Below are positions 1 to 64,000 of a stretch of 64,000 nucleotides of DNA, piece by piece. The translations under genes were made by a program, and so were the position numbers. The stretch is from positions 75,842-139,841 of the forward strand of contig JBHPMF010000002.1 in NCBI GenBank assembly GCA_042563375.1, read 5' to 3'. Positions within the stretch are counted from its first letter, which is position 1. Each line of letters starts with the position of its first letter. The stretch is from Elusimicrobiota bacterium (GTDB lineage: Bacteria; Elusimicrobiota; Elusimicrobia; JACQPE01). The notes under the pieces were generated by a model. That model made no database searches, had not been told where the DNA came from, and worked only from the letters and a program-made list of their open reading frames with translations.

Positions 1-237
1 TACAGACTGCGAATATGCGAATGTATAATGCTCGGTGAATACCTCCGGATCACCCAGAGCGATCCCCGGAGCGGGACTGATCGTTGCGTTGTGGCATAGG
101 ATACAGCAATGAGAAGCAGCAGCATCGGAATAGTCATCTCCATGGTGAGCGATGTGGAATGCCATGACGGCAAATGACGTGAACGCCAGGAAGAGACCCA
201 GGCGCAAAAATTGTTTTTTTATCTTAACCATATCCAT
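1..237 (-). CDS. Partial hypothetical protein (N-terminal part only; runs off the window start) with a signal/anchor helix and one CxxCH-like motif
   Basis: My reverse-complement translation from ATG 237-235 reads MDMVKIKKQFLRLGLFLAFTSFAVMAFHIAHHGDDYSDAAASHCCILCHNATISPAPG... and stays open to position 1. It is missing from the ORF track because it is truncated. Hydrophobic stretch LGLFLAFTSFAVMAF; CILCH motif. Confidence 0.3.
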   Translation of the reverse strand, partial: MDMVKIKKQFLRLGLFLAFTSFAVMAFHIAHHGDDYSDAAASHCCILCHNATISPAPGIALGDPEVFTEHYTFAYSQSV

Positions 238-293
238 CAGATATCTATGATAATTTTTATCAGCATATGATGCAAGAAAAGCAAACTCTCTCC

Positions 294-647
294 TTAATAC
301 GAATGAGTCCCCAAAACCACCCTCACCCCGAACTTTTTTTCAAGAAGGATCTTTAACTCGTCAAAATCAATGGGGCATTTCGCTGTCTCCATGGCGAGCT
401 TCATGCAAGTGCCCAAGTGTACAACTTCTATGTCCTGATCCAGATTCTTTGCGATCTCTTTGAGAAGTTTCATGCGCGGTACAACAAGCCCTGGGCAGTC
501 ACCGCAATCCGTCATTGCGATAAGCTTGATATCATCATGCTGGGCATACTCGCCGTTCTTCTCCCGCATACCCTTGTAACATTTGGCGCACGCTATGCAG
601 GAATGATCCTTCACTTTCTTGCAATATAATACTGCGATTTTCGCCAT
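294..647 (-). CDS. CGGC-domain protein (small Cys-rich redox/metal-binding protein)
   Basis: 117 aa. Cys pattern CIACAKC ... DCGDCPG ... GTC ... KCP resembles the CGGC domain family. GGAGGG RBS lies just upstream of ATG 647. Confidence 0.6.
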   Translation of the reverse strand: MAKIAVLYCKKVKDHSCIACAKCYKGMREKNGEYAQHDDIKLIAMTDCGDCPGLVVPRMKLLKEIAKNLDQDIEVVHLGTCMKLAMETAKCPIDFDELKILLEKKFGVRVVLGTHSY

Positions 648-693
648 GTGCCCTCCAACTACAAATTAGATTCAACAGACTATATTATAACTG

Positions 694-738
694 TTGACTC
701 ATTAATCTAGACTGTCTATACTGTAATTTGTAGAGTTT
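694..738 (+). promoter_or_regulatory. Putative sigma70-type promoter of the Trp-rich/hmc-like operon
   Basis: TTGACT (694-699), 17-bp spacer, TATACT (717-722), then GTAGAGTTT (730-738). The 11-bp palindrome TAGACTGTCTA (708-718) overlaps the -10. The same blocks at identical spacing occur at 11526-11570. Confidence 0.45.
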
Positions 739-816
739 AAAGTTTGAATTCGTACAGATACGCACTGAACATTTACGAATCAATCTTAATTTGGTTTACT
801 CTTACAAGTTATACAG

Positions 817-2064
817 ATGGCAGATTTAGATTGGAATAAAAATAAAAAACAGGTCGCGGATACCAAAAAGATCCTGGAGCAATATCCCAATATCCAGGAA
901 TTCGCTGTCAGCCCTGATGGCGAGAAGATCGCGGCTGTTGTAAAAAACCAGGAAGGCCAGTTCACGGCATGCGTGAACGGTGAACTGTGGTCAAACACCT
1001 ATGAATATATGTGGCACCTGCGCTTCCTTCCAAACGGTAAGCTCATAGCTCTGGTCAAGATAGATGGAGAGTGGACGCTTGCCGTTGATAACGAAGCTTG
1101 GCCTGAGAAATTCGAATATGCATGGAACCCGAAATTAAGCGAAAACGGAGAGACAATAGGACTTCTCTGCAAGCGCGACAATGTATACGGGGTAAGCCTT
1201 AATGGCAAGTTCTGGGAAAACACGTTTTTATCGATCCGTGATTATGCGATAAGCCCCGACGGCAAGCATGCCGCAGCAACAGTCCAGATAGACCCCCTGA
1301 AGGAAGCTGATGTCGAAGGATTTTTCAAGGGAGTCTGGAGCGTGGCGGTCGACGGCAGCGCATGGGGCGGCAAATATGTTAACTGCTGGAGCCCGATATT
1401 CAACTCTGACAGCTCAAAAGTGGCAGCTGAGATACGCACAGGCATCTGCGAATACTCGATCGCGCTCGATAATAAACCGTGGGATACGAAATTCGGATGC
1501 GTCTGGGCGCCTATATTCAAGCCGGGAAGCTCCTCGGTCATAACTCCCATAAGAGACCAGGGGAAATGGTCGCTTGCGGAGAACGGCAGTCCTATATGGG
1601 GCGGATATGTTCAGATCTGGCAGCATAAATTCAGTCCGGATGCTTCAAAAATAGCAGCAATAGTGGCACCCAGTTTCGGCAAATGGACCATAGCTGTAAA
1701 TGATAAGCCATGGGCCGATACCTACTCTGACATGGTACTATCCCCCATATTCTCCCCTGATAGCAAGAATGTTGCAGCCATCATTAAGGATAATGACAAA
1801 TGGACGATCGCAGTCAACGGAAAAGCATGGAAACAAGATTTCGATATGATCTGGGACCCGGCATTGAGCACTTCCGGATCAGTCGCTGCCAAGGCAGAAA
1901 AAGACAAAAAGTATATGATCGTTCTCAACGGCAATATCATCCCAAAAACCTATGAGAAACTCTGGGACCCCATATTCAGCCCGGATGGCGAAAAAATATT
2001 GCTGCGCTATGTAGAGGATGGAAAATATTTCAGAGAAGTTGCAGCCTTCGGAGATCTCAAATGA
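817..2064 (+). CDS. Tryptophan-rich repeat protein, PD40/TolB-like beta-propeller-type repeats, cytoplasmic (possible TmcD analogue)
   Basis: 415 aa with 21 Trp. Nine ~45-aa units, e.g. KWTIAVNGKAWKQDFDMIWDP and KWTIAVNDKPWADTYSDMVLSPIFSPD. Recurrent SPDG/SPDS motifs; no signal peptide; first gene after the promoter at 694. Confidence 0.7.
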   Translation: MADLDWNKNKKQVADTKKILEQYPNIQEFAVSPDGEKIAAVVKNQEGQFTACVNGELWSNTYEYMWHLRFLPNGKLIALVKIDGEWTLAVDNEAWPEKFEYAWNPKLSENGETIGLLCKRDNVYGVSLNGKFWENTFLSIRDYAISPDGKHAAATVQIDPLKEADVEGFFKGVWSVAVDGSAWGGKYVNCWSPIFNSDSSKVAAEIRTGICEYSIALDNKPWDTKFGCVWAPIFKPGSSSVITPIRDQGKWSLAENGSPIWGGYVQIWQHKFSPDASKIAAIVAPSFGKWTIAVNDKPWADTYSDMVLSPIFSPDSKNVAAIIKDNDKWTIAVNGKAWKQDFDMIWDPALSTSGSVAAKAEKDKKYMIVLNGNIIPKTYEKLWDPIFSPDGEKILLRYVEDGKYFREVAAFGDLK

Positions 2065-2163
2065 ATTTCCTTCTTCCTTTTAGCCCTCAGCCCTCCGCGA
2101 AGCAGTCCTATGGTATGCCCCATAGGGCAGCCCTCAGCCCTTATACATGCGGAGCATCTATCC

Positions 2164-2811
2164 ATGTATGAATTCACGCGCGGCCCACTGATCTGGATAG
2201 CATTCCTCGTATTCATAGGAGGGACCATCTATAAGATCGTGACCGCATATACCCAGGTCAAAAAGGAAAAAGTGGTCCTCCCGTATATGGACCTTAAATA
2301 CGGCATGCGCTCTATCATTCACTGGGTAATCCCATTTGGCAGTAAGAATATGAGGATACGCCCTGTCTTCACTATTCTCTCCTTCATATTCCATTTCTGC
2401 CTTATAGCCGCACCGATATTCCTTCTGGGGCACAATCTCTTATGGAAAGAAGCTTTTGAGATCTCATGGTGGTGTTTCCCGGAAAAAGTAACCAATGTAA
2501 TGGCGTTCATTGTTGTAATAATCGGATTCTTTTTCCTGTTAAGAAGGATGGTCAGCCCCACTTTGCGCTTTATCAATGAATGGACTGATTATGGCTTTAT
2601 TCTCATTGTGCTGCTGCCTTTTATCACAGGGATCATGGCTTATTACCAGATCTTTGATTATGCGACTGTAATGACGCTGCATATCTGGTCAGGCGCGATA
2701 TGGCTTATGGCTATTCCTTTCACGCGAGTAATTCATATGATCTATTTCCCCTTAACCAGAGCCTACATGGGCTGTGAATTCGGCCTGGTGCGCAACGCGA
2801 GGGACTGGTAA
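2164..2811 (+). CDS. Membrane di-heme cytochrome b subunit, NarI/DsrM/HmcE-like
   Basis: ORF track gives 2110..2811. I prefer ATG 2164 (MYEFTRGPLIWIAFLVFIGG...) because the first 18 codons lie in a repeat. About 5 TM helices with conserved His (HWVIPF, FHFCLIAAP, HIWSG, VIHMIY). Confidence 0.75.
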   Translation: MYEFTRGPLIWIAFLVFIGGTIYKIVTAYTQVKKEKVVLPYMDLKYGMRSIIHWVIPFGSKNMRIRPVFTILSFIFHFCLIAAPIFLLGHNLLWKEAFEISWWCFPEKVTNVMAFIVVIIGFFFLLRRMVSPTLRFINEWTDYGFILIVLLPFITGIMAYYQIFDYATVMTLHIWSGAIWLMAIPFTRVIHMIYFPLTRAYMGCEFGLVRNARDW

Positions 2812-2833
2812 TGAAGAATGTGACACCCCGCAT

Positions 2834-2882
2834 TTCCCCTCGCCCCTTGGGGGAGAGGGCAAGCGAAGCGCGGGTGAGGGGT
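2834..2882. repeat. Family A hairpin repeat (CCTCGCCCCTTGGGGGAGAGGG...GGGTGAGGGG) between the cyt-b and HdrD-like genes
   Basis: ttcccctcgccccttgggggagagggcaagcgaagcgcgggtgaggggt. Related copies at 7386, 19118, 19206, 23161, 25151, 25451, 27438, 40185 and 49008. Confidence 0.8.
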
Positions 2883-2964
2883 TTCCTTTTAAAAAATAAA
2901 GGCAATCAACGGGGCGCAAGTCTCCGCGCTACGACAAGAAAAGAGAAGGCTGAAAAAATTTAAT

Positions 2965-4299
2965 ATGAAGATCTTCGACACTCCGGAAAGCAAGGTCATA
3001 GACCCCGGTCTGGACGAGACCGTAAAAAAACTCACTCCCGAGAAGATCAAGAAAGTTATCCAGCATGTCTTAACCAAGGAAACAGGCGCGCGCTTGAAGA
3101 TCTACCAAGACACATGCGTGCGCTGCGGGCTTTGCGCTGAAGCCTGCCATACATACCTTTCGCGCAACCGCGATCCCCTGTTCGCTCCTGTATCAAAGGT
3201 AAAAAATACGCTTTTGGAACTTATTAAAAGCAATGGCGATGTGAGCCCTGAATTCGTGCGCCAGATGGCGCGCATCGTGTTCACCGAATGCGGCGGCTGC
3301 CGCCGCTGCAGCATGTACTGCCCGTTCGGGATCGATATTTCCTATCTCATAACAGTGGTGCGCAGGATATGCAACCTTCTGGGCGTTGTGCCGCTTTATC
3401 TGCAAGATACGACCAACAGCCACTCAGTGACCTTCAATCAGATGTGGGTTCAAGCTGATGAGTGGATAGATACCTTGCAATGGCAGGAAGAAGAAGCTCA
3501 GATGGAGATGAAAGGCGCTGTGATCCCCCTTGAGAAAGAGGGCGCTGATATTATGTATTCAGTCATTGGGCCTGAGCCCAAGATCCTGGCCCAGTTGCTG
3601 GGTAATATTGCCAAGATCATGAAAGTAGCCGGCCTTGACTGGACCATGCCGGCCACTGATGGCTGGGACAACAGCAACATGGCCATGTATTCAGGGGATT
3701 TTGAGATCATGGGCCGCGTTGAACGACTTCACTGGGAAACAGCAGCAAGGCTGAAGGTGAAAAAAATAGTTATGGGTGAATGCGGACACGCTTTCCGGGG
3801 AGCAGTATATGACGGACCCCGCTGGCTCGGCTGGCAATACCCCCCCATACAAATGGTGCATGCTATCGAATTTTATTATGACCTGATAAAAAGCGGAAAG
3901 ATCAAGATCAAGAAGAAATACAAGGAACTCGTCACTGTGCAGGACCCGTGCAATACAGTGCGCGGCCGCGGTTTAGGTTATAAACTGCGCTTTGTCATAG
4001 ACGCGCTATGCGAAAATTTTATCGATGTAAGCCCTAATCACGAACACAACTACTGCTGCGCAGCCGGAGGCGGAATCATCAATTGTGGTCCTCCATGGAA
4101 AATCTCACGCATGACAAGCAATAAGGTGAAGGCTGAACAGCTCGCAGAAACAAAGGCGCACGTTGTCATAACCCCATGCCACAACTGCCACAGCGGACTC
4201 GAAGATATCATCAAACACTATCGCCTCGGCATGCACACCAAATTCATAAGCGAGATCCTTGTGGAAGCCATGGAAATACCGGAGGATCTGCAGCCATGA
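2965..4299 (+). CDS. Cytoplasmic Fe-S / CCG-domain protein, HdrD/DsrK/HmcF-like
   Basis: 444 aa. Two ferredoxin-type motifs (CVRCGLCAEACH, CGGCRRCSMYCP) plus CCG-domain cysteines (DPCNTVRG, NYCCAAGGG, PCHNCH). Its stop overlaps the next start (ATGA at 4296-4299). Confidence 0.85.
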   Translation: MKIFDTPESKVIDPGLDETVKKLTPEKIKKVIQHVLTKETGARLKIYQDTCVRCGLCAEACHTYLSRNRDPLFAPVSKVKNTLLELIKSNGDVSPEFVRQMARIVFTECGGCRRCSMYCPFGIDISYLITVVRRICNLLGVVPLYLQDTTNSHSVTFNQMWVQADEWIDTLQWQEEEAQMEMKGAVIPLEKEGADIMYSVIGPEPKILAQLLGNIAKIMKVAGLDWTMPATDGWDNSNMAMYSGDFEIMGRVERLHWETAARLKVKKIVMGECGHAFRGAVYDGPRWLGWQYPPIQMVHAIEFYYDLIKSGKIKIKKKYKELVTVQDPCNTVRGRGLGYKLRFVIDALCENFIDVSPNHEHNYCCAAGGGIINCGPPWKISRMTSNKVKAEQLAETKAHVVITPCHNCHSGLEDIIKHYRLGMHTKFISEILVEAMEIPEDLQP

Positions 4300-5354
4300 G
4301 CATAACACGGCGTAAATTCCTAGGCATCCTAGGAGCCGGCACCGCTACCGCGGCCCTGCCCGATATTACTCGCGCCATGCAGGAATTCAAAGGGTACGCG
4401 AACAGTCTGGGCGTGCTTCATGATACCACGCGCTGTGTAGGTTGCCGTTCATGCGAAGAAGCTTGCAATGAAGTAAATGCTCTCCCGGCACCCGAAGCTT
4501 CCTTTAAGGATGAAAAGATACTTGATGCGACACGCCGCACGAACTACAAAACTTTCACTGTTGTCAATAAATATAAAGTCCAAAAGAAAACAAAAAAAGG
4601 CGAAAAAAAGACCTTAACGATTTTTAGAAAACAGCAATGCAATCATTGCCTAGAGCCTGCATGCGCTTCAGCTTGCTTTGTGAGCGCGTTTAAGAAAACT
4701 CCACAGGGCTCTGTAAGTTATAACGAAGATGTGTGCGTGGGATGCAGATACTGCATGGTGGCTTGCCCATTTTACGTGCCAACATACTCATACAACAGCC
4801 CTTTTGACCCAAAGATCACCAAGTGCACAATGTGCCTCCCAAGGATCCTTGAAGGAAAACTCCCTGGATGCGTTGAAGCGTGCCCGGCTGAAGCGCTTAC
4901 ATTTGGCAAGCGTGATGACCTTCTAAAGATCGCGCGCACGCGCATAAAAGATCATCCGGACAGATATATAAACAAGATATACGGTGAGCATGATATGGGC
5001 GGCACAAGCTGGATGTATCTCTCAGGTGTGCCATTCGAAAAACTGGGCCTGCCCAACCTTGGCAAGACCCCGGCTCCGGACCTCACGCATGGCGCCCTCT
5101 CGGCCGTGCCTGTTGTGATCCCGTTATGGCTCACGTTCCTCACGGGCATGTATGCCATAAACAAAAACAAAGATAAGGAAAACAAACTGGACAAAGAAAA
5201 CTCTGTTGAAAGCGCAATGGCCAAAGTGCGCGAAGAGGAATCCAAAAAAGCCGCTGCAACAGCTGAAAGACTAAAGAAGGAAAAGGAAAAAGCAGTGGAA
5301 ACAGCCGTGAAAAAAGCTTTGAGCGAGCAAGGAAAAAATCAGGAAAAGAAATGA
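4296..5354 (+). CDS. Tat-exported 4x[4Fe-4S] ferredoxin subunit, DsrO/HmcB/PsrB-like, with a C-terminal TM anchor
   Basis: ORF track starts at 4176, but the twin-arginine signal MSITRRKFLGILGAGTATAALP begins at ATG 4296. Cys clusters: CVGCRSCEEAC, CNHCLEPACASAC, CVGCRYCMVACP, CTMC..CVEACP. TM helix VPVVIPLWLTFLTGMYAI followed by a K/E-rich tail. Confidence 0.85.
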   Translation: MSITRRKFLGILGAGTATAALPDITRAMQEFKGYANSLGVLHDTTRCVGCRSCEEACNEVNALPAPEASFKDEKILDATRRTNYKTFTVVNKYKVQKKTKKGEKKTLTIFRKQQCNHCLEPACASACFVSAFKKTPQGSVSYNEDVCVGCRYCMVACPFYVPTYSYNSPFDPKITKCTMCLPRILEGKLPGCVEACPAEALTFGKRDDLLKIARTRIKDHPDRYINKIYGEHDMGGTSWMYLSGVPFEKLGLPNLGKTPAPDLTHGALSAVPVVIPLWLTFLTGMYAINKNKDKENKLDKENSVESAMAKVREEESKKAAATAERLKKEKEKAVETAVKKALSEQGKNQEKK

Positions 5355-5381
5355 CCTCAGAACAATTAATGCCCACCCGTT

Positions 5382-5416
5382 CTGTCATCCTGAATTTAGT
5401 TCAGGATCTCAACAGG
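5382..5416. repeat. Family B solo hairpin (CTGTCATCCTGAATTTAGTTCAGGATCTCAA)
   Basis: Same sequence as the left end of the full elements at 18654-18763 and 57419-57519. Lies between the FeS and NrfD-like genes. Confidence 0.8.
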
Positions 5417-5439
5417 TCATTCCTTTTAGGATCCAATCT

Positions 5440-6660
5440 ATGACCGACTTAATAGACATAAAAGCCCTTATAGCCAGGATCAAGGAGATCATTGCATCTG
5501 AGATCGAATACTTAAAAACCGGAGTCATCTTCACCCCGTTCAACATCATTTCAGGCCTCATCGTACTCATGGGCATCTATCTTACGTTCTTAAGATTCAC
5601 CGGAGGCCTTGCTTCAGTCTCTAACCTTTCAGACAATACCCCTTGGGGTATCTGGATATCATTCGACCTGTACACAGGAGTCGCTTTAGCTGCCGGCGGA
5701 TATGTGACAAGCGCGGCTGTGTATATCTTCGGCATGAAAAAACACCATTCAGCTGTGCGCCCTGCCATACTCACAGGATTCTTGGGCTACGCGCTGGTCG
5801 TATTCGCCTTGCATTATGATGTTGGAAGACCATGGCGCCTGCCTTACCCCTTTATCATGAGCCGCGGAGTCACATCTGTGATGTTCGAGGTGGCAGCATG
5901 CGTTGCCATGTATCTTTCCGTGCTTTTCCTTGAATTCTCGCCCGCAGCCCTCGAGTGGCTCGGCATTAAAAAACTAAGGAGCCTGATACGCAAATTTACG
6001 ATAGCGCTTACGATCTTCGGTGTCGTGCTCTCAACGCTTCACCAGTCATCATTGGGAGCCATGCTTTTGATCGCTCCCGGAAAACTTCACCCCCTATGGT
6101 ATTCGCGCTTTGTGCCTGTATTTTTCTTTGTTTCAAGCATCGCAGCCGGGCTTTCCATGGTACTTTTCGAAGGACTGCTTTCTCATAGATATTTCAAGGT
6201 GGATGAGCATCATCACAAGCAATACGACAGCTTGACCATGACATTCGGCAAAGCTTCAGCCATGGTTCTTGCCGGATATTTCGCGATCAAGATGATAGGA
6301 GTGGCTGAAAGCAATCACTGGGGCCTGCTCTTAACGCCATACGGAGCCCTATTCCTTACTGAGATATTGGGATTCGTGCTTTTACCTTGTTTTCTCTTCA
6401 CGATCGGCTACAAAGAGAGAAATCTGGGACTTATAAGGATATCAGCTGTTATTACAGTACTTGGGATAATGTTCAACAGATTTAACATGACATTTTTCGC
6501 CTTCAACTGGCAACTGCCATGGAGCCAAAGATATATACCGCACTGGATGGAAATAGGCATATCAGTGTTCATAGTAACGGTCGGGATACTTGTGTATAGA
6601 TTTATAGTAAACAGGATGCCTATACTGCACGAGCATCCTGACTACAAGGAAGCCCATTAA
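5440..6660 (+). CDS. NrfD/PsrC-family integral membrane quinone-interacting subunit (DsrP/HmcC-like)
   Basis: 406 aa and highly hydrophobic, with about 10 predicted helices. Sits directly after the Tat FeS subunit, as in Psr/Nrf/Dsr/Hmc modules. Confidence 0.85.
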   Translation: MTDLIDIKALIARIKEIIASEIEYLKTGVIFTPFNIISGLIVLMGIYLTFLRFTGGLASVSNLSDNTPWGIWISFDLYTGVALAAGGYVTSAAVYIFGMKKHHSAVRPAILTGFLGYALVVFALHYDVGRPWRLPYPFIMSRGVTSVMFEVAACVAMYLSVLFLEFSPAALEWLGIKKLRSLIRKFTIALTIFGVVLSTLHQSSLGAMLLIAPGKLHPLWYSRFVPVFFFVSSIAAGLSMVLFEGLLSHRYFKVDEHHHKQYDSLTMTFGKASAMVLAGYFAIKMIGVAESNHWGLLLTPYGALFLTEILGFVLLPCFLFTIGYKERNLGLIRISAVITVLGIMFNRFNMTFFAFNWQLPWSQRYIPHWMEIGISVFIVTVGILVYRFIVNRMPILHEHPDYKEAH

Positions 6661-6661
6661 A

Positions 6662-6796
6662 ATGGAGCATAGCAGCATACATACTCTCCAGGAATTCTTA
6701 CTCCACACTGAAGCTGTGATGTATGTGGTTGCTGTTATGATATTGATCGGATTTATATGGTTCTATGGCGCACTAACAAGCAATGAAGAAAATTAA
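6662..6796 (+). CDS. Unlisted 44-aa single-TM peptide (HmcD-like position)
   Basis: Hand translation: MEHSSIHTLQEFLLHTEAVMYVVAVMILIGFIWFYGALTSNEEN*. ATG lies 1 nt after the NrfD-like stop (TAAaATG). AAGGA sits 11 nt upstream. The 3' end overlaps the cytochrome start by 14 nt. Below the 60-aa ORF-track cutoff. Confidence 0.5.
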   Translation: MEHSSIHTLQEFLLHTEAVMYVVAVMILIGFIWFYGALTSNEEN

Positions 6797-8423
6797 ACGA
6801 AACATCCTGATCTTTTTCCTTCTTATTTCTCTGAGCACCATATCCATCGCCAAAGTAAAAGAATACCTGGCAAACAACCGGGCCGGAGTCATCACAATAA
6901 ACGCTGCAGAGCAGTTCGGACCTCTTGAAAGACCGCCTGTCACATTTCTCCATGGCAAACATGTCAGCGAACTGGCAAAACAGAACAAGGATTGCAATGT
7001 CTGCCATTTAACGGACAGCGCCAATAACGAATACCGCTCGCTTAAATTCCTGCGCAACAAAGAAACAGGCAAACAAGAAATCATGGACCTCTACCACGCC
7101 AAATGTGTAGAGTGCCATAAGGAAAGATCGGATCAAGGACTTGAAGCAGGCCCCGCCACGACCAATGAGTGCGGCATATGCCACATACGCGAGCCTAAAG
7201 TCTCCGCGCTAAGACAGGATGTGGAACTGGATAAATCCCTGCACTACCGCCATGTCAAAGCGCATAAGGATAAATGCGATAAGTGCCATCATGAATATAA
7301 TGAGAAAAATAAAAAGATCTATTACGCCAAAGGCCAAGAACGCTCCTGCCGCGACTGCCATATAGAGGAGGACTCCCTATCTTCGCCTCGCCCCTTAAGC
7401 GAAGCTTCTTCTCTTTCCTCTCTCCCTTTGAGGGAGAGGGCTAGGGTGAGGGGTATCAAGAACTCCGAGATTTCCTCCATGCGCACAGCCTCCCACAAAC
7501 AATGCATATCCTGTCATAAAATCAATGCCTCAAAGAACAAAGACACAGGCCCCGTATCATGCGAAGGGTGTCACGACAGGAGCAAACAGCTTGCTTATAA
7601 AAAGATAAAGCGCGTACCACGGATTAAGCGCAACCAACCTGACATAGCGTTGGTATGCCCCATAGATTTAAAGAAAGGCAGAATGAAAACAGTACCCTTC
7701 AATCACAAAGTGCACGAACAAGCTAATGACACCTGCCGCGCATGCCATCACGAGAGTCTTAAGGCATGCAAAGATTGCCACACGGTCTTCGGAGATGACA
7801 AGGCGGAAGGCACGACCTTGGCCATGTCAATGCATGATATGGCGTCAAAACACAGCTGCGTAGGATGCCACAACAGCGAAAAGGTCAAGACGGATTGCGC
7901 GGGATGCCACAAGAACATGAAACAGGGCGGACTAAGCGATAAGAACTGCCAAACCTGCCACAGAGGCCCCATGCCAAAAACCGTTAAATCAAAGGGTAAG
8001 ATGTCAGCGCATTATCTGAAGATGCTTGCTAAAAGAAATTATTCAAAACTTTCCTGGAACAATACTGAAATTGAGAAAACTATAAAGATCAGCCAACTAA
8101 GTGAAAAATACGAACCAGCTATTTTCCCCCATCGCAAGATCATTGATCATCTGAGAAAAAAGATCAAGAAAAGCAACCTTGCCAAGACATTTCACGAAAA
8201 CGAGAACGCCATGTGCCTGGGCTGCCATCATAACAATCCCGCAGATGCCAAGCCAGCCAAATGCAGTCATTGTCACGGCAAACCATTTGACAGCAGGAAT
8301 CTTGATATCAGCATGCCGGGCTTAAAAGGCGCCTACCACCTCCAATGCATGGGCTGTCATACCAACATGGGATTAGAAAAACACAACGACTGCACGACCT
8401 GCCACAAAGAAAAGAAGAAATAG
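6783..8423 (+). CDS. hmcA: 16-heme periplasmic cytochrome c, HmcA-like high-molecular-weight cytochrome
   Basis: 546 aa with a signal peptide (ILIFFLLISLSTISIA). I counted 16 CxxCH motifs, from CNVCH and CVECH through CMGCH and CTTCH. Carries a 23-codon repeat-derived insert at 7386-7454. Confidence 0.9.
   Translation: MKKIKRNILIFFLLISLSTISIAKVKEYLANNRAGVITINAAEQFGPLERPPVTFLHGKHVSELAKQNKDCNVCHLTDSANNEYRSLKFLRNKETGKQEIMDLYHAKCVECHKERSDQGLEAGPATTNECGICHIREPKVSALRQDVELDKSLHYRHVKAHKDKCDKCHHEYNEKNKKIYYAKGQERSCRDCHIEEDSLSSPRPLSEASSLSSLPLRERARVRGIKNSEISSMRTASHKQCISCHKINASKNKDTGPVSCEGCHDRSKQLAYKKIKRVPRIKRNQPDIALVCPIDLKKGRMKTVPFNHKVHEQANDTCRACHHESLKACKDCHTVFGDDKAEGTTLAMSMHDMASKHSCVGCHNSEKVKTDCAGCHKNMKQGGLSDKNCQTCHRGPMPKTVKSKGKMSAHYLKMLAKRNYSKLSWNNTEIEKTIKISQLSEKYEPAIFPHRKIIDHLRKKIKKSNLAKTFHENENAMCLGCHHNNPADAKPAKCSHCHGKPFDSRNLDISMPGLKGAYHLQCMGCHTNMGLEKHNDCTTCHKEKKK
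7386..7454. repeat. Family A repeat copy inserted in frame inside the 16-heme cytochrome gene
   Basis: 69 bp: cctcgccccttaagcgaagcttcttctctttcctctctccctttgagggagagggctagggtgaggggt. Encodes PRPLSEASSLSSLPLRERARVRG between heme motifs 5 (CRDCH) and 6 (CISCH). Confidence 0.8.
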
Positions 8424-8527
8424 GCGCTATCCGCTAAACCGGCAAACAAAACCCTCTCTGTCATTGCGAGGCAATCTCAGGCGCACGAATAGCCAAAAAG
8501 GAAGGCAGGGTTAATTCAGGGTTATTC

Positions 8528-8914
8528 TTACCCGATAAGTCCTTTCACCATCTTGATAAGCTCATCCTTATCAATGGGCTTGGGCACGAAACCTTCGGGA
8601 GCCTTATAATGCTTTCTGGAATTGAGGAAATTTTTGAATTCATCCGGGCTTGTAGAACCCGTGATAGCTGTGACCACAACTATTGGGATATTCTTAAGCT
8701 TCTCGTCATCCCTCATCTCTCTGAATACCTTGATGCCGGACTTGCCCGGCATTGTTATATCAAGCGACACCAAGTCAGGAGATTTCTCACGCACAGATTT
8801 CATTGCCTCATCGGCTGTGAGCGCCAAAATCGTTTCATATCCGTTATCTTTTAATAGGGTGTCCAAATATGTGACAACATCCTGCTCATCATCAACTATT
8901 AATATCTTTTTCAT
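8528..8914 (-). CDS. Stand-alone response-regulator receiver (CheY-like)
   Basis: 128 aa. KILIVDDE, phospho-acceptor context DLVSLDITMPG, and conserved T/K later in the sequence. Confidence 0.85.
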   Translation of the reverse strand: MKKILIVDDEQDVVTYLDTLLKDNGYETILALTADEAMKSVREKSPDLVSLDITMPGKSGIKVFREMRDDEKLKNIPIVVVTAITGSTSPDEFKNFLNSRKHYKAPEGFVPKPIDKDELIKMVKGLIG

Positions 8915-8919
8915 GTGAT

Positions 8920-9444
8920 TTACTCCTTCTCTTTTCCGAATATATCCAAAGCCTTTTTAAGCTTGGTTTTGTCTGCCGACCTCATCTCATCCTGTAGCTT
9001 AGCCATCAGGGAATATCTCTCATCCGTCGCGCTCTCAAGTGCGGCAAGCCCAACAGCTTTGCGGATAGCATCCACATAGAGCGAGGGTTTTACCGGCTTT
9101 TCAACAAAGTCGATATACCCTCCTTTCGATTCCTTCTTTATCTTATCAAGATCGCCTTTTCCGAACTCATCTTTACCGTGCGCGGAAACAACCACAAAGG
9201 GAATATCCGCCCTATCCTTGTTCTTTTTTATGTATCTGAAAAATTTTAGGCCCGACATCTTCGGCATCACAAGGTCAAGAGAGATGGCGTCAGGTTTCTG
9301 CTGAGTCACCTTGTTCAAAGCCTGGTTCCCGTTCCCTGCCACAGCCACGCCAAAACCCGCGTTCTCAAGGATCGTTTGAAGGTACAGCTGGATATCAGGT
9401 TCATCATCCACTATCAATATTGTCTTTCCCTTGGTATCTTCCAT
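8920..9444 (-). CDS. Response-regulator receiver protein with a ~50-aa C-terminal extension
   Basis: 174 aa. TILIVDDEPD, DAISLDLVMPKMSG. No recognisable DNA-binding domain. Confidence 0.8.
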   Translation of the reverse strand: MEDTKGKTILIVDDEPDIQLYLQTILENAGFGVAVAGNGNQALNKVTQQKPDAISLDLVMPKMSGLKFFRYIKKNKDRADIPFVVVSAHGKDEFGKGDLDKIKKESKGGYIDFVEKPVKPSLYVDAIRKAVGLAALESATDERYSLMAKLQDEMRSADKTKLKKALDIFGKEKE

Positions 9445-9507
9445 TTTCCCACCTCTCTAACTGAATGTCTACGTATTTTATTCTTTATTCGTACTTTATT
9501 CGCGTGT

Positions 9508-11001
9508 TCATTCGTGCTTAATTCGTGTATCAGATATTTTGGACATCTCCAAAAGACGATTTTTCGGAAATTCGAGTTTGAACGCGGAACCCTTTCCCAC
9601 AGATGACTCCACGTTGATCGCTCCCCCATGCTGGTTCACGATCTTTCTTGCCTGCAATAAACCGATCCCGGTACCTTGACCGGAACCCTTTGTAGTGAAA
9701 AAGCTTGTGAATACCTTCTTCTTTATCTCATAATCCATTCCACATCCATTATCCCGCACTTCATAATAGACGCTTCCGTCTTTCTCGTAACAAGACAACG
9801 TGACTCTCAGGTCCTTATTATCGCTTACAAGACAGGCATCTATCGCGTTTGAGACTAGGTTGGCAAGACATGTGTGGATCCCCTTGGGATCCATCTGAAC
9901 ATTCTCCATGAAGTTGGAATAATCGCAGACAAGTTCCACCCCTGAGCTTTTTGCGCCAAGCTTGAATAGCGCTGCCACCTCTTTTGCGATAGCAGCAGGA
10001 TCTACCATCCTGGTATTAAGCCCCGTGCCCCTCGCGAAATTCAGGAATTCCTTAATAAAAGCTGAAACCTTGGAGATATTATTCTCAAGCATCCCCCAGC
10101 CTTTTTTCACCAGCTCTCTATCCTCGTTTTTAAAACCGGAATTGACCACATACATCCCGCCCTCAAGCCCCATGATCACATTCTTGATCCCGTGGGCAAG
10201 CCCGGCCACGGTCTGCCCCACAGCAGCCAAGCGGGCATTCTCGATGCGCGCTTTCTCGCTCTTTTTCAGCCGCTCCTTCAAATTAAGCAGCTCCGACACA
10301 TCAAGAGCAATCTCAATAACCCTGTCCCTTCTGCCCTTTGCCGTATCAAGCGGAGCCGCGGTGACCACATAATGGGACTTGTTCCCCTTTTTGTCGATCC
10401 CTGCCTGCAAAGACCTATGCGCTTTGCCTGTTTTAAAGGTCTCTTTAGCGGGACAGTCCAAACAAGGCTTATTGCTTCGCTTATACATCTGATGACAATA
10501 CTTAGCGCCCCTTTTCCCGAATTTCTCATAGAAAAGCTTGTTCGCCTCGATCACTTGCAGCTTTCGATTGATAACCGATATGTAACACGGGGCATTGTCA
10601 AAAATAAGCCGCAATTCTTTCTCAATATTGACCCGATCCGTGATATCCGTGGCCATCTCCACAATATAGGGGATCTTGCCGCGGCTATCCTTAAATGGAA
10701 AGAAATGGTTCACATAATGTCTGATGTTGCCCCTTCTGTCCTCCCCGCTTTCTTCGGATACACGAGTTTTCCCGTCTTTAAAAGTCTTCGTCGCGGGACA
10801 AGCCTGGCAATGATGCCGCTTCCCCTTGTATACTTCGTAGCATTTCCTGTTTCTCCAGCTTCCATAAGTCTTGGTGAATTCCTTATTCGCCTCAACGACA
10901 TTATATTTCCTGTCGACCACAGCGATACCCAGCGGAGCCTGGCCGAATAATTTCTCATGCAACCTGTCATACAGTATTTTCTTGATCGCTGTCTTTTTCA
11001 T
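9508..11001 (-). CDS. Sensor histidine kinase with two Cys-motif PAS domains
   Basis: 497 aa. H-box LAHGIKN, N-box LVSNAIDA, G-boxes RDNGCGM and GTGIGL. The two PAS-like modules carry CYEVYKGKRHHCQACPA and CHQMYKRSNKPCLDCPA. ATGA overlap with the upstream receiver gene. Confidence 0.85.
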   Translation of the reverse strand: MKKTAIKKILYDRLHEKLFGQAPLGIAVVDRKYNVVEANKEFTKTYGSWRNRKCYEVYKGKRHHCQACPATKTFKDGKTRVSEESGEDRRGNIRHYVNHFFPFKDSRGKIPYIVEMATDITDRVNIEKELRLIFDNAPCYISVINRKLQVIEANKLFYEKFGKRGAKYCHQMYKRSNKPCLDCPAKETFKTGKAHRSLQAGIDKKGNKSHYVVTAAPLDTAKGRRDRVIEIALDVSELLNLKERLKKSEKARIENARLAAVGQTVAGLAHGIKNVIMGLEGGMYVVNSGFKNEDRELVKKGWGMLENNISKVSAFIKEFLNFARGTGLNTRMVDPAAIAKEVAALFKLGAKSSGVELVCDYSNFMENVQMDPKGIHTCLANLVSNAIDACLVSDNKDLRVTLSCYEKDGSVYYEVRDNGCGMDYEIKKKVFTSFFTTKGSGQGTGIGLLQARKIVNQHGGAINVESSVGKGSAFKLEFPKNRLLEMSKISDTRIKHE

Positions 11002-11405
11002 TTATTTTTATTGGTTTCCAGCAGTTTCTCGATGAACTTTAAGAATTTTGCGACATCGAGAGGCTTGTCAAAAAAAGCCTCCGGCTTCGGGACTTCCTTT
11101 TCCGGAAAAAGCTTGCGGAACTTCGGACTTTTAACCCCATAAGCGCTCCCAATAGCGCTCAGGATCACCACGGGGATGTTCTTCAGGCTTTTATCTTTCT
11201 TGAGATCCCTATACATGGACATTCCTGACCGCCGCGGCATCATGATATCCAGGCATATAAGATCAGGTACGCATTTTTTGGCCTGTTCTAATCCCCCCAT
11301 CGCATCACTCGCCGATACAACTTCGTATCCGTTGTTGCCGAGTATGGTCTCGAGATAGAATATTATATCCGGCTCATCATCGATAATAAGTATCTTTTTC
11401 CCCAT
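10998..11405 (-). CDS. Stand-alone response-regulator receiver (CheY-like)
   Basis: 135 aa. KILIIDDEPD, DLICLDIMMPRRSG. Confidence 0.85.
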   Translation of the reverse strand: MGKKILIIDDEPDIIFYLETILGNNGYEVVSASDAMGGLEQAKKCVPDLICLDIMMPRRSGMSMYRDLKKDKSLKNIPVVILSAIGSAYGVKSPKFRKLFPEKEVPKPEAFFDKPLDVAKFLKFIEKLLETNKNK

Positions 11406-11525
11406 AAAAATCAGTTAAGGCTTCCTGCGCGTAGCCGACCGAGCTTGCATTGAAGCGATAAAGTCATTTATAATACTTTCGCCCGACCAAATCAACACAT
11501 GGTGCAGTTTAATAGGCTACTTAGC

Positions 11526-11570
11526 TTGACTATCCAGTATAGCTTATCTATACTGGATAGTGTAGAGTTT
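11526..11570 (+). promoter_or_regulatory. Putative promoter plus palindromic operator of the merR-like / cyt-b / HdrD-like operon
   Basis: TTGACT (11526-11531), 17 bp, TATACT (11549-11554). Perfect 13-bp inverted repeat CTATCCAGTATAG (11530-11542) / CTATACTGGATAG (11548-11560). GTAGAGTTT at 11562-11570; ATG at 11576. Confidence 0.5.
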
Positions 11571-11575
11571 GAATA

Positions 11576-12079
11576 ATGGCAGGACTAACAAAAGCGCTTA
11601 CTGATCCGGTAATAACAATAGGTACAATGGCCGAGAGAACGAGCCTGTCCGTATCGGCCATAAGGAAATATGAGGCGGAGGGCCTTCTTATCCCCCACCG
11701 AACGCCCTCGGGTTACCGCTATTTCTCATACGAAGATTTTGAGCGCGTAAAGATCATACGCCATATGATCCAGGATCTCGGCCTCAACATGGAAGGCATA
11801 AGAAGACTCCATGCGCTCCTGCCATGTTGGGAGCTGGCCGGATGCTCAAGCAGCAAACGCAAACGCTGCCCCGCGTATCACCGGGACAATTCCAAACCGT
11901 GTTGGATATCACAGGGCGGAAACTGCAGTCCGACAGCCAATGAATGCCGGCACTGTGTAGTGTACAGATTTGGATCTCAATGTACGGAGGATATTAAGCG
12001 CCTCGTTTATACCCGTTCAGGGCAAAAAGACCTTAACAGGGAAGTGCGCAAGATTTTAAATGACAAACGCAAACAATAG
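11576..12079 (+). CDS. MerR-family transcriptional regulator with an 8-Cys C-terminal sensor domain (two CW motifs)
   Basis: 167 aa. N-terminal MerR HTH (ITIGTMAERTSLSVSAIRKYEAEGLL..SGYRYF). C-terminal CWELAGCSSSKRKRCPAY...CWISQGGNCSPTANECRHCVVY..C. Confidence 0.8.
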   Translation: MAGLTKALTDPVITIGTMAERTSLSVSAIRKYEAEGLLIPHRTPSGYRYFSYEDFERVKIIRHMIQDLGLNMEGIRRLHALLPCWELAGCSSSKRKRCPAYHRDNSKPCWISQGGNCSPTANECRHCVVYRFGSQCTEDIKRLVYTRSGQKDLNREVRKILNDKRKQ

Positions 12080-12088
12080 GAGGATCCG

Positions 12089-13012
12089 ATGTTGATGATA
12101 CTGAGCTATATAGCAGTACTTGTATTCATAATTGGAGTGATTTATAGAGGTTTAAAGATCAAATCAATGCCCATGCATCTTCGCTGGGAATTGGCTCCTG
12201 TGCCCCATGAAAAAGGCAAAGCGCATTACGGAGGGTCTTACCTGGAAGAATTCGAATGGTGGACCAAAAAAAGGGAAAAGTCCCTTATCAATGAAGCGGT
12301 TTATATGTTCAAGGAGATCGTGTTTCTTAAAGGCGTGTGGGAACATAACCGCTCCTTATGGATATTCTCATTCCCGTTTCATTTTGGGCTATACATGCTC
12401 GCAGGCATGGCAGGATTCATGGTTCTCGGTCATTTAAGCCTTCTGGCGCTCGGCGTGCCTGCCGCGATAATGATCTTCGGGATCGCGCACAGCATGGGCG
12501 CGCTAGGATATGTAATGGGAACTATGGGAACCCTGGGCCTACTGGCAAAACGCATGTTCGACCCGAAACTTAAACCATTTACCAGCTTGTCAAGCTATTT
12601 CAACCTTATAGTGCTTGGGGCCATGTTTGCAAGCGGTTTAACAGCCTTGATATTCAACTTCTCTTTCCTTGATGAGCTCGCCATGTTCGCCAAGGCTTTT
12701 TTCACGGCTAACGCAAGCGTCGCGATCAGCGCTTCAACATCAGCGCACATCTTTTTCGCGATGCTTTTTCTTATCTACCTTCCATTCACATACATGATGC
12801 ATTTCGTGGCTAAATATTTCATGTATCACGAGATACGCTGGAATGACGAGCCCATGGGCGATAATCCGGCGATGCAGGAGGAAGTCAAAATCCTGTTGTC
12901 GCAAACCGTCACATGGTCTGCCCCGCACCTGGGCGCCAACAAAGGCCAGAAAAAGAACTGGGTGGATATCGCGACATCTGAAATGCCCAAGAAGGAGGAT
13001 AAAAATGCCTAA
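12089..13012 (+). CDS. Integral membrane cytochrome-b-like subunit (NarI/HdrE/DsrM-like)
   Basis: 307 aa. TAGGAGGA RBS. N-terminal helix followed by HLRWELAPVPHEKG, then several TM helices with His residues. Its 3' end overlaps the next gene by 8 nt. Confidence 0.6.
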   Translation: MLMILSYIAVLVFIIGVIYRGLKIKSMPMHLRWELAPVPHEKGKAHYGGSYLEEFEWWTKKREKSLINEAVYMFKEIVFLKGVWEHNRSLWIFSFPFHFGLYMLAGMAGFMVLGHLSLLALGVPAAIMIFGIAHSMGALGYVMGTMGTLGLLAKRMFDPKLKPFTSLSSYFNLIVLGAMFASGLTALIFNFSFLDELAMFAKAFFTANASVAISASTSAHIFFAMLFLIYLPFTYMMHFVAKYFMYHEIRWNDEPMGDNPAMQEEVKILLSQTVTWSAPHLGANKGQKKNWVDIATSEMPKKEDKNA

Positions 13013-14609
13013 GAAATTAAAGATCGAAGATTTTGGAAAACACGAAAACGAACAACTAACAAGCGTTGATATAAAAGAGCTGGTTCCCCTTCCCCCTCCA
13101 TACGACAAGATCGATGATCAGCCGAAATGGAAGGAAATAAAACCTGAAAACAAAGAAGAGATGGTCTGTAATCTCGACGGAGTCGTGGCATGCAGCCTTC
13201 CCAAGCCAAAGGATAAGAAAGAAGAAAAGGAATATGTGGATAAATTCGTAGCAGGCCTGCAGAAGCTCCTTACCAAGGAAAACAACTGGACCTTCTTACA
13301 GCCTTTGACAATGTCCCTTGAATACTGCGCAAAATGCCAGACATGCAATGACGCATGCCCCGCGTATGAGATGAGCGGCAATAACGACCTATACAGGCCC
13401 ACTTATCGCTCTGAAGTATGGAGACGTCTTGTCAATAAATATGTAAAAGATGGTCCGCAGTGGCTCGCGAAATTCAAGCATGGAGATATTGATCTTAACT
13501 GGACCACGATAACAAGACTTTATGAGCTTTCTTATCGCTGCACATTATGCCGCCGTTGCGCTCAAGCCTGCCCAATGGGAGTTGATAACGGGCTTATTAC
13601 ACATGAACTCAGAAAACTCTTCAGCCAGGAGCTCGGCTGGGCCCCAAAAGAACTGCATGAAAAAGGCACTGTACAGCAGCTTGAAGTAGGTTCATCCACA
13701 GGAATGAGCCCTCTGGTTGTAAAAGATAATATTGAATTCATCGAAGAAGACTTTGCGGAAGAAACCGGGTTTGACACCAAGATTCCGTGGAACAAGGAGA
13801 ACGCTGATGTACTGCTCATTCATAACGCGGGCGAGATCCTTGCATGGCCTGAGAATGTGGCGGCATTCGCAATCATCTTCAACGCAGCCGGCATCAGCTG
13901 GACGCTTTCATCGGATTCCCCTTCGTATGACGGAGTCAATTATGGACTGTTCTACGATGACATGCAGCTTGCCAGGATCGCTTTAAAACACGCCGGAACA
14001 GCCAAGAAGCTCAAGTCCAATAAGATGGTCATGGGCGAATGCGGACACCAGCACAAGGCAACTATCACCATAGCTGACCGCGTATTAGTGGGCGACATGA
14101 ATGTGAAGCGCGAAAGCTGTTTACCGCTTCTGGAGAAGATCGTATTCAGCGGAAAATTAAAACTTGACCCAAAGCAAAACGACTTTCCTGTGACCCTTCA
14201 TGATCCCTGCAATATCACCCGCAACCTAGGCATCATCGAACCTCAGCGCAGAATACTTCGCTACATCTGCCCGCAATTCAGGGAGATGACGCCCCACGGA
14301 GCGGACAACTACTGCTGCGGCGGAGGTTCAGGATTCGCTGTGATGAGCCCCAACAACTTCGCGGATTGGCGGATCTCGGTTGGAGGCAGGAAAAAATTCA
14401 AACAGGTCATTGATGCTTTCGCTGATAAGCCAGGGCCTGAGACCAAGAAATACCTCTGCGCCCCATGCTCAAACTGCAAAGGCCAGCTGCGCGACCTGCT
14501 CGACTACTACAAAGCCATGGAGAAATCCAGTATAGCCTACGGCGGATTAGTGGAACTCATAGTCAACGCCATGGTCGGCATTAAAAAACCTTTTGTTAAG
14601 TGGGAATGA
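13005..14609 (+). CDS. Fe-S / CCG-domain protein, HdrD/DsrK-like (second copy)
   Basis: ORF track starts at 12843. I prefer ATG 13005 (MPKKLKIEDF...) with GAAGGAGGA 5 nt upstream. Motifs CAKCQTCNDACP, CTLCRRCAQACP, DPCNITRN, NYCCGGGSG, PCSNCKGQL. Confidence 0.85.
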   Translation: MPKKLKIEDFGKHENEQLTSVDIKELVPLPPPYDKIDDQPKWKEIKPENKEEMVCNLDGVVACSLPKPKDKKEEKEYVDKFVAGLQKLLTKENNWTFLQPLTMSLEYCAKCQTCNDACPAYEMSGNNDLYRPTYRSEVWRRLVNKYVKDGPQWLAKFKHGDIDLNWTTITRLYELSYRCTLCRRCAQACPMGVDNGLITHELRKLFSQELGWAPKELHEKGTVQQLEVGSSTGMSPLVVKDNIEFIEEDFAEETGFDTKIPWNKENADVLLIHNAGEILAWPENVAAFAIIFNAAGISWTLSSDSPSYDGVNYGLFYDDMQLARIALKHAGTAKKLKSNKMVMGECGHQHKATITIADRVLVGDMNVKRESCLPLLEKIVFSGKLKLDPKQNDFPVTLHDPCNITRNLGIIEPQRRILRYICPQFREMTPHGADNYCCGGGSGFAVMSPNNFADWRISVGGRKKFKQVIDAFADKPGPETKKYLCAPCSNCKGQLRDLLDYYKAMEKSSIAYGGLVELIVNAMVGIKKPFVKWE

Positions 14610-14729
14610 TATAAGGCAACCGCGCCCTTTATGGGTGCACCTTTAATAAAAACTCCATTTAAAAGAAACACGGGCTTCCAAGCTTATAGAGATGCCAGTC
14701 CCCGTAGACAGTCCCGCGCTACGAAAACA

Positions 14730-14768
14730 GCTTGACCGATAACTTGACTTATACTTGACTTATTATCG
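14730..14768. repeat. Left 39-bp direct repeat bracketing the fic gene
   Basis: gcttgaccgataacttgacttatacttgacttattatcg. Matches 15796-15834 at 37/39 positions. Contains three CTTGAC(T) words. Confidence 0.85.
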
Positions 14769-14770
14769 TT

Positions 14771-15793
14771 TTGATGGTAGGCTTATATATGCCCTATAAA
14801 CCCATATTCACCATTACCCCCCACTTACTCAAGATCATTGAAGATATCTCCACATTCCGGGAAAAGATCCTCTCATCAACCATCCAAGTACCCTGGATCC
14901 CCATGCTTCAAAAAGACACCCGCATCCGCAATGCCCACAGCTCAACCGCGATCGAGGGCAACCCGCTAACTCTTGAGCAAGCGCGCCTTTTAGAAGAAGG
15001 GCAAAAGCTGGCCACCGAGACTGAGCGCTCTCAAAGGGAGATATTCAATTATTTCGCCGGACTTCGTTTTATCGAGAAACATGCCGCGAAAAAGCGGATC
15101 GATCACCAAGATATCCTTCAATTGCATAAGATCATCGCTTCCAATGTCATGGATCAAGGCGCGTCAGGACACTACCGCTCCATGAGGGTCCGCGTAGGCA
15201 TCTATATTCCACCTCCGCCGGAGAATGTTTTCAGTCTCATGTCCGAATTCCTGGCTTGGTGGAATAAAGAATCAAATAAATGGTCGCCTGTGATTACCTC
15301 ATCCATTGTGCATTACCGCTTCGAAGCGATCCATCCTTTTGCTGACGGGAATGGCCGCACAGGTAGATTGCTCGCGTTATGGGAACTGTATCGCAGGGAC
15401 TTTGACATACACCACATCTTCTCCGTGGATGAAGCTTACTGGGAAAACCGGCAACGCTATTACAAATCCCTATCCATGGCGGAAAGAGAGCATGGGGACA
15501 TATCAGGATGGCTGGAATATACAGCCGAAGCGCTTCATCTAACCCTGAAAAAAGTATGGATGCGGATCCAGCGTCTTTCAGCAAGTAAAAAGTCTAAAAA
15601 AATCGTTTTACGGCCAAAACAGGAACAGCTTCTCCAAATACTCAGAGACAAACAAAGCCTGACTCCGGCGGAGATCCGCAAAAGCATAGGCGTTTCCAAG
15701 CAAGGGGCCATGGACTTGCTCAATCCCATGATCAAAGCAGGGCTTATCCGCCGGATTGGCACCAGAAAGTCAGGGAAATACGTCCTGGCATAG
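14771..15793 (+). CDS. Fic-family protein (AMPylase-type), class II, with a C-terminal winged-helix-like domain
   Basis: Fic motif HPFADGNGRTGR. N-terminal inhibitory-helix motif STAIEGN ([S/T]xxxE[G/N]). Position 14771 is TTG; ATG alternatives at 14774 and 14789. Confidence 0.9.
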   Translation: MMVGLYMPYKPIFTITPHLLKIIEDISTFREKILSSTIQVPWIPMLQKDTRIRNAHSSTAIEGNPLTLEQARLLEEGQKLATETERSQREIFNYFAGLRFIEKHAAKKRIDHQDILQLHKIIASNVMDQGASGHYRSMRVRVGIYIPPPPENVFSLMSEFLAWWNKESNKWSPVITSSIVHYRFEAIHPFADGNGRTGRLLALWELYRRDFDIHHIFSVDEAYWENRQRYYKSLSMAEREHGDISGWLEYTAEALHLTLKKVWMRIQRLSASKKSKKIVLRPKQEQLLQILRDKQSLTPAEIRKSIGVSKQGAMDLLNPMIKAGLIRRIGTRKSGKYVLA

Positions 15794-15795
15794 CC

Positions 15796-15834
15796 GCTTG
15801 ACCCATAACTTGACTTATGCTTGACTTATTATCG
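15796..15834. repeat. Right 39-bp direct repeat bracketing the fic gene
   Basis: gcttgacccataacttgacttatgcttgacttattatcg. Starts 3 nt after the fic stop codon. Confidence 0.85.
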
Positions 15835-16235
15835 GTAAAGAAAAGCAGAAATGGGGTACAGACTTCCATATCCAAAGAGAAGCCAGTCCTTGAAAGACGC
15901 TTCGCCCGTAAAAGGTAAGCTCCCGCGCTACGAAAAATCTGCCATCTATAATTTCGCCCTTCTTCTGCCCTGCCCCCTCTTCTTTCTGCTCATTAAGTTT
16001 CCGCCGAGAAACTTGAAAAGAGCGGTATTCTCATTGAGATCCTGAATCAAGTCCAGGATGACAGATAAGATATGTGCACACCCTTTTGTGCCCAAGCGGT
16101 ATGCTCCGCAAGGTATAATTCAGCCCTTCTTTATTTAGCCCTTTATTCATACTGGTACTTTATTCCCGGAATTTATAGGATTTATGGGTACGGCAAGCCC
16201 TGGTTTCCACGGGCTTAGCCAATAGGAGCATTATC

Positions 16236-17552
16236 ATGGACAATAATAAAACACAAAAGATCGACGGATATAAAAAGACTACCTGGCTCGTGCATGGGCC
16301 CGGGAAATCAGGGAAATGGGATTTTTCGCATAATGTTGTTCCCCCTATGTCGTGTACCACAGCTTACAGGGTGGAATCATTAAAGCGCGGAGCCCGCGGT
16401 TTTTCCGAATATGGAACCCCTATGAGCGATAAAGGCGATGCTCCTATATACATTTATGAGCGCATGGATGAGCCGATCCGCTCACTCCTGGAGAGCGATC
16501 TGGCCAAGATGGAAGGCGGGGAAATGGCAGCGACATTCTCATCAGGGATGGCCGCGATCTCCGCTGGCATGGGATTTTTGATGAAGCAGGGAAAAGAGGT
16601 CATAGCGCACCACACTGTTTATGGATGCACGCATTCATTGTTTACCCTTTGGTATCCAAAAATGGGATTTAAGGTAAAGCGCGCTGATTTCTCTGACTTG
16701 AAAGCTGTTAAAAAAGCGATCTCCAAGGACACGAGGATCCTCTATTTTGAGTCACCTGTTAATCCAACTCTCGAACTCATAGATATAGGCGAGCTAAAGA
16801 AGATCGCTGATGCGGCCAATGCCAAGCGCAAGCCTGAAGACAAGGTCATGATCGTGATCGACAACACATTCGCCACACCCTTCTGCCAGAGACCCATAGA
16901 ACACGGAGCTGATATTGTGATCCATTCCCTGACCAAAAACCTCAGCGGATTCGGCACTGAAATCGGCGGAGCAGTCATCTGCCCAAAAAGCATGTATACA
17001 GACCTGATGATGTATCGCAAGGATTTCGGAGGGGTACTGAACTCAAAATCAGCCTGGACCATCAAGGCATACGGCCTTCCCACCCTTCCGGTGCGCCTCA
17101 GGCGCCAGCAGCATTCAGCCATGAAGATAGCAACATGGCTTGAGAACTGCGACTGGACCAAGGAAGTGCGGTATCCGGGATTAAGAAGCTTTAAGTGGAG
17201 AAAGATCGCTGAGAAGCAGATGATAAACTTCGATGGCGAGTTTTCTCCGGGCCAGATGATCTATTTCAAAGTAGATGAGTCCAGGCTCGATCCGGCTGAA
17301 TTCGTGGATGAGATCGCGAGGACCTCGTACGCTATAACGCTTGCTGTAAGCCTTGGTCATGTTAAGACCCTGATAGAGGTGCCTTCCTGCATGACCCACT
17401 CAGCTTACGGAGACGAAGGCGATAAGAAGGAAAGCCACGGCATACGCCTCTCGATCGGCCTTGAAAGCCCTTCTGATATCATGCGGGACATGGAAAACGC
17501 CATGAAAGCCATGATAAAGAAACCTACGGGCAGGAAAACAGCGAGAAGATAG
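16236..17552 (+). CDS. PLP-dependent Cys/Met-metabolism enzyme (cystathionine gamma-synthase / methionine gamma-lyase / O-acylhomoserine sulfhydrylase family)
   Basis: 438 aa. PLP-lysine context VIHSLTKNLSGFG. AGGAG RBS upstream of ATG 16236. Confidence 0.8.
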   Translation: MDNNKTQKIDGYKKTTWLVHGPGKSGKWDFSHNVVPPMSCTTAYRVESLKRGARGFSEYGTPMSDKGDAPIYIYERMDEPIRSLLESDLAKMEGGEMAATFSSGMAAISAGMGFLMKQGKEVIAHHTVYGCTHSLFTLWYPKMGFKVKRADFSDLKAVKKAISKDTRILYFESPVNPTLELIDIGELKKIADAANAKRKPEDKVMIVIDNTFATPFCQRPIEHGADIVIHSLTKNLSGFGTEIGGAVICPKSMYTDLMMYRKDFGGVLNSKSAWTIKAYGLPTLPVRLRRQQHSAMKIATWLENCDWTKEVRYPGLRSFKWRKIAEKQMINFDGEFSPGQMIYFKVDESRLDPAEFVDEIARTSYAITLAVSLGHVKTLIEVPSCMTHSAYGDEGDKKESHGIRLSIGLESPSDIMRDMENAMKAMIKKPTGRKTARR

Positions 17553-17574
17553 GGATAAGGACTCACTTCTTAGT

Positions 17575-17782
17575 CTGTCATTGCGAGACGCTTTACCGCT
17601 CTTCTATATTAAGGAGAAGCGCCGCGGCAATCTCAAAAACACGGAAAGCTCATAATAGGCCCCTGCCTTGCGCATAACACTATAGCAAACACAACATCAT
17701 ATTCTTACGTATTATTTGGGTTTGAGATTGCCACGCCCCGCTTTCTTTATAAATATCAGGGACGCGGAACTCGCAATGACAG
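17575..17782. repeat. Two Family C repeats (GTCATTGCGAG...CAATCTC) in inverted orientation between convergent genes
   Basis: 17575-17637: ctgtcattgcgagacgc...gcggcaatctcaaa. 17721-17782: tttgagattgccacg...ctcgcaatgacag. Other copies at 8457-8480 and 23978-24017. Confidence 0.8.
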
Positions 17783-17797
17783 AAAGGCTATTCCTGG

Positions 17798-18622
17798 TTA
17801 ATTATTCTTCGCTTCTAGTTTATTCTTCTTCTCTTTAAAAACTTCTTCTTTTATCTTAAGGGTGAGCTCACCAAAAAGTGAGAATCGCAGCCATTTAAAA
17901 GCGAATTTCAGGAGCTCTGTATCATCTGTCTCGCATTTCTTCTTTGTTTCTTCATCAATTTCGAACTTATCGAGGAAACTGCTGTTAAAAACGAATTCTC
18001 TGAATTTATCTATGTCATAACACGCCATGAAAAACATTTCAGCTCTTTTGGGAGTAAGACCCTCGCCCTCATAAAAGAACTTATTCAGGGTGATATACTT
18101 AAACTCCTTACCCATCTCGCTATACTCATTGATCCCTTGGTCTTTGAGCCATTCGCCGACTGTCCATTTTTTGGTCTCGTTGAACCCCTCGCATCCGCCT
18201 TCCCTTAGAAGAAAGTAGAATTCCTTATCAAGCTCCGAACCGCCATCCTTAGGCGAAGCCAGACCAAGAGGATACATCCTGCACGGCCATGGCCTGTCAT
18301 TGTAAACACTGCAGCCGTCTTTTTTGACAAGGGGGCAGGCTTTTTTCTCATCATCCCCCATCTTCAAAAGCACAACAGGATATTTCAGATTCTTGTCAAA
18401 AGGCAGGATCGTGTATTTTTTAAGGAAATCCCCTGCTACCATGCCCAAAGCGTTCTTAAGGCGGATGATGTCATACGGGGTCAGGAAGATGTTCACATCA
18501 GCGCAACAATCATTAAAACACTTCACGTTCTTGTGGCATTCAAACGTGAATTCCGAATCTTCAGTAAGCCTCGGATATTCCTTTAAGATCGTTTCCTTAA
18601 GTCGTTTAATTTCTTCTTCCAT
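17798..18622 (-). CDS. YkgJ-family cysteine-cluster protein (putative Zn/Fe-chelating domain)
   Basis: ORF track starts at a GTG at 18652. I prefer ATG 18622, preceded by AAAGGAGAC. Motifs CHKNVKCFNDCC and CPLV..GCSVYNDRPWPCRMYP. Confidence 0.7.
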   Translation of the reverse strand: MEEEIKRLKETILKEYPRLTEDSEFTFECHKNVKCFNDCCADVNIFLTPYDIIRLKNALGMVAGDFLKKYTILPFDKNLKYPVVLLKMGDDEKKACPLVKKDGCSVYNDRPWPCRMYPLGLASPKDGGSELDKEFYFLLREGGCEGFNETKKWTVGEWLKDQGINEYSEMGKEFKYITLNKFFYEGEGLTPKRAEMFFMACYDIDKFREFVFNSSFLDKFEIDEETKKKCETDDTELLKFAFKWLRFSLFGELTLKIKEEVFKEKKNKLEAKNN

Positions 18623-18653
18623 TGTGTTGTCTCCTTTTGGGCATTTTTCCACG

Positions 18654-18763
18654 CTGTCATCCTGAATTTAGTTCAGGATCTCAATAAGAACATTCCTTAT
18701 TGATTTTTTCACGGAATAAAGCAGAAAACTTTATGAGATCCTGAATCAAGTTCAGGATGACAG
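18654..18763. repeat. Full-length Family B MITE-like element (110 bp) with ~35-bp terminal inverted repeats
   Basis: CTGTCATCCTGAATTTAGTTCAGGATCTCAATAAG ... CTTTATGAGATCCTGAATCAAGTTCAGGATGACAG. Second full copy at 57419-57519. Solo ends at 5382, 16036 and 57253. Confidence 0.75.
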
Positions 18764-18772
18764 CAAAATCGA

Positions 18773-19042
18773 TTACTCTTTTATTATCCCTTCACGCATG
18801 GCATCCTCGGACCATACCGGCAAAGGGCCTTTTTCGCCGGTATTGGGATCATAACGGTGCCTGTAAGAAACAGTGTGGCTGTATTTCTCTTTCATCCATT
18901 CCCAGCCTTTCACATAATAAGAACACTCATTATTAAAACACACGTATTGGCCTACGCGGTCCCAGGACGCGCCCTCCGGCGGCATCCATTTAAGCATCTT
19001 TACCCCGCAATGCGGGCATTTAGCGTCTTTGTCGTCTGGCAT
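18773..19042 (-). CDS. Small 4-Cys zinc-ribbon protein, function unknown
   Basis: 89 aa. CPHCG ... CFNNEC. Lies downstream of aprA on the same strand. Confidence 0.5.
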   Translation of the reverse strand: MPDDKDAKCPHCGVKMLKWMPPEGASWDRVGQYVCFNNECSYYVKGWEWMKEKYSHTVSYRHRYDPNTGEKGPLPVWSEDAMREGIIKE

Positions 19043-19117
19043 ATGTCTATATTTTACCTCTTTGGGCCCCCTCCGGCCTTGACCCCACCCATCTTTTTCC
19101 TCGCTTTTCTCCCCATA

Positions 19118-19265
19118 TTCCCTCCCCCTTGAGGGGGGAGGCTAGGTGGGGGTGATAGAGCTTCTCCGCTTATATTTTGCCACTCATCCCCCATCATTTC
19201 ATTTTGGGTGAGGTGGGCTTCCTCTTAATCACCCTCACCCAACCTCTCCCCTCAAGGGAGAGGAG
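19118..19265. repeat. Two Family A repeats in opposite orientation downstream of aprA
   Basis: 19118-19169: ttccctcccccttgaggggggaggctaggtgggggtgatagagcttctccgc. 19206-19265 is the reverse-oriented copy (atcaccctcacccaacctctcccctcaagggagagg). Confidence 0.8.
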
Positions 19266-19309
19266 TAAAAACAACGAGCCCTCCGAACGCTTGCGCGCCC
19301 GGAGGGCTC
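19266..19309 (-). terminator. Probable intrinsic terminator of sat-aprBA
   Basis: 10-bp GC-rich stem GAGCCCTCCG (19276-19285) / CGGAGGGCTC (19300-19309). On the minus strand it is followed by GTTGTTTTTA. Lies 28 nt after the aprA stop. Confidence 0.55.
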
Positions 19310-19336
19310 AAAGTAGTTTATCTTAGGATGCCTTGA

Positions 19337-21205
19337 TCAAAGAACAGAGAGAATTTCTCTCTTATCCATTTTCCATTCGTTCTTTTCGATATTGTAGGTG
19401 CAGTTTGCGAACACCTTCCAATCTTCCTTCATCTGAGGCTTGTCTGATCGGAGATAGTATCCCGGCCAGCGAGTCTCATCTCTGAACAACATGGTTCTCA
19501 TGTGGCTCTCAGCCTGCCATGATCTCTGGATATTCTCCCAGCAGCGCATAAGCTCGTGCAGGTTCTCTGCTGCAAGCTTCTCTGAGTCCTCTTTGAGGAC
19601 ATTAAGGAACTCAAGGCCCCTTGTAAGAAGCTTTTCATTGGTGGTGAAGCTTGTTGAAACTCCGCCTGCGTATTCATCCATGAGCTTTTGTAGCCTGAAC
19701 ATGTACTGCTTGGGACTGATGTAATTCGGGTTGACTGTGGGGTCGGTTGTTTCAGCCTTGTGCTTTTCATAGAGTTCCATAGGTCGCAAGATCCTCTCTT
19801 TAAGAGCTTCGATCTTTTTAGCGTCGACTTCCGGAAGGTCTTTGTTCTCAACCGCGAATTTACACATTGCTTTGCCGGCAATTCTTCCCTCAGCGTGTGA
19901 GCCGGAGGAGAATTTGTGGCTGGAAGCGCCCGTGGCATCGCCTGCCGCGAAAAGGCCTTTAACTGTGGTCATGTTTGTATAACCCCAGAAATAGCCCTTC
20001 GGAGCGATATCTTCAGGTCCGCTCACCCATGCGCCGGAGGCGCCGGAGTGTGAACCAATGAAGTAAGGCTCGCAAGCTGCGATCTCGGATGGCTTCTGCT
20101 CTGGCATTGTGTCTGTTGCTGCCCAAAGTATTGCTTGAGAGATCGTCATGTCAAGAAAGTCTTCCCATGCTTCACTCTCGAGCTCTTTGAGCTTTTTCTT
20201 TCTCTCTTTCTCGTCAGGGACCTGAGAAGAAAGGTTCTTAATGGCTTCTTCTGTTCTCATGTAGATGGGGCCTTTGCCGTCTTTTACATCTAGCATCATA
20301 AGCCAGTTTCTTAGGTTAGCCGGAACGGGCTTAACCATTCCATAAGGTTTCCATTTCTCAAGCTCTGGTCTGTTGGTTTGCATGTAATTCTCGCCGAGTC
20401 CGTTTGTTGCTTGGGACTTAAATAGCAAGAACCACGCTCCAACTGGTCCGTAAGCATCCTTGAAGCGCACCGGAATAAAGCGCACTTCCTGGCATGTCAT
20501 CTCAGCGCCGGCTCGGATCGTGAAATACGCGCTGGCTCCTGAGTTGAACGGTGGATACCATGAACGGCCGAGACCTTCGCCGCCTGATCGCGGTCTGAAG
20601 ATATGTACGGCTCCGCCCATGCAAGCGAGAACTGCTTTTGCCTTAAAGACATAGAATTTGTTCTCGCGGGTGCTAAATCCAACAGCACCTACGCATCGGC
20701 CTTTCTCCACGAGAGGCTCCACGATGAAGACTCTCTCATAGATATTCTCGGTGCCCAAAGCGTTCTTTGCCGCTTCAGCAACGATTACCTTGTATGACTC
20801 ACCGTTGATCATGAGCTGCCATCTGCCTTCATGCACATACTTTCCTTCTGCATCTTTCCAGATTGGCAATCCCCATTTCTCAAATAAGTGGACTGATGAA
20901 TCAACGTGCCTGGCGATGTTGGCCACGAGATCCTCACGGGTGATGCCCATAAGGTCGTTTCGCACGTAGTCAATGTAGTCTTTCAATGTGTTCTGGCCGT
21001 CTTTCAATCCAACGTATTGATTGATGGCTGAAAGGCCCATCGCAACAGCGCCGGAGCGCTCCATTGATGCCTTGTCAACCAGGGCGACCTTGAGTCCATG
21101 TTTCTTGGCCCAGTATGCAGTTTCAACGGCAGCGCCGCAAGCAGCCATACCACCGCCAAGAATCAGGATGTCGCTTTTTACTTCAACTGTTTCGAATTTT
21201 GGCAT
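19337..21205 (-). CDS. aprA: Adenylylsulfate (APS) reductase alpha subunit
   Basis: 622 aa. FAD-binding N-terminus DILILGGGMAACGAAVE. The sequence reads as characteristic AprA throughout. Immediately follows aprB. Confidence 0.95.
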   Translation of the reverse strand: MPKFETVEVKSDILILGGGMAACGAAVETAYWAKKHGLKVALVDKASMERSGAVAMGLSAINQYVGLKDGQNTLKDYIDYVRNDLMGITREDLVANIARHVDSSVHLFEKWGLPIWKDAEGKYVHEGRWQLMINGESYKVIVAEAAKNALGTENIYERVFIVEPLVEKGRCVGAVGFSTRENKFYVFKAKAVLACMGGAVHIFRPRSGGEGLGRSWYPPFNSGASAYFTIRAGAEMTCQEVRFIPVRFKDAYGPVGAWFLLFKSQATNGLGENYMQTNRPELEKWKPYGMVKPVPANLRNWLMMLDVKDGKGPIYMRTEEAIKNLSSQVPDEKERKKKLKELESEAWEDFLDMTISQAILWAATDTMPEQKPSEIAACEPYFIGSHSGASGAWVSGPEDIAPKGYFWGYTNMTTVKGLFAAGDATGASSHKFSSGSHAEGRIAGKAMCKFAVENKDLPEVDAKKIEALKERILRPMELYEKHKAETTDPTVNPNYISPKQYMFRLQKLMDEYAGGVSTSFTTNEKLLTRGLEFLNVLKEDSEKLAAENLHELMRCWENIQRSWQAESHMRTMLFRDETRWPGYYLRSDKPQMKEDWKVFANCTYNIEKNEWKMDKREILSVL

Positions 21206-21226
21206 GTTATATGTTCTCCTTGGTTG

Positions 21227-21682
21227 TTACTTTACGCCTGCCGTTTGCTTTACCTGCGCCAGATCTTTCATACCGTTTGATTCGGGCTCAGTATAGAGCA
21301 ATTGGCTGTTGAGATCGTCCGTCGATTTAAAACCACCGTCTGGTACTGCAGAACCTTCCGGAGTCGTTCTGATCGGGAACTTGAATCTCTTCAGTGTTCC
21401 GCCGCGGAATTTTACTGTCCACATAATGGAATCAGAGCTGCGAAGCGGCGTAACGCTTGCGCCCATAGGAACAAAGTCAGCGTATCCGCGAACTTCGATT
21501 GCCTGTACGGGGCAGATCTTAACGCAGCACATACATTCCCAGCACATGGCCGGGTCTCTATTGAACGCCTTCATGGACTCTTTGTTAAGAGCCATAAGGT
21601 CGTTGGGGCAAATGTGTTGACAAGCTGTCTTGTCGAGTGCTTTACACCCGTCACATTTGCTGGTGATCACGTAACTTGGCAT
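21227..21682 (-). CDS. aprB: Adenylylsulfate reductase beta subunit (2x[4Fe-4S])
   Basis: 151 aa. MPSYVITSKCDGCKALDKTACQHICPNDLM and CWECMCCVKICP. Confidence 0.95.
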   Translation of the reverse strand: MPSYVITSKCDGCKALDKTACQHICPNDLMALNKESMKAFNRDPAMCWECMCCVKICPVQAIEVRGYADFVPMGASVTPLRSSDSIMWTVKFRGGTLKRFKFPIRTTPEGSAVPDGGFKSTDDLNSQLLYTEPESNGMKDLAQVKQTAGVK

Positions 21683-21759
21683 ATATGCCCTCCTTAGTTA
21701 GTTTTTATCTTGCAAGCTAGCTTTTGCAAGTTCTCCCAGTTTAAATCCTGGAAATTTTC

Positions 21760-22983
21760 TTATTTTTTCTGAGTAGCTGTACCGGTCGCATGACCGTGCA
21801 GCTTGATCTCGACTTTCTCGGTGAGAGTTGCGTAATACTTACGCAGGATCTCAAGAACTTCAGGTCGGCTGAATTCCTTGGGAACATCGCCGCCTTCTGA
21901 AAGCGCTTTTCTAAGAGCAGTGCCGCTCAAAAACAGCCTTTCCTCTTTTTTATGCGGGCAAGTCTTCATTGAAGCCATGCCTCCGCATGTATAGCACCAG
22001 AATGTCCAGTCGATCGGCAGCATCTTGCACTTGAGCGCTCCGTCCCAGAGCTTGTGATATGACTCTTGGGCATCGAATGGTCCATAGTAGTTTCCGACTC
22101 CTGCATGGTCGCGCCCGATGATCATATGGGAGCAGCCGAAATTCTGTCGGAAAAGTCCGTGCAGCAATCCTTCGCGAGGACCTGCGTAGCGCATATCAAG
22201 AGGATATCCGCCGACAGCCACTCTGTTCTTATCGAAGTAATGATCAACAAGGGTGTTGATGCAGTCGACTCGAACATCAGCGGGAATGTCTCCGGGTTTA
22301 AGATTGCCTACGAGCTGGTGGATATAGATCCCGTCGCTTACTTCTGTTGCGATTTTCGCGAGGTATTCATGTGAGCGGTGCATAGGGTTGCGCAGCTGCA
22401 ATGCAGCGATCGTCTTCCAGCCTTTTTCTTCAAATATCTTTCGGCTCTCAGACGGCCTCTGATAAAGACCTTTGAACTTCGTCGGGAAATAGCTCTCTGA
22501 CAAGACTTGCACAGTGCCGGCGATGTTGAATTCCTTCTGTCCCATCACCATCTTCACTCCGGGATGTTCCATATCGTTTGTTGTAAAGACATTCTTGCAC
22601 TCGAATTCCTTGTCGATCTTGTATGACTCGGTAACCTTGAGGATAGCCATGGTCTCGTTTGTTTCATCTGAAACAAGAGCCACTTCTGTTCCTGCGGGAA
22701 TCTTCTCGTCATGCGACATGGTGATCGGTATCGGCCAGAAAGTGCCGTTCTTCATTTTCATGTCCTGGCAAACGCCTTTCCAGTCTTCTTGACCCATAAA
22801 GCCGTCAAGAGGAGTGAATCCTCCGATTCCAAGCATAATAAGGTCGCCTGTTTCGCGGGAAGTTACAACGATTTTCTTTAACTTCTCAGCTTTTTTAAGA
22901 CCCTCTTCTTTCTCTTTTCCTTCAAGAAGCAGAACCTTTAACTTATCACTACCGTGAGGTGAGATCAGTGTGTTTTTAGACAT
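21760..22983 (-). CDS. sat: Sulfate adenylyltransferase (ATP sulfurylase)
   Basis: 407 aa. [11 protein letters not shown] and GRDHAGVG motifs. First gene of sat-aprB-aprA. Confidence 0.95.
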
Positions 22984-23065
22984 TTTTCCTACCTTTGTTT
23001 AAGTATTTAGTTTGGGTAAAAACCCTTGTGATGGCGAAGATCGGTGGGGGTCTTTGCTCCCTCGT

Positions 23066-23117
23066 TTCTAGATATGCTCTAGAATAAAATTTTTACTTTT
23101 TTCCCCTCCCTTGTCAA
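23066..23117 (-). promoter_or_regulatory. Putative sat promoter with a palindromic operator candidate
   Basis: Minus strand reads TTGACA (23117-23112), 16-17 nt, TAAAAAT, then the inverted repeat TTCTAGA-N5-TCTAGAA (23066-23084) near the predicted transcription start. Confidence 0.35.
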
Positions 23118-23160
23118 TAGCAATGGACAATAAAATACGGGCTGAATAGCGACCTTCTAA

Positions 23161-23220
23161 TCCCCTCTTTCCCCTCTCCCTTGAGGGGAGAGGGCAGGGT
23201 GAGGGTGATAAAGCTTCTCC
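23161..23220. repeat. Family A repeat in the sat / hypF divergent intergenic region
   Basis: tcccctctttcccctctcccttgaggggagagggcagggtgagggtgataaagcttctcc. Confidence 0.8.
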
Positions 23221-23329
23221 TTACGAGAAAATGATTTCCGCCGTAAAATAAATCATCATCAATTCAAAGCCTGTGCTTGTTTTAGATAGCCGGCCCCAAA
23301 CAACCTCATCTATAACTTAAAATTGAGAC

Positions 23330-25873
23330 ATGCTCAAACGCCAGAAAATGACCATAAAAGGCAGGGTCCAGGGAGTAGGCTTCAGGCCCACTGCCTACCG
23401 CTATGCCCTGGAACTGGGCCTCGCAGGCAGCGTCTCAAATACCCATGACGGCGTTGTCGTAGACCTGCAGGGGCCCGTCAATAAGCTTGCTTCATTTGAA
23501 ACGCTACTAAAGGAAAAAGCGCCTCCCGGAGCCGCTATTAAGAGTATAGAGAAAAGGATCCTTGCTCCGTCTGAAAAACTTTATGGATTCTCGATATTAA
23601 AGAGCTCAAAAAACCAGCCGTCAAAAACACTTTTTCCGCCTGATCTGGGCCTGTGCGAGGCATGCTCCAAAGACATAAACAACCCGCACGATCGCCGCTA
23701 TAAATACCCGTTCACAAACTGCACGGATTGCGGCCCAAGATTCACGATCATTGAGAACCTGCCTTATGACCGCCCAAAAACAACCATGAAAGGATTCCAC
23801 ATGTGCTCTGATTGCCTGCGCGAATACAATGACCCCCTGAACAGAAGATTCCACGCCCAACCCAATGCATGCCCAAAATGCGGACCAATTGCAGAATTTA
23901 AGCCACTAAGGGAAAGAAAAAATAAAAGTTCTTTGCGCTATCCATTCTGTAACAATAATGGAAATAACACTGCCTCACTGTCATTGCGAGGAGCGGCAGC
24001 GACGAAGCAATCTCAAACAGGAATAAACGCTATTAAAAAAGCAGCTCAACTTATTGGTCAAGGCAAGGTTCTGGCCATCCAATCCCTCGGCGGATTCCAT
24101 CTGGCATGCGATGCTTATTCAGATAAGGCAGTCAAGAGACTGCGCGCTTTAAAGAACCGGCCACATAAGCCATTCGCCGTCATGTTGACCGGAGTACATA
24201 CCGCTCAAAAACATTGCGAAATAACGAGCCGGGAAGCATCAGCTCTTGAATCGCCCAGGGCGCCTGTTATCATGCTTGAAAAACACCATGGCTCAGGTCT
24301 CTCAAAACTCATTTCCCCGGGCTTAAATACCATGGGCATTATGCTTACTTATACCCCCCTGCATTCAATTCTTTTTAAGGAATTGAAAAGCTGTACGGAC
24401 GCTCTCGTCATGACCTCGGGCAATATCTCCGACGAGCCCATATGTAGGACGCCTGAACAAGCTTTAAGAAAATTAAACGGGATCGCTGACGCGTTTTTGA
24501 CCCATAACAGGCCTATCAGGAACCGCTGTGATGATTCTGTTGTATACATTCATCAGGATAAATGTATCCCCATCCGCCGAGCAAGAGGCTATGTGCCTGA
24601 CCCTGTGGAGATGAGAACCGCCTCTGCTACTCCCATCCTAGCCTGCGGAGCAGAACTCAAAACCACATTCTGCTTAACTCGAGACAACGAAGCATTCCCG
24701 TCAACCCACATCGGCGGCATGAAAGACCAAAAAACCACTGATTTTTACGAAGAAGCGCTGGGGCGGATGAGCAAATTTCTCGAAATAAAACCCGCGATCA
24801 TCGCTCATGATACGCATCTTGATTATCTGACAACGCGCATCGCAAAACAGCAAGCTAAAAAACTCAAACTTCCTGCCTCGCGCTTGATTCCCGTGCAGCA
24901 CCATCACGCTCACATCGCAAGCGTCATGGCAGAGCATAAGCTTGATAGAAAAGTTTTAGGCATAGCTCTTGACGGAACAGGCCTTGGCACGGATGGAACC
25001 ATCTGGGGAGGAGAATTCCTGGAAGTAAATGGAGCGGATTTTCGCAGAGTGGCCCATCTAAAGCCTGTCAGAATTCCCGGAGGCGATATCGCAGCAACCG
25101 AGATCTGGAGATGCGCCCTCCCATGGATCGAAAAAATCCATCTCTCTTCTTTCCCCTCTCCCTTGAGGGTCGGAGATGCTCCGAAGCCTTGGCGAAGGAG
25201 TGGAGAGGGCAGGGTGAGGGTGAATAAAGAAGCTCCGCTAAACATTACCAAAAACCTATTCAAAGACATCGACCCTAAAAAAATAGAATTCGCCTGGAAA
25301 ATGATGCAAAAAGGAATAAATTCCCCTCTGACTTCCAGCATGGGCCGCCTCTTCGACGCAGTCGCTGCCCTGATCAACGTACGCCACGAAACAACTTATG
25401 AGGCCCAAGCAGCCATGGAACTCGAAAGTCTCCTAATCCCTGTTTCTTCTTTTCCTCCCCCTGGATGGGGGAGGCTAGGCGGGGGTGGCAAAGCCTCACC
25501 TTCTTACACTTTCAAATATTCCCCCTCCCCCCATCTCCCCATAATAATCGACCCAACCCCAGCAATATCCTCCATCCTGACTGACCTAAAGTCAAAAAGA
25601 CCATCAAAGGAAATATCCTTAAAATTTCATGTCTGTGTCGCCAATATGATCGCGGAAATCTCAAAAACCCTGTGCAACCAACTTAAGATCAGAACAGTCG
25701 CCTTATCCGGCGGAGTATTTCAAAACAAAACACTTCTGAACCTGGCCATCCCGAAACTCAAACAAAAAGGATTAAAAACATTCACAAACACGCAAGTCCC
25801 CGCCAATGACGCGGGGATCTCCCTCGGCCAGGCATGGATCGCTATGCAGAAAATGCTAAATGCCAAGGGCTAA
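23330..25873 (+). CDS. hypF: [NiFe]-hydrogenase maturation carbamoyltransferase HypF
   Basis: 847 aa. Acylphosphatase domain (GRVQGVGFRP). Two Zn-finger pairs (CEACSKD..CTDCGPRF; CSDCLREY..CPKCGP). YrdC-like GGFHLACDA and a Kae1-like C-terminal domain. Contains three repeat-derived in-frame inserts. Confidence 0.95.
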   Translation: MLKRQKMTIKGRVQGVGFRPTAYRYALELGLAGSVSNTHDGVVVDLQGPVNKLASFETLLKEKAPPGAAIKSIEKRILAPSEKLYGFSILKSSKNQPSKTLFPPDLGLCEACSKDINNPHDRRYKYPFTNCTDCGPRFTIIENLPYDRPKTTMKGFHMCSDCLREYNDPLNRRFHAQPNACPKCGPIAEFKPLRERKNKSSLRYPFCNNNGNNTASLSLRGAAATKQSQTGINAIKKAAQLIGQGKVLAIQSLGGFHLACDAYSDKAVKRLRALKNRPHKPFAVMLTGVHTAQKHCEITSREASALESPRAPVIMLEKHHGSGLSKLISPGLNTMGIMLTYTPLHSILFKELKSCTDALVMTSGNISDEPICRTPEQALRKLNGIADAFLTHNRPIRNRCDDSVVYIHQDKCIPIRRARGYVPDPVEMRTASATPILACGAELKTTFCLTRDNEAFPSTHIGGMKDQKTTDFYEEALGRMSKFLEIKPAIIAHDTHLDYLTTRIAKQQAKKLKLPASRLIPVQHHHAHIASVMAEHKLDRKVLGIALDGTGLGTDGTIWGGEFLEVNGADFRRVAHLKPVRIPGGDIAATEIWRCALPWIEKIHLSSFPSPLRVGDAPKPWRRSGEGRVRVNKEAPLNITKNLFKDIDPKKIEFAWKMMQKGINSPLTSSMGRLFDAVAALINVRHETTYEAQAAMELESLLIPVSSFPPPGWGRLGGGGKASPSYTFKYSPSPHLPIIIDPTPAISSILTDLKSKRPSKEISLKFHVCVANMIAEISKTLCNQLKIRTVALSGGVFQNKTLLNLAIPKLKQKGLKTFTNTQVPANDAGISLGQAWIAMQKMLNAKG
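23978..24017. repeat. Family C repeat inside hypF (in frame)
   Basis: ctgtcattgcgaggagcggcagcgacgaagcaatctcaaa encodes ...SLSLRGAAATKQSQ..., in the linker between the second Zn finger and the YrdC-like domain. Confidence 0.8.
25151..25238. repeat. Family A long-variant repeat inside hypF (in frame)
   Basis: ttcccctctcccttgagggtcggagatgctccgaagccttggcgaaggagtggagagggcagggtgagggtgaataaagaagctccgc. Roughly 85-90 % identical by eye to 27438-27526. Encodes FPSPLRVGDAPKPWRRSGEGRVRVNKEAP. Confidence 0.8.
25451..25500. repeat. Family A repeat inside hypF (in frame)
   Basis: tttcctccccctggatgggggaggctaggcgggggtggcaaagcctcacc encodes FPPPGWGRLGGGGKASP. Confidence 0.75.
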
Positions 25874-25961
25874 GTGCTAAATGGAAAAAACAGAAAAAAT
25901 GACCGAAACAAAAAAATCTTCTATTTTTGCATTCAGCATTTATAATTTGTAATTTCTCTAT

Positions 25962-26183
25962 ATGTGCCTAGCTATTCCCGGCAAGATCATTTCAAAAAAA
26001 GGCCCGCTCGCCAGAGTGGATTTTAACGGAATAACCAAAAATACCCGCCTGGACCTTCTGCCAAAAGCAAAAACCGGGGATTATGTGATCGTGCATGTTG
26101 GATACGCGATTCAGGCTTTGGACCAAAAAGAAGCGAAAAAAACCATGAAAGACCTCCGGAAGTACGGGATTATCAAAATATGA
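25962..26183 (+). CDS. hypC: Hydrogenase maturation chaperone HypC
   Basis: 73 aa with the N-terminal MCLAIPGKI signature. Confidence 0.9.
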   Translation: MCLAIPGKIISKKGPLARVDFNGITKNTRLDLLPKAKTGDYVIVHVGYAIQALDQKEAKKTMKDLRKYGIIKI

Positions 26184-26203
26184 AACTTTCGCATTTTATC
26201 TCC

Positions 26204-26285
26204 GGTAGTCGCACCCTTTATGGGTGCGTTTGCTTTACGTTTAGTATGAGCAAAAAAGAACGCGCCCATAAAGGGCGCGACTACC
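26204..26285. repeat. Family F palindromic element (GGTAGTCGCACCCTTTATGGGTGCGTT ... AACGCGCCCATAAAGGGCGCGACTACC)
   Basis: 82-bp element with ~27-bp inverted ends between hypC and hypD. Half copies at 14619-14640 and 59172-59198. Confidence 0.75.
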
Positions 26286-26346
26286 CGAACCGAATCGATT
26301 TTCACGATTCGACGATAAGCACAGCTCAGGGTAATCACTAGAAACA

Positions 26347-27537
26347 ATGAAAAACCAACAAGTTGCTCAATCCATTCTGCCTGAAATCAAAAAACTTACC
26401 AAACAGATCACGAAAAAGACCATGAAAGCTCGGATAAACCTCATGGAAGTATGCGGAACGCACACAATGGCGATCGCAGCCAGCGGTATCCGCTCGCTTT
26501 TGCCCAAAGAAATAAACATGCTCTCAGGACCGGGTTGCCCGGTATGCGTAACATCAACAGGCGAGATCGACATGGCTATAGATCTTGCGGATCAGCATAA
26601 CGCCATTATTGCCACATTCGGGGATATGATGAAAGTAAGAGGAAGTACCGGTTCACTCCAGGACGCAAAAGCTGATGGCCATGACATTAGGATCATATAT
26701 TCCCCCTTTGAGCTTGTTGGACTTGCGCGCGCGAATCCAAACAAAAACGTGATATTCATAGGCGTTGGTTTTGAAACCACCATCCCCGCGATCGCCAGCG
26801 CAATAAAACAAGCCAGGGCGAATGGGATCAAGAATCTTTTTGTGTTGCCGATCTTTAAGCTTGTCCCCCCTGCTCTCAAGGCCATACTTTCCGGCACTGA
26901 CCATAATATCCACGGCTTCATCCTGCCTGGGCATGTGAGCGCCATAATCGGAGCTAAGCCTTATGAATTCGTAGTGAAAGACCATGAAGTGCCCTGCGTT
27001 ATAACCGGCTTCGAGCCGATGGACATCCTGCAGGGGATCCTGATGGTCCTCAAACAGCTTATCCGCCAAAAACCAAGGCTTGAGATCGAGTATTCACGCT
27101 GCGTTAAGCCGAACGGCAATCCCGTGGCGATAAACACGATGAATGAGGTCTTTCAGGAAGCAGATGCCAGATGGAGGGCGATCAGCACCATACCGCGTTC
27201 GGGCTTAAGTTTCAGAAAACCATTCATAGGATTTGACGCACTCAAACGATTTAACATCAGATATAAGGAAACGCCGGAACCCAAGGGATGCTTATGCGGA
27301 GCTATCCTCACAGGCAAAGCAAAACCTAAACAATGCAAGCACTTTGGAAAATCATGCACTCCGACAAAAGCCATTGGCCCGTGTATGGTATCTTCTGAGG
27401 GAGCCTGCGCAGCGGAATATAGATATGGCCCCCCTTTTTCCCCTCTCCCCTTGAGGTCACAGATGCTCCGAAGCCTTGGCGAAGGAGTGGAGATGGTTAG
27501 GGTGAGGGGCATAAAGAAAGCATCGCTAAGCAAATGA
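26347..27537 (+). CDS. hypD: Hydrogenase maturation Fe-S protein HypD, with a repeat-derived C-terminal extension
   Basis: 396 aa. CGTHT, GPGCPVCV, GFETT and the C-terminal PCMVSSEGACAAEYRYG. After that the ORF continues about 35 codons through a Family A repeat to TGA 27535-27537. Confidence 0.95.
   Translation: MKNQQVAQSILPEIKKLTKQITKKTMKARINLMEVCGTHTMAIAASGIRSLLPKEINMLSGPGCPVCVTSTGEIDMAIDLADQHNAIIATFGDMMKVRGSTGSLQDAKADGHDIRIIYSPFELVGLARANPNKNVIFIGVGFETTIPAIASAIKQARANGIKNLFVLPIFKLVPPALKAILSGTDHNIHGFILPGHVSAIIGAKPYEFVVKDHEVPCVITGFEPMDILQGILMVLKQLIRQKPRLEIEYSRCVKPNGNPVAINTMNEVFQEADARWRAISTIPRSGLSFRKPFIGFDALKRFNIRYKETPEPKGCLCGAILTGKAKPKQCKHFGKSCTPTKAIGPCMVSSEGACAAEYRYGPPFSPLPLRSQMLRSLGEGVEMVRVRGIKKASLSK
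27438..27526. repeat. Family A long-variant repeat forming the 3' end of hypD
   Basis: ttcccctctccccttgaggtcacagatgctccgaagccttggcgaaggagtggagatggttagggtgaggggcataaagaaagcatcgc. Encodes ...FSPLPLRSQMLRSLGEGVEMVRVRGIKKAS. Confidence 0.8.
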
Positions 27538-28397
27538 TCACAGAAATTCACTTCCTATTAACATACACATGCATAATGGAATGCGATCATTGTTTCCTGC
27601 ATTGCGGTCCGTATGCTAAAGGAACATTCACGGTAAAACAAATAGAGCGCGTCATTAAGGAAGCTTCCAGAATAAAAACACTTGAATGGATATATTTTGA
27701 AGGCGGCGAAGCATTCCTGTTTTACCCGACATTACTTGAAGGCATCAGGCTCGCCAGGAAAAAAGGCTTTAAAGTCGGGATAGTAAGCAATTGCTATTGG
27801 GCCACATCGAAAAGCGATGCCCGGATATGGCTCAAACCGCTTAAAAAGCTCGGTATTTCGGATCTCAGCATCAGTGAAGATGATTTTCATCTGGATGATA
27901 AAAAAGACAAGCGAACCAAAAATGCCATGCTGGCAGCAAAAAAACTGGGCATACCCACGGGTGTTATCTGTGTTGAAGGACCGAAACGCAAGAATTCAGG
28001 AGCTGCCCTGTTAAGAGGCAGAGCCGCGGACAAGCTTGTTAAAGGCCTGGCAAAAAGCAAATGCAGTAAATTCACGCAATGCCTAGACGAAGAGATACGC
28101 GATCCCAAACGCGTTCATATTGACCCATATGGCCATGTTCAGATCTGCCAGGGCATATCAATAGGAAACATGTGGAAAAAGCCGCTGTCATCCATCCTTG
28201 AAAATTATGATTGGCGTTCTCATGCGATCTGCTCGAAATTAGCAAAAGGCGGACCAGCGCTGCTGGCGAGAAAATACCACGTAAAACCTGAGGCAAAATT
28301 CGCAAGCGCTTGCCATGCCTGCTATGCTACTCGAAAATCATTGATCAAAAAATTCCCAAAATATTTAGCGCCTAAACAAGTTTATGGGATCAAATAG
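27534..28397 (+). CDS. Radical SAM protein of unknown function, embedded between hypD and hypE
   Basis: 287 aa. N-terminal CxxxCxxC (YTCIMECDHCF). Further C-terminal Cys (ICQG, CSKL, CHAC). ATGA overlap with the hypD stop and a 14-nt overlap with the hypE start. Confidence 0.8.
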   Translation: MITEIHFLLTYTCIMECDHCFLHCGPYAKGTFTVKQIERVIKEASRIKTLEWIYFEGGEAFLFYPTLLEGIRLARKKGFKVGIVSNCYWATSKSDARIWLKPLKKLGISDLSISEDDFHLDDKKDKRTKNAMLAAKKLGIPTGVICVEGPKRKNSGAALLRGRAADKLVKGLAKSKCSKFTQCLDEEIRDPKRVHIDPYGHVQICQGISIGNMWKKPLSSILENYDWRSHAICSKLAKGGPALLARKYHVKPEAKFASACHACYATRKSLIKKFPKYLAPKQVYGIK

Positions 28398-29394
28398 CAA
28401 CCAAAAAATCCTCCTCTCCCACGGCTCCGGCGGAAGACTCACCCATGCCCTTATAAAAGACGTATTCCTTAAAGAACTTGGGGCAAACCAGCACAATTGT
28501 CTTGATGATGCGGCTGAGATCGCGATAAAAGCAGGCAAAAAACTCGCTTTCACCACAGATTCCTACGTGGTAAAACCCCTTTTCTTCCCGGGCGGAGATA
28601 TCGGCCGCTTAGCAGTATGCGGAACAGTAAATGACCTGGCAATGAAAGGAGCTCAACCAATGGCTATGTCAGCTTCTTTTATCATCGAGGAGGGGTTCAG
28701 GATGGAGGCACTGCGCAGGATCATTTCTTCAATGAAGCGCGCTTGCAAAGAAGCGGATTGCAGGATAGTAACAGGCGATACAAAAGTCGTGGAAAAAGGC
28801 GCAGCTGACAAGCTTTTTATAACAACATCAGGAATAGGAGTCATTCCGAATGGAGTCGATATTTCAGGCAAGAATGCCAGAACAGGGGATGTGATCCTGA
28901 TCAATGGCCCCATAGCTCAGCATGGAACAGCTGTTTTGAACGCAAGGGAGGATCTTGGCTTCTCAGGAAACCTCAGAAGTGATGTCAGACCATTGAACAA
29001 GTCAGTCGGGTCAATGTTACGCGCGACAAAAAATATACATGTCTTGCGCGACCTTACAAGAGGAGGGCTTGCAACTGCTTTAAATGAGATATCGCAAGCT
29101 TCAGGCTTGGGCATATTGATAAACGAAATATCAGTGCCGATTGACAAAGCAGCCAGGGCAGTTTGCAGCCTGCTAGGCCTTGACCCTCTTTATGTGGCAA
29201 ATGAAGGTAAATTCATCGCCATAATGCCAAAAAAACACGCGAATAAACTCATTAAAACGCGCTTAAAAGGGACAGGCTTCAAATTAATAGGAGAACTTCA
29301 ATTAAATCCCAAATCCGTACGGATAAAAACCTCAATTGGCGGAGAACGCATTTTATTGATGATGGAAGGCGAACAATTGCCCAGGATCTGCTAA
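28384..29394 (+). CDS. hypE: Hydrogenase maturation protein HypE (carbamoyl dehydratase)
   Basis: 336 aa. LLSHGSGG, AIR-synthase-like fold motifs, and the C-terminal PRIC. Confidence 0.95.
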   Translation: MGSNSNQKILLSHGSGGRLTHALIKDVFLKELGANQHNCLDDAAEIAIKAGKKLAFTTDSYVVKPLFFPGGDIGRLAVCGTVNDLAMKGAQPMAMSASFIIEEGFRMEALRRIISSMKRACKEADCRIVTGDTKVVEKGAADKLFITTSGIGVIPNGVDISGKNARTGDVILINGPIAQHGTAVLNAREDLGFSGNLRSDVRPLNKSVGSMLRATKNIHVLRDLTRGGLATALNEISQASGLGILINEISVPIDKAARAVCSLLGLDPLYVANEGKFIAIMPKKHANKLIKTRLKGTGFKLIGELQLNPKSVRIKTSIGGERILLMMEGEQLPRIC

Positions 29395-29544
29395 AAAACC
29401 AGCATAGTAACTAGTAAGACAATCAAGAAATAAAAACATCAAAAATAATTACCAAAAAACCATGAAAGAAAGGAATGAAAAATTTATGGCTGAGGCTGGC
29501 TTTTTTGGACCTGGAAAAAACCATGAAAGGCCTGTTTATATGAT

Positions 29545-30831
29545 TTACTTTGCTGCAAGAAAAGCTTTTTCAGCGGATTTGATGGTATGAGCAATATCTT
29601 CTTTGCTGTGCGCTAAAGATAAGAACATTGCTTCGAACTGAGATGGAGCAAGATATATACCCTGTTCCATCATAGCCCAGAAAAACTTGTTGTATTTTTC
29701 AGTATCAGCTAATTTAGCTGTTTCAAGATCGATCACGCCCTTGCTCGCAAAAAACACAGTCATGATCGAGCCGATACCGGCTACGCGAACACTTACTTGC
29801 GCTTTCTGCGCGGCTTTATTCAATCCCTTGACCAAAACAGTGGCATTTTTCGCTAATTGCTTGTAAACACCCTTTTTATTCAATGCCTTTAGGGTCTCAA
29901 TACCTGCAGTGACTGCCAATGGATTGCCTGACAATGTGCCTGCCTGATAAACAGGGCCATTGGGAGCGACTTTATCCATCACATCCCTGCGGCCTCCGTA
30001 AACTCCGACAGGCAGCCCCCCTCCTATGATTTTCCCAAGACAGGTCAGATCCGGGGTAACTCCGAACACAGATTGCGCTCCTCCCAACGCTACTCTGAAA
30101 CCTGTTATCACCTCATCAAAAATAAGAAGCGCTCCGCTTACTTTAGTAAGGCTGCGCAGTTCCTGTAAAAACCCGACCAAGGGAAGTATCGTTCCCATAT
30201 TCGCGGCCACAGGCTCGATGATCACGCAGGCGATGTTTCTCCCGTGAATTTCAAAAAGTCTTTTCACAGCAGCCAGATCATTGTATGGAGCAATAAGAGT
30301 GTGCTTTGTGTAAGACGCTGGCACTCCGGGGGACTCAGGCAAGCTCAACGTCACAAGACCGGAACCAGCTTTCGCCAAAAGACCATCTGAATGCCCATGA
30401 TAACAGCCTGCGAACTTAACGATCATGTCCCTGCCCGTGAATGCTCTGGCAAGGCGTATTGCGCTCATCGTGGCTTCAGTCCCTGAATTCACAAAACGCA
30501 TCATTTCCATGGAAGGCATGGCTTTGTTGATCATATCCGCGAGAATGATCTCTTTTTCAGTGGAAGCCCCGAAACTCGTGCCTGATTGAACCGTGTTCTT
30601 TAAAGCCTTAACCACTGCAGGATGCGCATGCCCCAGGATCAACGGACCCCATGAGCAGACATAATCTATGAAACTGTTGCCATCCTCATCATATATCCTT
30701 GATCCCTTGCCTCGCTTTATGAACAGAGGTTTCCCCCCGACAGAACGGAACGCTCTCACAGGGCTATTGACGCCTCCGGGCATATAAACCTGGGCTGAGT
30801 TAAAAAGTTTTTCCGATCTATTGGTTTTCAT
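29545..30831 (-). CDS. hemL: Glutamate-1-semialdehyde 2,1-aminomutase
   Basis: ORF track runs to 30933, but that extension lies in a repeat. ATG 30831 (MKTNRSEKLF..MPGGVNSPVRAF) has an AAGGA RBS upstream. Confidence 0.9.
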   Translation of the reverse strand: MKTNRSEKLFNSAQVYMPGGVNSPVRAFRSVGGKPLFIKRGKGSRIYDEDGNSFIDYVCSWGPLILGHAHPAVVKALKNTVQSGTSFGASTEKEIILADMINKAMPSMEMMRFVNSGTEATMSAIRLARAFTGRDMIVKFAGCYHGHSDGLLAKAGSGLVTLSLPESPGVPASYTKHTLIAPYNDLAAVKRLFEIHGRNIACVIIEPVAANMGTILPLVGFLQELRSLTKVSGALLIFDEVITGFRVALGGAQSVFGVTPDLTCLGKIIGGGLPVGVYGGRRDVMDKVAPNGPVYQAGTLSGNPLAVTAGIETLKALNKKGVYKQLAKNATVLVKGLNKAAQKAQVSVRVAGIGSIMTVFFASKGVIDLETAKLADTEKYNKFFWAMMEQGIYLAPSQFEAMFLSLAHSKEDIAHTIKSAEKAFLAAK

Positions 30832-30851
30832 GTCTTCATATCCTTTGTTCT

Positions 30852-30948
30852 TCGTAGCGCGGCAGCTTGTATGCCGCTCTTTATTCCCCCACTCTACCCC
30901 GCTCGAGGGGAACAAGTGGAAGGCGGGATACAAACTCCCGCACTACGA
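30852..30948. repeat. Family E palindromic element (TCGTAGCGCGGCAGCTTGTATGCCGC ... GCGGGATACAAACTCCCGCACTACGA) between hemC and hemL
   Basis: 97 bp. Its outer ~26-bp arms are inverted repeats. Close relative at 33741-33846 and a perfect short form at 40239-40307. Confidence 0.8.
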
Positions 30949-30957
30949 CAGAATAAA

Positions 30958-31887
30958 TCATACTTTATGAATAAAATCTTGGGCGCCTTTTTTAAGTAAT
31001 TCCTTGGCCAATATTTTCCCAAGGTCCTCAGGTTTTGAAACAGGTCCGCCCATGCAATCCTTTACCACAGAACTTCCGTCAGGCGAAGCTGCCATGCCTT
31101 TAAGCTCAAGAGAATCCCCTGAAACCGTTGCCAAAGCAGCTATGGGAGCTCTGCATCCCCCGCCAAGTGTGCGCAAGAATGAGCGTTCAGCGCTCACACA
31201 TATCCTGGTCGCTTCATGGTCAAGCTCTGCCAGCAGATCCAGGGTTTTCTTATCATTGGACCTTGCTTCAACAGCCAACGCGCCCTGCCCCACAGCAGGA
31301 AGACATGCGTCCACAGGCAGATACTGCGATATCCTGTGGCCTAACCCCATGCGAAGCAACCCGGCTGACGCGAGGACTATCGCGTCGAATTCACCCTCGT
31401 CAAGCTTGCGCAAACGCGTATCAATATTACCTCTTAGCGGACATACTTTGATATCAGGCCTAAGAGCCTTTATCTGGACCTGGCGCCTTGGGCTTGAGGT
31501 GCCCACACTGACTCCCACGGGCAATTTTTCAAGACTACTGCCCGTGCGCAGAACAAGAGCGTCTCGCGGATCATCTCTGTTGATTATCGCTGCCAGCTTT
31601 AAACCGGAAGCGATCTCTGTGGGCATATCTTTGAGGCTGTGGACCGCAAAATCGCATTTGGATTCAAGCAATGCTTTTTCAAGCTCCTTGATGAATATCC
31701 CCTGCCCGCTGATCTGCGTTAAATCTTTATCAAGCTCCTTATCACCTTTTGTCGTGATCTCCTTGATAATGAATTCAGCGTCCGCATTGTTGCGGCGCAA
31801 TAAGTTGATCACAAGATTGGTCTGCAGCAATGCGAGATTACTGGCCCTGGAAGCGACCATCATGGCTCTCTTATCATGTTTTGGCAT
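30958..31887 (-). CDS. hemC: Hydroxymethylbilane synthase (porphobilinogen deaminase)
   Basis: 309 aa. SRASNLALLQT, HSLKDMP, RGNIDTRLRKL. Confidence 0.9.
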   Translation of the reverse strand: MPKHDKRAMMVASRASNLALLQTNLVINLLRRNNADAEFIIKEITTKGDKELDKDLTQISGQGIFIKELEKALLESKCDFAVHSLKDMPTEIASGLKLAAIINRDDPRDALVLRTGSSLEKLPVGVSVGTSSPRRQVQIKALRPDIKVCPLRGNIDTRLRKLDEGEFDAIVLASAGLLRMGLGHRISQYLPVDACLPAVGQGALAVEARSNDKKTLDLLAELDHEATRICVSAERSFLRTLGGGCRAPIAALATVSGDSLELKGMAASPDGSSVVKDCMGGPVSKPEDLGKILAKELLKKGAQDFIHKV

Positions 31888-31950
31888 ATTATCCGCCCAT
31901 GATGGCTTTCTGGAATGTTTTATAGGAAAGATTTTTTAACAACTTAACGG

Positions 31951-33036
31951 TTAGTTCTCTCTCGATGACAGCGAAGCAGTCCTCAGGACAAATTCATCTG
32001 ATAGTTCTTTTACGATCTTCTCTGCGGCTTCAATTTCTGTTCTTCTCTTATCCAAAGTATCCTGAATAACAAGCTCCAGACTGTCAATGTTGTAGAGATG
32101 TATGCCTTTGACGCTTTCAACTTTTGGATCTATATTCCTGGGAACCCCCAAGTCCACAAGAGCCAATGGCTTACCCTTCCTCATCTCCATGACCTTTTCA
32201 ACCAGGAACTTAGTGACAATATAATGAGGGCACGCTGTTGAAGCGATTATGACATCTGCTTCGTGCACCTTGCGCATGCCCTCTTCAAGTCCCATGGCAA
32301 TTCCATTGAATCGCCTGGCCAGATCTTGCGCTTTTTCCTTTTTCCTGTTCGACACGATGATCGATGTGGCGTTCTTGGAAAGGAGATGTTCAGCTGCTGA
32401 CTCAGCCATTTTACCGGCGCCGATCAGCATTATCTTAATCTGATCCACATTGCCGAACACCTTCTCTGTAAGGGCCACGGCTGCTCCTCCGCAGCTTGTG
32501 ATGCCCTGCGCGATCCCTGTCTGTGTTCTCGCTGATTTGCCGGCATTAAGAGCCTTCTGGAAAAGTTTGTTTAAAACCTTGTCAGCATGCCCGGATTCCT
32601 GTGATTTCAGATATGAAGATTTAACCTGGCCAAGCACCTGATGCTCGCCTACGACCATCGAATCAAGCCCTGCTGCTACGCGGAACAGATGATTGACCGC
32701 CTGTTCATCCCGCAAAACATAAACATATTTCTCGATACCCGGACATCTTTCAACGAAGAAATCCTTGAAATACTGCTCCGCGGCGACGTCATCCACAGCG
32801 CTTCCATAACACTCGATCCTGTTGCAGGTCGAAAGCACGGTGAGCCCATGGAACAGGTCTTTTTTATGGAATTCATCCAAAAAAGCCTTGAGCTTGCTGT
32901 CTTCAATGACGAGCTTTTCTCTGTCCGCTATGTTGGCGCGTTTATGATTAACGCCCACAATAATAAGCCTGCCAAGACTTGCGCTTACATTCATAGACGG
33001 GTCTTTTCTTTGTGTTTGTTCGACAACTAATGACAT
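31951..33036 (-). CDS. hemA: Glutamyl-tRNA reductase (short C-terminal domain)
   Basis: 361 aa. VGVNHKRANIADREK, LSTCNRIE, NADPH-binding IGAGKMAE. Alternative start ATG 32994. Confidence 0.85.
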   Translation of the reverse strand: MSLVVEQTQRKDPSMNVSASLGRLIIVGVNHKRANIADREKLVIEDSKLKAFLDEFHKKDLFHGLTVLSTCNRIECYGSAVDDVAAEQYFKDFFVERCPGIEKYVYVLRDEQAVNHLFRVAAGLDSMVVGEHQVLGQVKSSYLKSQESGHADKVLNKLFQKALNAGKSARTQTGIAQGITSCGGAAVALTEKVFGNVDQIKIMLIGAGKMAESAAEHLLSKNATSIIVSNRKKEKAQDLARRFNGIAMGLEEGMRKVHEADVIIASTACPHYIVTKFLVEKVMEMRKGKPLALVDLGVPRNIDPKVESVKGIHLYNIDSLELVIQDTLDKRRTEIEAAEKIVKELSDEFVLRTASLSSREN

Positions 33037-33243
33037 TGCTTTTGGTTTTCTTTCTATTCCCCTGGAAAGGTTCCGCGAGGATAAGGTGGTTTACTCACCG
33101 AGTATATATGATTTTACCAGATTGCCTAATTATAAAGAAGGGCTGAGGGCTGAGGGCTGAATGCTAAAAAGCAGAAAAAAAACAGCTCTTTCCCTTCTGT
33201 CTTCATTTAGCCCTTAGCCCTTATAATTTAGCCCTATATTCTC

Positions 33244-33690
33244 CTAGGCTTTGACATCCAGCGTTTCTATTACGTCGCCCGGTTTAACTGATCCGCCCTT
33301 AATAACTCTGGCAAACACCCCTTCTCTCGGCATCACACAATCACCCACTGCCTTGAATATCTCGCATCTATCATGGCATTCTTTGCCTATTTGAGCGACC
33401 TCCAATACGATCTCATTCCCGATGCGCAAGCCTTGGCCTATCTTAAGAGAAACCAGATCAATACCCTGGGTGGCTATATTCTCGGCAAAACTCCCGAAGC
33501 CCACTTCCAGACCCTTGGCCCTGATCTTATCAATGCTCTCAACCGCTAAAAGGCTCACCTGGCGATGCCAATCTCCCGCATGAGCATCTCCCTCGATTCC
33601 ATGATTCTCAACAAGCCGCGCCTGCTTAACGCTTTGTTTTTTCACGCCTTTTTTAGAGCTAGTACAGATCGCGAGTATTTTTCCGGTCAT
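33244..33690 (-). CDS. MOSC-domain protein
   Basis: 148 aa. Compare GIEGDAHAG and VSLLAVES with small MOSC proteins. Lies next to moaA/moeA. Confidence 0.7.
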   Translation of the reverse strand: MTGKILAICTSSKKGVKKQSVKQARLVENHGIEGDAHAGDWHRQVSLLAVESIDKIRAKGLEVGFGSFAENIATQGIDLVSLKIGQGLRIGNEIVLEVAQIGKECHDRCEIFKAVGDCVMPREGVFARVIKGGSVKPGDVIETLDVKA

Positions 33691-33740
33691 AAGAAACCTT
33701 TATGGCTCCCGTAAGAACCTCTATTTTCCGTCTATTCTGC

Positions 33741-33846
33741 TGTAGCGCGGCAGCTTGTATGCCGCTCTTCATTCCCCCACTCTAACCCCCCCCTCAAGCG
33801 GGCAGGGAAACAAATGGAAAGCGGGATACAAGCTCCCGCGCTACGA
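33741..33846. repeat. Family E palindromic element between moaA and the MOSC gene
   Basis: tgtagcgcggcagcttgtatgccgctcttcattcccccactcta...gcgggatacaagctcccgcgctacga. The first ~50 bp are nearly identical to 30852-30948. Confidence 0.8.
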
Positions 33847-33853
33847 AAAATGG

Positions 33854-34882
33854 TCAGCCGCCGAGCATGCACATATACGGATAAGCTGTTTTATTGCATG
33901 TGGTTTTCATGTCATGCCTGCCCGGCTTTAAAGAAACTGCCTCTACTATCAAGTTGGCAAGATCCTGATCAGCCGCCCTGCTGCGCAGTAAAGTTTTTAA
34001 GTCAATGCCTATATCCGAAGCAAGGCATGGCAAAAGCTTTCCCTTTGATGTAAGTCTGAGCCTGTTGCAATTCTGGCAAAAAGCCGCGCTTAAAGCCCCG
34101 ATGAATCCAATAGTGCCTTTAGAACCCGGGGCTTTAAAATATATAGCCGGACCAAACCCTTTTGGATATTGGCTCTCCTCCAAAGGTTCAAGCGGGCCGC
34201 AACGCTTCATGATCTCAGGCAGGGACAGCCATCTGTCAGTGCTTAAAAAACCGGCTTCTCCTATCGGCATCAACTCAATAAAGCGCACATGCACTCTGTA
34301 TTGCTTGGCAAAATTGACAAAATCATGTATCTCCGCGGAATTTATGCCTTTCATGACAACCACGTTTATCTTTATCGGATCGAATCCGACTTTTATGGCA
34401 GATTCGATCCCCGCGATCACGTTTTCCAAGTCTCCGAATCTTGTGATTTCCTTAAAACGATTGTTGTTAAGAGTATCCAGGCTTATGTTGATCCGTTTAA
34501 GACCAACAGCTCGAAGGTCCCTGGTGAAATCATTAAGTAGAACGCCATTCGTGGTCAGTGACACATCATTAACACCTTTTAGCGAAATAAGATCAGATGT
34601 TAAATCGCAGATTCCGGGTCTGACCAATGGCTCGCCTCCGGTAATGCGAAACTTGTTGATACCGAGCTTTATGGCGATGGAGGCGATATGCACTATTTCC
34701 TTGTTAGTCAGATAATCATGGACAAATGAATCCGCTGATGACTTGTCCGCACATTCTTCCCTGAAATGCCTTGTGGCTGCTGACCGCTTACCTGCGGGAA
34801 GACAATAGATGCATCTTAAATTGCACTTGTCAGTTACTGATAAACGAAGGTAATCTATTTTTCGCTCAAGAGAATCGATCAT
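33854..34882 (-). CDS. moaA: GTP 3',8-cyclase MoaA (radical SAM)
   Basis: ORF track runs to 34975. I prefer ATG 34882 (MIDSLERKIDYLRLSVTDKCNLRCIYC), which removes the overlap with moeA. C-terminal CxxC..C cluster (CQNCNRLRLTSKGKLLPC). Confidence 0.85.
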   Translation of the reverse strand: MIDSLERKIDYLRLSVTDKCNLRCIYCLPAGKRSAATRHFREECADKSSADSFVHDYLTNKEIVHIASIAIKLGINKFRITGGEPLVRPGICDLTSDLISLKGVNDVSLTTNGVLLNDFTRDLRAVGLKRINISLDTLNNNRFKEITRFGDLENVIAGIESAIKVGFDPIKINVVVMKGINSAEIHDFVNFAKQYRVHVRFIELMPIGEAGFLSTDRWLSLPEIMKRCGPLEPLEESQYPKGFGPAIYFKAPGSKGTIGFIGALSAAFCQNCNRLRLTSKGKLLPCLASDIGIDLKTLLRSRAADQDLANLIVEAVSLKPGRHDMKTTCNKTAYPYMCMLGG

Positions 34883-34898
34883 AAATTGGTATGAATGC

Positions 34899-36149
34899 TT
34901 ACTTAAGCCATCTAAAAGGAAGGGATTCCCCGCTTTTAACGATTCCCGGACCAATGGGCGCCTTTGCCAGGGCATTAGCCCTGCACACCCTGCCTGACAT
35001 TGCTGATCCCTGCGGATCGATTATTTTCAGGATGAATTTCCCGTTATCTTTTCTGGCTTCGCAGAATAAAAACTGCTGCCTGTCCTTCGGTGTTTTAAAA
35101 TTGTTTTCCGCCTCTCCGGCTAGGCTATAAGCCGGAACCCCCAATACATAACCCTGCATTTTTTCCAAAGCAGGAAGAACAAACTCCTCGAAACTCACCA
35201 GCACTGAAACAGGATTACCGGGAAGCCCGAACACAGGCTTGTTAGTCCGAACGCTTCCCAAATGTTGATGGGCTTTTGGTTCATATATTCCGAAAAGAAG
35301 CGGCTTTCCGGGCTTGGCAGCCACTTTCCATAAAATCACTTTTACCCCGATCTTCTCAAGCAGGGATTTCGTGTAATCATAATCTCCCACGGAAACCCCG
35401 CCGGATACGAGCACTGCGTCCGATGATCTAAGGGATTTCTTGATCTCTGATTCAAGCAAGCGCACATCATCCCTGACAAAACCTCTGTTTAACGGGATAG
35501 CGCCCCATCTCTCGAGTATTGACACCAGAGACGGACCGTTTGAATTTCTGATTTTTCCGGGTTTCAGAGACTCAGACTCCTCAAGCAGTTCATCTCCCGT
35601 CACTATCAATGCCACTTTCGGCTTCCTGTATACAGACACCTTATGTATGCCCTGAGAAGCTAAAAACGCGATCTCATAAGATCGGATACGCGTATTCGCC
35701 CTGATGATCACTTCCCCATGACGCACATCGCTGCCGCGCTTCCTGATGAACTCTCCCCTTTTGGGCTCCTGGAAGATCCTGACAACCCCTCCGCCTATCT
35801 CGTCTGACATCTCCTTCATCACAACAGCATTGGCGCCTTTGGGCAATTGAGCGCCTGTCATGATCTTTAATGTTTCATGATCATTGACCTCAAGGCCGGG
35901 AGCGTCGCCCGCTTTAACAATGCCCTGGATCTTTAATACACGCGGAGAACTCTTTGAAGCGCCCGCAAGGTCCTGGGCTTTAACAGCGAATCCGTCCATC
36001 TCGGAATTATCAAAACACGGCGCATCATTCCTTGCTTTTATATCTTCAGCCAGGATCCTGCCGAGTGATCTCCTGTAAGAGATTACTTCATGATCCAGAA
36101 TCGGGATATTATCAAGTATGGTTTTCAGTGCTTTATCAGGCGTGATCAT
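34899..36149 (-). CDS. moeA: Molybdopterin molybdenumtransferase MoeA
   Basis: 416 aa. FDNSEMDGFAV, VSGGVSVGDYD, GLPGNPVS. Confidence 0.9.
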   Translation of the reverse strand: MITPDKALKTILDNIPILDHEVISYRRSLGRILAEDIKARNDAPCFDNSEMDGFAVKAQDLAGASKSSPRVLKIQGIVKAGDAPGLEVNDHETLKIMTGAQLPKGANAVVMKEMSDEIGGGVVRIFQEPKRGEFIRKRGSDVRHGEVIIRANTRIRSYEIAFLASQGIHKVSVYRKPKVALIVTGDELLEESESLKPGKIRNSNGPSLVSILERWGAIPLNRGFVRDDVRLLESEIKKSLRSSDAVLVSGGVSVGDYDYTKSLLEKIGVKVILWKVAAKPGKPLLFGIYEPKAHQHLGSVRTNKPVFGLPGNPVSVLVSFEEFVLPALEKMQGYVLGVPAYSLAGEAENNFKTPKDRQQFLFCEARKDNGKFILKIIDPQGSAMSGRVCRANALAKAPIGPGIVKSGESLPFRWLK

Positions 36150-37609
36150 TTTTGAAGCTTCACGAATTCTCTTTCCACATCCTGCTTCATTTCCGCTGGA
36201 AAATAAGGAGTCAAAGAAGATGGGTTGGTTTCATCGATCGTTTTAAGAGAGATCTTTGGGAATGACTCTTTGATGAGATTCCTTATGTCGAGTCCCAGTA
36301 AGGCCATCTGCGCGAAATAATAAGGAAGATTGTTCTTAATAACCCCGCTTACCCGCGCATACTCCGCCTTATCTTCGAGCAATCTGCTTGTGCGGCTGCG
36401 CAGGGCCTCAGCGAGATCAGGCCTGGAATAATCCACATAATAGTCATCATAAAGCCCTGTTTCCCTCATCACGCCCCTGATTCGCTCATCTCTTGAAAGA
36501 CCCACAAAAGGAACAGCCGCAGGCATGCTCAGCACCATTGCATGATACCTGGTTGTGGTAAGGATGTTTAAGTTGCGCAAAATAGCCGCCATCTGCACGC
36601 CCACGAATTCCTTGCATGATATCAGTATGGCCTTGTTCTTCATAACGCTCATAAGCTCCCTGCATGCGCCATCATCAAGCGCTTCCATGGCAACCACAAC
36701 GAGCTGAGCATTGTATTTTTCTTTAAGCCAATCCATGTACTCGGCTAAAGTATCCTTCCATTTATTATAAGCCTGCTTGTCTTTTTCGCTGTAGTCGTAG
36801 TAATAAAGGAGTTTGTAGTTATACTCCTTGTCGCGTTTGAGCCACCGCACAAAATCAGGAATGATGGGCCACCAGAAAAAATTCTGCATGGCAAGCCCTA
36901 CCAGCGGACTCTTGCCGTCCCATCCCCTCTCTTTCAAGATATCAGCTCCCCGCTCAAGAGAATCCGCCCGCAAACTCCACGCGGTATCCACCCTGACGAC
37001 CGAACCTTTAAGCCCTATCGAATCCAGGACCTTTTTCGAGTCCCCGCTTCTGACTATCAGGCGCGTCATATTCTTTGAAAGGCTCCTTGAAAGCAGATTG
37101 TTGAATCCATTCATGGTGCCTGCGTCAACGCCGTATGAAAAACATGGCTTTTTGAATTTTGCGGCAAGACCTGCGCCATAGAGAAAATAAAGCAAAAGCG
37201 CTGTGGCGAAATTCTCCTTCCAGCACGATCCCTCGACCAGAACAATAACATGATTCTTAAGGCAAAGCTTGAACACGTCCCCAAAAAACACGGTACTCAT
37301 GATATGAAGATTGACCTTATTAGCCTTAAAGTATTCCTTAGCCTCAGCGATATCAAGAGTGGTCATATTAACGTCAACATTATCCTCACCCAAAACCTGA
37401 TTGACCTGATCTATGCACTCGGCAACGCGCACCTCAGCGCCTGTGTTCCTGGCCCCTGAATAAGCGAGGAACAGGATCTGGAGCTTTTTACCCGGTTCCC
37501 ACCTGTCATTTATCTTAAAACCGCAAAACTCAAGCGCCTCGACAACAATACCCAACACCTGTACAAGCGTCCAGGTGATCACTCCGTATATAACGTCGAA
37601 TATGTTCAT
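36146..37609 (-). CDS. Polysaccharide pyruvyl-transferase-like protein (tentative)
   Basis: 487 aa. N-terminal TM helix. LAYSGARNTGAEVRV and TTRYHAMVLSMPAAVPFVGLSRDERI resemble the CsaB/pyruvyl-transferase motifs (RxHA...G[VI]P). 4-nt overlap with the moeA start. Confidence 0.5.
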   Translation of the reverse strand: MNIFDVIYGVITWTLVQVLGIVVEALEFCGFKINDRWEPGKKLQILFLAYSGARNTGAEVRVAECIDQVNQVLGEDNVDVNMTTLDIAEAKEYFKANKVNLHIMSTVFFGDVFKLCLKNHVIVLVEGSCWKENFATALLLYFLYGAGLAAKFKKPCFSYGVDAGTMNGFNNLLSRSLSKNMTRLIVRSGDSKKVLDSIGLKGSVVRVDTAWSLRADSLERGADILKERGWDGKSPLVGLAMQNFFWWPIIPDFVRWLKRDKEYNYKLLYYYDYSEKDKQAYNKWKDTLAEYMDWLKEKYNAQLVVVAMEALDDGACRELMSVMKNKAILISCKEFVGVQMAAILRNLNILTTTRYHAMVLSMPAAVPFVGLSRDERIRGVMRETGLYDDYYVDYSRPDLAEALRSRTSRLLEDKAEYARVSGVIKNNLPYYFAQMALLGLDIRNLIKESFPKISLKTIDETNPSSLTPYFPAEMKQDVEREFVKLQK

Positions 37610-37673
37610 TGGTAATTTCTCGCTTTTTTCTTATTATTTCTTACTATTTGCTACCTGCTAGTTACTAATTACT

Positions 37674-38081
37674 CTATCTACGATGCGGCGGAGCGAACTT
37701 TCTGCGTCCGTATTGATAACCCAGGATAAGCACAGCGGGATACACAACAGCAAACATGAGAATCGCCAGCATATTGGGCAGCGACCAGAAATCAATGTAT
37801 GTGGGAGCGGAAAAATTAAAAATGCTCGGCAAGCCTGTTATCTCAATGCCTGAATTCCACATAAAATGATTTCCATATCCTGCTTCTCCCAGAAAAGGAA
37901 AATCAATGGCATCAATATATAATCCTCCTGCTATGAGATAGGTCACGCCAAAAATAGCGCTTAAGATCAGCTCCCCGTATTTCCCATTAAGCACTTTCCA
38001 TGCAAACCAAGCTGTCAGATATCCTGCCAGCGGCAGCAAAATCGGAATATCGATCGCAAAACTCGCCTCTTTTATTTCCAT
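37674..38081 (-). CDS. Small integral membrane protein (4 predicted TM helices), unknown function
   Basis: 135 aa, hydrophobic throughout. No recognisable motif. Confidence 0.5.
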   Translation of the reverse strand: MEIKEASFAIDIPILLPLAGYLTAWFAWKVLNGKYGELILSAIFGVTYLIAGGLYIDAIDFPFLGEAGYGNHFMWNSGIEITGLPSIFNFSAPTYIDFWSLPNMLAILMFAVVYPAVLILGYQYGRRKFAPPHRR

Positions 38082-38191
38082 TTTGTTTTACGCTCCTCTT
38101 TGCAATTAAAAATTATCTTCCTTTCTCTTCTGCATGCTTTCTCTTCTTACCTTTTTCACCTTTATCACGTTTTTCACTTTTATCACTTTCT

Positions 38192-39196
38192 TTATATTAT
38201 TCCCTCTTTCCTATACCACGCGATCGCGCCCGCAAGCCCTTTCTTGATATCCGGCTGTCGAAGCTTATAACCAAAAGACTTGAGCTTATTATTATCCATC
38301 CAGAAATCCTCTGCCATATATTGATTCAGATCAGGCTCAAGAAAGGGCCGGATCCCCAAAACTCTGGCTATCGCCACATTTATATGGGACAAGAGCATGA
38401 CAGGCCAAAGCGGAAAACACACATCCAGGAACATGACATCAAGAGCAGCCGCAACAGTCAGCAATGCTTCCCTCATGGTTACGGGCGAGTCATCGCACAC
38501 ATTGAATATTTCTCCGGAAGCTTCGGGTTTTTTGCTCAAAAACAGGGCAGAGCCCACTACGTCTTCCACGTGCGCGAACGCTCCTCTGGCTGTTCCCGGG
38601 CCCGGAATGAACCGCAGTATCCCCTTTTTCATTAAAAACACGGGCACAGAGATCCCGTACATGCTTCTCGGCCCGTATATCGCAGAAGGCCGGATCACTG
38701 TAACAGGTATATTGTGGGATTTCACATATTCAAGAGCGATAGTCTCCTGGATATACTTGGATTTCTCATATTCATTCGAAGGCCATGGAAAATCCGTTTC
38801 CTTGAGGGGCTCCTTCTTGAAACTGTCCCCGAAAACAGCTCCTGAGCTCCAGATGATCACGCTCGATGCCTTTGGATTTTTCTTCGCTATCACATCCATG
38901 AGGTTCTTCGTGCCAAGACAATTTATCCTGTAGAGCCTCTCCCATGGAGCGATGTAATCATAGAGCGCTGCTATATGATAGATCTTGTCGAATTGATTGC
39001 CGTCAAAGAGATCCTCCAGGCTGTTTACATCCGTGATATCAGCAGCTATGAATTTTGCTTCTTTGGATAAATATTTTTTTGGAGCATTCTTCCTGTCTGT
39101 GGCGCACACTTCAAAACCATCAGAAAGGAGCAGGTCGACCATATGGGAACCCACAAAACCACAAGCACCTGTTACTAAAGCGGTTGGCTTACTCAT
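38192..39196 (-). CDS. NAD-dependent epimerase/dehydratase (extended SDR) family protein
   Basis: ORF track starts at a TTG at 39217. ATG 39196 has AGGAGG 6 nt upstream. Rossmann motif LVTGACGFVGSH; YxxxK (YEKSK). Confidence 0.8.
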   Translation of the reverse strand: MSKPTALVTGACGFVGSHMVDLLLSDGFEVCATDRKNAPKKYLSKEAKFIAADITDVNSLEDLFDGNQFDKIYHIAALYDYIAPWERLYRINCLGTKNLMDVIAKKNPKASSVIIWSSGAVFGDSFKKEPLKETDFPWPSNEYEKSKYIQETIALEYVKSHNIPVTVIRPSAIYGPRSMYGISVPVFLMKKGILRFIPGPGTARGAFAHVEDVVGSALFLSKKPEASGEIFNVCDDSPVTMREALLTVAAALDVMFLDVCFPLWPVMLLSHINVAIARVLGIRPFLEPDLNQYMAEDFWMDNNKLKSFGYKLRQPDIKKGLAGAIAWYRKEGII

Positions 39197-39267
39197 AAAG
39201 ACCTCCTGTCTGTCCAATTAACGATTCTATGATTTGAGAAGTCAAATGTTAATACCCGCACTGATAT

Positions 39268-40116
39268 CTAGCCCTTTGTTTTGCCCTTTCCTAACTCCGC
39301 CTCGACCAAAACACCCAAATGATCGCTTATCATGGTTGTAACACCGGAACTTGTCTTAAATGATTCCTTAAACACAAATTGCGATGAAACGACCTTCCAT
39401 GCGGACGGTGGATTTAAAAGCACATAATCAAGCCTGCCCTTGCAAAGCGGAACGCCCGGAGCGGACCAGAACTGATCATTCGAGAAATGCGGCGGAGGCT
39501 CGGCTTTTTCCATGCAATCCACTGAATCGAATCTTGATTTCAAGCGCTTATACAAATACGTTTCCGGAGGAAAATTTAAATCCCCCAATAAAACAACAGG
39601 AACATTTGGCTCATGCTGATTCTTATCCTCAATGAAAGACAGCATTTCTTCCATCTGGTCCTCAAGAATACCTGAGAAATACTTTCCCGGAGAATATTCC
39701 TCGCGGTAATCAGGTATCAGATGAGTATGGATAAGCCTCATTTTTGGATTATCAAATTCAACACAGATCAAACCCTTCTTGCTTAGCTTGGCCACAATGG
39801 AATGGCCGAAATAAGTGCCCTGATGTTCATATGCCTGAAAAGCTGTTTTGGAAAAAGGTACTTTTGAGAATACGGCTATTGCCCCGCTGATCGCGCCCAA
39901 GATCCTTGGCTCGCAAAACACATAGGGCCAGTCTTTGAGCCCCTTTTTAAGCATCTCAAGATAGCAGGTGAATGAAAGCTCCTGAAGAACAATGATGTCA
40001 GGGTTATATTTGGCGACCTCAACAGTGAATTTCTCCAACCGCTCGCTCACATTATGCGTAAGCAATGGCAAAGCTGAGCAGTTGTAGGAAAGAAATTTTA
40101 ATACCATAATGAACAC
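39268..40116 (-). CDS. Endonuclease/exonuclease/phosphatase (EEP) family protein
   Basis: 282 aa. LSYNC, DIIVLQEL, LLGDLN, SDHLGV. Confidence 0.75.
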   Translation of the reverse strand: MFIMVLKFLSYNCSALPLLTHNVSERLEKFTVEVAKYNPDIIVLQELSFTCYLEMLKKGLKDWPYVFCEPRILGAISGAIAVFSKVPFSKTAFQAYEHQGTYFGHSIVAKLSKKGLICVEFDNPKMRLIHTHLIPDYREEYSPGKYFSGILEDQMEEMLSFIEDKNQHEPNVPVVLLGDLNFPPETYLYKRLKSRFDSVDCMEKAEPPPHFSNDQFWSAPGVPLCKGRLDYVLLNPPSAWKVVSSQFVFKESFKTSSGVTTMISDHLGVLVEAELGKGKTKG

Positions 40117-40238
40117 GCGAATTAACGCGAATACGAATACGCGAATTAACGCGAATTCTTTTTATAAAAATTTGCGGTTTTCAACTCCCTCGCCCCTTGG
40201 GACCCGCCTTTCCCTCCTCTCCCTTGAGGGGAATCCTG

Positions 40239-40307
40239 TCGTAGCGCGGGGGCTTGTACCCCGCTTCTGTAAAAAGCAGAAGCGGGGTACAAGCCCCCGC
40301 GCTACGA
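40239..40307. repeat. Family E perfect palindrome (31-bp arms, 7-nt loop)
   Basis: TCGTAGCGCGGGGGCTTGTACCCCGCTTCTG taaaaag CAGAAGCGGGGTACAAGCCCCCGCGCTACGA. I checked every base pair. Lies between the ALDH and EEP genes, directly after a Family A copy (40185-40231). Confidence 0.9.
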
Positions 40308-40354
40308 AAAAACAACAGAAACGCGGTCTTTCTACAAGATCGCTTTTTAAGTAA

Positions 40355-41947
40355 TCAATATTTCGGCAGCAAAAGTCCTCTGATGAGCGACGGCAAGGCT
40401 TTTACCAGACCCCAAAGAGAACCTTCTGTTAATGTGCAGGAAAGCTTCTTTAACACTGCATAGAGGCCTTTGCCGTATCCGAACCACCAGAACTCCTTCA
40501 TGAAATAAGTGCCGTTAACATGCACGTGATGCGGCTCAACAAGCTCGAAGAGTCCCATATTGGAATGTGACCTGCCGAATCCGCTCTCTTTACTGCCACC
40601 CCAAGGCGTCTGGCATATGGCATGGGTATACGAGCAATTATTCACCATAACTGTTCCGGCGCGCACTCTTCTTGCTATTGATTTTCCGCGCGCGCTGCTT
40701 TTGGTCCAGACCGATGCTGTCAGCCCGAATGTCGTATCATTAGCAAGCCTTATGGCCTCCTCTTCAGTCCTGAATGTCATGATGGGCATGGTAGGCCCGA
40801 AAGTCTCTTCTTTCACGCAGGCAAAACTATGATCGATTCCCGTGATGACCGTGGGCTTGTAAAAATATCCTTTCAAGCTCGGTTCTTTCTCGCCGCCTGT
40901 TAATATCTTGGCGCCGCGCTTTTTCGCGTCTTCTACATGGGCTACGACGCATTCAAGCTGCCCCTCGGTCGTCAATGGCCCCACATCAATATCAGGATTC
41001 GTGCCTTCTCCGAGCCTGAGCTTTTTTGTCTTCTTAACAACAAGACTGATGAATTTCTCAGCGATCGCATGATGCACATATACTCTCTCGACAGACGCGC
41101 ACACCTGCCCGCAATTAAAGAAAGCTCCCCAAACAGCTCCTGAAGACGCGATCTCAAGATCAGCGTCTTCGCACACGATCATGGGGCATTTGCCTCCCAG
41201 CTCAAGGTTCAGAGGAGTAAGGTTTTTACTTGCCATCTCCATGACCTTTTTACCGATCCCGACGCTTCCGGTGAAGAATATTTTATCCACTCCGGACTCT
41301 ACCAGGACGCTCCCTACATGGCTTTTCCCTGACAGATGCGTGAACACTCCGTCTGGAAGATTCGCAGCCTTGAATACCTCTTCGATCTTGGCTCCGACTA
41401 TAGGAGTCGATGACGAGGGCTTAAACAACACACAATTGCCTGCCATTAAGGCCATGACTATCTGGCCCATGGGTATTGAAAAAGGAAAATTCCACGGAGC
41501 AATGATGCCCACCACTCCCAATGGGTGATATTCCATATAAGAGGAACGAAGCAGATATTCCCATACGCCAATATTAAGCTTATGAGGCGCAAGCACCCTG
41601 CCTGTATTATGAGCGAAATATTGCATAAGATCGCAGATGGGAAGCACATCAGAAGCCAGAGCCTCCACCTTGGGCTTGCCATTATCCTTTGAGATCGCTT
41701 CAGCCAGCTCATCGAGATGCTCGAGGAGGTAAGCGCGCGCTCTGAGGATAAAGCTCCCCCTTTCCCGATATGAAAGAGCAGCCCATTCATCGTAGGCCTT
41801 CTTCGCGTTCTCCATTTCTTTTAAAACTTCCTCTCGCGACATGTTCTTTACCCTTCCGATCTCCTCCATGGTCGCGGGATTATAAGAAATCACTTCGTCT
41901 TTTGCTTTCGCCTGCCCCTGTGTATTGAGCGCTTCAGCTTGCGGCAT
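40355..41947 (-). CDS. Aldehyde dehydrogenase family protein
   Basis: 530 aa. ELGGKCP and FFNCGQVCASVERVYV (catalytic Cys). ~50-aa hydrophobic C-terminal extension. 14-nt overlap with the upstream gene. Confidence 0.85.
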   Translation of the reverse strand: MPQAEALNTQGQAKAKDEVISYNPATMEEIGRVKNMSREEVLKEMENAKKAYDEWAALSYRERGSFILRARAYLLEHLDELAEAISKDNGKPKVEALASDVLPICDLMQYFAHNTGRVLAPHKLNIGVWEYLLRSSYMEYHPLGVVGIIAPWNFPFSIPMGQIVMALMAGNCVLFKPSSSTPIVGAKIEEVFKAANLPDGVFTHLSGKSHVGSVLVESGVDKIFFTGSVGIGKKVMEMASKNLTPLNLELGGKCPMIVCEDADLEIASSGAVWGAFFNCGQVCASVERVYVHHAIAEKFISLVVKKTKKLRLGEGTNPDIDVGPLTTEGQLECVVAHVEDAKKRGAKILTGGEKEPSLKGYFYKPTVITGIDHSFACVKEETFGPTMPIMTFRTEEEAIRLANDTTFGLTASVWTKSSARGKSIARRVRAGTVMVNNCSYTHAICQTPWGGSKESGFGRSHSNMGLFELVEPHHVHVNGTYFMKEFWWFGYGKGLYAVLKKLSCTLTEGSLWGLVKALPSLIRGLLLPKY

Positions 41948-43520
41948 AACTTTCCTCCTTGTTTTGTGTTCCGGGCTTTGATCCGGACACTATCTCGATA
42001 ATCTCTTTTGCGGTTAGCAGACTGGAATCACTATATGTTATTTCTTTAAGCCCGGCTATATGCGTCTGTTCATCATTAGCCGCGGTCGCATCCACAGCCA
42101 CGGCCACTTTGAATCTTCTCCTAAGAGCATCCTTGGCCGTAAGTTTGATATCCGTATTGGTCGATGTCCCGACTAAAAGCAGGGTCCTTGTCTTGGTGTC
42201 TGAAAGTATCCTCTCAAGTCTTGGATTGATGAATGCGCTTGGTCCTATCTTCTCGAACACGCTCTCATCATAGCGTGTATGATCGAACACATTGGCGATC
42301 TGGGTAGCGCTCTTTCTGCTGTCGATCAAATAAAAGATCGGTTTTTTCATCTTCCTGTAGGCATGGATGATGCGCGCAATATTACCGGAAATAGCCCTCG
42401 CGGGAGGAAAATATTGCGTACTCCTGGGATTCAATTGCTTTTCATGCATGTTTAATACGATAAGCGCGGAGTCGGTCAGTTCCGCGTTCCCATAGCCGAC
42501 ACGATCCGGACATACATGGCTGATCCACTTAAGCGACTTCGAATCTATATTGGCGCACGCAACATAACATTGCGCTTCCCTTGAAAGATTCAGCTGAAAT
42601 ATCCTTGCGCGCTCTTTTAGAACACCGGACCATAATTGCCCGCATGATGTTTCTGCCTCGATCTCCTTTTTAAGACTCGGCGACTCCACAACCTCAAATC
42701 CCTTTTTCTTCAGTGCCCGCGAGATCGTCTTGAGCCTTGCCGGGACCGTCTTCCATACATATGTCAATGATATCGCGTCAGACGCCTGCGTCGGATTGAT
42801 AGGGGTTATTTTGAATAAGAACTTATCCGCGGGAAATATCTTTGTTAGCGCCTCGATATCTATATCACGGTGCTTTGAAATACTGAAATTAAGCGTTATC
42901 TTTCTGTCGCCCTTTTTCACGAACCTCTTGCCATAAGCCGCTACCTCTTCAAGCGAATATCTCTTTATGGGAATGATGCCGGATCTGCATTCCTCGTCTG
43001 AGGCGTGGATAGAGAATTGCAGTTGGAATCTCCCGCGCTTGAAATAACGATCCTTTACCGCTATCAGCTCTTCAAGGAATTTATCAACAAGAGGCGTCTT
43101 CGGGGCTACCGTGGAAATGCATGGGATGACCCCCTTATAAGGATACTTTTCCCCTATGTCCTCAAGGGCGGCGATCACATCATGATTCAACGCGGGCTCA
43201 CCCATCCTCTCAAAATGCATTTTTACCTTGGGATGAGTTTGTATGTCCAGATCAGGATTAGCCTCGATGATAAAGCGGACCTGGCTTATGATCTCGTCTT
43301 TAGTCAAGTTTCCGAGATATCCGAGCGAGCCCACATCACACATGGCGCATCCCACTGCGCAGCCGAACTGGGTGGAGAACATCATCACCCATTTGGTCTT
43401 CTTCTTTATTTCAGGATCCTGGGTATCAACAAGCTCGATCAAGCAGTCAGGATTGTTCCTGACCTGCGCCAGATAAAGCGCAGCCAGCCCGGGCACGATC
43501 TTCTTATCCAATATTTTCAT
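41934..43520 (-). CDS. RlmN/Cfr-like radical SAM domain fused to an isochorismatase-like (cysteine-hydrolase fold) domain with substituted catalytic residues
   Basis: ATG 43520 is preferred over the TTG at 43529. N-terminal domain: FGCAVGCAMC, FERMGEPALN, ISTVAP, LQFSIHASDEECR, SCGQLWSG. C-terminal domain: ALIVLNMHEK, EKIGPSAF, LLLVGTSTNTDIKLTAKDA, VAVDATAA. Confidence 0.75.
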   Translation of the reverse strand: MKILDKKIVPGLAALYLAQVRNNPDCLIELVDTQDPEIKKKTKWVMMFSTQFGCAVGCAMCDVGSLGYLGNLTKDEIISQVRFIIEANPDLDIQTHPKVKMHFERMGEPALNHDVIAALEDIGEKYPYKGVIPCISTVAPKTPLVDKFLEELIAVKDRYFKRGRFQLQFSIHASDEECRSGIIPIKRYSLEEVAAYGKRFVKKGDRKITLNFSISKHRDIDIEALTKIFPADKFLFKITPINPTQASDAISLTYVWKTVPARLKTISRALKKKGFEVVESPSLKKEIEAETSCGQLWSGVLKERARIFQLNLSREAQCYVACANIDSKSLKWISHVCPDRVGYGNAELTDSALIVLNMHEKQLNPRSTQYFPPARAISGNIARIIHAYRKMKKPIFYLIDSRKSATQIANVFDHTRYDESVFEKIGPSAFINPRLERILSDTKTRTLLLVGTSTNTDIKLTAKDALRRRFKVAVAVDATAANDEQTHIAGLKEITYSDSSLLTAKEIIEIVSGSKPGTQNKEESYAAS

Positions 43521-43597
43521 TTTAAGCAATCAATACAGCATTCTATTCGTATCTGATCTTCCCCATTTCATCATTCAGCCCTTAGCTCTTTTCTTCT

Positions 43598-43831
43598 TTA
43601 TACACTCTCCACGCTCTTAATAGCCGGGATTTTTGCTTTCAGTGTTCTCTCAATGGCCATTTTAAGAGTCATCTGAGACATCGGGCAGCATCCGCATTTT
43701 CCCTGCAACTTGACTTTGACTATGCCATCGGGGGTGATCTCCTCCAGCGCCACATCTCCGCCATCTGCCTGTAAATTAGGCCTGACTTCATTCAGTGCTG
43801 CTTCCACAGCTTCCTTGCTTATTTCACTCAT
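43598..43831 (-). CDS. NifU-like (Nfu) Fe-S cluster scaffold/carrier domain protein
   Basis: 77 aa. LQADGGDV and [14 protein letters not shown]. Confidence 0.8.
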
Positions 43832-43938
43832 AAAACCTCCTAATGATTGCGCTAAGGCGTGCCCTCAGACATGTTTGTGAATGCCTACTACCTTGCGGTA
43901 TATATATTATCTCACAATTCCGGCTCCCATTGACACCA

Positions 43939-43993
43939 GGGACGCAGGTGAATAAGCGATTGTTATAGAAAATCACTTATTCACCTGCGTCCC
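43939..43993. repeat. Unique 23-bp-arm inverted repeat in the nfu / tRNA-Leu divergent region
   Basis: GGGACGCAGGTGAATAAGCGATT (43939-43961) pairs with AATCACTTATTCACCTGCGTCCC (43971-43993). One mismatch; 9-nt loop. Confidence 0.8.
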
Positions 43994-44016
43994 TAAAAAA
44001 CTAAAATCATGATAGA

Positions 44017-44101
44017 GCCGAGATGGCGGAACTGGCAGACGCGTAGGTCTCAAAAATCTATGACCCTTGCGGTCGTGGGGGTTCAACTCCCCCTCTCGGC
44101 A
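44017..44101 (+). tRNA. tRNA-Leu (anticodon CAA), type II with a long variable arm; CCA not encoded
   Basis: Hand fold: acceptor GCCGAGA/TCTCGGC, D-arm GCGGAACTGGCAGACGC, anticodon stem TAGGT/ATCTA with loop CTCAAAA, variable arm TGACCCTTGCGGTCGT, T-arm GGGGG TTCAACT CCCCC, discriminator A. Confidence 0.85.
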
Positions 44102-44153
44102 GACAGAAAGAAACAGGAGCTAGTAGTTAGGTAATGAAGCTTTAATCTCTTTT

Positions 44154-44179
44154 TGTCATTCCCGCGAAGGCGGGAATTC
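44154..44179. repeat. Family D hairpin (TGTCATTCCCGCGAAGGCGGGAATTC)
   Basis: Same TGTCAT head as families B and C. Longer relative at 61713-61780; degenerate copy inside pgl at 59619-59687. Confidence 0.75.
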
Positions 44180-44264
44180 ATAACAGCTATTTAAATATAA
44201 CTTCTTCTTCTGAGCATGGGAAATATGAAACGGGATATGACAAAAATAAAATGAGGTGCAAATA

Positions 44265-45002
44265 ATGGAAAAAAGTCAAAGACGATCCCATATTCTTTTG
44301 TGCTTAGCAGCTTTGTGCCTTAGCGCTTTAGCACCTTCCGCAAACGCTGCCAAAAAACTCGACTACAAGCCAAACCCCCCATTAGCCAAAAAGTATTTGA
44401 TCAAAATGAAAGTCGGGGTAGCGCCGTTCAAAGACGAGACCGAGGATTTCAAGATCAAAAGGCCTGAGTTCAGAGTCCCGTATTTCATAGCGAACATGAC
44501 CCAATACAAGAAGAGAGGTTCAATATATTTTACAGCCGCGCATCTTGCTGAATTCTACTTCACAGACCTGGATAACTCAAAAATATTCAGGATAACCGAA
44601 TTCGCGGACAAAAAAGGAATGCTTAAACATAAGGATCTCAAGATCCAGGGTATTCTCAAAGAAGCCACGTACATAAACAGGAACAAGCCGAAAAACAAGG
44701 AGGATGAGATAAAGCTTCATTTCACCCTTGAAGCCATAAAACTCCCTGATGACAAGGTCATCTGGCAGAATGAATACAAATTGCACTTAAAAGGCGAGTG
44801 GGATTCCCCTCCCGGCTACAAGATAACCAAATTCTTAAAAGAAAGCTTTGAGAAAGCGCACAATGAACTGATCCTGAAGATCCACGAACTCCAGGCCCCT
44901 CCGAAAGCAGAAGACTTGATCGACAAAGACGAAAGCGAGATGGGCACTGATGATATATTCAACAACATGCAAGAAATAGTGGAAGACGCGCAAAAGGAAT
45001 AA
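44265..45002 (+). CDS. Secreted hypothetical protein
   Basis: ORF track starts at a GTG at 44256. ATG 44265 has GAGGTG 5 nt upstream. Signal peptide HILLCLAALCLSALAPSANA-AKK. K/E/D-rich, AT-rich coding sequence. Confidence 0.6.
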   Translation: MEKSQRRSHILLCLAALCLSALAPSANAAKKLDYKPNPPLAKKYLIKMKVGVAPFKDETEDFKIKRPEFRVPYFIANMTQYKKRGSIYFTAAHLAEFYFTDLDNSKIFRITEFADKKGMLKHKDLKIQGILKEATYINRNKPKNKEDEIKLHFTLEAIKLPDDKVIWQNEYKLHLKGEWDSPPGYKITKFLKESFEKAHNELILKIHELQAPPKAEDLIDKDESEMGTDDIFNNMQEIVEDAQKE

Positions 45003-45068
45003 AATTTATCAGCCTAGTGATATACTTCCTTGCGATGACCGATCATTAGCACAAGAACTATTAATTCC

Positions 45069-46187
45069 TTACAAATTCAATCTATTTTCATGAACAGCCG
45101 GAAGATATCCTTTAAAATCACTCCCCGCGGCATAGGGATTGAAAATAATACCCTCTCTGGCTAAGTACTTGTTCGTATACCCGAATACATAATGCCAGAT
45201 CTGCAAAAAAGTATCCCTATAATCCACCCCGTTTCTGCTCGGACTTATCGCGGATAATTCCGTTCTCAGATCGTCATAGTTGTCATAAGCCCAATCCAGT
45301 ATGAGCTCATCCATGCATGCTTTTATTTCTTTTATCACAGGAGCGTCTTTTTTTACCAATATCGGAATATTGATCTTGTTATTTTTTATGTAGAAAAGTT
45401 TTTTTAAGAGCTTAGTTACACCGGTTTCCTTTGACGGTTTGAAGTCCAATAGCTCTGAAGCGATTCGCTCGCCCCATGTTCCAAGAGAATCCTTAAAACT
45501 TGCATACAATTCATCTTCAAATCTGCTCTCTTTGAATTTATTCCTATCCCACACCATATTCCAGAATATATCAGGAAAGCAATCTCTCTTCTTTGTCTCA
45601 TGATCGCCAAAAGATGTCAGGGTATACTTGCCGCATTCCTCATTATGGCTCCCCCAATAAAGCTCTTTAAGACTGCCTTTGATCTCCTCCTGCCCCCAGA
45701 GAGTGTAATTATTACCTCCTGGTTTCGCAGGACCTTCTAACAGGTAATCTTGCTCAGCGAACAAGCTCAAGCCCCGCCAATCCAGGCAAGCGCACCCAAC
45801 AGCAATAAACAGAACCTTATCTGCGGACACTTTGTTATATTGGACAGACTTGGAAAGCTTGCTAAATCTGCCTTTTTTCTGTTTTATTTTTTCCGCGAGT
45901 TTAATAGCGTATTTTTTCGTGACATTCTCTATTATCTTTTTGTCCTTTTTTAAAAAATACGGGAAATTTATATAGCATTTGCCATTTTCAATCCTTACGG
46001 CTTCTATCAGAAGAAGGCCTTTGAGAAGTTCTTTATTAATGAAAGTCTTGTTTTTAGGCTTATGCGCAAGAGTCCATAACAGGGATTTCCCCTCATTGCT
46101 CCTGCAATAGATCAATGGATTGTACTTTTTGCTTGGATTTGTGACCGATCCGCAAATGCCGACTGCGAACTTTTTACTCATACCCAT
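45069..46187 (-). CDS. Hypothetical protein (no recognisable domain)
   Basis: 372-aa ORF, AT-rich and K/N-rich. I could assign no motif. Confidence 0.55.
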   Translation of the reverse strand: MGMSKKFAVGICGSVTNPSKKYNPLIYCRSNEGKSLLWTLAHKPKNKTFINKELLKGLLLIEAVRIENGKCYINFPYFLKKDKKIIENVTKKYAIKLAEKIKQKKGRFSKLSKSVQYNKVSADKVLFIAVGCACLDWRGLSLFAEQDYLLEGPAKPGGNNYTLWGQEEIKGSLKELYWGSHNEECGKYTLTSFGDHETKKRDCFPDIFWNMVWDRNKFKESRFEDELYASFKDSLGTWGERIASELLDFKPSKETGVTKLLKKLFYIKNNKINIPILVKKDAPVIKEIKACMDELILDWAYDNYDDLRTELSAISPSRNGVDYRDTFLQIWHYVFGYTNKYLAREGIIFNPYAAGSDFKGYLPAVHENRLNL

Positions 46188-46211
46188 TGACCTGCTATAG
46201 GCTAAGCGTGA

Positions 46212-47351
46212 TTACTTAAGGATCTCTCTTGCTATTACCATTCTTTGGGCTTCAGATGTGCCCTCATAGATCTCGGTAACGCGGGCATCGCGGTAATAGC
46301 GCTCCACTGCTGATTCGCGGCTATAACCCAGAGCTCCGTGGACCTGGACTGCCTGATAAGTTATCTTATTGGCGATCTCTGAGGCGAAAAGCTTGGCCAT
46401 TGAAGCTTCCTGACTGAACCGCACGCCCGTATCAGATTTCGCAGCAGCGCGATAAAGCAGCAGCCTGGCAGCGTCGATCTGCAATGCCATGTCAGCAAGC
46501 TTAAATTGTATTGCCTGGAAATCCGCTAATTGCTTGCCGAATTGTTCCCTTGTCTTTGCATAAGACAAAGCTTCCTCGTAAGCAGCTTGGGCAATTCCTA
46601 TAGCCTGGGCAGCTATGCCGATCCTGCCACTGTCAAGAAGGTTTAAAGCGATCTTAAATCCTTTGTTTTCCTCTCCCAACAAGGCACCTTTTGGAACCTT
46701 GCAGTCCTGAAAAGAGATCTCGCGCGTATCAGATCCTCTCATTCCCATCTTCTTCTCTTTCGCGCTTATCGTGAACCCTTCAAGGCCTTTATCCACTAAC
46801 AAACATGAAATACCCTTGCTTCCAACGTCTTTGTTCGTAGATACAAATACCACAAAGATATCAGCAAGGCCCGCATTCGTAACCCAGGATTTTGTGCCAT
46901 TCAAAATATAACTATCACCTTTTAGCACTGCTGAACACTTCAAGCTCCCCGCATCAGTTCCCGATGACGGCTCTGTCAGGGAATAGGCTCCCATCATCTC
47001 CCCTTTGGCGAGTTTCTCAAGATACTTTTTCTTCTGGGGATCATTACCGTACTTGACGATTGCGCCGCATGTAAGAGAATTATGCACTGATAAGCCCACC
47101 TGAAAGCTCGCTGACCCGCGCGCAAGCTCTTCCATGGCAGCGATATAGCTCACTGAATCAAGAGCCAGCCCTGAGAATTCCTCAGGCGCGAGCATGCCGA
47201 AAAACCCCAGCTCCGCTGCTTCCTGATAGACCTCTTTTGAGATCTCTTCTTCTTCGTCAAATTTGCCGGCTAGTTTTTTCAGTCTTTTCTCGGCAAACTC
47301 CCTGGCTGTTTCCCTGATCAGTTTCTGATCTTCTGTTAATTCAAAATTCAT
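46212..47351 (-). CDS. Acyl-CoA (butyryl-CoA-type) dehydrogenase
   Basis: ORF track starts at a TTG at 47369. ATG 47351 gives the typical MNFELTEDQKLIRE N-terminus. C-terminal YEGTSEAQRMVIAREILK. Confidence 0.9.
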   Translation of the reverse strand: MNFELTEDQKLIRETAREFAEKRLKKLAGKFDEEEEISKEVYQEAAELGFFGMLAPEEFSGLALDSVSYIAAMEELARGSASFQVGLSVHNSLTCGAIVKYGNDPQKKKYLEKLAKGEMMGAYSLTEPSSGTDAGSLKCSAVLKGDSYILNGTKSWVTNAGLADIFVVFVSTNKDVGSKGISCLLVDKGLEGFTISAKEKKMGMRGSDTREISFQDCKVPKGALLGEENKGFKIALNLLDSGRIGIAAQAIGIAQAAYEEALSYAKTREQFGKQLADFQAIQFKLADMALQIDAARLLLYRAAAKSDTGVRFSQEASMAKLFASEIANKITYQAVQVHGALGYSRESAVERYYRDARVTEIYEGTSEAQRMVIAREILK

Positions 47352-47365
47352 ATTTCCCTTTATGA

Positions 47366-47635
47366 TCAACGATAAATTTCATGAGTCCCAATGTCATAAT
47401 AGATCACTTCGTCCGAGCTTATAAACCTGAGCAAAATACGGTATTTATCATTCAGCGAATACGCATGATAACCTTCAAGGTCACCCTTAAGCGGATGAGT
47501 CTTAAGCCTGGGGTCAAAAGCGTTCTTCCGGAATACAAGATCTTTTTTTACAGCGCTACCCTGGAGCTTTTTTGGCAGTTTTTTAAACGACTTTCTGAAA
47601 CCAGAGGTCGTGTGGACTATGCGGATAAGTCTCAA
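47366..47635 (-). CDS. RelE/ParE(YafQ)-superfamily type II toxin
   Basis: 89 aa. FRKSFKKLPKK...LKTHPLKGDLEGYHAYSLNDKYRILLRF...VIYYDIGTHEIY. The only in-frame start is TTG 47635, 7 nt after the upstream small ORF. Confidence 0.7.
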   Translation of the reverse strand: MRLIRIVHTTSGFRKSFKKLPKKLQGSAVKKDLVFRKNAFDPRLKTHPLKGDLEGYHAYSLNDKYRILLRFISSDEVIYYDIGTHEIYR

Positions 47636-47642
47636 TGCAGGA

Positions 47643-47840
47643 CTAAAGAAGCTCTTTTAACGAGGAAACCTTTCTGGTTTTCCCTGACCGAAGTTCTTTT
47701 TCTCCGCGTGCGATCTTTCGCAGGACATCTTTAAGCTCTTTAAGATGAGCCTGGATGCGATCGTATTCCTTACGACTCAGGACCACAAGGTCCTCGCCGT
47801 GCGTAATATTTCTCGAAATAACACTAATATTGTTTTGCAT
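47643..47840 (-). CDS. Putative antitoxin (Phd/YefM- or RelB-like)
   Basis: 65 aa directly upstream of the toxin. GEDLVVLSRKEYDRIQAHLKELKDVLRKIARGEKELRSGK. Confidence 0.55.
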   Translation of the reverse strand: MQNNISVISRNITHGEDLVVLSRKEYDRIQAHLKELKDVLRKIARGEKELRSGKTRKVSSLKELL

Positions 47841-47849
47841 AACGATTAT

Positions 47850-47990
47850 TCAGAGTTTAGCAGAAACATTAAGATTGTTCCACTTGATTGGGACTGCGCG
47901 GCCTTTCTGATATGCTGCCCGCGCACGGCCGATCTCGCCCATTAATTTTGAGCTAGAAGCCTCTTCGAAAACATCCATGATTTCAAGCAT
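47850..47990 (-). pseudogene. Possible remnant of a second antitoxin (46-aa ORF, C-terminal-half-like)
   Basis: Hand translation: MLEIMDVFEEASSSKLMGEIGRARAAYQKGRAVPIKWNNLNVSAKL*. Resembles only the C-terminal part of small antitoxins. Below the ORF-track cutoff. Confidence 0.25.
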
Positions 47991-48133
47991 CTCTTCATGC
48001 GGTAGCTTTATTCCCTTCGTCAAACCTCTCCCTCAGGAGGAGATGAGAAAAGCGGGGAACAATCCCTATGGGGCATACCATAGGACTGCTCCGCTGAGAC
48101 TGCCCCCGCGCTACGTTAATATGCATAGAAAAA

Positions 48134-48985
48134 CTAACGGTAATCATAAAAACCGATCTTGGTTTTACGACCCAAGCGGCCCGCTTCAACCATCTTTCGG
48201 AGCAAAGGACAAGGGCGGTATTTGGAATCAGAAAAACCCTCATAAAGCACGTTCATAATAGCTAAGCAAACATCCAGCCCTATAAAATCAGCCAATGTCA
48301 GAGGCCCCATTGGGTGGTTCATCCCGAGCTTCATGGTTGTGTCGATATCTTCTTTTGTGGCAACGCCTTCCATCAGCGTATAGCATGCTTCATTTATCAT
48401 CGGCATCAATATCCTATTTGAGATAAAACCCGGATAATCCATTGCCTTTGCAGGAGTTTTACCCAGCTTAACGCAAAGATCATTTACCGCTTTAAATGTC
48501 TCATCAGCAGTATTGATCCCCTTGATGATCTCAACAAGTTTCATCATGGGCACAGGATTCATGAAATGCATTCCAACCACATTCTCAGACCTATTTGTCG
48601 ACGACGCGATCTCAGTAACAGAGATCGAAGAAGTGTTTGTAGCAAGGATAGCGTCTTTCTTGCAGATCGAATCCAGGGTTTTAAACACTTCCTTTTTAAC
48701 ATCAAGATTCTCAAACACAGCCTCAACAATAATGTCGGAATCACTTGCGTCTTTCATGTCCGATGACAGCTTTATCCTGCTTAAAATCACTTGGACTTCT
48801 TCGGGTTTTATGATGTTCTTCGAAGCCTGGCGCTCAAGGTTCTTTTTAATGGTGGCTAATGCCTTATCCACTAATTCTTTTTTGATATCTATAAGAGTCA
48901 CATCAAATCCTGATAATGCGAACTGGTGGGCTATCCCATTGCCCATAGTCCCGCTCCCGATCACTGATACTTTTTTAATATTCAT
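48134..48985 (-). CDS. hbd: 3-hydroxybutyryl-CoA / 3-hydroxyacyl-CoA dehydrogenase
   Basis: 283 aa. VSVIGSGTMGNGIAH, FENLDVKKEVF, NTSS, GFISNRIL. Confidence 0.9.
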   Translation of the reverse strand: MNIKKVSVIGSGTMGNGIAHQFALSGFDVTLIDIKKELVDKALATIKKNLERQASKNIIKPEEVQVILSRIKLSSDMKDASDSDIIVEAVFENLDVKKEVFKTLDSICKKDAILATNTSSISVTEIASSTNRSENVVGMHFMNPVPMMKLVEIIKGINTADETFKAVNDLCVKLGKTPAKAMDYPGFISNRILMPMINEACYTLMEGVATKEDIDTTMKLGMNHPMGPLTLADFIGLDVCLAIMNVLYEGFSDSKYRPCPLLRKMVEAGRLGRKTKIGFYDYR

Positions 48986-49007
48986 AGTGATTACTCCATT
49001 TCAAGAA

Positions 49008-49102
49008 TTTCCCTCCCCGCTGACGGAAGAGGGTACGGATGGGGACGCATAAAGGAATCCTCTATTACCCCCCACCTTAATCCTCCCTCTCAAGGAGGGA
49101 GG
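49008..49102. repeat. Pair of Family A-type repeats between arfB and hbd
   Basis: tttccctccccgctgacggaagagggtacggatgggg... and ...ccccccaccttaatcctccctctcaaggagggagg. Confidence 0.65.
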
Positions 49103-49116
49103 AAATATAAAAATGC

Positions 49117-49533
49117 TTACCCCTCTTTATTCCAGTTAAAACTGCGGCCTTCTTTTAATCGAGAACGGCGATGCTTAGCATCAAGCATTTTCTCTTTGGC
49201 ACGCCTGGAACGCTTACGCTTCTGCCTTCGTATTTTCTCGATCTTGCGCCTTTCCTCGCTCTTTTTGCCAAGCACCATGTTTTCTATCTTGCTGACAAGG
49301 ATGCGCCTTGCAAGAAAACGGTTTAAAGCTTGTGAACGCTCCTGCTGACATTTAACCTCTATTCCGGTTGGAATGTGTTTTAAGTAAACGCAGGTAGCGA
49401 CTTTATTAACATTCTGCCCGCCTTTCCCCCCTGAACAGATAAACTGCTCTTCAATGTCAGATTCCCTGATATTAAAACGCTGCATCTTCTCATGCAGCGC
49501 TGTTTCCTTCTGATTACTGATCCCAAAATTCAT
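49117..49533 (-). CDS. arfB: Alternative ribosome-rescue factor ArfB (GGQ peptidyl-tRNA hydrolase with a basic tail)
   Basis: 138 aa. SGGKGGQNVNKV. C-terminal K/R-rich tail RRQKRKRSRRAKEK. Confidence 0.8.
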   Translation of the reverse strand: MNFGISNQKETALHEKMQRFNIRESDIEEQFICSGGKGGQNVNKVATCVYLKHIPTGIEVKCQQERSQALNRFLARRILVSKIENMVLGKKSEERRKIEKIRRQKRKRSRRAKEKMLDAKHRRSRLKEGRSFNWNKEG

Positions 49534-49594
49534 AAAGCCTGAAAACAGCTTCTAATTTTCTTCTTTTTGCTTTTCACGTCTTACGTCTTACGCT

Positions 49595-51220
49595 TCACGG
49601 TTCCTGCATGAATGGGTACTTAAAATCCGTAGGAGACACGAAACTCTCTTTTATGGTCCTGGGAGACACCCAGCGCATAAGGTTGATCATACTGCCTGCC
49701 TTATCATTCGTGCCTGAAGCGCGGGCTCCTCCGAAAGGCTGCTGTCCGACAACAGCTCCTGTTGGCTTGTCATTTATATAAAAGTTACCCGCAGCATTCA
49801 TGAGTATGTCATTTGCCTGTTCAATGGCTTTCCTGTCGCGCGCAAAAATAGCTCCGGTCAAGGCATATGGCGAACTTTTGTCGCAAAGGCGAAGGGTTTC
49901 CTTATATCGCTTGTCCTGATATGTATACACTGTGAACACAGGCCCGAATATCTCCTCTTCCATGGTCTTAAAATGAGGATCGAACGCTTCGATCACTGTG
50001 GGCTCGATAAAATACCCTTTTGAATCATCACATCCTCCGCCGCAAAGTATCTTTGCTCTGGATTTCGCAGAACTCTTTGTGAAGTCAATGTATCCCTTTA
50101 TTGTGTTAAACGCTGCTTTATCAATGACCGCGTTCATGAAGTTCGTAAAATCCTCCACATCACCCATCTTGATCTGGCTTATCTGGTCCACAAGCATCTG
50201 TTTAAGCTTGGGCCACATTGATTTGGGCACATAAGCCCTGGAAGCCGCTGAACATTTCTGCCCCTGATACTCAAAAGCTCCACGCACCATAGCTGTTGCC
50301 ACTTCTTCGATATCCGCGCTTGGATGCACGAATATAAAATCCTTGCCCCCTGTCTCGCCCACGATCCTGGGATAAGACTTATATTTCTTGATGTTGGAGC
50401 CGATGATATTCCACATTCCCTGAAACACTTCAGTCGAACCTGTGAAATGTACGCCTGCGAATTCAGGATGCACTATAGCAGGGGTTCCCACTTCCCCACC
50501 CGATCCGGGAACCATGTTGATCACTCCATCGGGAAGACCCGCTGCTTTGAACAGCTGCATAAGGTAATGAGCGGTATATACAGCGGATGATGCCGGCTTC
50601 CATACAACAGTGTTCCCCATGATAGCCGGAGCTGTAGGAAGATTGCCGGCGATCGAAGTGAAATTAAAAGGCGTTACAGCGAACACATAGCCTTCAAGAG
50701 GCCTCTGCTGCATGTAATTCCAGATAAAACGCGATGATATGGGCTGCTCTTCGTAGACCTTTTCAGCGAAATGAACATTGAATCTTAAAAAGTCTATAAG
50801 CTCGCACGCTGAATCGATCTCAGCCTGAAAAGCAGTCTTGCTTTGGCAAAGCATGGTAGCGCCATTAAGCACTTTCCTGTAAGGCCCTGCCAAAAGATCA
50901 GCTGCTTTTAAAAATATCGCGGCTCGTGCGTGCCACGGCATAGCAGTCCAATCAACCCTGGCTTTTCTTGCAGCCTGAGCAGCTTTTGCCACTTCCTTGG
51001 CTCCGCCTTTATGATAACGCCCTAAAATATGTTTATGATTATGAGGCATCCTGCAATCAGCAAGCTTGTTGGTTTTGACTTCCTTGCCCCCGATACACAA
51101 GGGTATCTCGATCTGCTTGGATTTAAGCTCTCTGAATACTGCCTTTATCTCAGCTTTCTCTTTGGTGCCCGGGCCATAGCTCAAAACAGTCTCATTAATG
51201 GGATGAGGAACTTTAATCAT
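49595..51220 (-). CDS. pruA: L-glutamate gamma-semialdehyde (1-pyrroline-5-carboxylate) dehydrogenase
   Basis: 541 aa. N-terminal VPHPINETVLSYGPGTKEK, VGETGGKDF, FEYQGQKCSAASRAYV. Confidence 0.8.
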   Translation of the reverse strand: MIKVPHPINETVLSYGPGTKEKAEIKAVFRELKSKQIEIPLCIGGKEVKTNKLADCRMPHNHKHILGRYHKGGAKEVAKAAQAARKARVDWTAMPWHARAAIFLKAADLLAGPYRKVLNGATMLCQSKTAFQAEIDSACELIDFLRFNVHFAEKVYEEQPISSRFIWNYMQQRPLEGYVFAVTPFNFTSIAGNLPTAPAIMGNTVVWKPASSAVYTAHYLMQLFKAAGLPDGVINMVPGSGGEVGTPAIVHPEFAGVHFTGSTEVFQGMWNIIGSNIKKYKSYPRIVGETGGKDFIFVHPSADIEEVATAMVRGAFEYQGQKCSAASRAYVPKSMWPKLKQMLVDQISQIKMGDVEDFTNFMNAVIDKAAFNTIKGYIDFTKSSAKSRAKILCGGGCDDSKGYFIEPTVIEAFDPHFKTMEEEIFGPVFTVYTYQDKRYKETLRLCDKSSPYALTGAIFARDRKAIEQANDILMNAAGNFYINDKPTGAVVGQQPFGGARASGTNDKAGSMINLMRWVSPRTIKESFVSPTDFKYPFMQEP

Positions 51221-51267
51221 TTGAAATTACCTCCTGCAATATTTATACGCATTATATTGATTTGAAA

Positions 51268-51335
51268 CCCCGGGGTCACGTCTAAAGTTTCAAGTTTTGC
51301 AACAAAAACTTGAAACTTTAGACGTGACCCCGGGG
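51268..51335 (-). terminator. Exceptionally long perfect hairpin (31-bp arms); possible terminator of the IMPase/small-ORF transcript
   Basis: CCCCGGGGTCACGTCTAAAGTTTCAAGTTTT (51268-51298) pairs perfectly with 51305-51335 (6-nt loop); I checked every pair. On the minus strand it starts 8 nt after the stop of the 56-aa ORF and is followed by TTTCAAATC (weak U tract). Confidence 0.4.
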
Positions 51336-51342
51336 AACACGC

Positions 51343-51513
51343 TTAAAATGATTGGCAAAGTCCTGGATTTTTCCGCAATAACAGGTTTTTCAGAATGATC
51401 AGGGAAATATTCCAGGTATTGCTGTGAGATCCTCGGGCATATGTGCAGCTTATAAGCGCGAATAGCGCCAATAACACTGCTTTATTTGAGATCCTGATAA
51501 TGCTTGTTCTCAT
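51343..51513 (-). CDS. Unlisted 56-aa putative small lipoprotein
   Basis: Hand translation: MRTSIIRISNKAVLLALFALISCTYARGSHSNTWNISLIILKNLLLRKNPGLCQSF*. Lipobox L-I-S-C follows a basic n-region. ATGA overlap with the IMPase stop (51510-51513). Part of the DNA resembles Family B repeat ends. Confidence 0.35.
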   Translation of the reverse strand: MRTSIIRISNKAVLLALFALISCTYARGSHSNTWNISLIILKNLLLRKNPGLCQSF

Positions 51514-52355
51514 TTAGCGCTGCGCGCGTGCTTTGCCCTTATCGAACTGATGATTTTAAGGCAACCCTTATGGACCTTGCCGTTAGTAGCCAGGGTCTCT
51601 TCTGTGTTGAAGACTGAATACGGTTTGCCGTTGAAATGTGTCATGTCTCCCCCGGCTTCATTCACAAGCACAACCCCGCTCGCCACATCCCATGGATTTA
51701 AATTCCACTCCCAAAATCCTTCAACACGGCCTGAAGCCACCCAGGCCAGGTCGATGCAAGCTGACCCTGTTCTTCGCACGTCATGCGCCACGCGAACGAA
51801 CTTCTCATAAAAAGATAAGTAGAAAGCAGCGCGTGTGGCCCTGTCATAAGCAAAACCCGTGATCATCAAGGCATCTTCGATATTCTTCGTTTTTGTAACA
51901 GATATCTTCTTCTTGTTAAGGTACGCGCCTTTGCCCTTCTGCGCCCAAAAGAACTCGTCGCGCACAGGATCGAATATAGAACCCAGCACCACATCGCCGT
52001 TAAACACGACCGCGACAGACACGGAAAAAAGCGGAAAACCATGCAGGAAATTAATAGTGCCGTCAAGAGGATCAATGATCCACAGAAAACCCTCTTTCAT
52101 GCTGCTTGATACTTTGGCCAGGTCCCTTTCTTCAGCAAGGATATGATCCTTTGGAAAATGTTTCTTTATCCTGTTGACTATCAGGTCCTGCGCAAATTCA
52201 TCAGCATCGCTCACAAGACTTAAGCGTTCTTTTTTAGCACGGGCTTCAAGGTGGGTTATTTTCCCGAAATACCTGCTGATCAGTTTTCCGGCATCGCGGT
52301 TGGATGAAAACATGATCTTTTTTCTCTTCAGGATTTCTGTGTTTAATGTATTCAT
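51510..52355 (-). CDS. Inositol monophosphatase family protein (SuhB-like)
   Basis: 281 aa. WIIDPLDGTINF, SVSVA, WDVASG. Confidence 0.85.
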   Translation of the reverse strand: MNTLNTEILKRKKIMFSSNRDAGKLISRYFGKITHLEARAKKERLSLVSDADEFAQDLIVNRIKKHFPKDHILAEERDLAKVSSSMKEGFLWIIDPLDGTINFLHGFPLFSVSVAVVFNGDVVLGSIFDPVRDEFFWAQKGKGAYLNKKKISVTKTKNIEDALMITGFAYDRATRAAFYLSFYEKFVRVAHDVRRTGSACIDLAWVASGRVEGFWEWNLNPWDVASGVVLVNEAGGDMTHFNGKPYSVFNTEETLATNGKVHKGCLKIISSIRAKHARSAK

Positions 52356-52386
52356 GTTGTGAAAGTTTATAAAAAATGAAGTATCA

Positions 52387-53118
52387 CTAATTTCTTACCA
52401 GGGCCAGCATTACGCCTTTATCCTTATTCCGATAGGAAATATAGCGTTCAGGCATGCATTTCGTGCAGTCTTGAGAAGCATAGATCGATGAGGCCCCGGC
52501 CTCATTGAGCTTATCAATAACGCAACTCTTCAGATTAAGAAATGTCTTATTATTTTTTTCCATCAGATGCTCGCTTGGAAAATATCCGGATATATCTTCT
52601 CTCACTTCATAGCAGCACTGGTTGATATGAGGCCCTATCACGGCTGATAATGTCTCTTTTTTAGCTCCGATATTTTTAACCGCTGCCATGGCCTCCTCAA
52701 CCATACCTTCTTTTAATCCGCGCCACCCAACATGAAAAGCGCCTTTTATCTTGTTTTTTATATCAAACAAAAACAGCGGAAGACAGTCCGCTATGGACAC
52801 CCCCAAGGCAAGATCCGCGCGTCTTGTTACCCAGCCATCCGCCTTGGGTCGGTCATGATGATCGATCTTAAAGGCGTCATCCGCCGCTATGACACGTTTT
52901 CCATGCACTTGATAAGCAAGCGCGACCGAAGACAATGATAATCCGATGTTGTTAAGCCATTTTTCTCTTACAGCAACTGTTTTCATATTACCGGCAGTTT
53001 TACAAGAAACAGTAATGCTTATTTCCGGAAATGTTTTTTTCAGATTCTGGCTGTATAGAAAAGACCCGGCCGGGTCCACGGACCAATGTTCGAGGTAAAG
53101 CGCACCCTTTGCTTTCAT
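52387..53118 (-). CDS. pgeF: YfiH/PgeF-family (laccase-domain) purine nucleoside phosphorylase / peptidoglycan editing factor
   Basis: 243 aa. ADGWVT, ADCLPLFLFD, HVGWRG, CCYEV. Confidence 0.8.
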   Translation of the reverse strand: MKAKGALYLEHWSVDPAGSFLYSQNLKKTFPEISITVSCKTAGNMKTVAVREKWLNNIGLSLSSVALAYQVHGKRVIAADDAFKIDHHDRPKADGWVTRRADLALGVSIADCLPLFLFDIKNKIKGAFHVGWRGLKEGMVEEAMAAVKNIGAKKETLSAVIGPHINQCCYEVREDISGYFPSEHLMEKNNKTFLNLKSCVIDKLNEAGASSIYASQDCTKCMPERYISYRNKDKGVMLALVRN

Positions 53119-53236
53119 GGAAAAATATTAGAGCTGATAAGTTGCTGCGTTAATACGTTGATAAGTATAAAGTTGACAGATTCACGCGCTTCCCCCTGTT
53201 CTTATCAACTTATTATCTTATTACCTGGCAGCCTGT

Positions 53237-53971
53237 TCAGACTTTGACCTTGTCTGATTTCTCAACCGGACTGCTCTTCGGCGGCATCGGAAAAGCGCTC
53301 TTTTTCGCCCTTAAAGGCCTTACCCACTTTGTGAAGTTTGATGGTCTCAGGCTGAACTGATGGATCATCTCTGTTACCTTTTCGGTTGTAAGAAATTCCG
53401 ACCAATTAAGCCGCAAAATCCTTACGCCTGCCTCTTCCATTTCTTCAAGAAACTGCAGGTAATTATCCCTGAGAGCTTTAAGATAATCCAATGATATCCT
53501 TTGCTCCATTCCCCTTCCGCGCATCTGTATGCGCTCGAGCGCTGTTTCAGGAGAGCAGTCAAGGTACACTAAAATCTGCGGATACACAAGCTCATGCAGG
53601 ACCATATTGTCAAAAAGGTCAAGATAGGTCGCGTAATCCAGGTCAGAAATGAGTTTGTCCGGATGGTTGTTAAGCATGCGAGCAAATATCGTGTCTTCCC
53701 ATATTGTTCTGTCCTGTACGACTCCGGGTACTCTTCCCACACTGATCCTTGCCACGAACTCCTTATGCTGCCTAAAACGATGGTTTAAGAGCCATATCTG
53801 CATAATAGCCCCGTAAGTTTTCATGTCCCCGTAAAAACGCTCAAGATACGGATTCCCATCCACCTCTTCTAAAATCGGTTCAAAATTCAAATGCCTTGCC
53901 AGATCCACGGTCATCGTTGATTTGCCCACTCCAATGATTCCTGCTATACCTATATACCCTTCAGCGAACAT
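53237..53971 (-). CDS. Deoxynucleoside kinase
   Basis: 244 aa. P-loop GIAGIIGVGKST, ERFY, DRTIWED, RIQMRGRGMEQ. Confidence 0.8.
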   Translation of the reverse strand: MFAEGYIGIAGIIGVGKSTMTVDLARHLNFEPILEEVDGNPYLERFYGDMKTYGAIMQIWLLNHRFRQHKEFVARISVGRVPGVVQDRTIWEDTIFARMLNNHPDKLISDLDYATYLDLFDNMVLHELVYPQILVYLDCSPETALERIQMRGRGMEQRISLDYLKALRDNYLQFLEEMEEAGVRILRLNWSEFLTTEKVTEMIHQFSLRPSNFTKWVRPLRAKKSAFPMPPKSSPVEKSDKVKV

Positions 53972-54168
53972 AATGCCTCCTTATTGCATGCAAAGATTTG
54001 TTTAATCGCGACCACGCGCAGCTTGGCGCTAGCTTGAATGCTTGAGCGATCCGATATTAGAAGGAACGCGCTAACAGTAATATTGATCGCTCAAAGATCA
54101 CAGTCTAAAGAACAAATTATACGCGGTTACAATTCAAACTTTGAAAAACTTGTATTACTTCTCAGGTC

Positions 54169-54855
54169 TTATTTCTTTTTCTTATCTTTTTTCTTGCTTT
54201 CAGCTTTCTTCGGCTTAACACGCTTTATGTCAAGCTTTGTTATTACAACATCCTCAAGGGGCGTGTCACTCCTTGTTTTCACAGCGCTGATCTTGTCAAC
54301 GATATCCATGCCTTTGACAACCTGGCCGAATATCGTGTGCTTTCCATTAAGCCATGTTGTTTCTTCCACTGTTACAAAGAACTGGCTGCCGTTTGTGCCG
54401 GGTCCGGAGTTGGCCATCGCAAGCTTGCCCACTTTTTTAAACGTAAGCCCCGCAACGATCTCATCTTCGAATTTATAGCCCGGATCTCCCCGTCCATTGC
54501 CGAGCGGACATCCGCCCTGGATCATGAATCCGGCTATTACCCTGTGAAATATCAATCCATCATAAAAACGCTTTGTAACCGTCTTCCCGCTCTTAGTATC
54601 TGTCCATGGCTTTTCACCGGTGGCAAGCCCCACGAAATTCTCGACTGTTATCGGAGTCTGCTTTTCAAAAAGTTCAGCTATGAATGTTCCCTGCGTTGTA
54701 TTGAATATCGCGTAAAGTCCTGGTTTTGTTGGCAACACGGTTTCCACCTTTTGTTTAGATTTCTTTTTTTTGTTTCTTTTGGCAGCTTTGGCGGCTTCTA
54801 AAGATAATCCGGCAAGTAAAAACAAGGCGCACAGAAATGCAATGGTCTTTCTCAT
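54169..54855 (-). CDS. Secreted cyclophilin-type peptidyl-prolyl cis-trans isomerase with Lys-rich N- and C-terminal tails
   Basis: 228 aa with a signal peptide. FHRVIAGFMIQGG, MANSGPGTNGSQFF. Tails KRNKKKKSKQK and KPKKAESKKKDKKKK. Confidence 0.9.
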   Translation of the reverse strand: MRKTIAFLCALFLLAGLSLEAAKAAKRNKKKKSKQKVETVLPTKPGLYAIFNTTQGTFIAELFEKQTPITVENFVGLATGEKPWTDTKSGKTVTKRFYDGLIFHRVIAGFMIQGGCPLGNGRGDPGYKFEDEIVAGLTFKKVGKLAMANSGPGTNGSQFFVTVEETTWLNGKHTIFGQVVKGMDIVDKISAVKTRSDTPLEDVVITKLDIKRVKPKKAESKKKDKKKK

Positions 54856-55037
54856 TTATCCTCCCTCTTCAAAGATTGTGACACTCCTTTTAAATGTCAC
54901 ATCTTGCTAACAAAGTTATTTTATAAGGGAGTTCGTGATTTGTCAACCAAGACAGCCTCTTTCTGATGCGTATAATTCCTTTCTTAACACGTTATACATT
55001 GCATAAACTTATTTAAAATGCTTGTATCGCAGAACAA

Positions 55038-55565
55038 ATGATGGAACAGAAACGCAAGAGACAGCATAAATTCCTTGTTGATGCCATGGTTGGCAGGCTT
55101 ACCACCTGGCTGAGGATTCTTGATTTTGACGCTGTGCAGGTAAAGGAAAGCCAAAGGAATAAACTGCTTGAAAGGAGCTTCCTTGAGAACCGCACAATCC
55201 TGACCCGCGAAACCCAGCTTGCCTCGGCCCACTCCTTCGGCTTGGCGCTTATCACAACAGAACACTGGCAGGACCAGATCAAGGAGCTGTGGAAGATCCT
55301 TAAATTAAAGCGCATAGATAAAAAACGCGTTTTCACAAGATGTACGCAATGCAATCATTCTGTTAAGAAAATCGCGAAGTCCAATATAAGGAAAGGCAAG
55401 GTTCCGCCGCGTATACTCGAGACGATAAACGATTTCTCGCAATGCCCCAAATGCAGAAAAATATTCTGGGCAGGCTCGCACGTTGACAACACGATAGCGA
55501 GCCTGAAAGAAATAGGAATACTAAAAAATGCTAAATGCGAAAAAGCAGGGGGCAGAAAAGAATGA
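55038..55565 (+). CDS. Mut7-C RNase domain (DUF82-type) protein with a Zn ribbon
   Basis: 175 aa. FLVDAMVGRLTTWLRILDFD; CTQCN...CPKC. Confidence 0.7.
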   Translation: MMEQKRKRQHKFLVDAMVGRLTTWLRILDFDAVQVKESQRNKLLERSFLENRTILTRETQLASAHSFGLALITTEHWQDQIKELWKILKLKRIDKKRVFTRCTQCNHSVKKIAKSNIRKGKVPPRILETINDFSQCPKCRKIFWAGSHVDNTIASLKEIGILKNAKCEKAGGRKE

Positions 55566-55629
55566 CTAAAACAAAGAACTCATTGTTTTTTAGCATTCAC
55601 AATTTAGCATTTAGCATTTCTTCTTAATT

Positions 55630-56202
55630 ATGAGGCTATTCTTCGCTATCGAGTGCCCTCTTGAGATCCGGAAAAGAGCTTTTGACGCCGCTAACAGCAT
55701 CGTCAGGCAGATGCCTATCCTCAAAGCGAAAGCAGTACCCATTGAGAATCTCCACATTACGCTTGCCTTCCTCGGAGAAAAAACAGAGGAAGAACTCGCC
55801 CGGATAACGGAAACATTCTCATCTCTTTCATTCGATATCAATGCCTTTGATCTTGAACTATACGGAGCAGGCGCATTCCCGGATCATAAATTTCCGAGGA
55901 TCATATGGATCGGAGCCAAAGACGCGAGCGCAAGCTTAATAAAACTTTATAATCAGGTTTCAGACGCTCTTGCGCGGCATAATATAGCTTTTGATGATAA
56001 AAAAGGTTTCAGGCCTCATTTAACCGTCGCCAGGATAAGAGATCCCAAAAGAGCGCATGGATTCGATGAAGTTATCGCCAATAAACAGGAATCATTCGGG
56101 AAATGGAAGATTGGAAGTTTCGTTCTTTTTGAGAGCAGGCTTCAAAGACCGCATTCCATGTATATCCCCCAACAGGGATTCTCATTCAAGCGCGATCAAT
56201 GA
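55630..56202 (+). CDS. thpR: RNA 2',3'-cyclic phosphodiesterase (2H family, ThpR/LigT)
   Basis: 190 aa with two HxT motifs: HITLAFLG and HLTVARI. Confidence 0.85.
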   Translation: MRLFFAIECPLEIRKRAFDAANSIVRQMPILKAKAVPIENLHITLAFLGEKTEEELARITETFSSLSFDINAFDLELYGAGAFPDHKFPRIIWIGAKDASASLIKLYNQVSDALARHNIAFDDKKGFRPHLTVARIRDPKRAHGFDEVIANKQESFGKWKIGSFVLFESRLQRPHSMYIPQQGFSFKRDQ

Positions 56203-57200
56203 AACATAGAAAACTGATCATCCTTATACTTATGCTGCTCTTAACCCTGGCAGCCGGCACGCTCTTTCTTATTCACTATATCCCCCTTGTGCCGCAAAGT
56301 GATGAACAAGTGCTTATCACTGTCAAGCCTAATACTCCCGCAAAGTCAGTTTTTGCGGATCTCCATGAAAAAGGCGCGCTTGATCACCCAATGCTTTTTG
56401 AATGGCTCTTTGAAACATTCAAATGGGATACCAGGATACAGCCGGGCACATACTCTTTCAGGAAAAAGGAAGCATGGCAGATGCTGGTTTCGAAGCTTAA
56501 AAACGGAGAAACCTACAAGGTGAAAGTCACGTTCCCGGAAGGATGGAGAGCAACGCAGATCGCAAAAAGACTTGAAGAAGCGGATATCATCTCCAGCGCC
56601 AACGAATTCCAATCTATCGCGCAAAAGAAAAAACTGGAAGGTTATCTTTTCCCAACCACGTATTTTCTTGAAATGGATATTTCCGCATCCAAAGCTGCCA
56701 AAGACATGAATGCTCTTTTTGAAAGGATCTGGAAGGAGAAATTCGCGGATCGCGCTGAACAGATATCCATGTCAAAGCATGATATTGTAACACTTGCCTC
56801 TATAGTGGAAAGAGAAGCGGTATTGTCCAAAGAAAAACCAATTATAGCCGGAGTATTTTTAAACCGTCTTAAGAAAAATATGAGGCTTGAAGCAGACCCG
56901 ACCATTCAATACGCAATCGGGTACTGGAAAAAAAGACTTTCATACAAAGACCTCAAACGCGGATCCCCTTACAATACATACCTTAATTTTGGACTGCCTC
57001 CCGGGCCCATAGCTAATCCCGGCGAAGAAACAATACGAGCTGTTCTTTGGCCTCAAAAGACCGATTATCTTTATTTTGTCAGCAAAGGCGATGGAAGCCA
57101 TGAATTCACCAAAACCCTGAAAGAACTGATACAAGCCAAGCGCAGATACAGGAAAATTGTAAGAGAATACAGGCAAAAGCAGCGCACTAAAAAGCGATAA
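56199..57200 (+). CDS. mltG: Endolytic murein transglycosylase MltG (YceG-like)
   Basis: 333 aa. N-terminal TM helix, EGYLFPTTY, ASIVEREA, 4-nt overlap with thpR. Confidence 0.85.
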   Translation: MKHRKLIILILMLLLTLAAGTLFLIHYIPLVPQSDEQVLITVKPNTPAKSVFADLHEKGALDHPMLFEWLFETFKWDTRIQPGTYSFRKKEAWQMLVSKLKNGETYKVKVTFPEGWRATQIAKRLEEADIISSANEFQSIAQKKKLEGYLFPTTYFLEMDISASKAAKDMNALFERIWKEKFADRAEQISMSKHDIVTLASIVEREAVLSKEKPIIAGVFLNRLKKNMRLEADPTIQYAIGYWKKRLSYKDLKRGSPYNTYLNFGLPPGPIANPGEETIRAVLWPQKTDYLYFVSKGDGSHEFTKTLKELIQAKRRYRKIVREYRQKQRTKKR

Positions 57201-57418
57201 AGCAAGCTTTAACCTAAAAGTAAAATGCTATAAATCTTATAGTTTCCTATGTTGTCATCCTGAATTTAGTTCAGGATGGGCATAATGGTCAAAATTGTTG
57301 CTATAAATAAACTGTTTCTCGACGGAAACGCGGGCTTAAAAGCCATAGTTCCTTTAAACGGTTCAAGGAAGGTGCATTACATCATTGCAGACAACTCTAT
57401 CGGAAACCTGTTTTTCGT

Positions 57419-57519
57419 TGTCATCCTGAATTTATTTCAGGATCTCAATAAGCCAGTTCCATTTTGGGAAATTTAGACGGAAAACTTTATGAGATCCTGA
57501 ATCAAGTTCAGGATGACAG
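57419..57519. repeat. Second full-length Family B MITE-like element
   Basis: TGTCATCCTGAATTTATTTCAGGATCTCAATAAG ... CTTTATGAGATCCTGAATCAAGTTCAGGATGACAG. A solo left-end hairpin lies at 57253-57278. Confidence 0.75.
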
Positions 57520-57638
57520 ATAGACAAATAGGGGCAGATTTCGTGTGATTTGTTGCAGGCTGTGACTGCTTTGGAACCAACAAATTAGCAACAATTTTGA
57601 CCATTATGCCCAGGATGACACGATTGAAGGAGATCTAT

Positions 57639-58121
57639 ATGAATAATAAACTAGCGAAACTTATGATCCTGCCCGCACTTTTACTCATGCACATACTCTG
57701 CTTTGCGGATGAGAGTAATCCAAGCGCTAACGCGCAATTGAAGGAGAACGCAAAACAATTCAAGAGCGAACAGCGAAAGCAGCGCAAGGAATTCATAAGT
57801 TCCCAGAATAAGGAATGGAAAGATTTCCGCAAAAGCATAGCTGACCTGCCCAAAAACGAGCGCATCAAGAAAATGAAGGAAAAACGCAGGGAAATGACCG
57901 GATCCAAAAAAACATTCAATTCAAATCTCAAGGAAAATCGGAAAACTTTCTTCAGAATGCAAAAATCCATGAAAGCGCAGGATACCGGAGAGCTAAAAAA
58001 ACCACCTAAGGAAGAACAAGAAAAACCGGATTTAGAAGAACCAACAGACCAGAATGATGAAAATAGTGAAAAAACCCATGAAACAACAGAAGAAAATAAA
58101 GACGAAGATAAAAAGGAGTGA
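57639..58121 (+). CDS. Secreted K/E-rich hypothetical protein
   Basis: ORF track starts at a TTG at 57597. ATG 57639 has GAAGGAG 6 nt upstream. Signal peptide LMILPALLLMHILCFA. The rest is low-complexity K/E/Q. Confidence 0.5.
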   Translation: MNNKLAKLMILPALLLMHILCFADESNPSANAQLKENAKQFKSEQRKQRKEFISSQNKEWKDFRKSIADLPKNERIKKMKEKRREMTGSKKTFNSNLKENRKTFFRMQKSMKAQDTGELKKPPKEEQEKPDLEEPTDQNDENSEKTHETTEENKDEDKKE

Positions 58122-58126
58122 CAGGC

Positions 58127-59062
58127 ATGAAATTAATATTTAATCTTGTTATTGCGGCATTATTTCTAGTTCCCCCCGTTTATGCGCAGGAAGACGATAT
58201 GATCCAAAGCGGAAATCCATATATTGAAACAGCCACGGATATGAACGAAGAATCCGAGGCAGAGACCGAGGAAAGACAAATCTATATAGTGGAAAGCGAG
58301 GGAGAGGTTTTCATCGAGACGAATGACGGCGAAATACATACGGTTGAGCCGGGAATCGAGGAAATCTCTCTTTCAGAGGGAGACCGGGTAAAAACAAACG
58401 AAGGCGGTCGAGCCACGATCCAGATAGATGATGATAATACCATTGACCTAGAAGATAACAGTGAATTCGAGCTCACTGACATAAGCGAGACTTTCACGAA
58501 ATTATCTCTGGGTTTTGGCAGATTGCTCGCCAAATTCGAGGAAGCTATCGAGAAGCGCAGAAGAACCAATATTATAACGCCGACAGCAGTGCTCGCCATA
58601 AGGGGCACTGAATTCTCAGTGGATGCAAGCGCTGATGAGGATACTCTCGGGGGCCTGGCTGTATACGAAGGTGAGATTGAAGCTGAGCTTACTTCTCATC
58701 CTGATAAGCCCAAATTAAGAGTAAAAAATGATCAGGAAATCGATTTTATCAGACGCGGTCCAAAGCCAAAACCCAGGAAACTTAAACGCTTTCTGAAACA
58801 CAAGCAGCGACTGGCCAAATTCCGCCAGAAACACAAGAAGATGGCTGAAAAATTCAAAAATATGCCTCCCGGCAAAAGAAAGCTGATGCGCAATAAAGCA
58901 AAACACAAGAGAAAAGCATTGAAAAAACACCGTATTAAAAAACAGCTTAAGAAAAAGAAGATGAAAAAGCATCTAAGAAAAGGAAAACACGAAAGGCAAG
59001 AGAAAATACAAAAGAAGCGCACACAGCATCGCAAACAGCGTCAACGCAAAAGAAAGCGCTAG
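58127..59062 (+). CDS. Secreted FecR-domain protein with a ~100-aa polybasic C-terminal tail
   Basis: ATG 58127 (AAAGGAG upstream) is preferred over the GTG at 58118. Signal peptide. FecR-like GDRVKTNEGGRATIQIDDDNTIDLEDNSEFEL...TPTAVLAIRGTEFSV. The tail is mostly K/R/H. Confidence 0.6.
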   Translation: MKLIFNLVIAALFLVPPVYAQEDDMIQSGNPYIETATDMNEESEAETEERQIYIVESEGEVFIETNDGEIHTVEPGIEEISLSEGDRVKTNEGGRATIQIDDDNTIDLEDNSEFELTDISETFTKLSLGFGRLLAKFEEAIEKRRRTNIITPTAVLAIRGTEFSVDASADEDTLGGLAVYEGEIEAELTSHPDKPKLRVKNDQEIDFIRRGPKPKPRKLKRFLKHKQRLAKFRQKHKKMAEKFKNMPPGKRKLMRNKAKHKRKALKKHRIKKQLKKKKMKKHLRKGKHERQEKIQKKRTQHRKQRQRKRKR

Positions 59063-59283
59063 GCCCTGATCTTCGTAGCGCGGGAACTTGCCGAAGGTCC
59101 TGAGCGACTGGAATGAGTCCCGAGTACCCCCGAGGGGCAAAGTCGAAGGGTATCCCACCTATCCTTTCCGTGGTAGCCGCACCCTTTATGGGTGCGTTCC
59201 ACTCTATCAGGTTATCCGGAATATTAAAACGCACTTTTTTCCATTCGTGTTAATTCGTGTGTCCATTCGTGCTTAATTCGCGC

Positions 59284-60087
59284 TCAAATCAACCAAACCA
59301 GCCTGCCCACAGGCTCAACTAACGCAGCAGGATAAATCTTTCTTGCCTCTTCCCTGTTATTCAATATAAGTTCAACCACTTTCTTCTTGCTTTCACCAAA
59401 ACCCAAAAACGCAACGCACCTGGCGTTATTTATCACAGGAAGGGTCAAGGTTATGCGCTGCCTGACCGCCATGCTTCCGGGGGCGATGGAGGGCACAGTC
59501 CACCTGATCTTCTCATCAACAGCAGGATCCCCGGGAAATAAAGACGCTGTATGGCCATCTTCGCCCAAACCAAGCAGCATAAAATCGAATACAGGGAAAT
59601 ATTGCCCTTCCATTTTAAGCGACAGCGAAGGATCTCTTTTAGATTCTTGATCTTCATCGCGCGATGAAGCCCCCTCCGGATGACAAGATTTCCGGGCATT
59701 GGCAAGTATGAAAAACTTCCGCATATCCCTTTCATAAGACATCGCCGTCTTATCAACGAGCCCGATCTCAATGGGAACCCTGTGAATATTATCCGCAGGC
59801 AAAGCGATCCTGGATATCAGCAGCTCATTGATCATATGGAAATTGCTCTCAGGATTATCTATCGGGATGAACCTTTCATCTCCAATAAACAAATGGATCT
59901 TATACCACGGCATGGCAGGCATTTGCGCGAGCATCTCGTAAAGCAATTTCGGGGTTCTTCCGCCGCAAAGAGCAGCTGTAAAAAACCCTTGCTCCTCAAT
60001 GCAGTTTTTCGCCTGCTCGGAAAACAACCCGGCAGCTTCCCTGCTCAATTCCTCAAGATTTTTAAAAGAATAAATCTCTTGTTTCAT
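59284..60087 (-). CDS. pgl: 6-phosphogluconolactonase (DevB type), with a repeat-derived internal insert
   Basis: 267 aa. CGGRTP, LLGLGEDGHTASLFPG. A ~30-aa insert (ARKSCHPEGASSRDEDQESKRDPSLSLK) precedes the LGxGxDGH motif. Confidence 0.85.
   Translation of the reverse strand: MKQEIYSFKNLEELSREAAGLFSEQAKNCIEEQGFFTAALCGGRTPKLLYEMLAQMPAMPWYKIHLFIGDERFIPIDNPESNFHMINELLISRIALPADNIHRVPIEIGLVDKTAMSYERDMRKFFILANARKSCHPEGASSRDEDQESKRDPSLSLKMEGQYFPVFDFMLLGLGEDGHTASLFPGDPAVDEKIRWTVPSIAPGSMAVRQRITLTLPVINNARCVAFLGFGESKKKVVELILNNREEARKIYPAALVEPVGRLVWLI
59619..59687. repeat. Degenerate TGTCAT-head (family B/D-like) element in frame inside pgl, with an 18-bp perfect palindrome core
   Basis: Minus strand reads cTTGTCATCCGGAGGGGG CTTCATCGCGCGATGAAG ...GAGATCCTTCGCTGTCGC. 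Palindrome CTTCATCGCGCGATGAAG at 59652-59669. About 69 bp (23 codons). Confidence 0.5.
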
Positions 60088-60139
60088 CTGCCCTTTATTT
60101 TTTACCCTGTATGCTGTCTACTGTATGCAGTATGCTTAT

Positions 60140-61699
60140 TCAAATCCACTTTCTCCCATCCCCCTCAATCAACCTATCCGCTGCCTTTGGCCCCCAGCTC
60201 CCTGACGGATACACATGCAGCGGACACCCAGGTCTTGCATCATGGATCTTTTTTAGGACCGGAGTTAAAAGCGACCACGTAGCCTCAGCCCCATCTCTTC
60301 TGATAAACAATGTCTGGTCCCCTATCATAACGTCGAGGATCAGTCTCTCATATGCTTCTGGCATCTCAACGCCAAACAGATCCTTGTATTTAAATTCCAT
60401 TAAAAGTGAACTCATGCATAACTTTAAGCCCGGGCTTTTAGCCTGGATCTTCAATGATATCCCCTCATCAGGCTGAACATTAAAAGTGAGCACGTTGAAA
60501 GGCGCGCCTGCGCCGGGAAACGTCTTGAACATTGAATACGGGACTTTCTTGAACACGATCGTTATTGTGCTTGTTTTCTTGGGTAATCTTTTGCCTGACC
60601 TTAAATAAAAAGGAACTCCTTTCCAGCGTTTATTATCAATAAGCATCTTAAAAGCAGCAAAAGTCTCGATCTGAGACTTTTGCGATACGCCGGGCTCATC
60701 CCTGTAAGCCCTCACGCGCTTTGCGCTTACTATGCCGTTTCCATACTGCCCTCTTGCCATGCTTTTACTTAAGTGTCCCGAGGAAAAAGGCCTGATACCT
60801 TTAAAAAGCCTGACCTTGGAATCGCGCACATGATCAGCGCTAAATGATCTCGGAGGCTCCATGGCTGTCAAAGCAAGCATCTGGAACATATGATTCTGAA
60901 ACATGTCTCTGATAAGTCCTGTGTTCTCAAAATATCCCGCCCTATGCTCAACCCCAAGGGATTCAGCAACAGTTATCTGCACGTGATCGATGTGATCCCT
61001 GTTCCAAATAGGTTCAAATACTGAATTAGCAAACCTGAACACAAGGATATTCTGCACTGTGTCTTTTCCCAGGTAATGATCGATCCTGTATATCTGGTCC
61101 TCTGAAAACGCCCTGCGTAAAACAGAGTTAAGCTCTGTTGCGCTTTTTAAGTCCCTGCCAAAAGGCTTCTCGATTATGACGCGGGACCAGCATGATTTAG
61201 ATCTGCGATCTTTAGCCAATCCTGATGCATTAAGCTGCTTTGCTATATTGGAATATAGTCGCGGAGGAGTCGCCAAATAAAAAAGCCTGTTGCCCTTGCT
61301 TTGATATATTTTCTCAAGGCTTTTGAGCTTTTTTGATATTTGTGAATACAGATCATGGCCGTTATAATCACCGTACACATAAAAACATATATTGCAAAAA
61401 GCCCGGATCTTGGGATCAGGAGCGTTTTTGACCCCTGATCTAATAGATGCATAGACTTTTTCCCTGAACTCTTGCTCATCATACCCGGTTCTGGCGCATC
61501 CAAGCACAAAAAAACCTTTTTGACCCCCGCCCTTGAGGAACAGATTGAATACTGACGGCAGAAGTTTTCTTGAGGTAAGATCGCCTGAAGCCCCGAAAAT
61601 GATCAAAGAACAAGGCGGCTGTTTTACATCAGCACAAAAATCCCCCTGCACTTCTAAATGCGGCCTTGCAATAAAAGGAGTTATGTTTTGATTCGACAT
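60140..61699 (-). CDS. zwf: Glucose-6-phosphate 1-dehydrogenase
   Basis: 519 aa. IFGASGDLTSRKL, EKPFG, RIDHYLGKD. Confidence 0.95.
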   Translation of the reverse strand: MSNQNITPFIARPHLEVQGDFCADVKQPPCSLIIFGASGDLTSRKLLPSVFNLFLKGGGQKGFFVLGCARTGYDEQEFREKVYASIRSGVKNAPDPKIRAFCNICFYVYGDYNGHDLYSQISKKLKSLEKIYQSKGNRLFYLATPPRLYSNIAKQLNASGLAKDRRSKSCWSRVIIEKPFGRDLKSATELNSVLRRAFSEDQIYRIDHYLGKDTVQNILVFRFANSVFEPIWNRDHIDHVQITVAESLGVEHRAGYFENTGLIRDMFQNHMFQMLALTAMEPPRSFSADHVRDSKVRLFKGIRPFSSGHLSKSMARGQYGNGIVSAKRVRAYRDEPGVSQKSQIETFAAFKMLIDNKRWKGVPFYLRSGKRLPKKTSTITIVFKKVPYSMFKTFPGAGAPFNVLTFNVQPDEGISLKIQAKSPGLKLCMSSLLMEFKYKDLFGVEMPEAYERLILDVMIGDQTLFIRRDGAEATWSLLTPVLKKIHDARPGCPLHVYPSGSWGPKAADRLIEGDGRKWI

Positions 61700-61712
61700 G
61701 AATTACTAAGTT

Positions 61713-61780
61713 CTGCCATCCCCGCGAAGGCATGCTTCCATAATCATGGAGATGCTTGTGCCCGCAGGGTGCGGGGATCC
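61713..61780. repeat. Family D-type repeat (CTGCCATCCCCGCGAAGGC...GCGGGGATCC)
   Basis: ctgccatccccgcgaaggcatgcttccataatcatggagatgcttgtgcccgcagggtgcggggatcc, between gnd and zwf. Confidence 0.65.
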
Positions 61781-61944
61781 GGCCCCGCTATTTTATAAAG
61801 CTTCCCCTCGCCCCTCATTCCATCTCTCCGTCACTCTTCCCTGAATACTCCCTACCGCCTACTGTATGCCTGCTTTTTTCTTGCTTATTTTCTTTTATCG
61901 CCTTTTTCGCCTTTTTCGCGTTTATCGCCTTCTTCTAATTCCCA

Positions 61945-62844
61945 TTATCTCCTGATCCCATGTCCCCCAAACTGCTTCCTCAAAGCAGCAATAACCCTGT
62001 CTGAGAATGTATTTTCTTTTCTTGAGCGAAAACGTTTAAATAACGCATGAGCCATGGCCGTGGCAGGAACACCGGATTCAATGGCTTGCAGGACGCTCCA
62101 TCTGCCTTCCCCTGAATCCTCCACATACCCCTTAATGTTTGAGAGGTCTTTGTCTTCCCTGAACGCTCTTTCCAGAAGCTCAAGCAGCCATGATTTTACA
62201 ACGCTTCCCTGGTTCCAAAGGTGCGATACTTTCTCCATATCCAGATACTTGTTGTATGGGGATGCTTTAAGAAGTTCAAAACCCTCACCATAGGCCTCAA
62301 GCATCGCGTATTCCACTCCATTGTGTATCATCTTCACGAAATGCCCTGCTCCTATTGGGCCGCAATGCAGATAACCATCCTTTGGAGCAAGTGTTTTAAG
62401 TATAGGCTCTATTGTTTTAAAATCAGCTTTTTCACCCCCGGTCATTATGCAGAACCCCTGCTTTAAGCCCCATACACCTCCTGAAACACCTGCATCTACA
62501 TAACGGATATTTCTTCTCTTTAAGTCCTCTATTCGCTTTAGATCATCTTTGTAATAACTATTGCCGCCTTCAACGATGATGTCATTACGGGAAAGCATGC
62601 TAGCCAATGCCTTTATTGTATTATCCACTGCCTGGCCGGCAGGAAGCATGACCCATACCACCCTGGGTTTTTCAAGCTTCTTGATCAAAACAGCAAGGCT
62701 TGATGCTCCAATAGCCCCTTCTCTTTCTATCAGCTTCACCTTTTCAGGAGACCTATTATACGCCACAACCTTATGCCCGCCCAACAAAAGCCTGCGAGCA
62801 ATATTGATCCCCATCCTTCCCAAACCAATGATTCCTACTTGCAT
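61945..62844 (-). CDS. gnd: 6-phosphogluconate dehydrogenase, decarboxylating, short (~300 aa) type
   Basis: ORF track starts at a TTG at 62859. ATG 62844 is preceded by GGAGGTG at 5-nt spacing. MQVGIIGLGRMGINIARRL. Confidence 0.85.
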   Translation of the reverse strand: MQVGIIGLGRMGINIARRLLLGGHKVVAYNRSPEKVKLIEREGAIGASSLAVLIKKLEKPRVVWVMLPAGQAVDNTIKALASMLSRNDIIVEGGNSYYKDDLKRIEDLKRRNIRYVDAGVSGGVWGLKQGFCIMTGGEKADFKTIEPILKTLAPKDGYLHCGPIGAGHFVKMIHNGVEYAMLEAYGEGFELLKASPYNKYLDMEKVSHLWNQGSVVKSWLLELLERAFREDKDLSNIKGYVEDSGEGRWSVLQAIESGVPATAMAHALFKRFRSRKENTFSDRVIAALRKQFGGHGIRR

Positions 62845-62926
62845 AAATCCACCTCCCAAACAGCTAACTTCAAATCTTTATTGTTTTCACACCTGACTAG
62901 TTTATAAAAAGGCGGAAACCTCTCCC

Positions 62927-63075
62927 CTGTCATCCCGAACACCAACTCTGTCATCCCAAACTCCCCTCTGTCATCCTGAACCCCCCTCTGTCATCCTGAA
63001 CTTGATTCCTGCTTCGATATTCATTGAGGTGCTGGTCCCCGCAGTGAAACGGAGGGGGCAGGATCTCAATAAGCT
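62927..63075. repeat. Four tandem CTGTCATCC heads (20-21-bp period) followed by an expanded Family B hairpin
   Basis: CTGTCATCC occurs at 62927, 62948, 62968 and 62988. The last copy continues GTCATCCTGAACTTGATTCCTGC...(insert)...GCAGGATCTCAATAAG, ending at ~63075. Confidence 0.8.
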
Positions 63076-63486
63076 CTTCTTCCTTATCTCTTGACCTCGC
63101 CACCACCTCCTAAAATAACCATTCTCTGGAGGGAGCCTGTTGAGATTTGGGTGTCCCACCGGTAAAATGAAGGTATGCTTGTCATAAAAAACACAACAGC
63201 ATATTAAAGGGATAGGACACATTCAACGATTTGTTCAGCTAACTGAGCAAATCGTCAAAAAGAAAAATCGATGAAACCGGGATCCGCCTCGCTTTCATTA
63301 GATCTGAAAGATTCAGGAGAGACAAAGAAATGAAAAAAACAGCAAAGAATGCGAAGCGGCTATACCTAAGCAATTTGCTTTCCCTCCAAAATAAATAGCA
63401 ATGTCTGGCGCGAAGCTGCGCAGACACCAGTATATCTTAAACCAATACAGTGTCAAACTCGAATCTACTTTGAGTTAGTTTTGCGC

Positions 63487-64000
63487 TTATTCTTCCAATG
63501 GCGGGCAAGGGAAATAAGACCAGACATCATCGATCTCAACGGGAAATAGCGACGGACACATGCTTTTATAAAAATTCGCTCCAGCAAGACCGGAGTCCAC
63601 CCGTTGTTCAGAGTTGGAATTCTCGCACATCTCATTAAGCAGCTCGTCAACAATGCTTGCGCCCTTGGCCATAAACGCGCCAAAAACATCAGCGAATGCC
63701 GCCGCTCCAAAGAAATGGTACCAACAGCTTGTATTTCCCACATCGCAGATCCTCTCGAATCTGCGCGTAAAAGGTGTGAAATCGCTGGGACTATCATTGG
63801 CGCTGATCCCCCTGGAACGCTTATAATTGGTCCCCATAAGTCTGCCAAAAAGTTTCATCACATTATGGCTGACATGAAAAGCAGCGCTTACGTTGCCTTC
63901 TGTAATATCAACCGCTTCTGCGAAAAAATCCACCGGATTGATCTTCTCTTCACCGTCAGGATCGAATTCATCATAAATCCACATCAACAAGTCGTACTGC
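63487..64000 (-). CDS. Partial hypothetical protein (C-terminal part; the frame stays open to the window end)
   Basis: ORF track gives 63487..63990, but the frame continues (..QYDLLMWIYDEF) to position 64000. No recognisable motif. Confidence 0.4.
   Translation of the reverse strand, partial: QYDLLMWIYDEFDPDGEEKINPVDFFAEAVDITEGNVSAAFHVSHNVMKLFGRLMGTNYKRSRGISANDSPSDFTPFTRRFERICDVGNTSCWYHFFGAAAFADVFGAFMAKGASIVDELLNEMCENSNSEQRVDSGLAGANFYKSMCPSLFPVEIDDVWSYFPCPPLEE

Follow-up and report, generated by a model that had tools for sequence, protein, structure and literature searches.

In-frame position of a repeat with the sequence of the BoxC/PIT/TM_ECO triplex motif in a 16-heme cytochrome gene of an Elusimicrobiota bacterium

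Despite work that dates back to the 1990s, neither an agreed function nor a known route of spread has emerged for the elements described in Escherichia coli as BoxC, PIT or TM_ECO. One criterion of this motif is the formation of a stable intrastrand triplex by single-stranded DNA in vitro (CD/NMR). In E. coli, PIT elements showed neither promoter nor terminator activity. The published TM_ECO pattern, CCCTCNCCC-N3-6-GGGNGAGGG-N3-GGGNGAGGG, tolerates one stem mismatch (PMC4666352). Holder et al. (2015, PMC4666352), who cite the 1990s BoxC work as well as Maher et al. (2000) and a follow-up, reported TM_ECO from 262 proteobacterial genomes; in E. coli they described it as "always located intergenically" and saw no link to transposons, phages or plasmids. 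The HPG1-HPG2 "G-quadruplex-hairpin-duplex switch" of E. coli has been described "only within intergenic regions" (Kaplan et al., 2016, PMC5100583).

In-frame fusions produced by small intragenic repeats are considered "not unusual", the Rickettsia palindromic elements (RPEs) being the extreme case (PMC10969869). In the account given there of the work of Ogata et al. (2000, 2002), RPEs are short palindromic multicopy repeats of about 100-150 bp, which form Rickettsia-specific families, each with a conserved peptide, and which lie in frame in unrelated conserved genes, where the extra peptides are thought to be compatible with the fold. In Coxiella burnetii, QMITE1/2 are MITEs with terminal inverted repeats, inserted at the 3′ ends of functional genes, to which they supply C-terminal residues and the stop codon, raising the pI (PMC5896051). 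Finally, the RAYT-mobilised REP/REPIN sequences (PMC3733652) are species-specific, short, G/C-rich imperfect palindromes that carry a GTAG/CGTC end tag, are highly repeated, mostly intergenic and frequently arranged in inverted pairs.

The locus considered here belongs to a 64-kb stretch of DNA from the MAG of an uncultured Elusimicrobiota bacterium (hereafter, the window), in which a repeat was found within the gene of a multiheme cytochrome. Its gene and the inserted segment are the following, in coordinates of the window:

6783-8423, plus strand: hmcA, the host gene, whose 546-aa product is a high-molecular-weight cytochrome c with 16 hemes and a signal-like sequence at the N-terminus
7377-7463, plus strand: the complete inserted segment as delimited against orthologues, 87 bp or 29 aa (LSSPRPLSEASSLSSLPLRERARVRGIKN, aa 199-227)

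The identity of the host gene is well founded. Its product matches the Desulfovibrio vulgaris HmcA structures 2e84, 1h29 and 1gws with E-values of 1e-106 to 1e-108, is recognised by the Pfam families Cytochrom_CIII and C7, and contains exactly 16 CxxCH motifs in its 546-aa translation. An NCBI HmcA entry of an "Elusimicrobiota bacterium" is 100% identical to it, while the next-nearest homologue shares only 51% identity, and no near-empty site exists. The boundaries of the insert given here are good to within a few nucleotides; a scan of named genomes for HmcA returned nothing but one unrelated locus. Across an alignment of 54 sequences, the heme cysteines and histidines never vary, and all heme ligands are intact in the protein that bears the insert.

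An earlier note, made from the letters of the sequence, had described at 7386-7454 a palindromic repeat of 69 bp (23 codons) placed in frame between the fifth and sixth heme motifs of a 16-heme hmcA. Both the gene and the in-frame position proved right: PRPLSEASSLSSLPLRERARVRG corresponds to aa 202-224, after motif 5 (C189) and before motif 6 (C241), and neither a stop nor a frameshift interrupts it. The size had to be revised, given that comparison with 119 homologues delimits an insert of 29 aa and 87 bp, at about 7377-7463. Residues 199-223 have counterparts in none of these homologues and residues 224-227 in three of them, a small indel at the insertion site. The HMMER alignment to 1h29/2e84 is interrupted, query residues 198-231 standing opposite about five, and the insertion point is equivalent to residues 180-184 of 1h29. 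As none of the 119 carries the segment, the comparison with orthologues proposed in the note shows a lineage-specific insertion. Homology to the repeat family extends to about nt 7461-7463, and the flanks are collinear with the orthologues on both sides, without loss or duplication. The insert has a GC content of 54% (46% in the remainder of hmcA), is stop-free in two of its six frames, one of which is the hmcA reading, and encodes a strongly basic peptide (pI 11.8, charge +3.8). An ACTCC direct repeat (7372-7376 and 7462-7466) flanks it at a distance of 90 nt, whereas the spacing in orthologues implies 87 nt.

The description as a palindrome was also only partly right. The element is indeed a repeat, but its architecture is that of a three-arm unit with one C-rich and two G-rich arms, preceded by a truncated C-rich arm:

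7386-7396, plus strand: extra upstream C-rich arm CCTCGCCCCTT, a truncated triplex-motif arm of the "A mm" type, which pairs with GGGTGAGG (7444-7451) as the outer stem of a nested hairpin in the MFE fold
7418-7426, plus strand: C-rich arm of the triplex motif, CTCTCTCCC, which departs from CCCTCNCCC by a single substitution and in the predicted fold pairs with 7432-7441 as a stem of 10 bp
7427-7431, plus strand: loop 1, TTTGA, according to the predicted fold and the motif pattern
7432-7440, plus strand: first of the two G-rich arms, GGGAGAGGG, which forms Watson-Crick pairs with the C-rich arm
7441-7443, plus strand: loop 2, CTA (TTA, CCG or TCG in E. coli copies; PMC4666352)
7444-7453, plus strand: second G-rich arm GGGTGAGGG(G), mirror image of the first and would-be third strand of a purine-motif triplex

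Judged by its sequence, this repeat is the cosmopolitan BoxC/PIT/TM_ECO intrastrand-triplex motif. The stretch 7418-7452 (CTCTCTCCC-TTTGA-GGGAGAGGG-CTA-GGGTGAGGG) follows the TM_ECO pattern with one substitution, which makes it the best-preserved motif in the window, and the pattern found no match in 50 shuffled windows. The mirror symmetry of the G-rich arms and their complementarity to the C-rich arm, that is, the class II, purine-motif design, are both present. Moreover, a blastn search with window positions 7416-7459 recovered sequences with 87-91% identity over 44 nt in 3,693 of 5,426 complete E. coli genomes, and no annotated feature underlies these E. coli hits among the matches listed; copy no. 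2 in Table 1 of PMC4666352 is a comparable sequence. The extra arm also points to this family: the 11-mer CCTCGCCCCTT matches the "A mm" arm of E. coli TM_ECO, CCCTCGCCCCTT (Table 1 of PMC4666352), and serves, letter for letter, as left arm in the family copies at 2838 and 40188, its combination with the spacer in the hmcA copy being unique in the window. The CCCTCGCCCC arm variant is shared with the E. coli family too, as are the multicopy state, the frequent inverted pairs and the lack of a linked transposase.

The predicted Watson-Crick fold of the insert is a nested hairpin of -35.6 kcal/mol (z = -1.9 against shuffles); folding energy was rejected as evidence, this value being only modestly below shuffles and those of other copies ranging from z = -0.2 to -2.6. 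Both G-rich arms of the hmcA copy together fit a G-quadruplex motif at 7432-7453, which was discarded as a family-wide trait, the canonical G3-N1-7 x4 arrangement being found only in this copy and in that at 23185.

The repeat is present in about 12 copies in the window, among them the following:

2831-2880, plus strand: intergenic copy, CCCCTCGCCCC...GGGGGAGAGGG...GGGTGAGGGG
19109-19170, plus strand: intergenic copy of a second sub-type, CCTCCCCC / GGGGGAGG / GGTGGGGG, whose three arms covary with the first sub-type
19214-19275, minus strand: intergenic copy, inverted, paired with 19109-19170
23163-23223, plus strand: intergenic copy
25145-25238, plus strand: in-frame copy in hypF (aa ~601-637), a long variant carrying an additional inner loop of 33 nt, at which the 3vth alignment breaks (query 601-637 against 4 residues)
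25442-25503, plus strand: second in-frame copy in hypF (aa ~705-724), of the second sub-type, at a gap in the 3vth alignment
27433-27518, plus strand: copy that supplies the last 34 aa of hypD as a C-terminal tail, beyond the end of the 2z1d alignment at query aa 362 of 396
40188-40233, plus strand: partial intergenic copy with the architecture of the hmcA insert (extra arm, spacer, start of the unit), its 3′ half replaced by a GTAG-type palindrome

Two of these, 2831-2880 and 23163-23223, had been named in the earlier note as intergenic matches of the hmcA repeat, and their membership in one family holds: with the hmcA copy left out, an nhmmer model made from just four intergenic copies retrieves 7408-7461 with E=1.8e-7, and a 37-mer of the repeat gave no chance match in 100 shuffles. 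In the second sub-type, the interruption is shifted in a coordinated manner across all three arms. A separate family of GTAG-tagged palindromes also exists in the window, and the stop codon of hypD overlaps the start of the following ORF.

Coding sequence makes up 83% of the window, yet only four of the 12 copies lie in genes, a depletion with a binomial P=1.6e-4. All four are in frame, with gaps in solved homologues at the same places, and they have one orientation and one frame in common. This shared disposition could hint at more than a passive filter, though n=4 and both orientations are used elsewhere. Pfam scans of all 54 long ORFs of the window revealed no transposase, integrase or RAYT. 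At the gathering threshold, no Rfam family matches the repeat in the window, and at E<=1, six repeat-rich loci gave only chance-level miRNA matches. In the two nearest relatives among the Elusimicrobiota, the 33 kb that surround hmcA contain no family copy, a comparison that is little informative, as these relatives are distant (62% GC).

More than 120 metagenome stretches, with GC contents of 31-75%, contain the repeat core as well, and pairs are common in them; this taxonomic breadth is based on the spread in GC and on three identified hosts, Elusimicrobiota, E. coli and Sphingomonas. In the latter, the valyl-tRNA synthetase (ValRS) contains an in-frame copy of the motif, with 42 aa in place of the 3 aa of 1gax. 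Among 120 Sphingomonadaceae ValRS sequences, the same site is filled in about half and empty in the rest; between close relatives it may be filled, partly deleted or empty, in a series of empty, single and paired states. This site is an insertion hot spot. The series offers no clean target-site duplication, nor does the E. coli tauD-hemB locus show a clear one, its alleles differing by the replacement of the whole spacer. Further in-frame copies were found in NuoG, in a DUF3516 helicase and in a HemW-like protein. Essential genes other than hmcA carry the repeat within their reading frames, in the window as well as in unrelated bacteria. Across genes, the motif is translated in differing frames and in both orientations, giving unrelated peptides in HypF, HypD, ValRS and NuoG.

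Several candidates were set aside in this survey. Long GC-rich ORFs over the motif (c1, c2, c4, c8 and c9) look like antisense artefacts, and in c5, probably also in L062, L086, L104 and L048, the motif lies upstream of the true start or the case is unverifiable. A peptide search returned six weak, short and spurious ORFs only, to be taken as leads and not as a census. A relationship with CRISPR was suggested by a weak peptide match beside a Cmr locus and was rejected: the array repeat is unrelated, and the motif copies lie in the leader or in intergenic space.

How does this locus compare, then, with the systems described above? Unlike the E. coli copies, which are reported as intergenic, those of the window also occur within coding sequences, where they are read through in frame; the host is an Elusimicrobiota MAG and the metagenome matches span 31-75% GC, whereas the reported hosts are proteobacterial; and the Elusimicrobiota genome adds long variants, enlarged by an inner insertion of 33 nt, and a second sub-type in which the arms are shifted. 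Nevertheless, intergenic location describes the copies of E. coli without defining the motif structurally, and the hmcA element is still filed in the BoxC/TM_ECO family. What is new in this copy is its location in a coding sequence, with in-frame read-through; the motif itself was already known.

With RPEs, the hmcA repeat shares the in-frame occurrence of short multicopy repeats in unrelated conserved genes. It differs from them, as they are described, in that the unit is of about 35-95 bp, has three arms and not two, is cross-phylum at the DNA level and is found in varied frames and orientations. In the case of the Coxiella QMITEs, the hypD tail and the basic hmcA loop are parallels, but the hmcA insert is internal and devoid of terminal inverted repeats. 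Terminal inverted repeats matching an IS, the criterion of MITEs, are absent: the palindrome is internal, the ends are not inverted repeats, and the window contains no IS or transposase. As to REP/REPIN sequences, which resemble the family in being short, G/C-rich, highly repeated and often paired, the triplex-motif family lacks the GTAG/CGTC tag and is cross-phylum, and no RAYT gene is present in the 64-kb window.

Altogether, we consider that the segment is one BoxC/PIT/TM_ECO copy with a truncated extra arm, inserted in hmcA between the fifth and sixth heme motifs and kept, being in frame and stop-free, as a tolerated, translated and flexible loop; we would give this reading a probability of roughly 80%. 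The motif on one strand could adopt a hairpin, an intrastrand purine-motif triplex or a G-quadruplex. A published suggestion for its spread is local instability, through fork stalling, repair or illegitimate recombination, and templated repair or recombination from other copies would be our favoured guess, above classical transposition. By some such route, a BoxC/TM_ECO copy would have entered hmcA between heme-binding motifs 5 and 6. A survivorship filter may then have acted, by which most genic insertions would be lost, while those that are multiples of three, stop-free and situated in permissive loops or termini would stay. The hmcA insert would thus have been retained because it was, by chance, in frame and stop-free, and no benefit to the host would need to be assumed.

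Regarding the protein, we infer that the insert is transcribed and translated as a 29-residue basic loop, probably disordered, which is tolerated by the exported cytochrome. AlphaFold gives pLDDT values of 44-53 in the insert and 78-88 in its flanks; the run was made without hemes and low pLDDT is expected for a segment absent from the alignment, which makes these values weak evidence of disorder. The model and the small indel at this site in 3/119 homologues give indirect support to the idea that the insert may add a surface loop to HmcA.

Other explanations have to be weighed. The parallel with RPEs drawn in the earlier note captured the phenomenon, a multicopy repeat lying in frame in a lineage-specific segment, and leads to the proposal of a selfish palindromic mobile element, RPE- or MITE-like, that would be spreading in this Elusimicrobiota lineage with a transposase encoded elsewhere in the genome. 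About 12 copies per 64 kb, and none in the 33 kb around hmcA of the two nearest relatives, would fit such an element, as would the in-frame genic copies, which recall RPEs, and the transposase could lie outside the window, which is only part of the genome. However, over 44 nt the core has about 90% identity with E. coli BoxC/TM_ECO, whose pattern it follows with one substitution, and it reappears in metagenome stretches, more than 120 in number, that range from 31 to 75% GC. Such a repeat is not lineage-specific. In addition, terminal inverted repeats, a convincing target-site duplication and a transposase in the window are all lacking, and in E. coli the motif is unassociated with transposons, phages and plasmids (Holder et al., PMC4666352). 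The lineage-specific part of the parallel thus falls, and we regard this proposal as unlikely.

Equally unlikely, in our view, is an adaptive role, in which the basic 29-aa loop would provide a new docking surface of HmcA, or a hairpin, G-quadruplex or triplex in DNA or mRNA would regulate transcription, translation or export. The strong basicity of the loop (pI 11.8, +3.8), the hmcA motif being the best preserved in the window, the orientation and frame shared by the four genic copies, and the potential for a G-quadruplex and hairpin switch on the sense strand (cf. PMC5100583) speak in its favour. Nevertheless, the peptides that this repeat encodes in HypF, HypD, ValRS and NuoG, with both orientations in use, are unrelated, the filled, partly deleted and empty states of the Sphingomonadaceae ValRS site are those expected of neutral gain and loss, PIT elements showed no promoter or terminator activity in E. 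coli, and copies are depleted in genes.

An artefact of assembly or binning, in which the metagenome assembler spliced a repeat into hmcA, is very improbable. The sequence does come from a MAG, assemblers can be misled by short repeats and the protein is known from one contig only; yet the hmcA flanks are collinear with orthologues and the insert is in frame and stop-free, three more in-frame copies occur in hypF and hypD of the same contig and independent assemblies of other organisms show the like, the 87-bp unit is below typical read length, and the extra arm and spacer of the hmcA copy are not seen elsewhere in the window.

Scarcely credible, finally, is a segment present in the gene and absent from the protein, through mRNA excision or ribosomal bypassing from TCC 7374-7376 to TCC 7464-7466 (90 nt) in the manner of T4 gene 60 or the mobile "byp" elements of yeast mitochondria: the ACTCC repeats (7372-7376, 7462-7466) do flank a strong nested hairpin, and a 90-nt skip would leave a 13-residue linker, near the family norm of 14, but the codon of putative take-off is not followed by a stop, the hmcA frame stays open throughout the insert, which would be needless if the insert were skipped, other genic copies have no comparable flanking repeats, and a 5-nt repeat is weak evidence.

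Coming back to the reading of a tolerated BoxC/PIT/TM_ECO copy, the strong conservation of the arms across genomes of 31-75% GC is hard to square with purely neutral junk and suggests some sequence-specific process. On a wider scale, BoxC/TM motifs might constitute a cross-phylum, actively spreading class that repeatedly colonises coding regions in frame and is a general, overlooked source of lineage-specific loops and tails, by a sequence-specific mechanism, be it a dedicated enzyme or structure-induced templated repair. We hold this broader view as tentative, at somewhat less than even odds.

The range of the motif is far wider than the proteobacterial genomes from which it was first reported, with near-identical copies in frame in an exported 16-heme cytochrome and in hydrogenase maturation proteins, and others in ValRS and NuoG in other phyla. 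Insertions in coding sequences have constrained, alignable flanks; therefore, empty, single and paired alleles, such as those of the Sphingomonadaceae ValRS, can reveal the arrival and decay of the element. They constitute, at the same time, natural experiments on the tolerance of a multiheme cytochrome or an aminoacyl-tRNA synthetase to an extra loop. For annotation, peptides such as PLSLRERVRVRG or LSPAGRGQGEG in conserved proteins are to be taken as repeat-derived. Should the motif truly be a cross-phylum coloniser of coding regions in frame, filled and empty coding alleles would make the mechanism of its spreading tractable.

The open reading frame at 6783-8423 (+ strand) encodes 546 amino acids with exactly 16 CxxCH motifs; its product is 100% identical to the NCBI entry 'sulfate respiration complex hexadecaheme cytochrome HmcA [Elusimicrobiota bacterium]' and matches the solved HmcA structures 2e84, 1h29 and 1gws with E = 1e-106 to 1e-108. 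Within it the peptide PRPLSEASSLSSLPLRERARVRG occupies amino acids 202-224 (nt 7386-7454), with heme motif 5 (C189) before it, motif 6 (C241) after it and the frame unbroken, so that the description in the earlier note proved accurate. The note had also proposed a comparison with orthologues: when the 119 best homologues were aligned with the query by MAFFT, none had residues at query positions 199-223 and just three had four residues at 224-227, a small indel at the insert site. The repeat is thus an insertion, as had been claimed, but not one of 69 bp, since these limits define an extra segment of 29 amino acids, LSSPRPLSEASSLSSLPLRERARVRGIKN, at about nt 7377-7463 (87 bp); with the closest homologue just 51% identical and no near-empty site at hand, its junctions are placed with an accuracy of a few bases. 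The HMMER alignments with HmcA of D. vulgaris are interrupted at the same place, query 198-231 standing opposite about five residues, and the hmc locus is syntenic with those of two distant Elusimicrobiota relatives (L002, L003), both lacking the insert. The G+C content of the insert is 54%, versus 46% in the remainder of hmcA. The host gene looks intact, because no variation is seen, across 54 aligned sequences, in any heme cysteine or in the histidine ligands flanking the insert (H193, H238). In L002 and L003 the syntenic region has, upstream of hmcA, a DVU_0533-like gene of 43 aa, a counterpart of which might lie in the window in the gap at 6660-6783.

The window is the sulfate-respiration region of an Elusimicrobiota MAG and includes the following gene groups:
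817-8423: hmc-type complex (CCG/Fer4 subunits, NrfD-like, HmcA)
19337-22983: sat and aprBA
23330-29394: hyp genes

As judged from gene content, sat, aprB, aprA and the hmc-type complex point to dissimilatory sulfate reduction in this MAG. Response regulators and a PAS histidine kinase follow the hmc-type complex.

That the insert DNA belongs to a family with intergenic copies, as the earlier note held, was borne out by repeat finding, which grouped 7410-7462 with copies at 2829, 19112, 23164, 25146, 27433 and 40207, and by an nhmmer model of four intergenic copies, with the hmcA copy left out, which matched 7408-7461 (E=1.8e-7). About 12 copies of the family lie within the 64 kb. The left 30 nt of the insert fall outside the family core and contain the 11-mer CCTCGCCCCTT, which recurs exactly at 2838 and 40188 and there forms, in both cases, the left arm of a family member, so that the insert can be read as an extra, truncated arm followed, after a spacer of 21 nt, by one complete unit with a short tail. 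Its RNA folds into a nested hairpin whose outer stem (CCUCGCCC/GGGUGAGG) has 8 bp and whose inner stem has 10 bp, at an energy (-35.6 kcal/mol, z=-1.9) only modestly better than that of shuffles.

The complete unit belongs to a motif family that is already known. TM_ECO, earlier named BoxC or PIT (potential intrastrand triplex) elements, has been defined as 5'-CCCTCNCCC-N3-6-GGGNGAGGG-N3-GGGNGAGGG-3', with 3,610 copies across 262 proteobacterial genomes (Holder et al. 2015, PMC4666352), and the same E. coli sequences have been described as a G-quadruplex-hairpin-duplex switch (Kaplan et al. 2016, PMC5100583). The hmcA unit at 7418-7452, CTCTCTCCC-TTTGA-GGGAGAGGG-CTA-GGGTGAGGG, is one substitution from the published pattern and the best fit in the window, with no match in 50 shuffles. 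A blastn search of 5,426 complete E. coli genomes matched it to chromosomal sites in 3,693 of them, at 87-91% identity across 44 nt; none of the matches listed overlaps an annotated feature. Among the metagenome matches listed, more than 120 stretches carry the pattern CCTCTCCC-N3-6-GGGAGAGG-N2-5-GGGTGAGGG; since these loci span 31% to 75% G+C and have unrelated flanks, the motif is not lineage-specific. The arm variant CCCTCGCCCC of the window is the 'A mm' type of Holder et al. (PMC4666352). A second sub-type, CCTCCCCC / GGGGGAGG / GGTGGGGG, occurs at 19109 and 25451 and in metagenome locus L006; its single interruption moves coordinately in all three arms, which, from the sequences, would be a requirement of purine-motif triplex design and not of a plain hairpin. 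None of the models tested accounts for arms that are nearly identical from phylum to phylum.

Other repeats accompany this family in the window. A second family, (C)GTAGCGCGG..GCTTGTA..CCGC (2907-2938, 15906-15937, 30848-30948, 33742-33850, 40239-40311), opens with GTAG, as does the 'GTAG-tagged' REP super-family, and forms perfect inverted pairs of 31 nt (40239-40307); the window holds no RAYT gene. Two more families, CTGTCATCCTGAATTTAGTTCAGGATCTCAA (the third) and CTGTCATTGCGAGGAGCGGCAGCGACGAAGCAATCTCAA (the fourth), have the same ends (CTGTCAT ... ATCTCAA) and different hairpins, as if they were interchangeable stems in one frame (5376-5430, 16015-16067, 18646-18781, 57243-57522, 62982-63008; also 23970-24010, 8453-8471, 17575-17790). 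Two perfect or near-perfect intergenic palindromes, unrelated to these repeat families, lie at 51268-51335 (31-nt arms, 6-nt loop) and at 43938-43994 (57 nt, just upstream of the tRNA at 44017-44101).

In E. coli the motif has been reported as 'always located intergenically' (PMC4666352) and 'only within intergenic regions' (PMC5100583), whereas four of the 12 copies of the window lie inside genes, all in frame:
hmcA: amino acids 199-227, placed by HMMER and the 119-homologue alignment
hypF (23330-25873), first copy: amino acids ~601-637, long variant (25150-25231), opposite four residues of 3vth
hypF, second copy: amino acids ~705-724, opposite a gap in the 3vth alignment
hypD (26347-27537): long variant (27437-27518), a 34-aa C-terminal tail beyond the conserved end at amino acid 362, its stop overlapping the start codon of the next ORF

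The long variants of hypF and hypD are 80% identical to each other and have in common an inner insertion of 33 nt. A third extra segment of HypF, amino acids 191-233, comes from a different short repeat, the fourth family. It is this genic location that is unusual in the copies of the window. In-frame small repeats as a kind are known, among them RPEs (Rickettsia palindromic elements), Coxiella QMITEs, intragenic ERIC elements and Anabaena MITEs (PMC10969869; PMC5896051). In the literature, where our coverage was incomplete and prior reports are possible, we found no report of BoxC / PIT / TM_ECO inside coding sequences or translated, nor in genes of Elusimicrobiota or Sphingomonadaceae.

Several long ORFs across the motif in metagenome loci are real genes. 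In the valyl-tRNA synthetase (ValRS) of a Sphingomonas (L026), a 42-aa segment, against three residues in T. thermophilus ValRS, is an inverted motif pair and splits the Pfam catalytic domain. Among 120 Sphingomonadaceae orthologues (P0127-P0246), 872 to 1008 aa long, the site TLGWP(D/E)^...L.RHYPNDV is empty in about half and filled in the others by variable in-frame inserts of roughly 10-60 aa, many being translations of the motif (LSPAGRGQGEG ... PSPQPSP.GGEG) and some deriving from another G/C-rich repeat (FVLSEVEG...RASTSLSTNG / ELVE...LRQAQGER); this site is an insertion hot spot. At the DNA level, an empty site (L131), a single copy with a remnant (L132) and the inverted pair (L026) form a series of gain and decay, in which no clear target-site duplication was found. 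Further in-frame copies are carried by:
L089: NuoG
L075: a DEAD/DUF3516 helicase
L047: a HemW/HemN-like radical-SAM protein

In L047 the copies bracket an insertion of ~280 aa made up of tandem ~29-aa repeats, which separates the CxxxCxxC motif from the remainder of the radical-SAM domain. Other long-ORF candidates were rejected, either as antisense artefacts or because the motif lies upstream of the true start. Outside genes, four copies at L005 769-1037 (and L004 9972-10254) are flanked by a PemK toxin gene pair and by a CRISPR array of 18 repeats, which puts them in the leader of that array; a type III-B (Cmr) locus adjoins, and the repeat of the array itself is not related to the motif. 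In the E. coli tauD-hemB spacer (L128-L130), the allele of about one complete genome in three is 67 bp shorter, with an unrelated hairpin in place of the whole spacer, motif included, and one strain has an extra 51 bp directly 5' of the motif, variation that agrees with the reported instability around triplex motifs.

A misassembly that put the repeat into hmcA is unlikely: the flanks are collinear and the frame is open, the hmcA copy has unique features, three more in-frame copies lie on the same contig, and other assemblies hold independent examples. An adaptive loop or regulatory structure is improbable, as the motif gives different peptides in different genes and orientations and is polymorphic in ValRS. 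Neither ribosomal bypass nor RNA excision needs to be invoked, since the frame is open, and the putative take-off site lacks a stop. A lineage-specific RPE- or MITE-like element is contradicted by the matches in E. coli and metagenomes.

As to the route of arrival, no transposase, integrase or RAYT was found among the 54 long ORFs of the window, and the insert has no terminal inverted repeats; an ACTCC direct repeat flanks it, 90 nt apart, where orthologue spacing implies 87. Holder et al. found no link of the motif to mobile elements and proposed structure-induced instability (PMC4666352). We favour, as a guess, that other copies would have supplied the motif to hmcA, through templated repair or recombination.

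In an otherwise intact hmcA, a cosmopolitan three-arm repeat is present as an in-frame copy of 87 bp, and we infer that it is translated as a basic, flexible loop of HmcA. The site is a short variable linker in the family, and the peptide has a computed pI of 11.8 and charge of +3.8. AlphaFold pLDDT is 44-53 in the insert versus 78-88 on both flanks, in a segment without alignment depth and a model without hemes, which weakly suggests that the loop may be flexible. The N-terminus of HmcA is signal-like by sequence, and, given what is established about c-type cytochrome maturation, a disordered loop should be tolerable in a protein that passes through Sec unfolded. Genic copies are significantly depleted, four of 12 although 83% of the window is coding (binomial P=1.6e-4), and the insert is stop-free in just two of six frames. 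Since, moreover, all genic copies are in frame, these data fit a survivorship filter, by which most genic insertions would have been lost and the remaining ones would be those that are multiples of three, open, and placed in permissive loops or termini.

Follow-up and report, generated by a model that had tools for sequence, protein, structure and literature searches.

Described palindromic repeats and the elements in hypF

The palindromic repeats known as RPEs (Ogata et al. 2000 and 2002) are approximately 100-150 bp long and occur both between genes and in frame within housekeeping genes, where the fold of the host protein is predicted to accommodate the inserted peptide; they are restricted to Rickettsia (summarized in PMC10969869, PMC3733652). 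The elements that we describe here, in the hypF gene of a member of the Elusimicrobiota, likewise occur between genes and in frame and contribute a surface peptide, but this resemblance is functional only: they are 38-86 nt long, and they are set apart from RPEs by length and host. They differ further in that their termini or cores recur across many phyla, in that they are nested and in that three of them occupy one gene. REPs and REPINs are imperfect hairpins of 20-40 nt with unpaired foot tags that are mostly extragenic and are served by RAYT tyrosine (HUH) transposases, and Di Nocera et al. described two Xanthomonas species in which recB carries different REPs at nearly the same position (PMC3733652, PMC8049555). 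The elements of our window (the whole 64-kb stretch of DNA analyzed) resemble REPs and REPINs in being short imperfect palindromes of many copies that are mainly extragenic, form inverted doublets and are occasionally intragenic. However, families C and D1 are tagged CTGTC...CTCA(A) rather than GTAG/CGTC, and family A carries neither tag and has a G-rich 3' tail instead; a separate family with the canonical GTAG tag is present at 40239-40307.

Repeats with open reading frames that form internal or 3' fusions with genes also include BRE of Bordetella, ERIC and RU-3 of enterobacteria, and BOX and RUP of pneumococcus, which are lineage-restricted, approximately 100-300 bp long and in some cases bounded by terminal inverted repeats (PMC3184786). 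The repeat at the tail of hypD in our window is of the same 3'-extension type, whereas the window elements in general are hairpins of far smaller size that occur across phyla. MITEs have terminal inverted repeats and a target-site duplication and are 70-300 bp long; the doublets of the window are 100-206 bp long with inverted ends, and the three hypF inserts are single units. In-frame palindromic repeats as such are already known, both as the RPEs of Rickettsia and as intragenic REPs. What goes beyond the known systems is the cross-phylum occurrence of the family C termini, the nesting of elements and the presence of such elements, in frame, in the same three loops of other HypF proteins. A literature search by element sequence and typical peptides returned chance matches to primers and telomeres only. 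Because a scan of the window against Rfam returned one tRNA-Leu only, the repeats belong to no curated RNA family.

The hypF gene and its three inserts

The window was taken from a MAG, of which the analysis covered the assembled sequence; the genome is that of a free-living, uncultured, sulfate-reducer-like member of the Elusimicrobiota. The Pfam domains of the window HypF, all above curated cut-offs, follow the order Acylphosphatase, two copies of zf-HYPF, Sua5_yciO_yrdC, HypF_C and HypF_C_2, and its best solved relative is 3vth (E = 1.2e-180); the NCBI annotation of the same protein starts at Met7 and gives 841 aa. All columns that are invariant across 115 HypFs are retained, including the eight Zn-finger cysteines (C109, C112, C131, C134, C159, C162, C181, and C184) and the Kae1-like metal/nucleotide residues H524, H528, D548, and D827, and the frame and catalytic residues are intact. 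The AF2 model has a pLDDT of 86.9 and a pTM of 0.89, and Foldseek matches it to 3vth_A with a TM score of 0.93. Against the solved structures 3VTH/3VTI, which we take from the depositors' annotation to be full-length HypF and the HypE-HypF complex, 4G9I (T. kodakarensis) and 3TSP (E. coli), all with the same four-domain architecture as the window protein, the target-normalised TM scores are 0.93, 0.91 and 0.91. Sequence and model together suggest that HypF is otherwise canonical and probably functional.

The presence of three insertions in the gene, and the finding that a Pfam scan of the 64-kb window detected no [NiFe]-hydrogenase structural gene, would be compatible with hypF being a decaying pseudogene that is still open by chance. 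This reading is hardly credible given 847 codons without a stop, the retention of every invariant column and a fold predicted with confidence; moreover, hypF is not pseudogene-like because intact hypC, hypD, and hypE genes follow it as an operon (Table 1).

Table 1. Coordinates of hypF, its inserts, related repeat copies and neighboring genes in the 64-kb window
Feature	Positions	Strand	Details
hypF, carbamoyltransferase HypF	23330..25873	+	847 aa, intact ORF; Pfam, PDB match, invariant columns, AF2, Foldseek
Insert 1, family C tagged hairpin CTGTC-ATTGC...GCAAT-CTCA	23978..24015	+	aa 217-229; termini match
Rest of the over-long site-1 linker	23906..23977	+	aa 193-216, LRERKNKSSLRYPFCNNNGNNTAS; low homologue occupancy
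Insert 2, composite A-long (family A hairpin with nested module)	25146..25231	+	aa 608-634; repeat family, blastn
Nested 33-nt module, core CTCCGAAGCCTTGGCGAAGGAG	25170..25202	+	just after the TTGA loop of the family A hairpin
Insert 3, family A short form (A-short)	25451..25500	+	aa 708-724; repeat family, blastn
Intergenic reference copy of family A	23164..23220	+	approximately 110-165 nt upstream of the hypF start codon
Intergenic inverted doublet, family A	19118..19268	.	inverted pair, REPIN-like; closest relative of insert 3
Intergenic inverted doublet, family C	17576..17781	.	long interiors
Minimal family C copy, CTGTCATTGCGAG joined to GCAATCTCA	8458..8480	+	no interior
Second A-long copy	27433..27518	+	last 35 aa of the hypD ORF, past the end of the HypD domain
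In-frame family A copy in a multihaem cytochrome ORF	7410..7462	+	ORF 6783-8423 (hmcA-like; Pfam Cytochrom_CIII)
hypC	25962..26183	+	73 aa, begins MCLAIPGK...; operon context
hypD ORF	26347-27537		396 aa; Pfam HypD match ends at aa 361; operon context
hypE	28384..29394	+	AIRS and AIRS_C domains (Pfam); operon context

The original prediction that hypF contains three repeat-derived, in-frame segments is borne out by sequence comparison: all three match intergenic repeats of the window, and the frame is intact. The protein is also, as had been remarked, longer than typical HypFs (743-900 aa and mostly approximately 750-800 aa among the best 120 homologues listed), and the inserts are the positions at which it exceeds them. 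Alignment with 114 homologues identifies the segments as insertions, with boundaries placed only to within a few codons: site 1 comprises 49 aa in the window HypF versus a median of 18 aa, site 2 comprises 51 aa versus 22.5 aa and site 3 comprises 28 aa versus 15.5 aa. Relative to 3VTH, the window protein has approximately 35 extra residues between 3VTH residues 195 and 204, approximately 33 between residues 559 and 564, and a 17-residue gap in the chain within its residues 564-647. An empty-site allele is not demonstrable because the closest HypF relative is only 48% identical, with none above this value in the protein collection.

Insert 1 is read as LSLRGAAATKQSQ and lies in the linker that joins the Zn-finger domain to the YrdC-like domain. 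It shares only its termini, CTGTCATTGCGAG...GCAATCTCA, with the copies at 17576-17634 (+), 17724-17781 (-) and 8458-8480, and no near-identical family C copy (three or fewer mismatches) is found elsewhere in the window; by our own estimate, a pattern of 22 fixed bases interrupted by 0-50 positions would be expected to occur by chance approximately 4e-7 times in 64 kb. The linker had been described as longer than that of E. coli HypF, which is correct and understated, since it is longer than in all 114 aligned HypFs. The family C sequence within it is as described; however, it explains only approximately 13 of the approximately 32 extra residues, and the preceding stretch, 23906-23977, matches none of the repeats of the window. 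Few homologues have residues aligned at aa 193-208 and at aa 213-227.

Insert 2 is read as FPSPLRVGDAPKPWRRSGEGRVRVNKE and is flanked by helices 592-605 and 634-643. Over 82 nt it shares 80% identity with 27437-27518 in the tail of hypD (blastn against 27437-27493: 93% identity over 58 columns, E = 2e-14), and its arms (22 + 22 nt) are 100% identical to the intergenic sequence 23166-23208, subtraction of which from A-long delimits the nested module. The module core alone (22 nt) is found in at least 120 metagenome contigs, in one of which (L170) it lies inside a family C element; the exact 32-mer across the A-long junction has no metagenome match. Insert 3 is read as FPPPGWGRLGGGGKAS, between helix 693-700 and strand 738-741, and is 82% identical over 50 nt to the intergenic sequence 19118-19167 (blastn: 91% over 34 nt, E = 1.7e-7). 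In the same frame, a loop codon that is GGA in hypF reads TGA in this intergenic copy.

The low-confidence stretches of the AF2 model are aa 201-224, 608-628, and 707-721, each with pLDDT below 50, and aa 149-151; the remainder is confident, and the three inserts are the only long stretches below 50. All three are placed between regular secondary-structure elements and are modelled as disordered loops, in agreement with the earlier suggestion that the inserts are tolerated as loops.

We considered whether an assembler could have stitched repeat sequence into hypF, given that the sequence comes from a MAG and that short repeats abound in the window. We regard such an artefact as very improbable: faulty joining would not return to HypF sequence, in the correct frame, on each flank of an insert at three separate sites, each element spans much less than the length of a read, the intragenic copies differ by 7-20% from every other copy in the window, and the same phenomenon is present in independent assemblies from other projects. 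For these reasons, and for those given above in the case of the pseudogene, both readings were rejected.

Insertion and selection as the probable origin of the in-frame copies

We posit, at a probability of roughly 0.8, that REP/REPIN-like hairpins inserted into hypF and that selection spared only those copies that lacked stops, had a length divisible by three and lay in permissive loops. Three short, non-autonomous hairpin repeats, of families that litter the intergenic DNA, would have become fixed in the gene, each in a loop of variable length, one being the linker between the Zn-finger and YrdC-like domains and the other two being loops of the Kae1-like C-terminal subdomain. Because each copy is free of stops in the frame used and keeps the downstream frame, the three would be translated as disordered surface loops, adding approximately 13, 27, and 17 residues. 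The elements may move as single-stranded hairpins through an HUH/Y1 transposase acting in trans, as REPs do with RAYTs, or may be copied locally between nearby hairpins; Pfam identified no transposase or RAYT (Y1/HUH) gene among the 51 ORFs of the window. Purifying selection removing the insertions that break the enzyme would account for the in-frame state, with no frame-aware step.

The distribution of the repeats in the window is consistent with this reading. Of the 11 tagged hairpins that belong to the C and D1 types, 10 are located between ORFs, and the family A copies, which were taken from the repeat-family listing (a regex hairpin census was too strict to be useful), are mostly extragenic; with ORFs covering 84% of the window, depletion of repeats from coding DNA is the outcome expected from selection. 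Five inverted doublets are present (17576/17781, 18655/18762, 57419/57518, 19121/19263 and 26201/26288). The hmcA-like cytochrome gene contains, as had been claimed, a family A copy in frame. The parallel drawn with hypD is partly right, in that an A-long copy is present there; however, it forms a C-terminal extension of 35 aa and not an internal loop.

The original prediction left a choice between systematic in-frame insertion and selection. A dedicated mechanism that inserts elements in frame or at codon boundaries would fit the observations that all intragenic copies of the window keep the frame, that the nested module (33 nt) is a multiple of three and that the interiors of coding copies in a clade of Chloroflexota-like HypFs change in steps of 3n. 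Lengths of 3n are, however, what survivorship would leave, as frame-breaking insertions in an essential gene are never seen. In addition, among family C copies located inside ORFs of other genomes, core lengths represent all three residue classes modulo 3, the middle of A-long is read in different frames in hypF and hypD, and most copies are intergenic. All three sense frames and one of the three antisense frames of family C are open, as are five of the six frames of the canonical family A copy; with open frames in the majority, no special mechanism is needed. The four intragenic family A copies are all in gene orientation and three of the four are in the same frame, which is slightly more uniform than expected from chance alone (n = 4). 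We see no sign of an in-frame insertion mechanism, which we judge scarcely probable, and selection suffices.

Hairpin stability was left out as evidence for insertion and selection because the three inserts do not stand out from shuffled sequence in folding energy (z = -0.4 to -1.5); the intergenic reference copy of family A has a hairpin of -28.2 kcal/mol (z = -2.3). No terminator-like sites are present on the sense strand at the hypF inserts.

Hairpin families in other genomes and their significance

The family C termini CTGTCATTGCGAG…GCAATCTCA are found unchanged at no fewer than 120 genome loci from more than 15 phyla. No conserved flanks extend beyond these termini in 116 copies, an inverted partner core lies within 300 nt of 50 of the 123 family C copies in other genomes, and 14 of the 123 are inside long ORFs, compared with 62% of control positions.

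Sequence matches also place the same families in the same loops of HypFs from other lineages, an independent recurrence that counts in favor of insertion and selection. A Chloroflexota HypF (L002) has family C elements at sites 2 and 3 and an intergenic copy on the same contig; a second HypF (L243) contains, at site 2, a complete inverted doublet that belongs to a sister variant and is read in frame, together with intergenic copies; and in a third (L244), site 1 combines the 5' end of a family C element with a family A hairpin behind it, and site 3 contains tagged hairpins. Peptides of this kind are present in approximately 25 of the 114 homologues at site 2 and in approximately 25 at site 3. 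The original prediction would have been refuted by inserts shared with distant orthologues that lack the DNA repeats; this is not what the comparison shows, since distant HypFs fill these loops with different elements that are repetitive in their own genomes as well.

This recurrence raises the question of whether the inserts have been exapted, either as mRNA hairpins that pause translation or stabilize the transcript at domain boundaries or as new surface loops that alter the interactions of HypF with partners such as HypE. Site 1 coincides exactly with a domain boundary, several lineages have inserts in the same loops, and in the Chloroflexota-like HypF clade (84-89% identical) the in-frame hairpins keep their termini while their interiors vary in 3n steps. 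Yet most of the 114 homologues have no insert at the three sites, the element that fills a given loop differs from lineage to lineage and is unrelated, the model shows the segments as disordered and their hairpins are no more stable than shuffled sequence; recurrence of the sites is equally expected if these loops are simply the only permissive ones. We consider exaptation unlikely and favor insertion followed by selection for what the enzyme tolerates.

We speculate, with considerable reserve, that families C, D1, and A and the nested GAAGCC...GGCGAAGG module could constitute one undescribed, pan-bacterial system of tagged hairpins. Such a system would be characterized by feet (CTGTC-AT...AT-CTCA) identical across more than 15 phyla, preferential insertion of elements into each other's loops with nesting of hairpin in hairpin as the result, repeated seeding of new peptide loops at the same permissive sites of conserved enzymes such as HypF and, at those sites, turnover of the interiors in 3n steps.

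In-frame palindromic repeats are usually cast as peculiar to Rickettsia and a few other lineages, and here three are found in one essential maturation enzyme, with the same families in the corresponding loops of HypF from unrelated phyla. The inserts provide a natural map of insertion-tolerant sites in HypF that is useful for engineering or tagging, and they carry a warning for annotation in that peptides such as VIA...KQSQ, CHSE... and PLP...GEG are repeat-derived. They also flag a very widespread hairpin family, the mobilization and cross-phylum conservation of which call for explanation. If the tagged-hairpin system is real, it would imply either a very widely shared mobilizing enzyme or frequent horizontal spread, and hairpins would be a general and traceable source of loop innovation in bacterial proteins.

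The hyp locus and the repeat segments of hypF

The hypF ORF encodes a protein of 847 aa with the full HypF architecture in Pfam (Acylphosphatase, two HypF zinc fingers, Sua5/YrdC, HypF_C, and HypF_C_2), and its closest solved relative is 3VTH (E = 1.2e-180), a full-length HypF according to the depositors' annotation. NCBI annotates an identical protein, "carbamoyltransferase HypF [Elusimicrobiota bacterium]", from Met7 (841 aa); its contig is 147.8 kb long, and the homologues next after it share only 47–48% identity. Downstream of hypF are four ORFs: hypC, hypD, a radical-SAM ORF, and hypE, in that order. Between hypC and hypD, at 26201-26288, sits an inverted doublet from a different repeat family (arms GGTAGTCGCACCCTTTATGGGTGCG and its complement); this family recurs in the window at 14615 and 59172. 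The doublet scores as terminator-like on both strands and thus may be an attenuator within the hyp operon. The regions 2110-8423 and 19337-22983 encode a sulfate adenylyltransferase-like ORF, an AprB-type protein, an AprA-like FAD protein, and a membrane complex of Hmc/Dsr type made up of an NrfD-like protein, CCG/Fer4 proteins, and a multihaem cytochrome of 546 aa. Together these genes make the window look like an island for dissimilatory sulfate reduction in the MAG of an Elusimicrobiota bacterium.

The original prediction that three segments of hypF are repeat-derived is borne out: the family C termini, A-long, and A-short all match intergenic copies in the window. The window contains no near-identical copy of the family C insert; its first 13 and last 9 nt recur at 17576-17634 (+), 17724-17781 (-), and 8458-8480, the last of these copies being without any interior. 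A sister family, CTGTC-ATCCTGAA...TTCAGGAT-CTCA, has seven further window copies, and the two families make up one class of hairpins whose feet, CTGTC and CTCA(A), are constant; among 11 such hairpins in the window, only the hypF copy is inside an ORF. Over 82 nt, the A-long insert shares 80% identity with 27437-27518 (blastn 93% over 58 columns, E = 2e-14), and both of its arms (22 + 22 nt) are 100% identical to intergenic 23166-23208, just upstream of hypF. Subtracting the latter copy leaves a module of 33 nt (25170-25202), so that A-long is a family A hairpin in which this module is nested behind the loop. Together with the closeness of the two A-long copies, both in hyp genes, the identity of the hypF arms to the 23164-23220 copy is a hint that the element spread by local copying or gene conversion and not by long-range transposition. 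By a second measure, A-short matches its intergenic counterpart at 91% over 34 nt (E = 1.7e-7).

Positions of the hyp genes, the hypF inserts, and the constant-foot hairpins
Feature	Positions	Description
hypF	23330-25873 (+)	
hypC	25962-26183	3' of hypF
hypD	26347-27537	3' of hypF
radical-SAM ORF		between hypD and hypE
hypE	28384-29394	3' of hypF
family C insert	23978-24015	CTGTCATTGCGAGGAGCGGCAGCGACGAAGCAATCTCA
A-long insert	25146-25231	family A hairpin with nested module
A-short insert	25451-25500	82% identity to intergenic 19118-19167
constant-foot hairpins	5383-5410, 16036-16063, 17576-17781, 18655-18762, 57419-57518, 62989-63067	also genome loci L003-L122

Insertions, reading frame, and integrity of HypF

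In an alignment of the query with 114 homologues (115 sequences), four runs of query residues are nearly without counterpart (193-208, 213-227, 616-634, and 709-722). The query segment is 49 aa at site 1, the linker holding family C (homologue median 18 aa), 51 aa at site 2, the A-long loop (22.5 aa), and 28 aa at site 3, the A-short loop (15.5 aa). The excess over the nearest relatives, proteins P0002 and P0003, is ~28 codons at site 2 and ~16 at site 3, in agreement with elements 86 and 50 nt long. Of the ~32 excess codons at site 1, family C accounts for only 13; the 5' two-thirds of the over-long linker (23906-23977; LRERKNKSSLRYPFCNNNGNN) are AT-rich, have no homologue counterpart, and match nothing else in the window.

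These insertions had been attributed to a systematic process of in-frame insertion or selection. Translated in six frames, the short family C form is stop-free in all three sense frames and one antisense frame and the canonical family A copy in five of six. By our reading of the sequences, the loop codon in the frame used by hypF is GGA in A-short versus TGA in intergenic 19118-19167, and the middle of A-long is in different frames in the hypF and hypD copies, with single-base indels restoring the register. ORFs cover 84% of the window, yet the majority of repeat copies lie between genes. Elsewhere, long ORFs contain 14 of 123 family C copies, versus 62% of control positions, and these 14 comprise 9 sense and 5 antisense copies, near the 3:1 open-frame ratio. 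Because most frames are open, most copies are intergenic, and the strand split is near this ratio, we consider selection sufficient: frame-keeping copies and depletion from ORFs are what purifying selection on random insertions would be predicted to leave. Nothing requires a frame-aware insertion step. Of the four family A copies inside genes, three (those in hmcA-like, hypF A-long, and hypD) share a frame and all four are oriented as the host gene, a small oddity that, with n = 4, proves nothing.

All columns invariant across the 115 HypFs are kept in the query, including the eight zinc-finger cysteines, H524, H528, D548, and D827. AlphaFold2 with the 115-sequence alignment gives a mean pLDDT of 86.9 and pTM of 0.89, with pLDDT < 50 only at 149-151, 201-224, 608-628, and 707-721; the last three regions are the inserts, each flanked by regular secondary-structure elements. 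Superposition of the model on 3VTH_A gives TM 0.93 with normalisation to the target, and no sense-strand terminator-like site coincides with the three inserts. Despite its inserts, this HypF looks functional, as predicted from sequence and model.

Both composite A-long copies of the window sit in hyp genes, 2.2 kb apart. The hypD gene had been likened to hypF; its ORF does contain a repeat, located not in an internal loop but in a 35-residue C-terminal tail. Because the ORF extends those 35 aa beyond the HypD domain end (27433-27537) via the A-long repeat to a stop codon that shares bases with the start codon of the following ORF (ATGA at 27534-27537), this repeat makes up both the HypD tail and the junction with the next gene. 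The 6-phosphogluconolactonase (pgl) ORF, 59284-60087 (-), has a Pfam match over 255 residues to a profile of 225 positions and thus may hold the insertion originally ascribed to it; repeats also lie just outside this ORF at 59172-59280.

Hairpin families in other lineages

Hairpin-typical peptides, such as VIA...KQSQ, VIAR...DEAIS, CHCE.../CHSE..., and PLP...GGG, also occur in other HypFs at these three loops: site 1 has them in 4 of the 114 homologues, and sites 2 and 3 in ~25 each, with fewer independent events than these counts given that many of the bearers form one clade (84–89% identical). Three cases in separate assemblies are confirmed at the DNA level. In the Chloroflexota locus L002, site 2 contains GCTGTCATTGCGAGCGAAGCGAAGCAATCTCAA and site 3 contains GTCATTGCGAGGGAAGTCGACGAAGCAATC, with a further intergenic copy 8 kb away. 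In locus L243, site 2 is occupied in frame by a complete inverted doublet of the variant CTGTCATTCTGAG...GAATCTCA, and the contig also has intergenic copies. In locus L244, site 1 contains the 5' end of family C and, after it, a family A hairpin (CCCTCTCCCTTGAAGGGAGAGGG), and site 3 contains tagged hairpins. Different elements thus occupy the same loop across lineages, which indicates several independent colonisations of the only permissive HypF sites. Within the clade (P0025-P0117 in alignment A2; sites 2 and 3), the in-frame hairpin termini are fixed and the interiors vary by whole codons (e.g., site 2: VIAS-E-AKQSQ, VIATLNGVEGKQSQ, and VIASDLPAKAWQAGAKQSQ; site 3: VIAREVDEAIS and VIARPVPGEARELDEAIS), a pattern suggesting that the hairpin loop keeps turning over within the coding region.

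The family C pattern CTGTCATTGCGAG-N(4-34)-GCAATCTCA is found at at least 120 loci of a species-representative genome collection, against a chance expectation of ~2 matches (596 Gb x 2 strands x 31 gap lengths / 4^22). The matches listed span more than 15 phyla (Patescibacteria, Chloroflexota, Bacteroidota, Nitrospirota, Desulfobacterota, Planctomycetota, Bacillota, Gemmatimonadota, Omnitrophota, and others) and include cultured isolates of Chryseobacterium, Winogradskyella, and Desulfotruncus. Termini are identical at these loci and interiors vary widely; among the copies compared, flanks outside the termini are not conserved, and 50 of the 123 are paired with an inverted partner no more than 300 nt away. 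The constant-foot hairpins, CTGTC-AT[stem]...[stem]AT-CTCA(A), have interchangeable stems (ATTGCGAG/GCAAT, ATCCTGAA/TTCAGGAT, and ATTCTGAG/GAAT). The 33-nt module, with a 22-nt core CTCCGAAGCCTTGGCGAAGGAG, is within the family A hairpin of both A-long copies (25170-25202 and 27457-27489); its core alone is found on at least 120 metagenome contigs (L123-L242), in one of which (L170) it is inside a family C element. Hairpins nest within hairpins.

Relation to known palindromic repeats

In-frame palindromic repeats are established for the RPEs of Rickettsia (PMC10969869, PMC3733652), as are fusions of BRE, ERIC, and RUP repeats to genes (PMC3184786) and intragenic REPs, with two Xanthomonas species carrying different REPs at about the same recB site (Di Nocera et al.). 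We found no published description of the present hairpin sequences in the searchable open-access literature. Identity of the hypF elements with RPEs is ruled out by size and host. The window also contains a separate canonical GTAG-tagged REP family (TCGTAGCGCGGGGGCTTGTACCCCGC...; 40239-40307, 30848-30885, 33813-33850, and 2910-2939), including a doublet with perfect 31-nt arms, which coexists with the untagged families. The hypF-window elements resemble REPs and REPINs in being short hairpins with short unpaired tags, inverted doublets, and a mostly extragenic distribution, but differ from REPs by the GTAG/CGTC tag criterion. The window yielded no RAYT gene, and we infer a mobilising enzyme for these elements. 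Their mode of action is like that of RPEs and intragenic REPs. We therefore file the hypF inserts with the known in-frame palindromic repeats, as a kind already familiar from RPEs and intragenic REPs.
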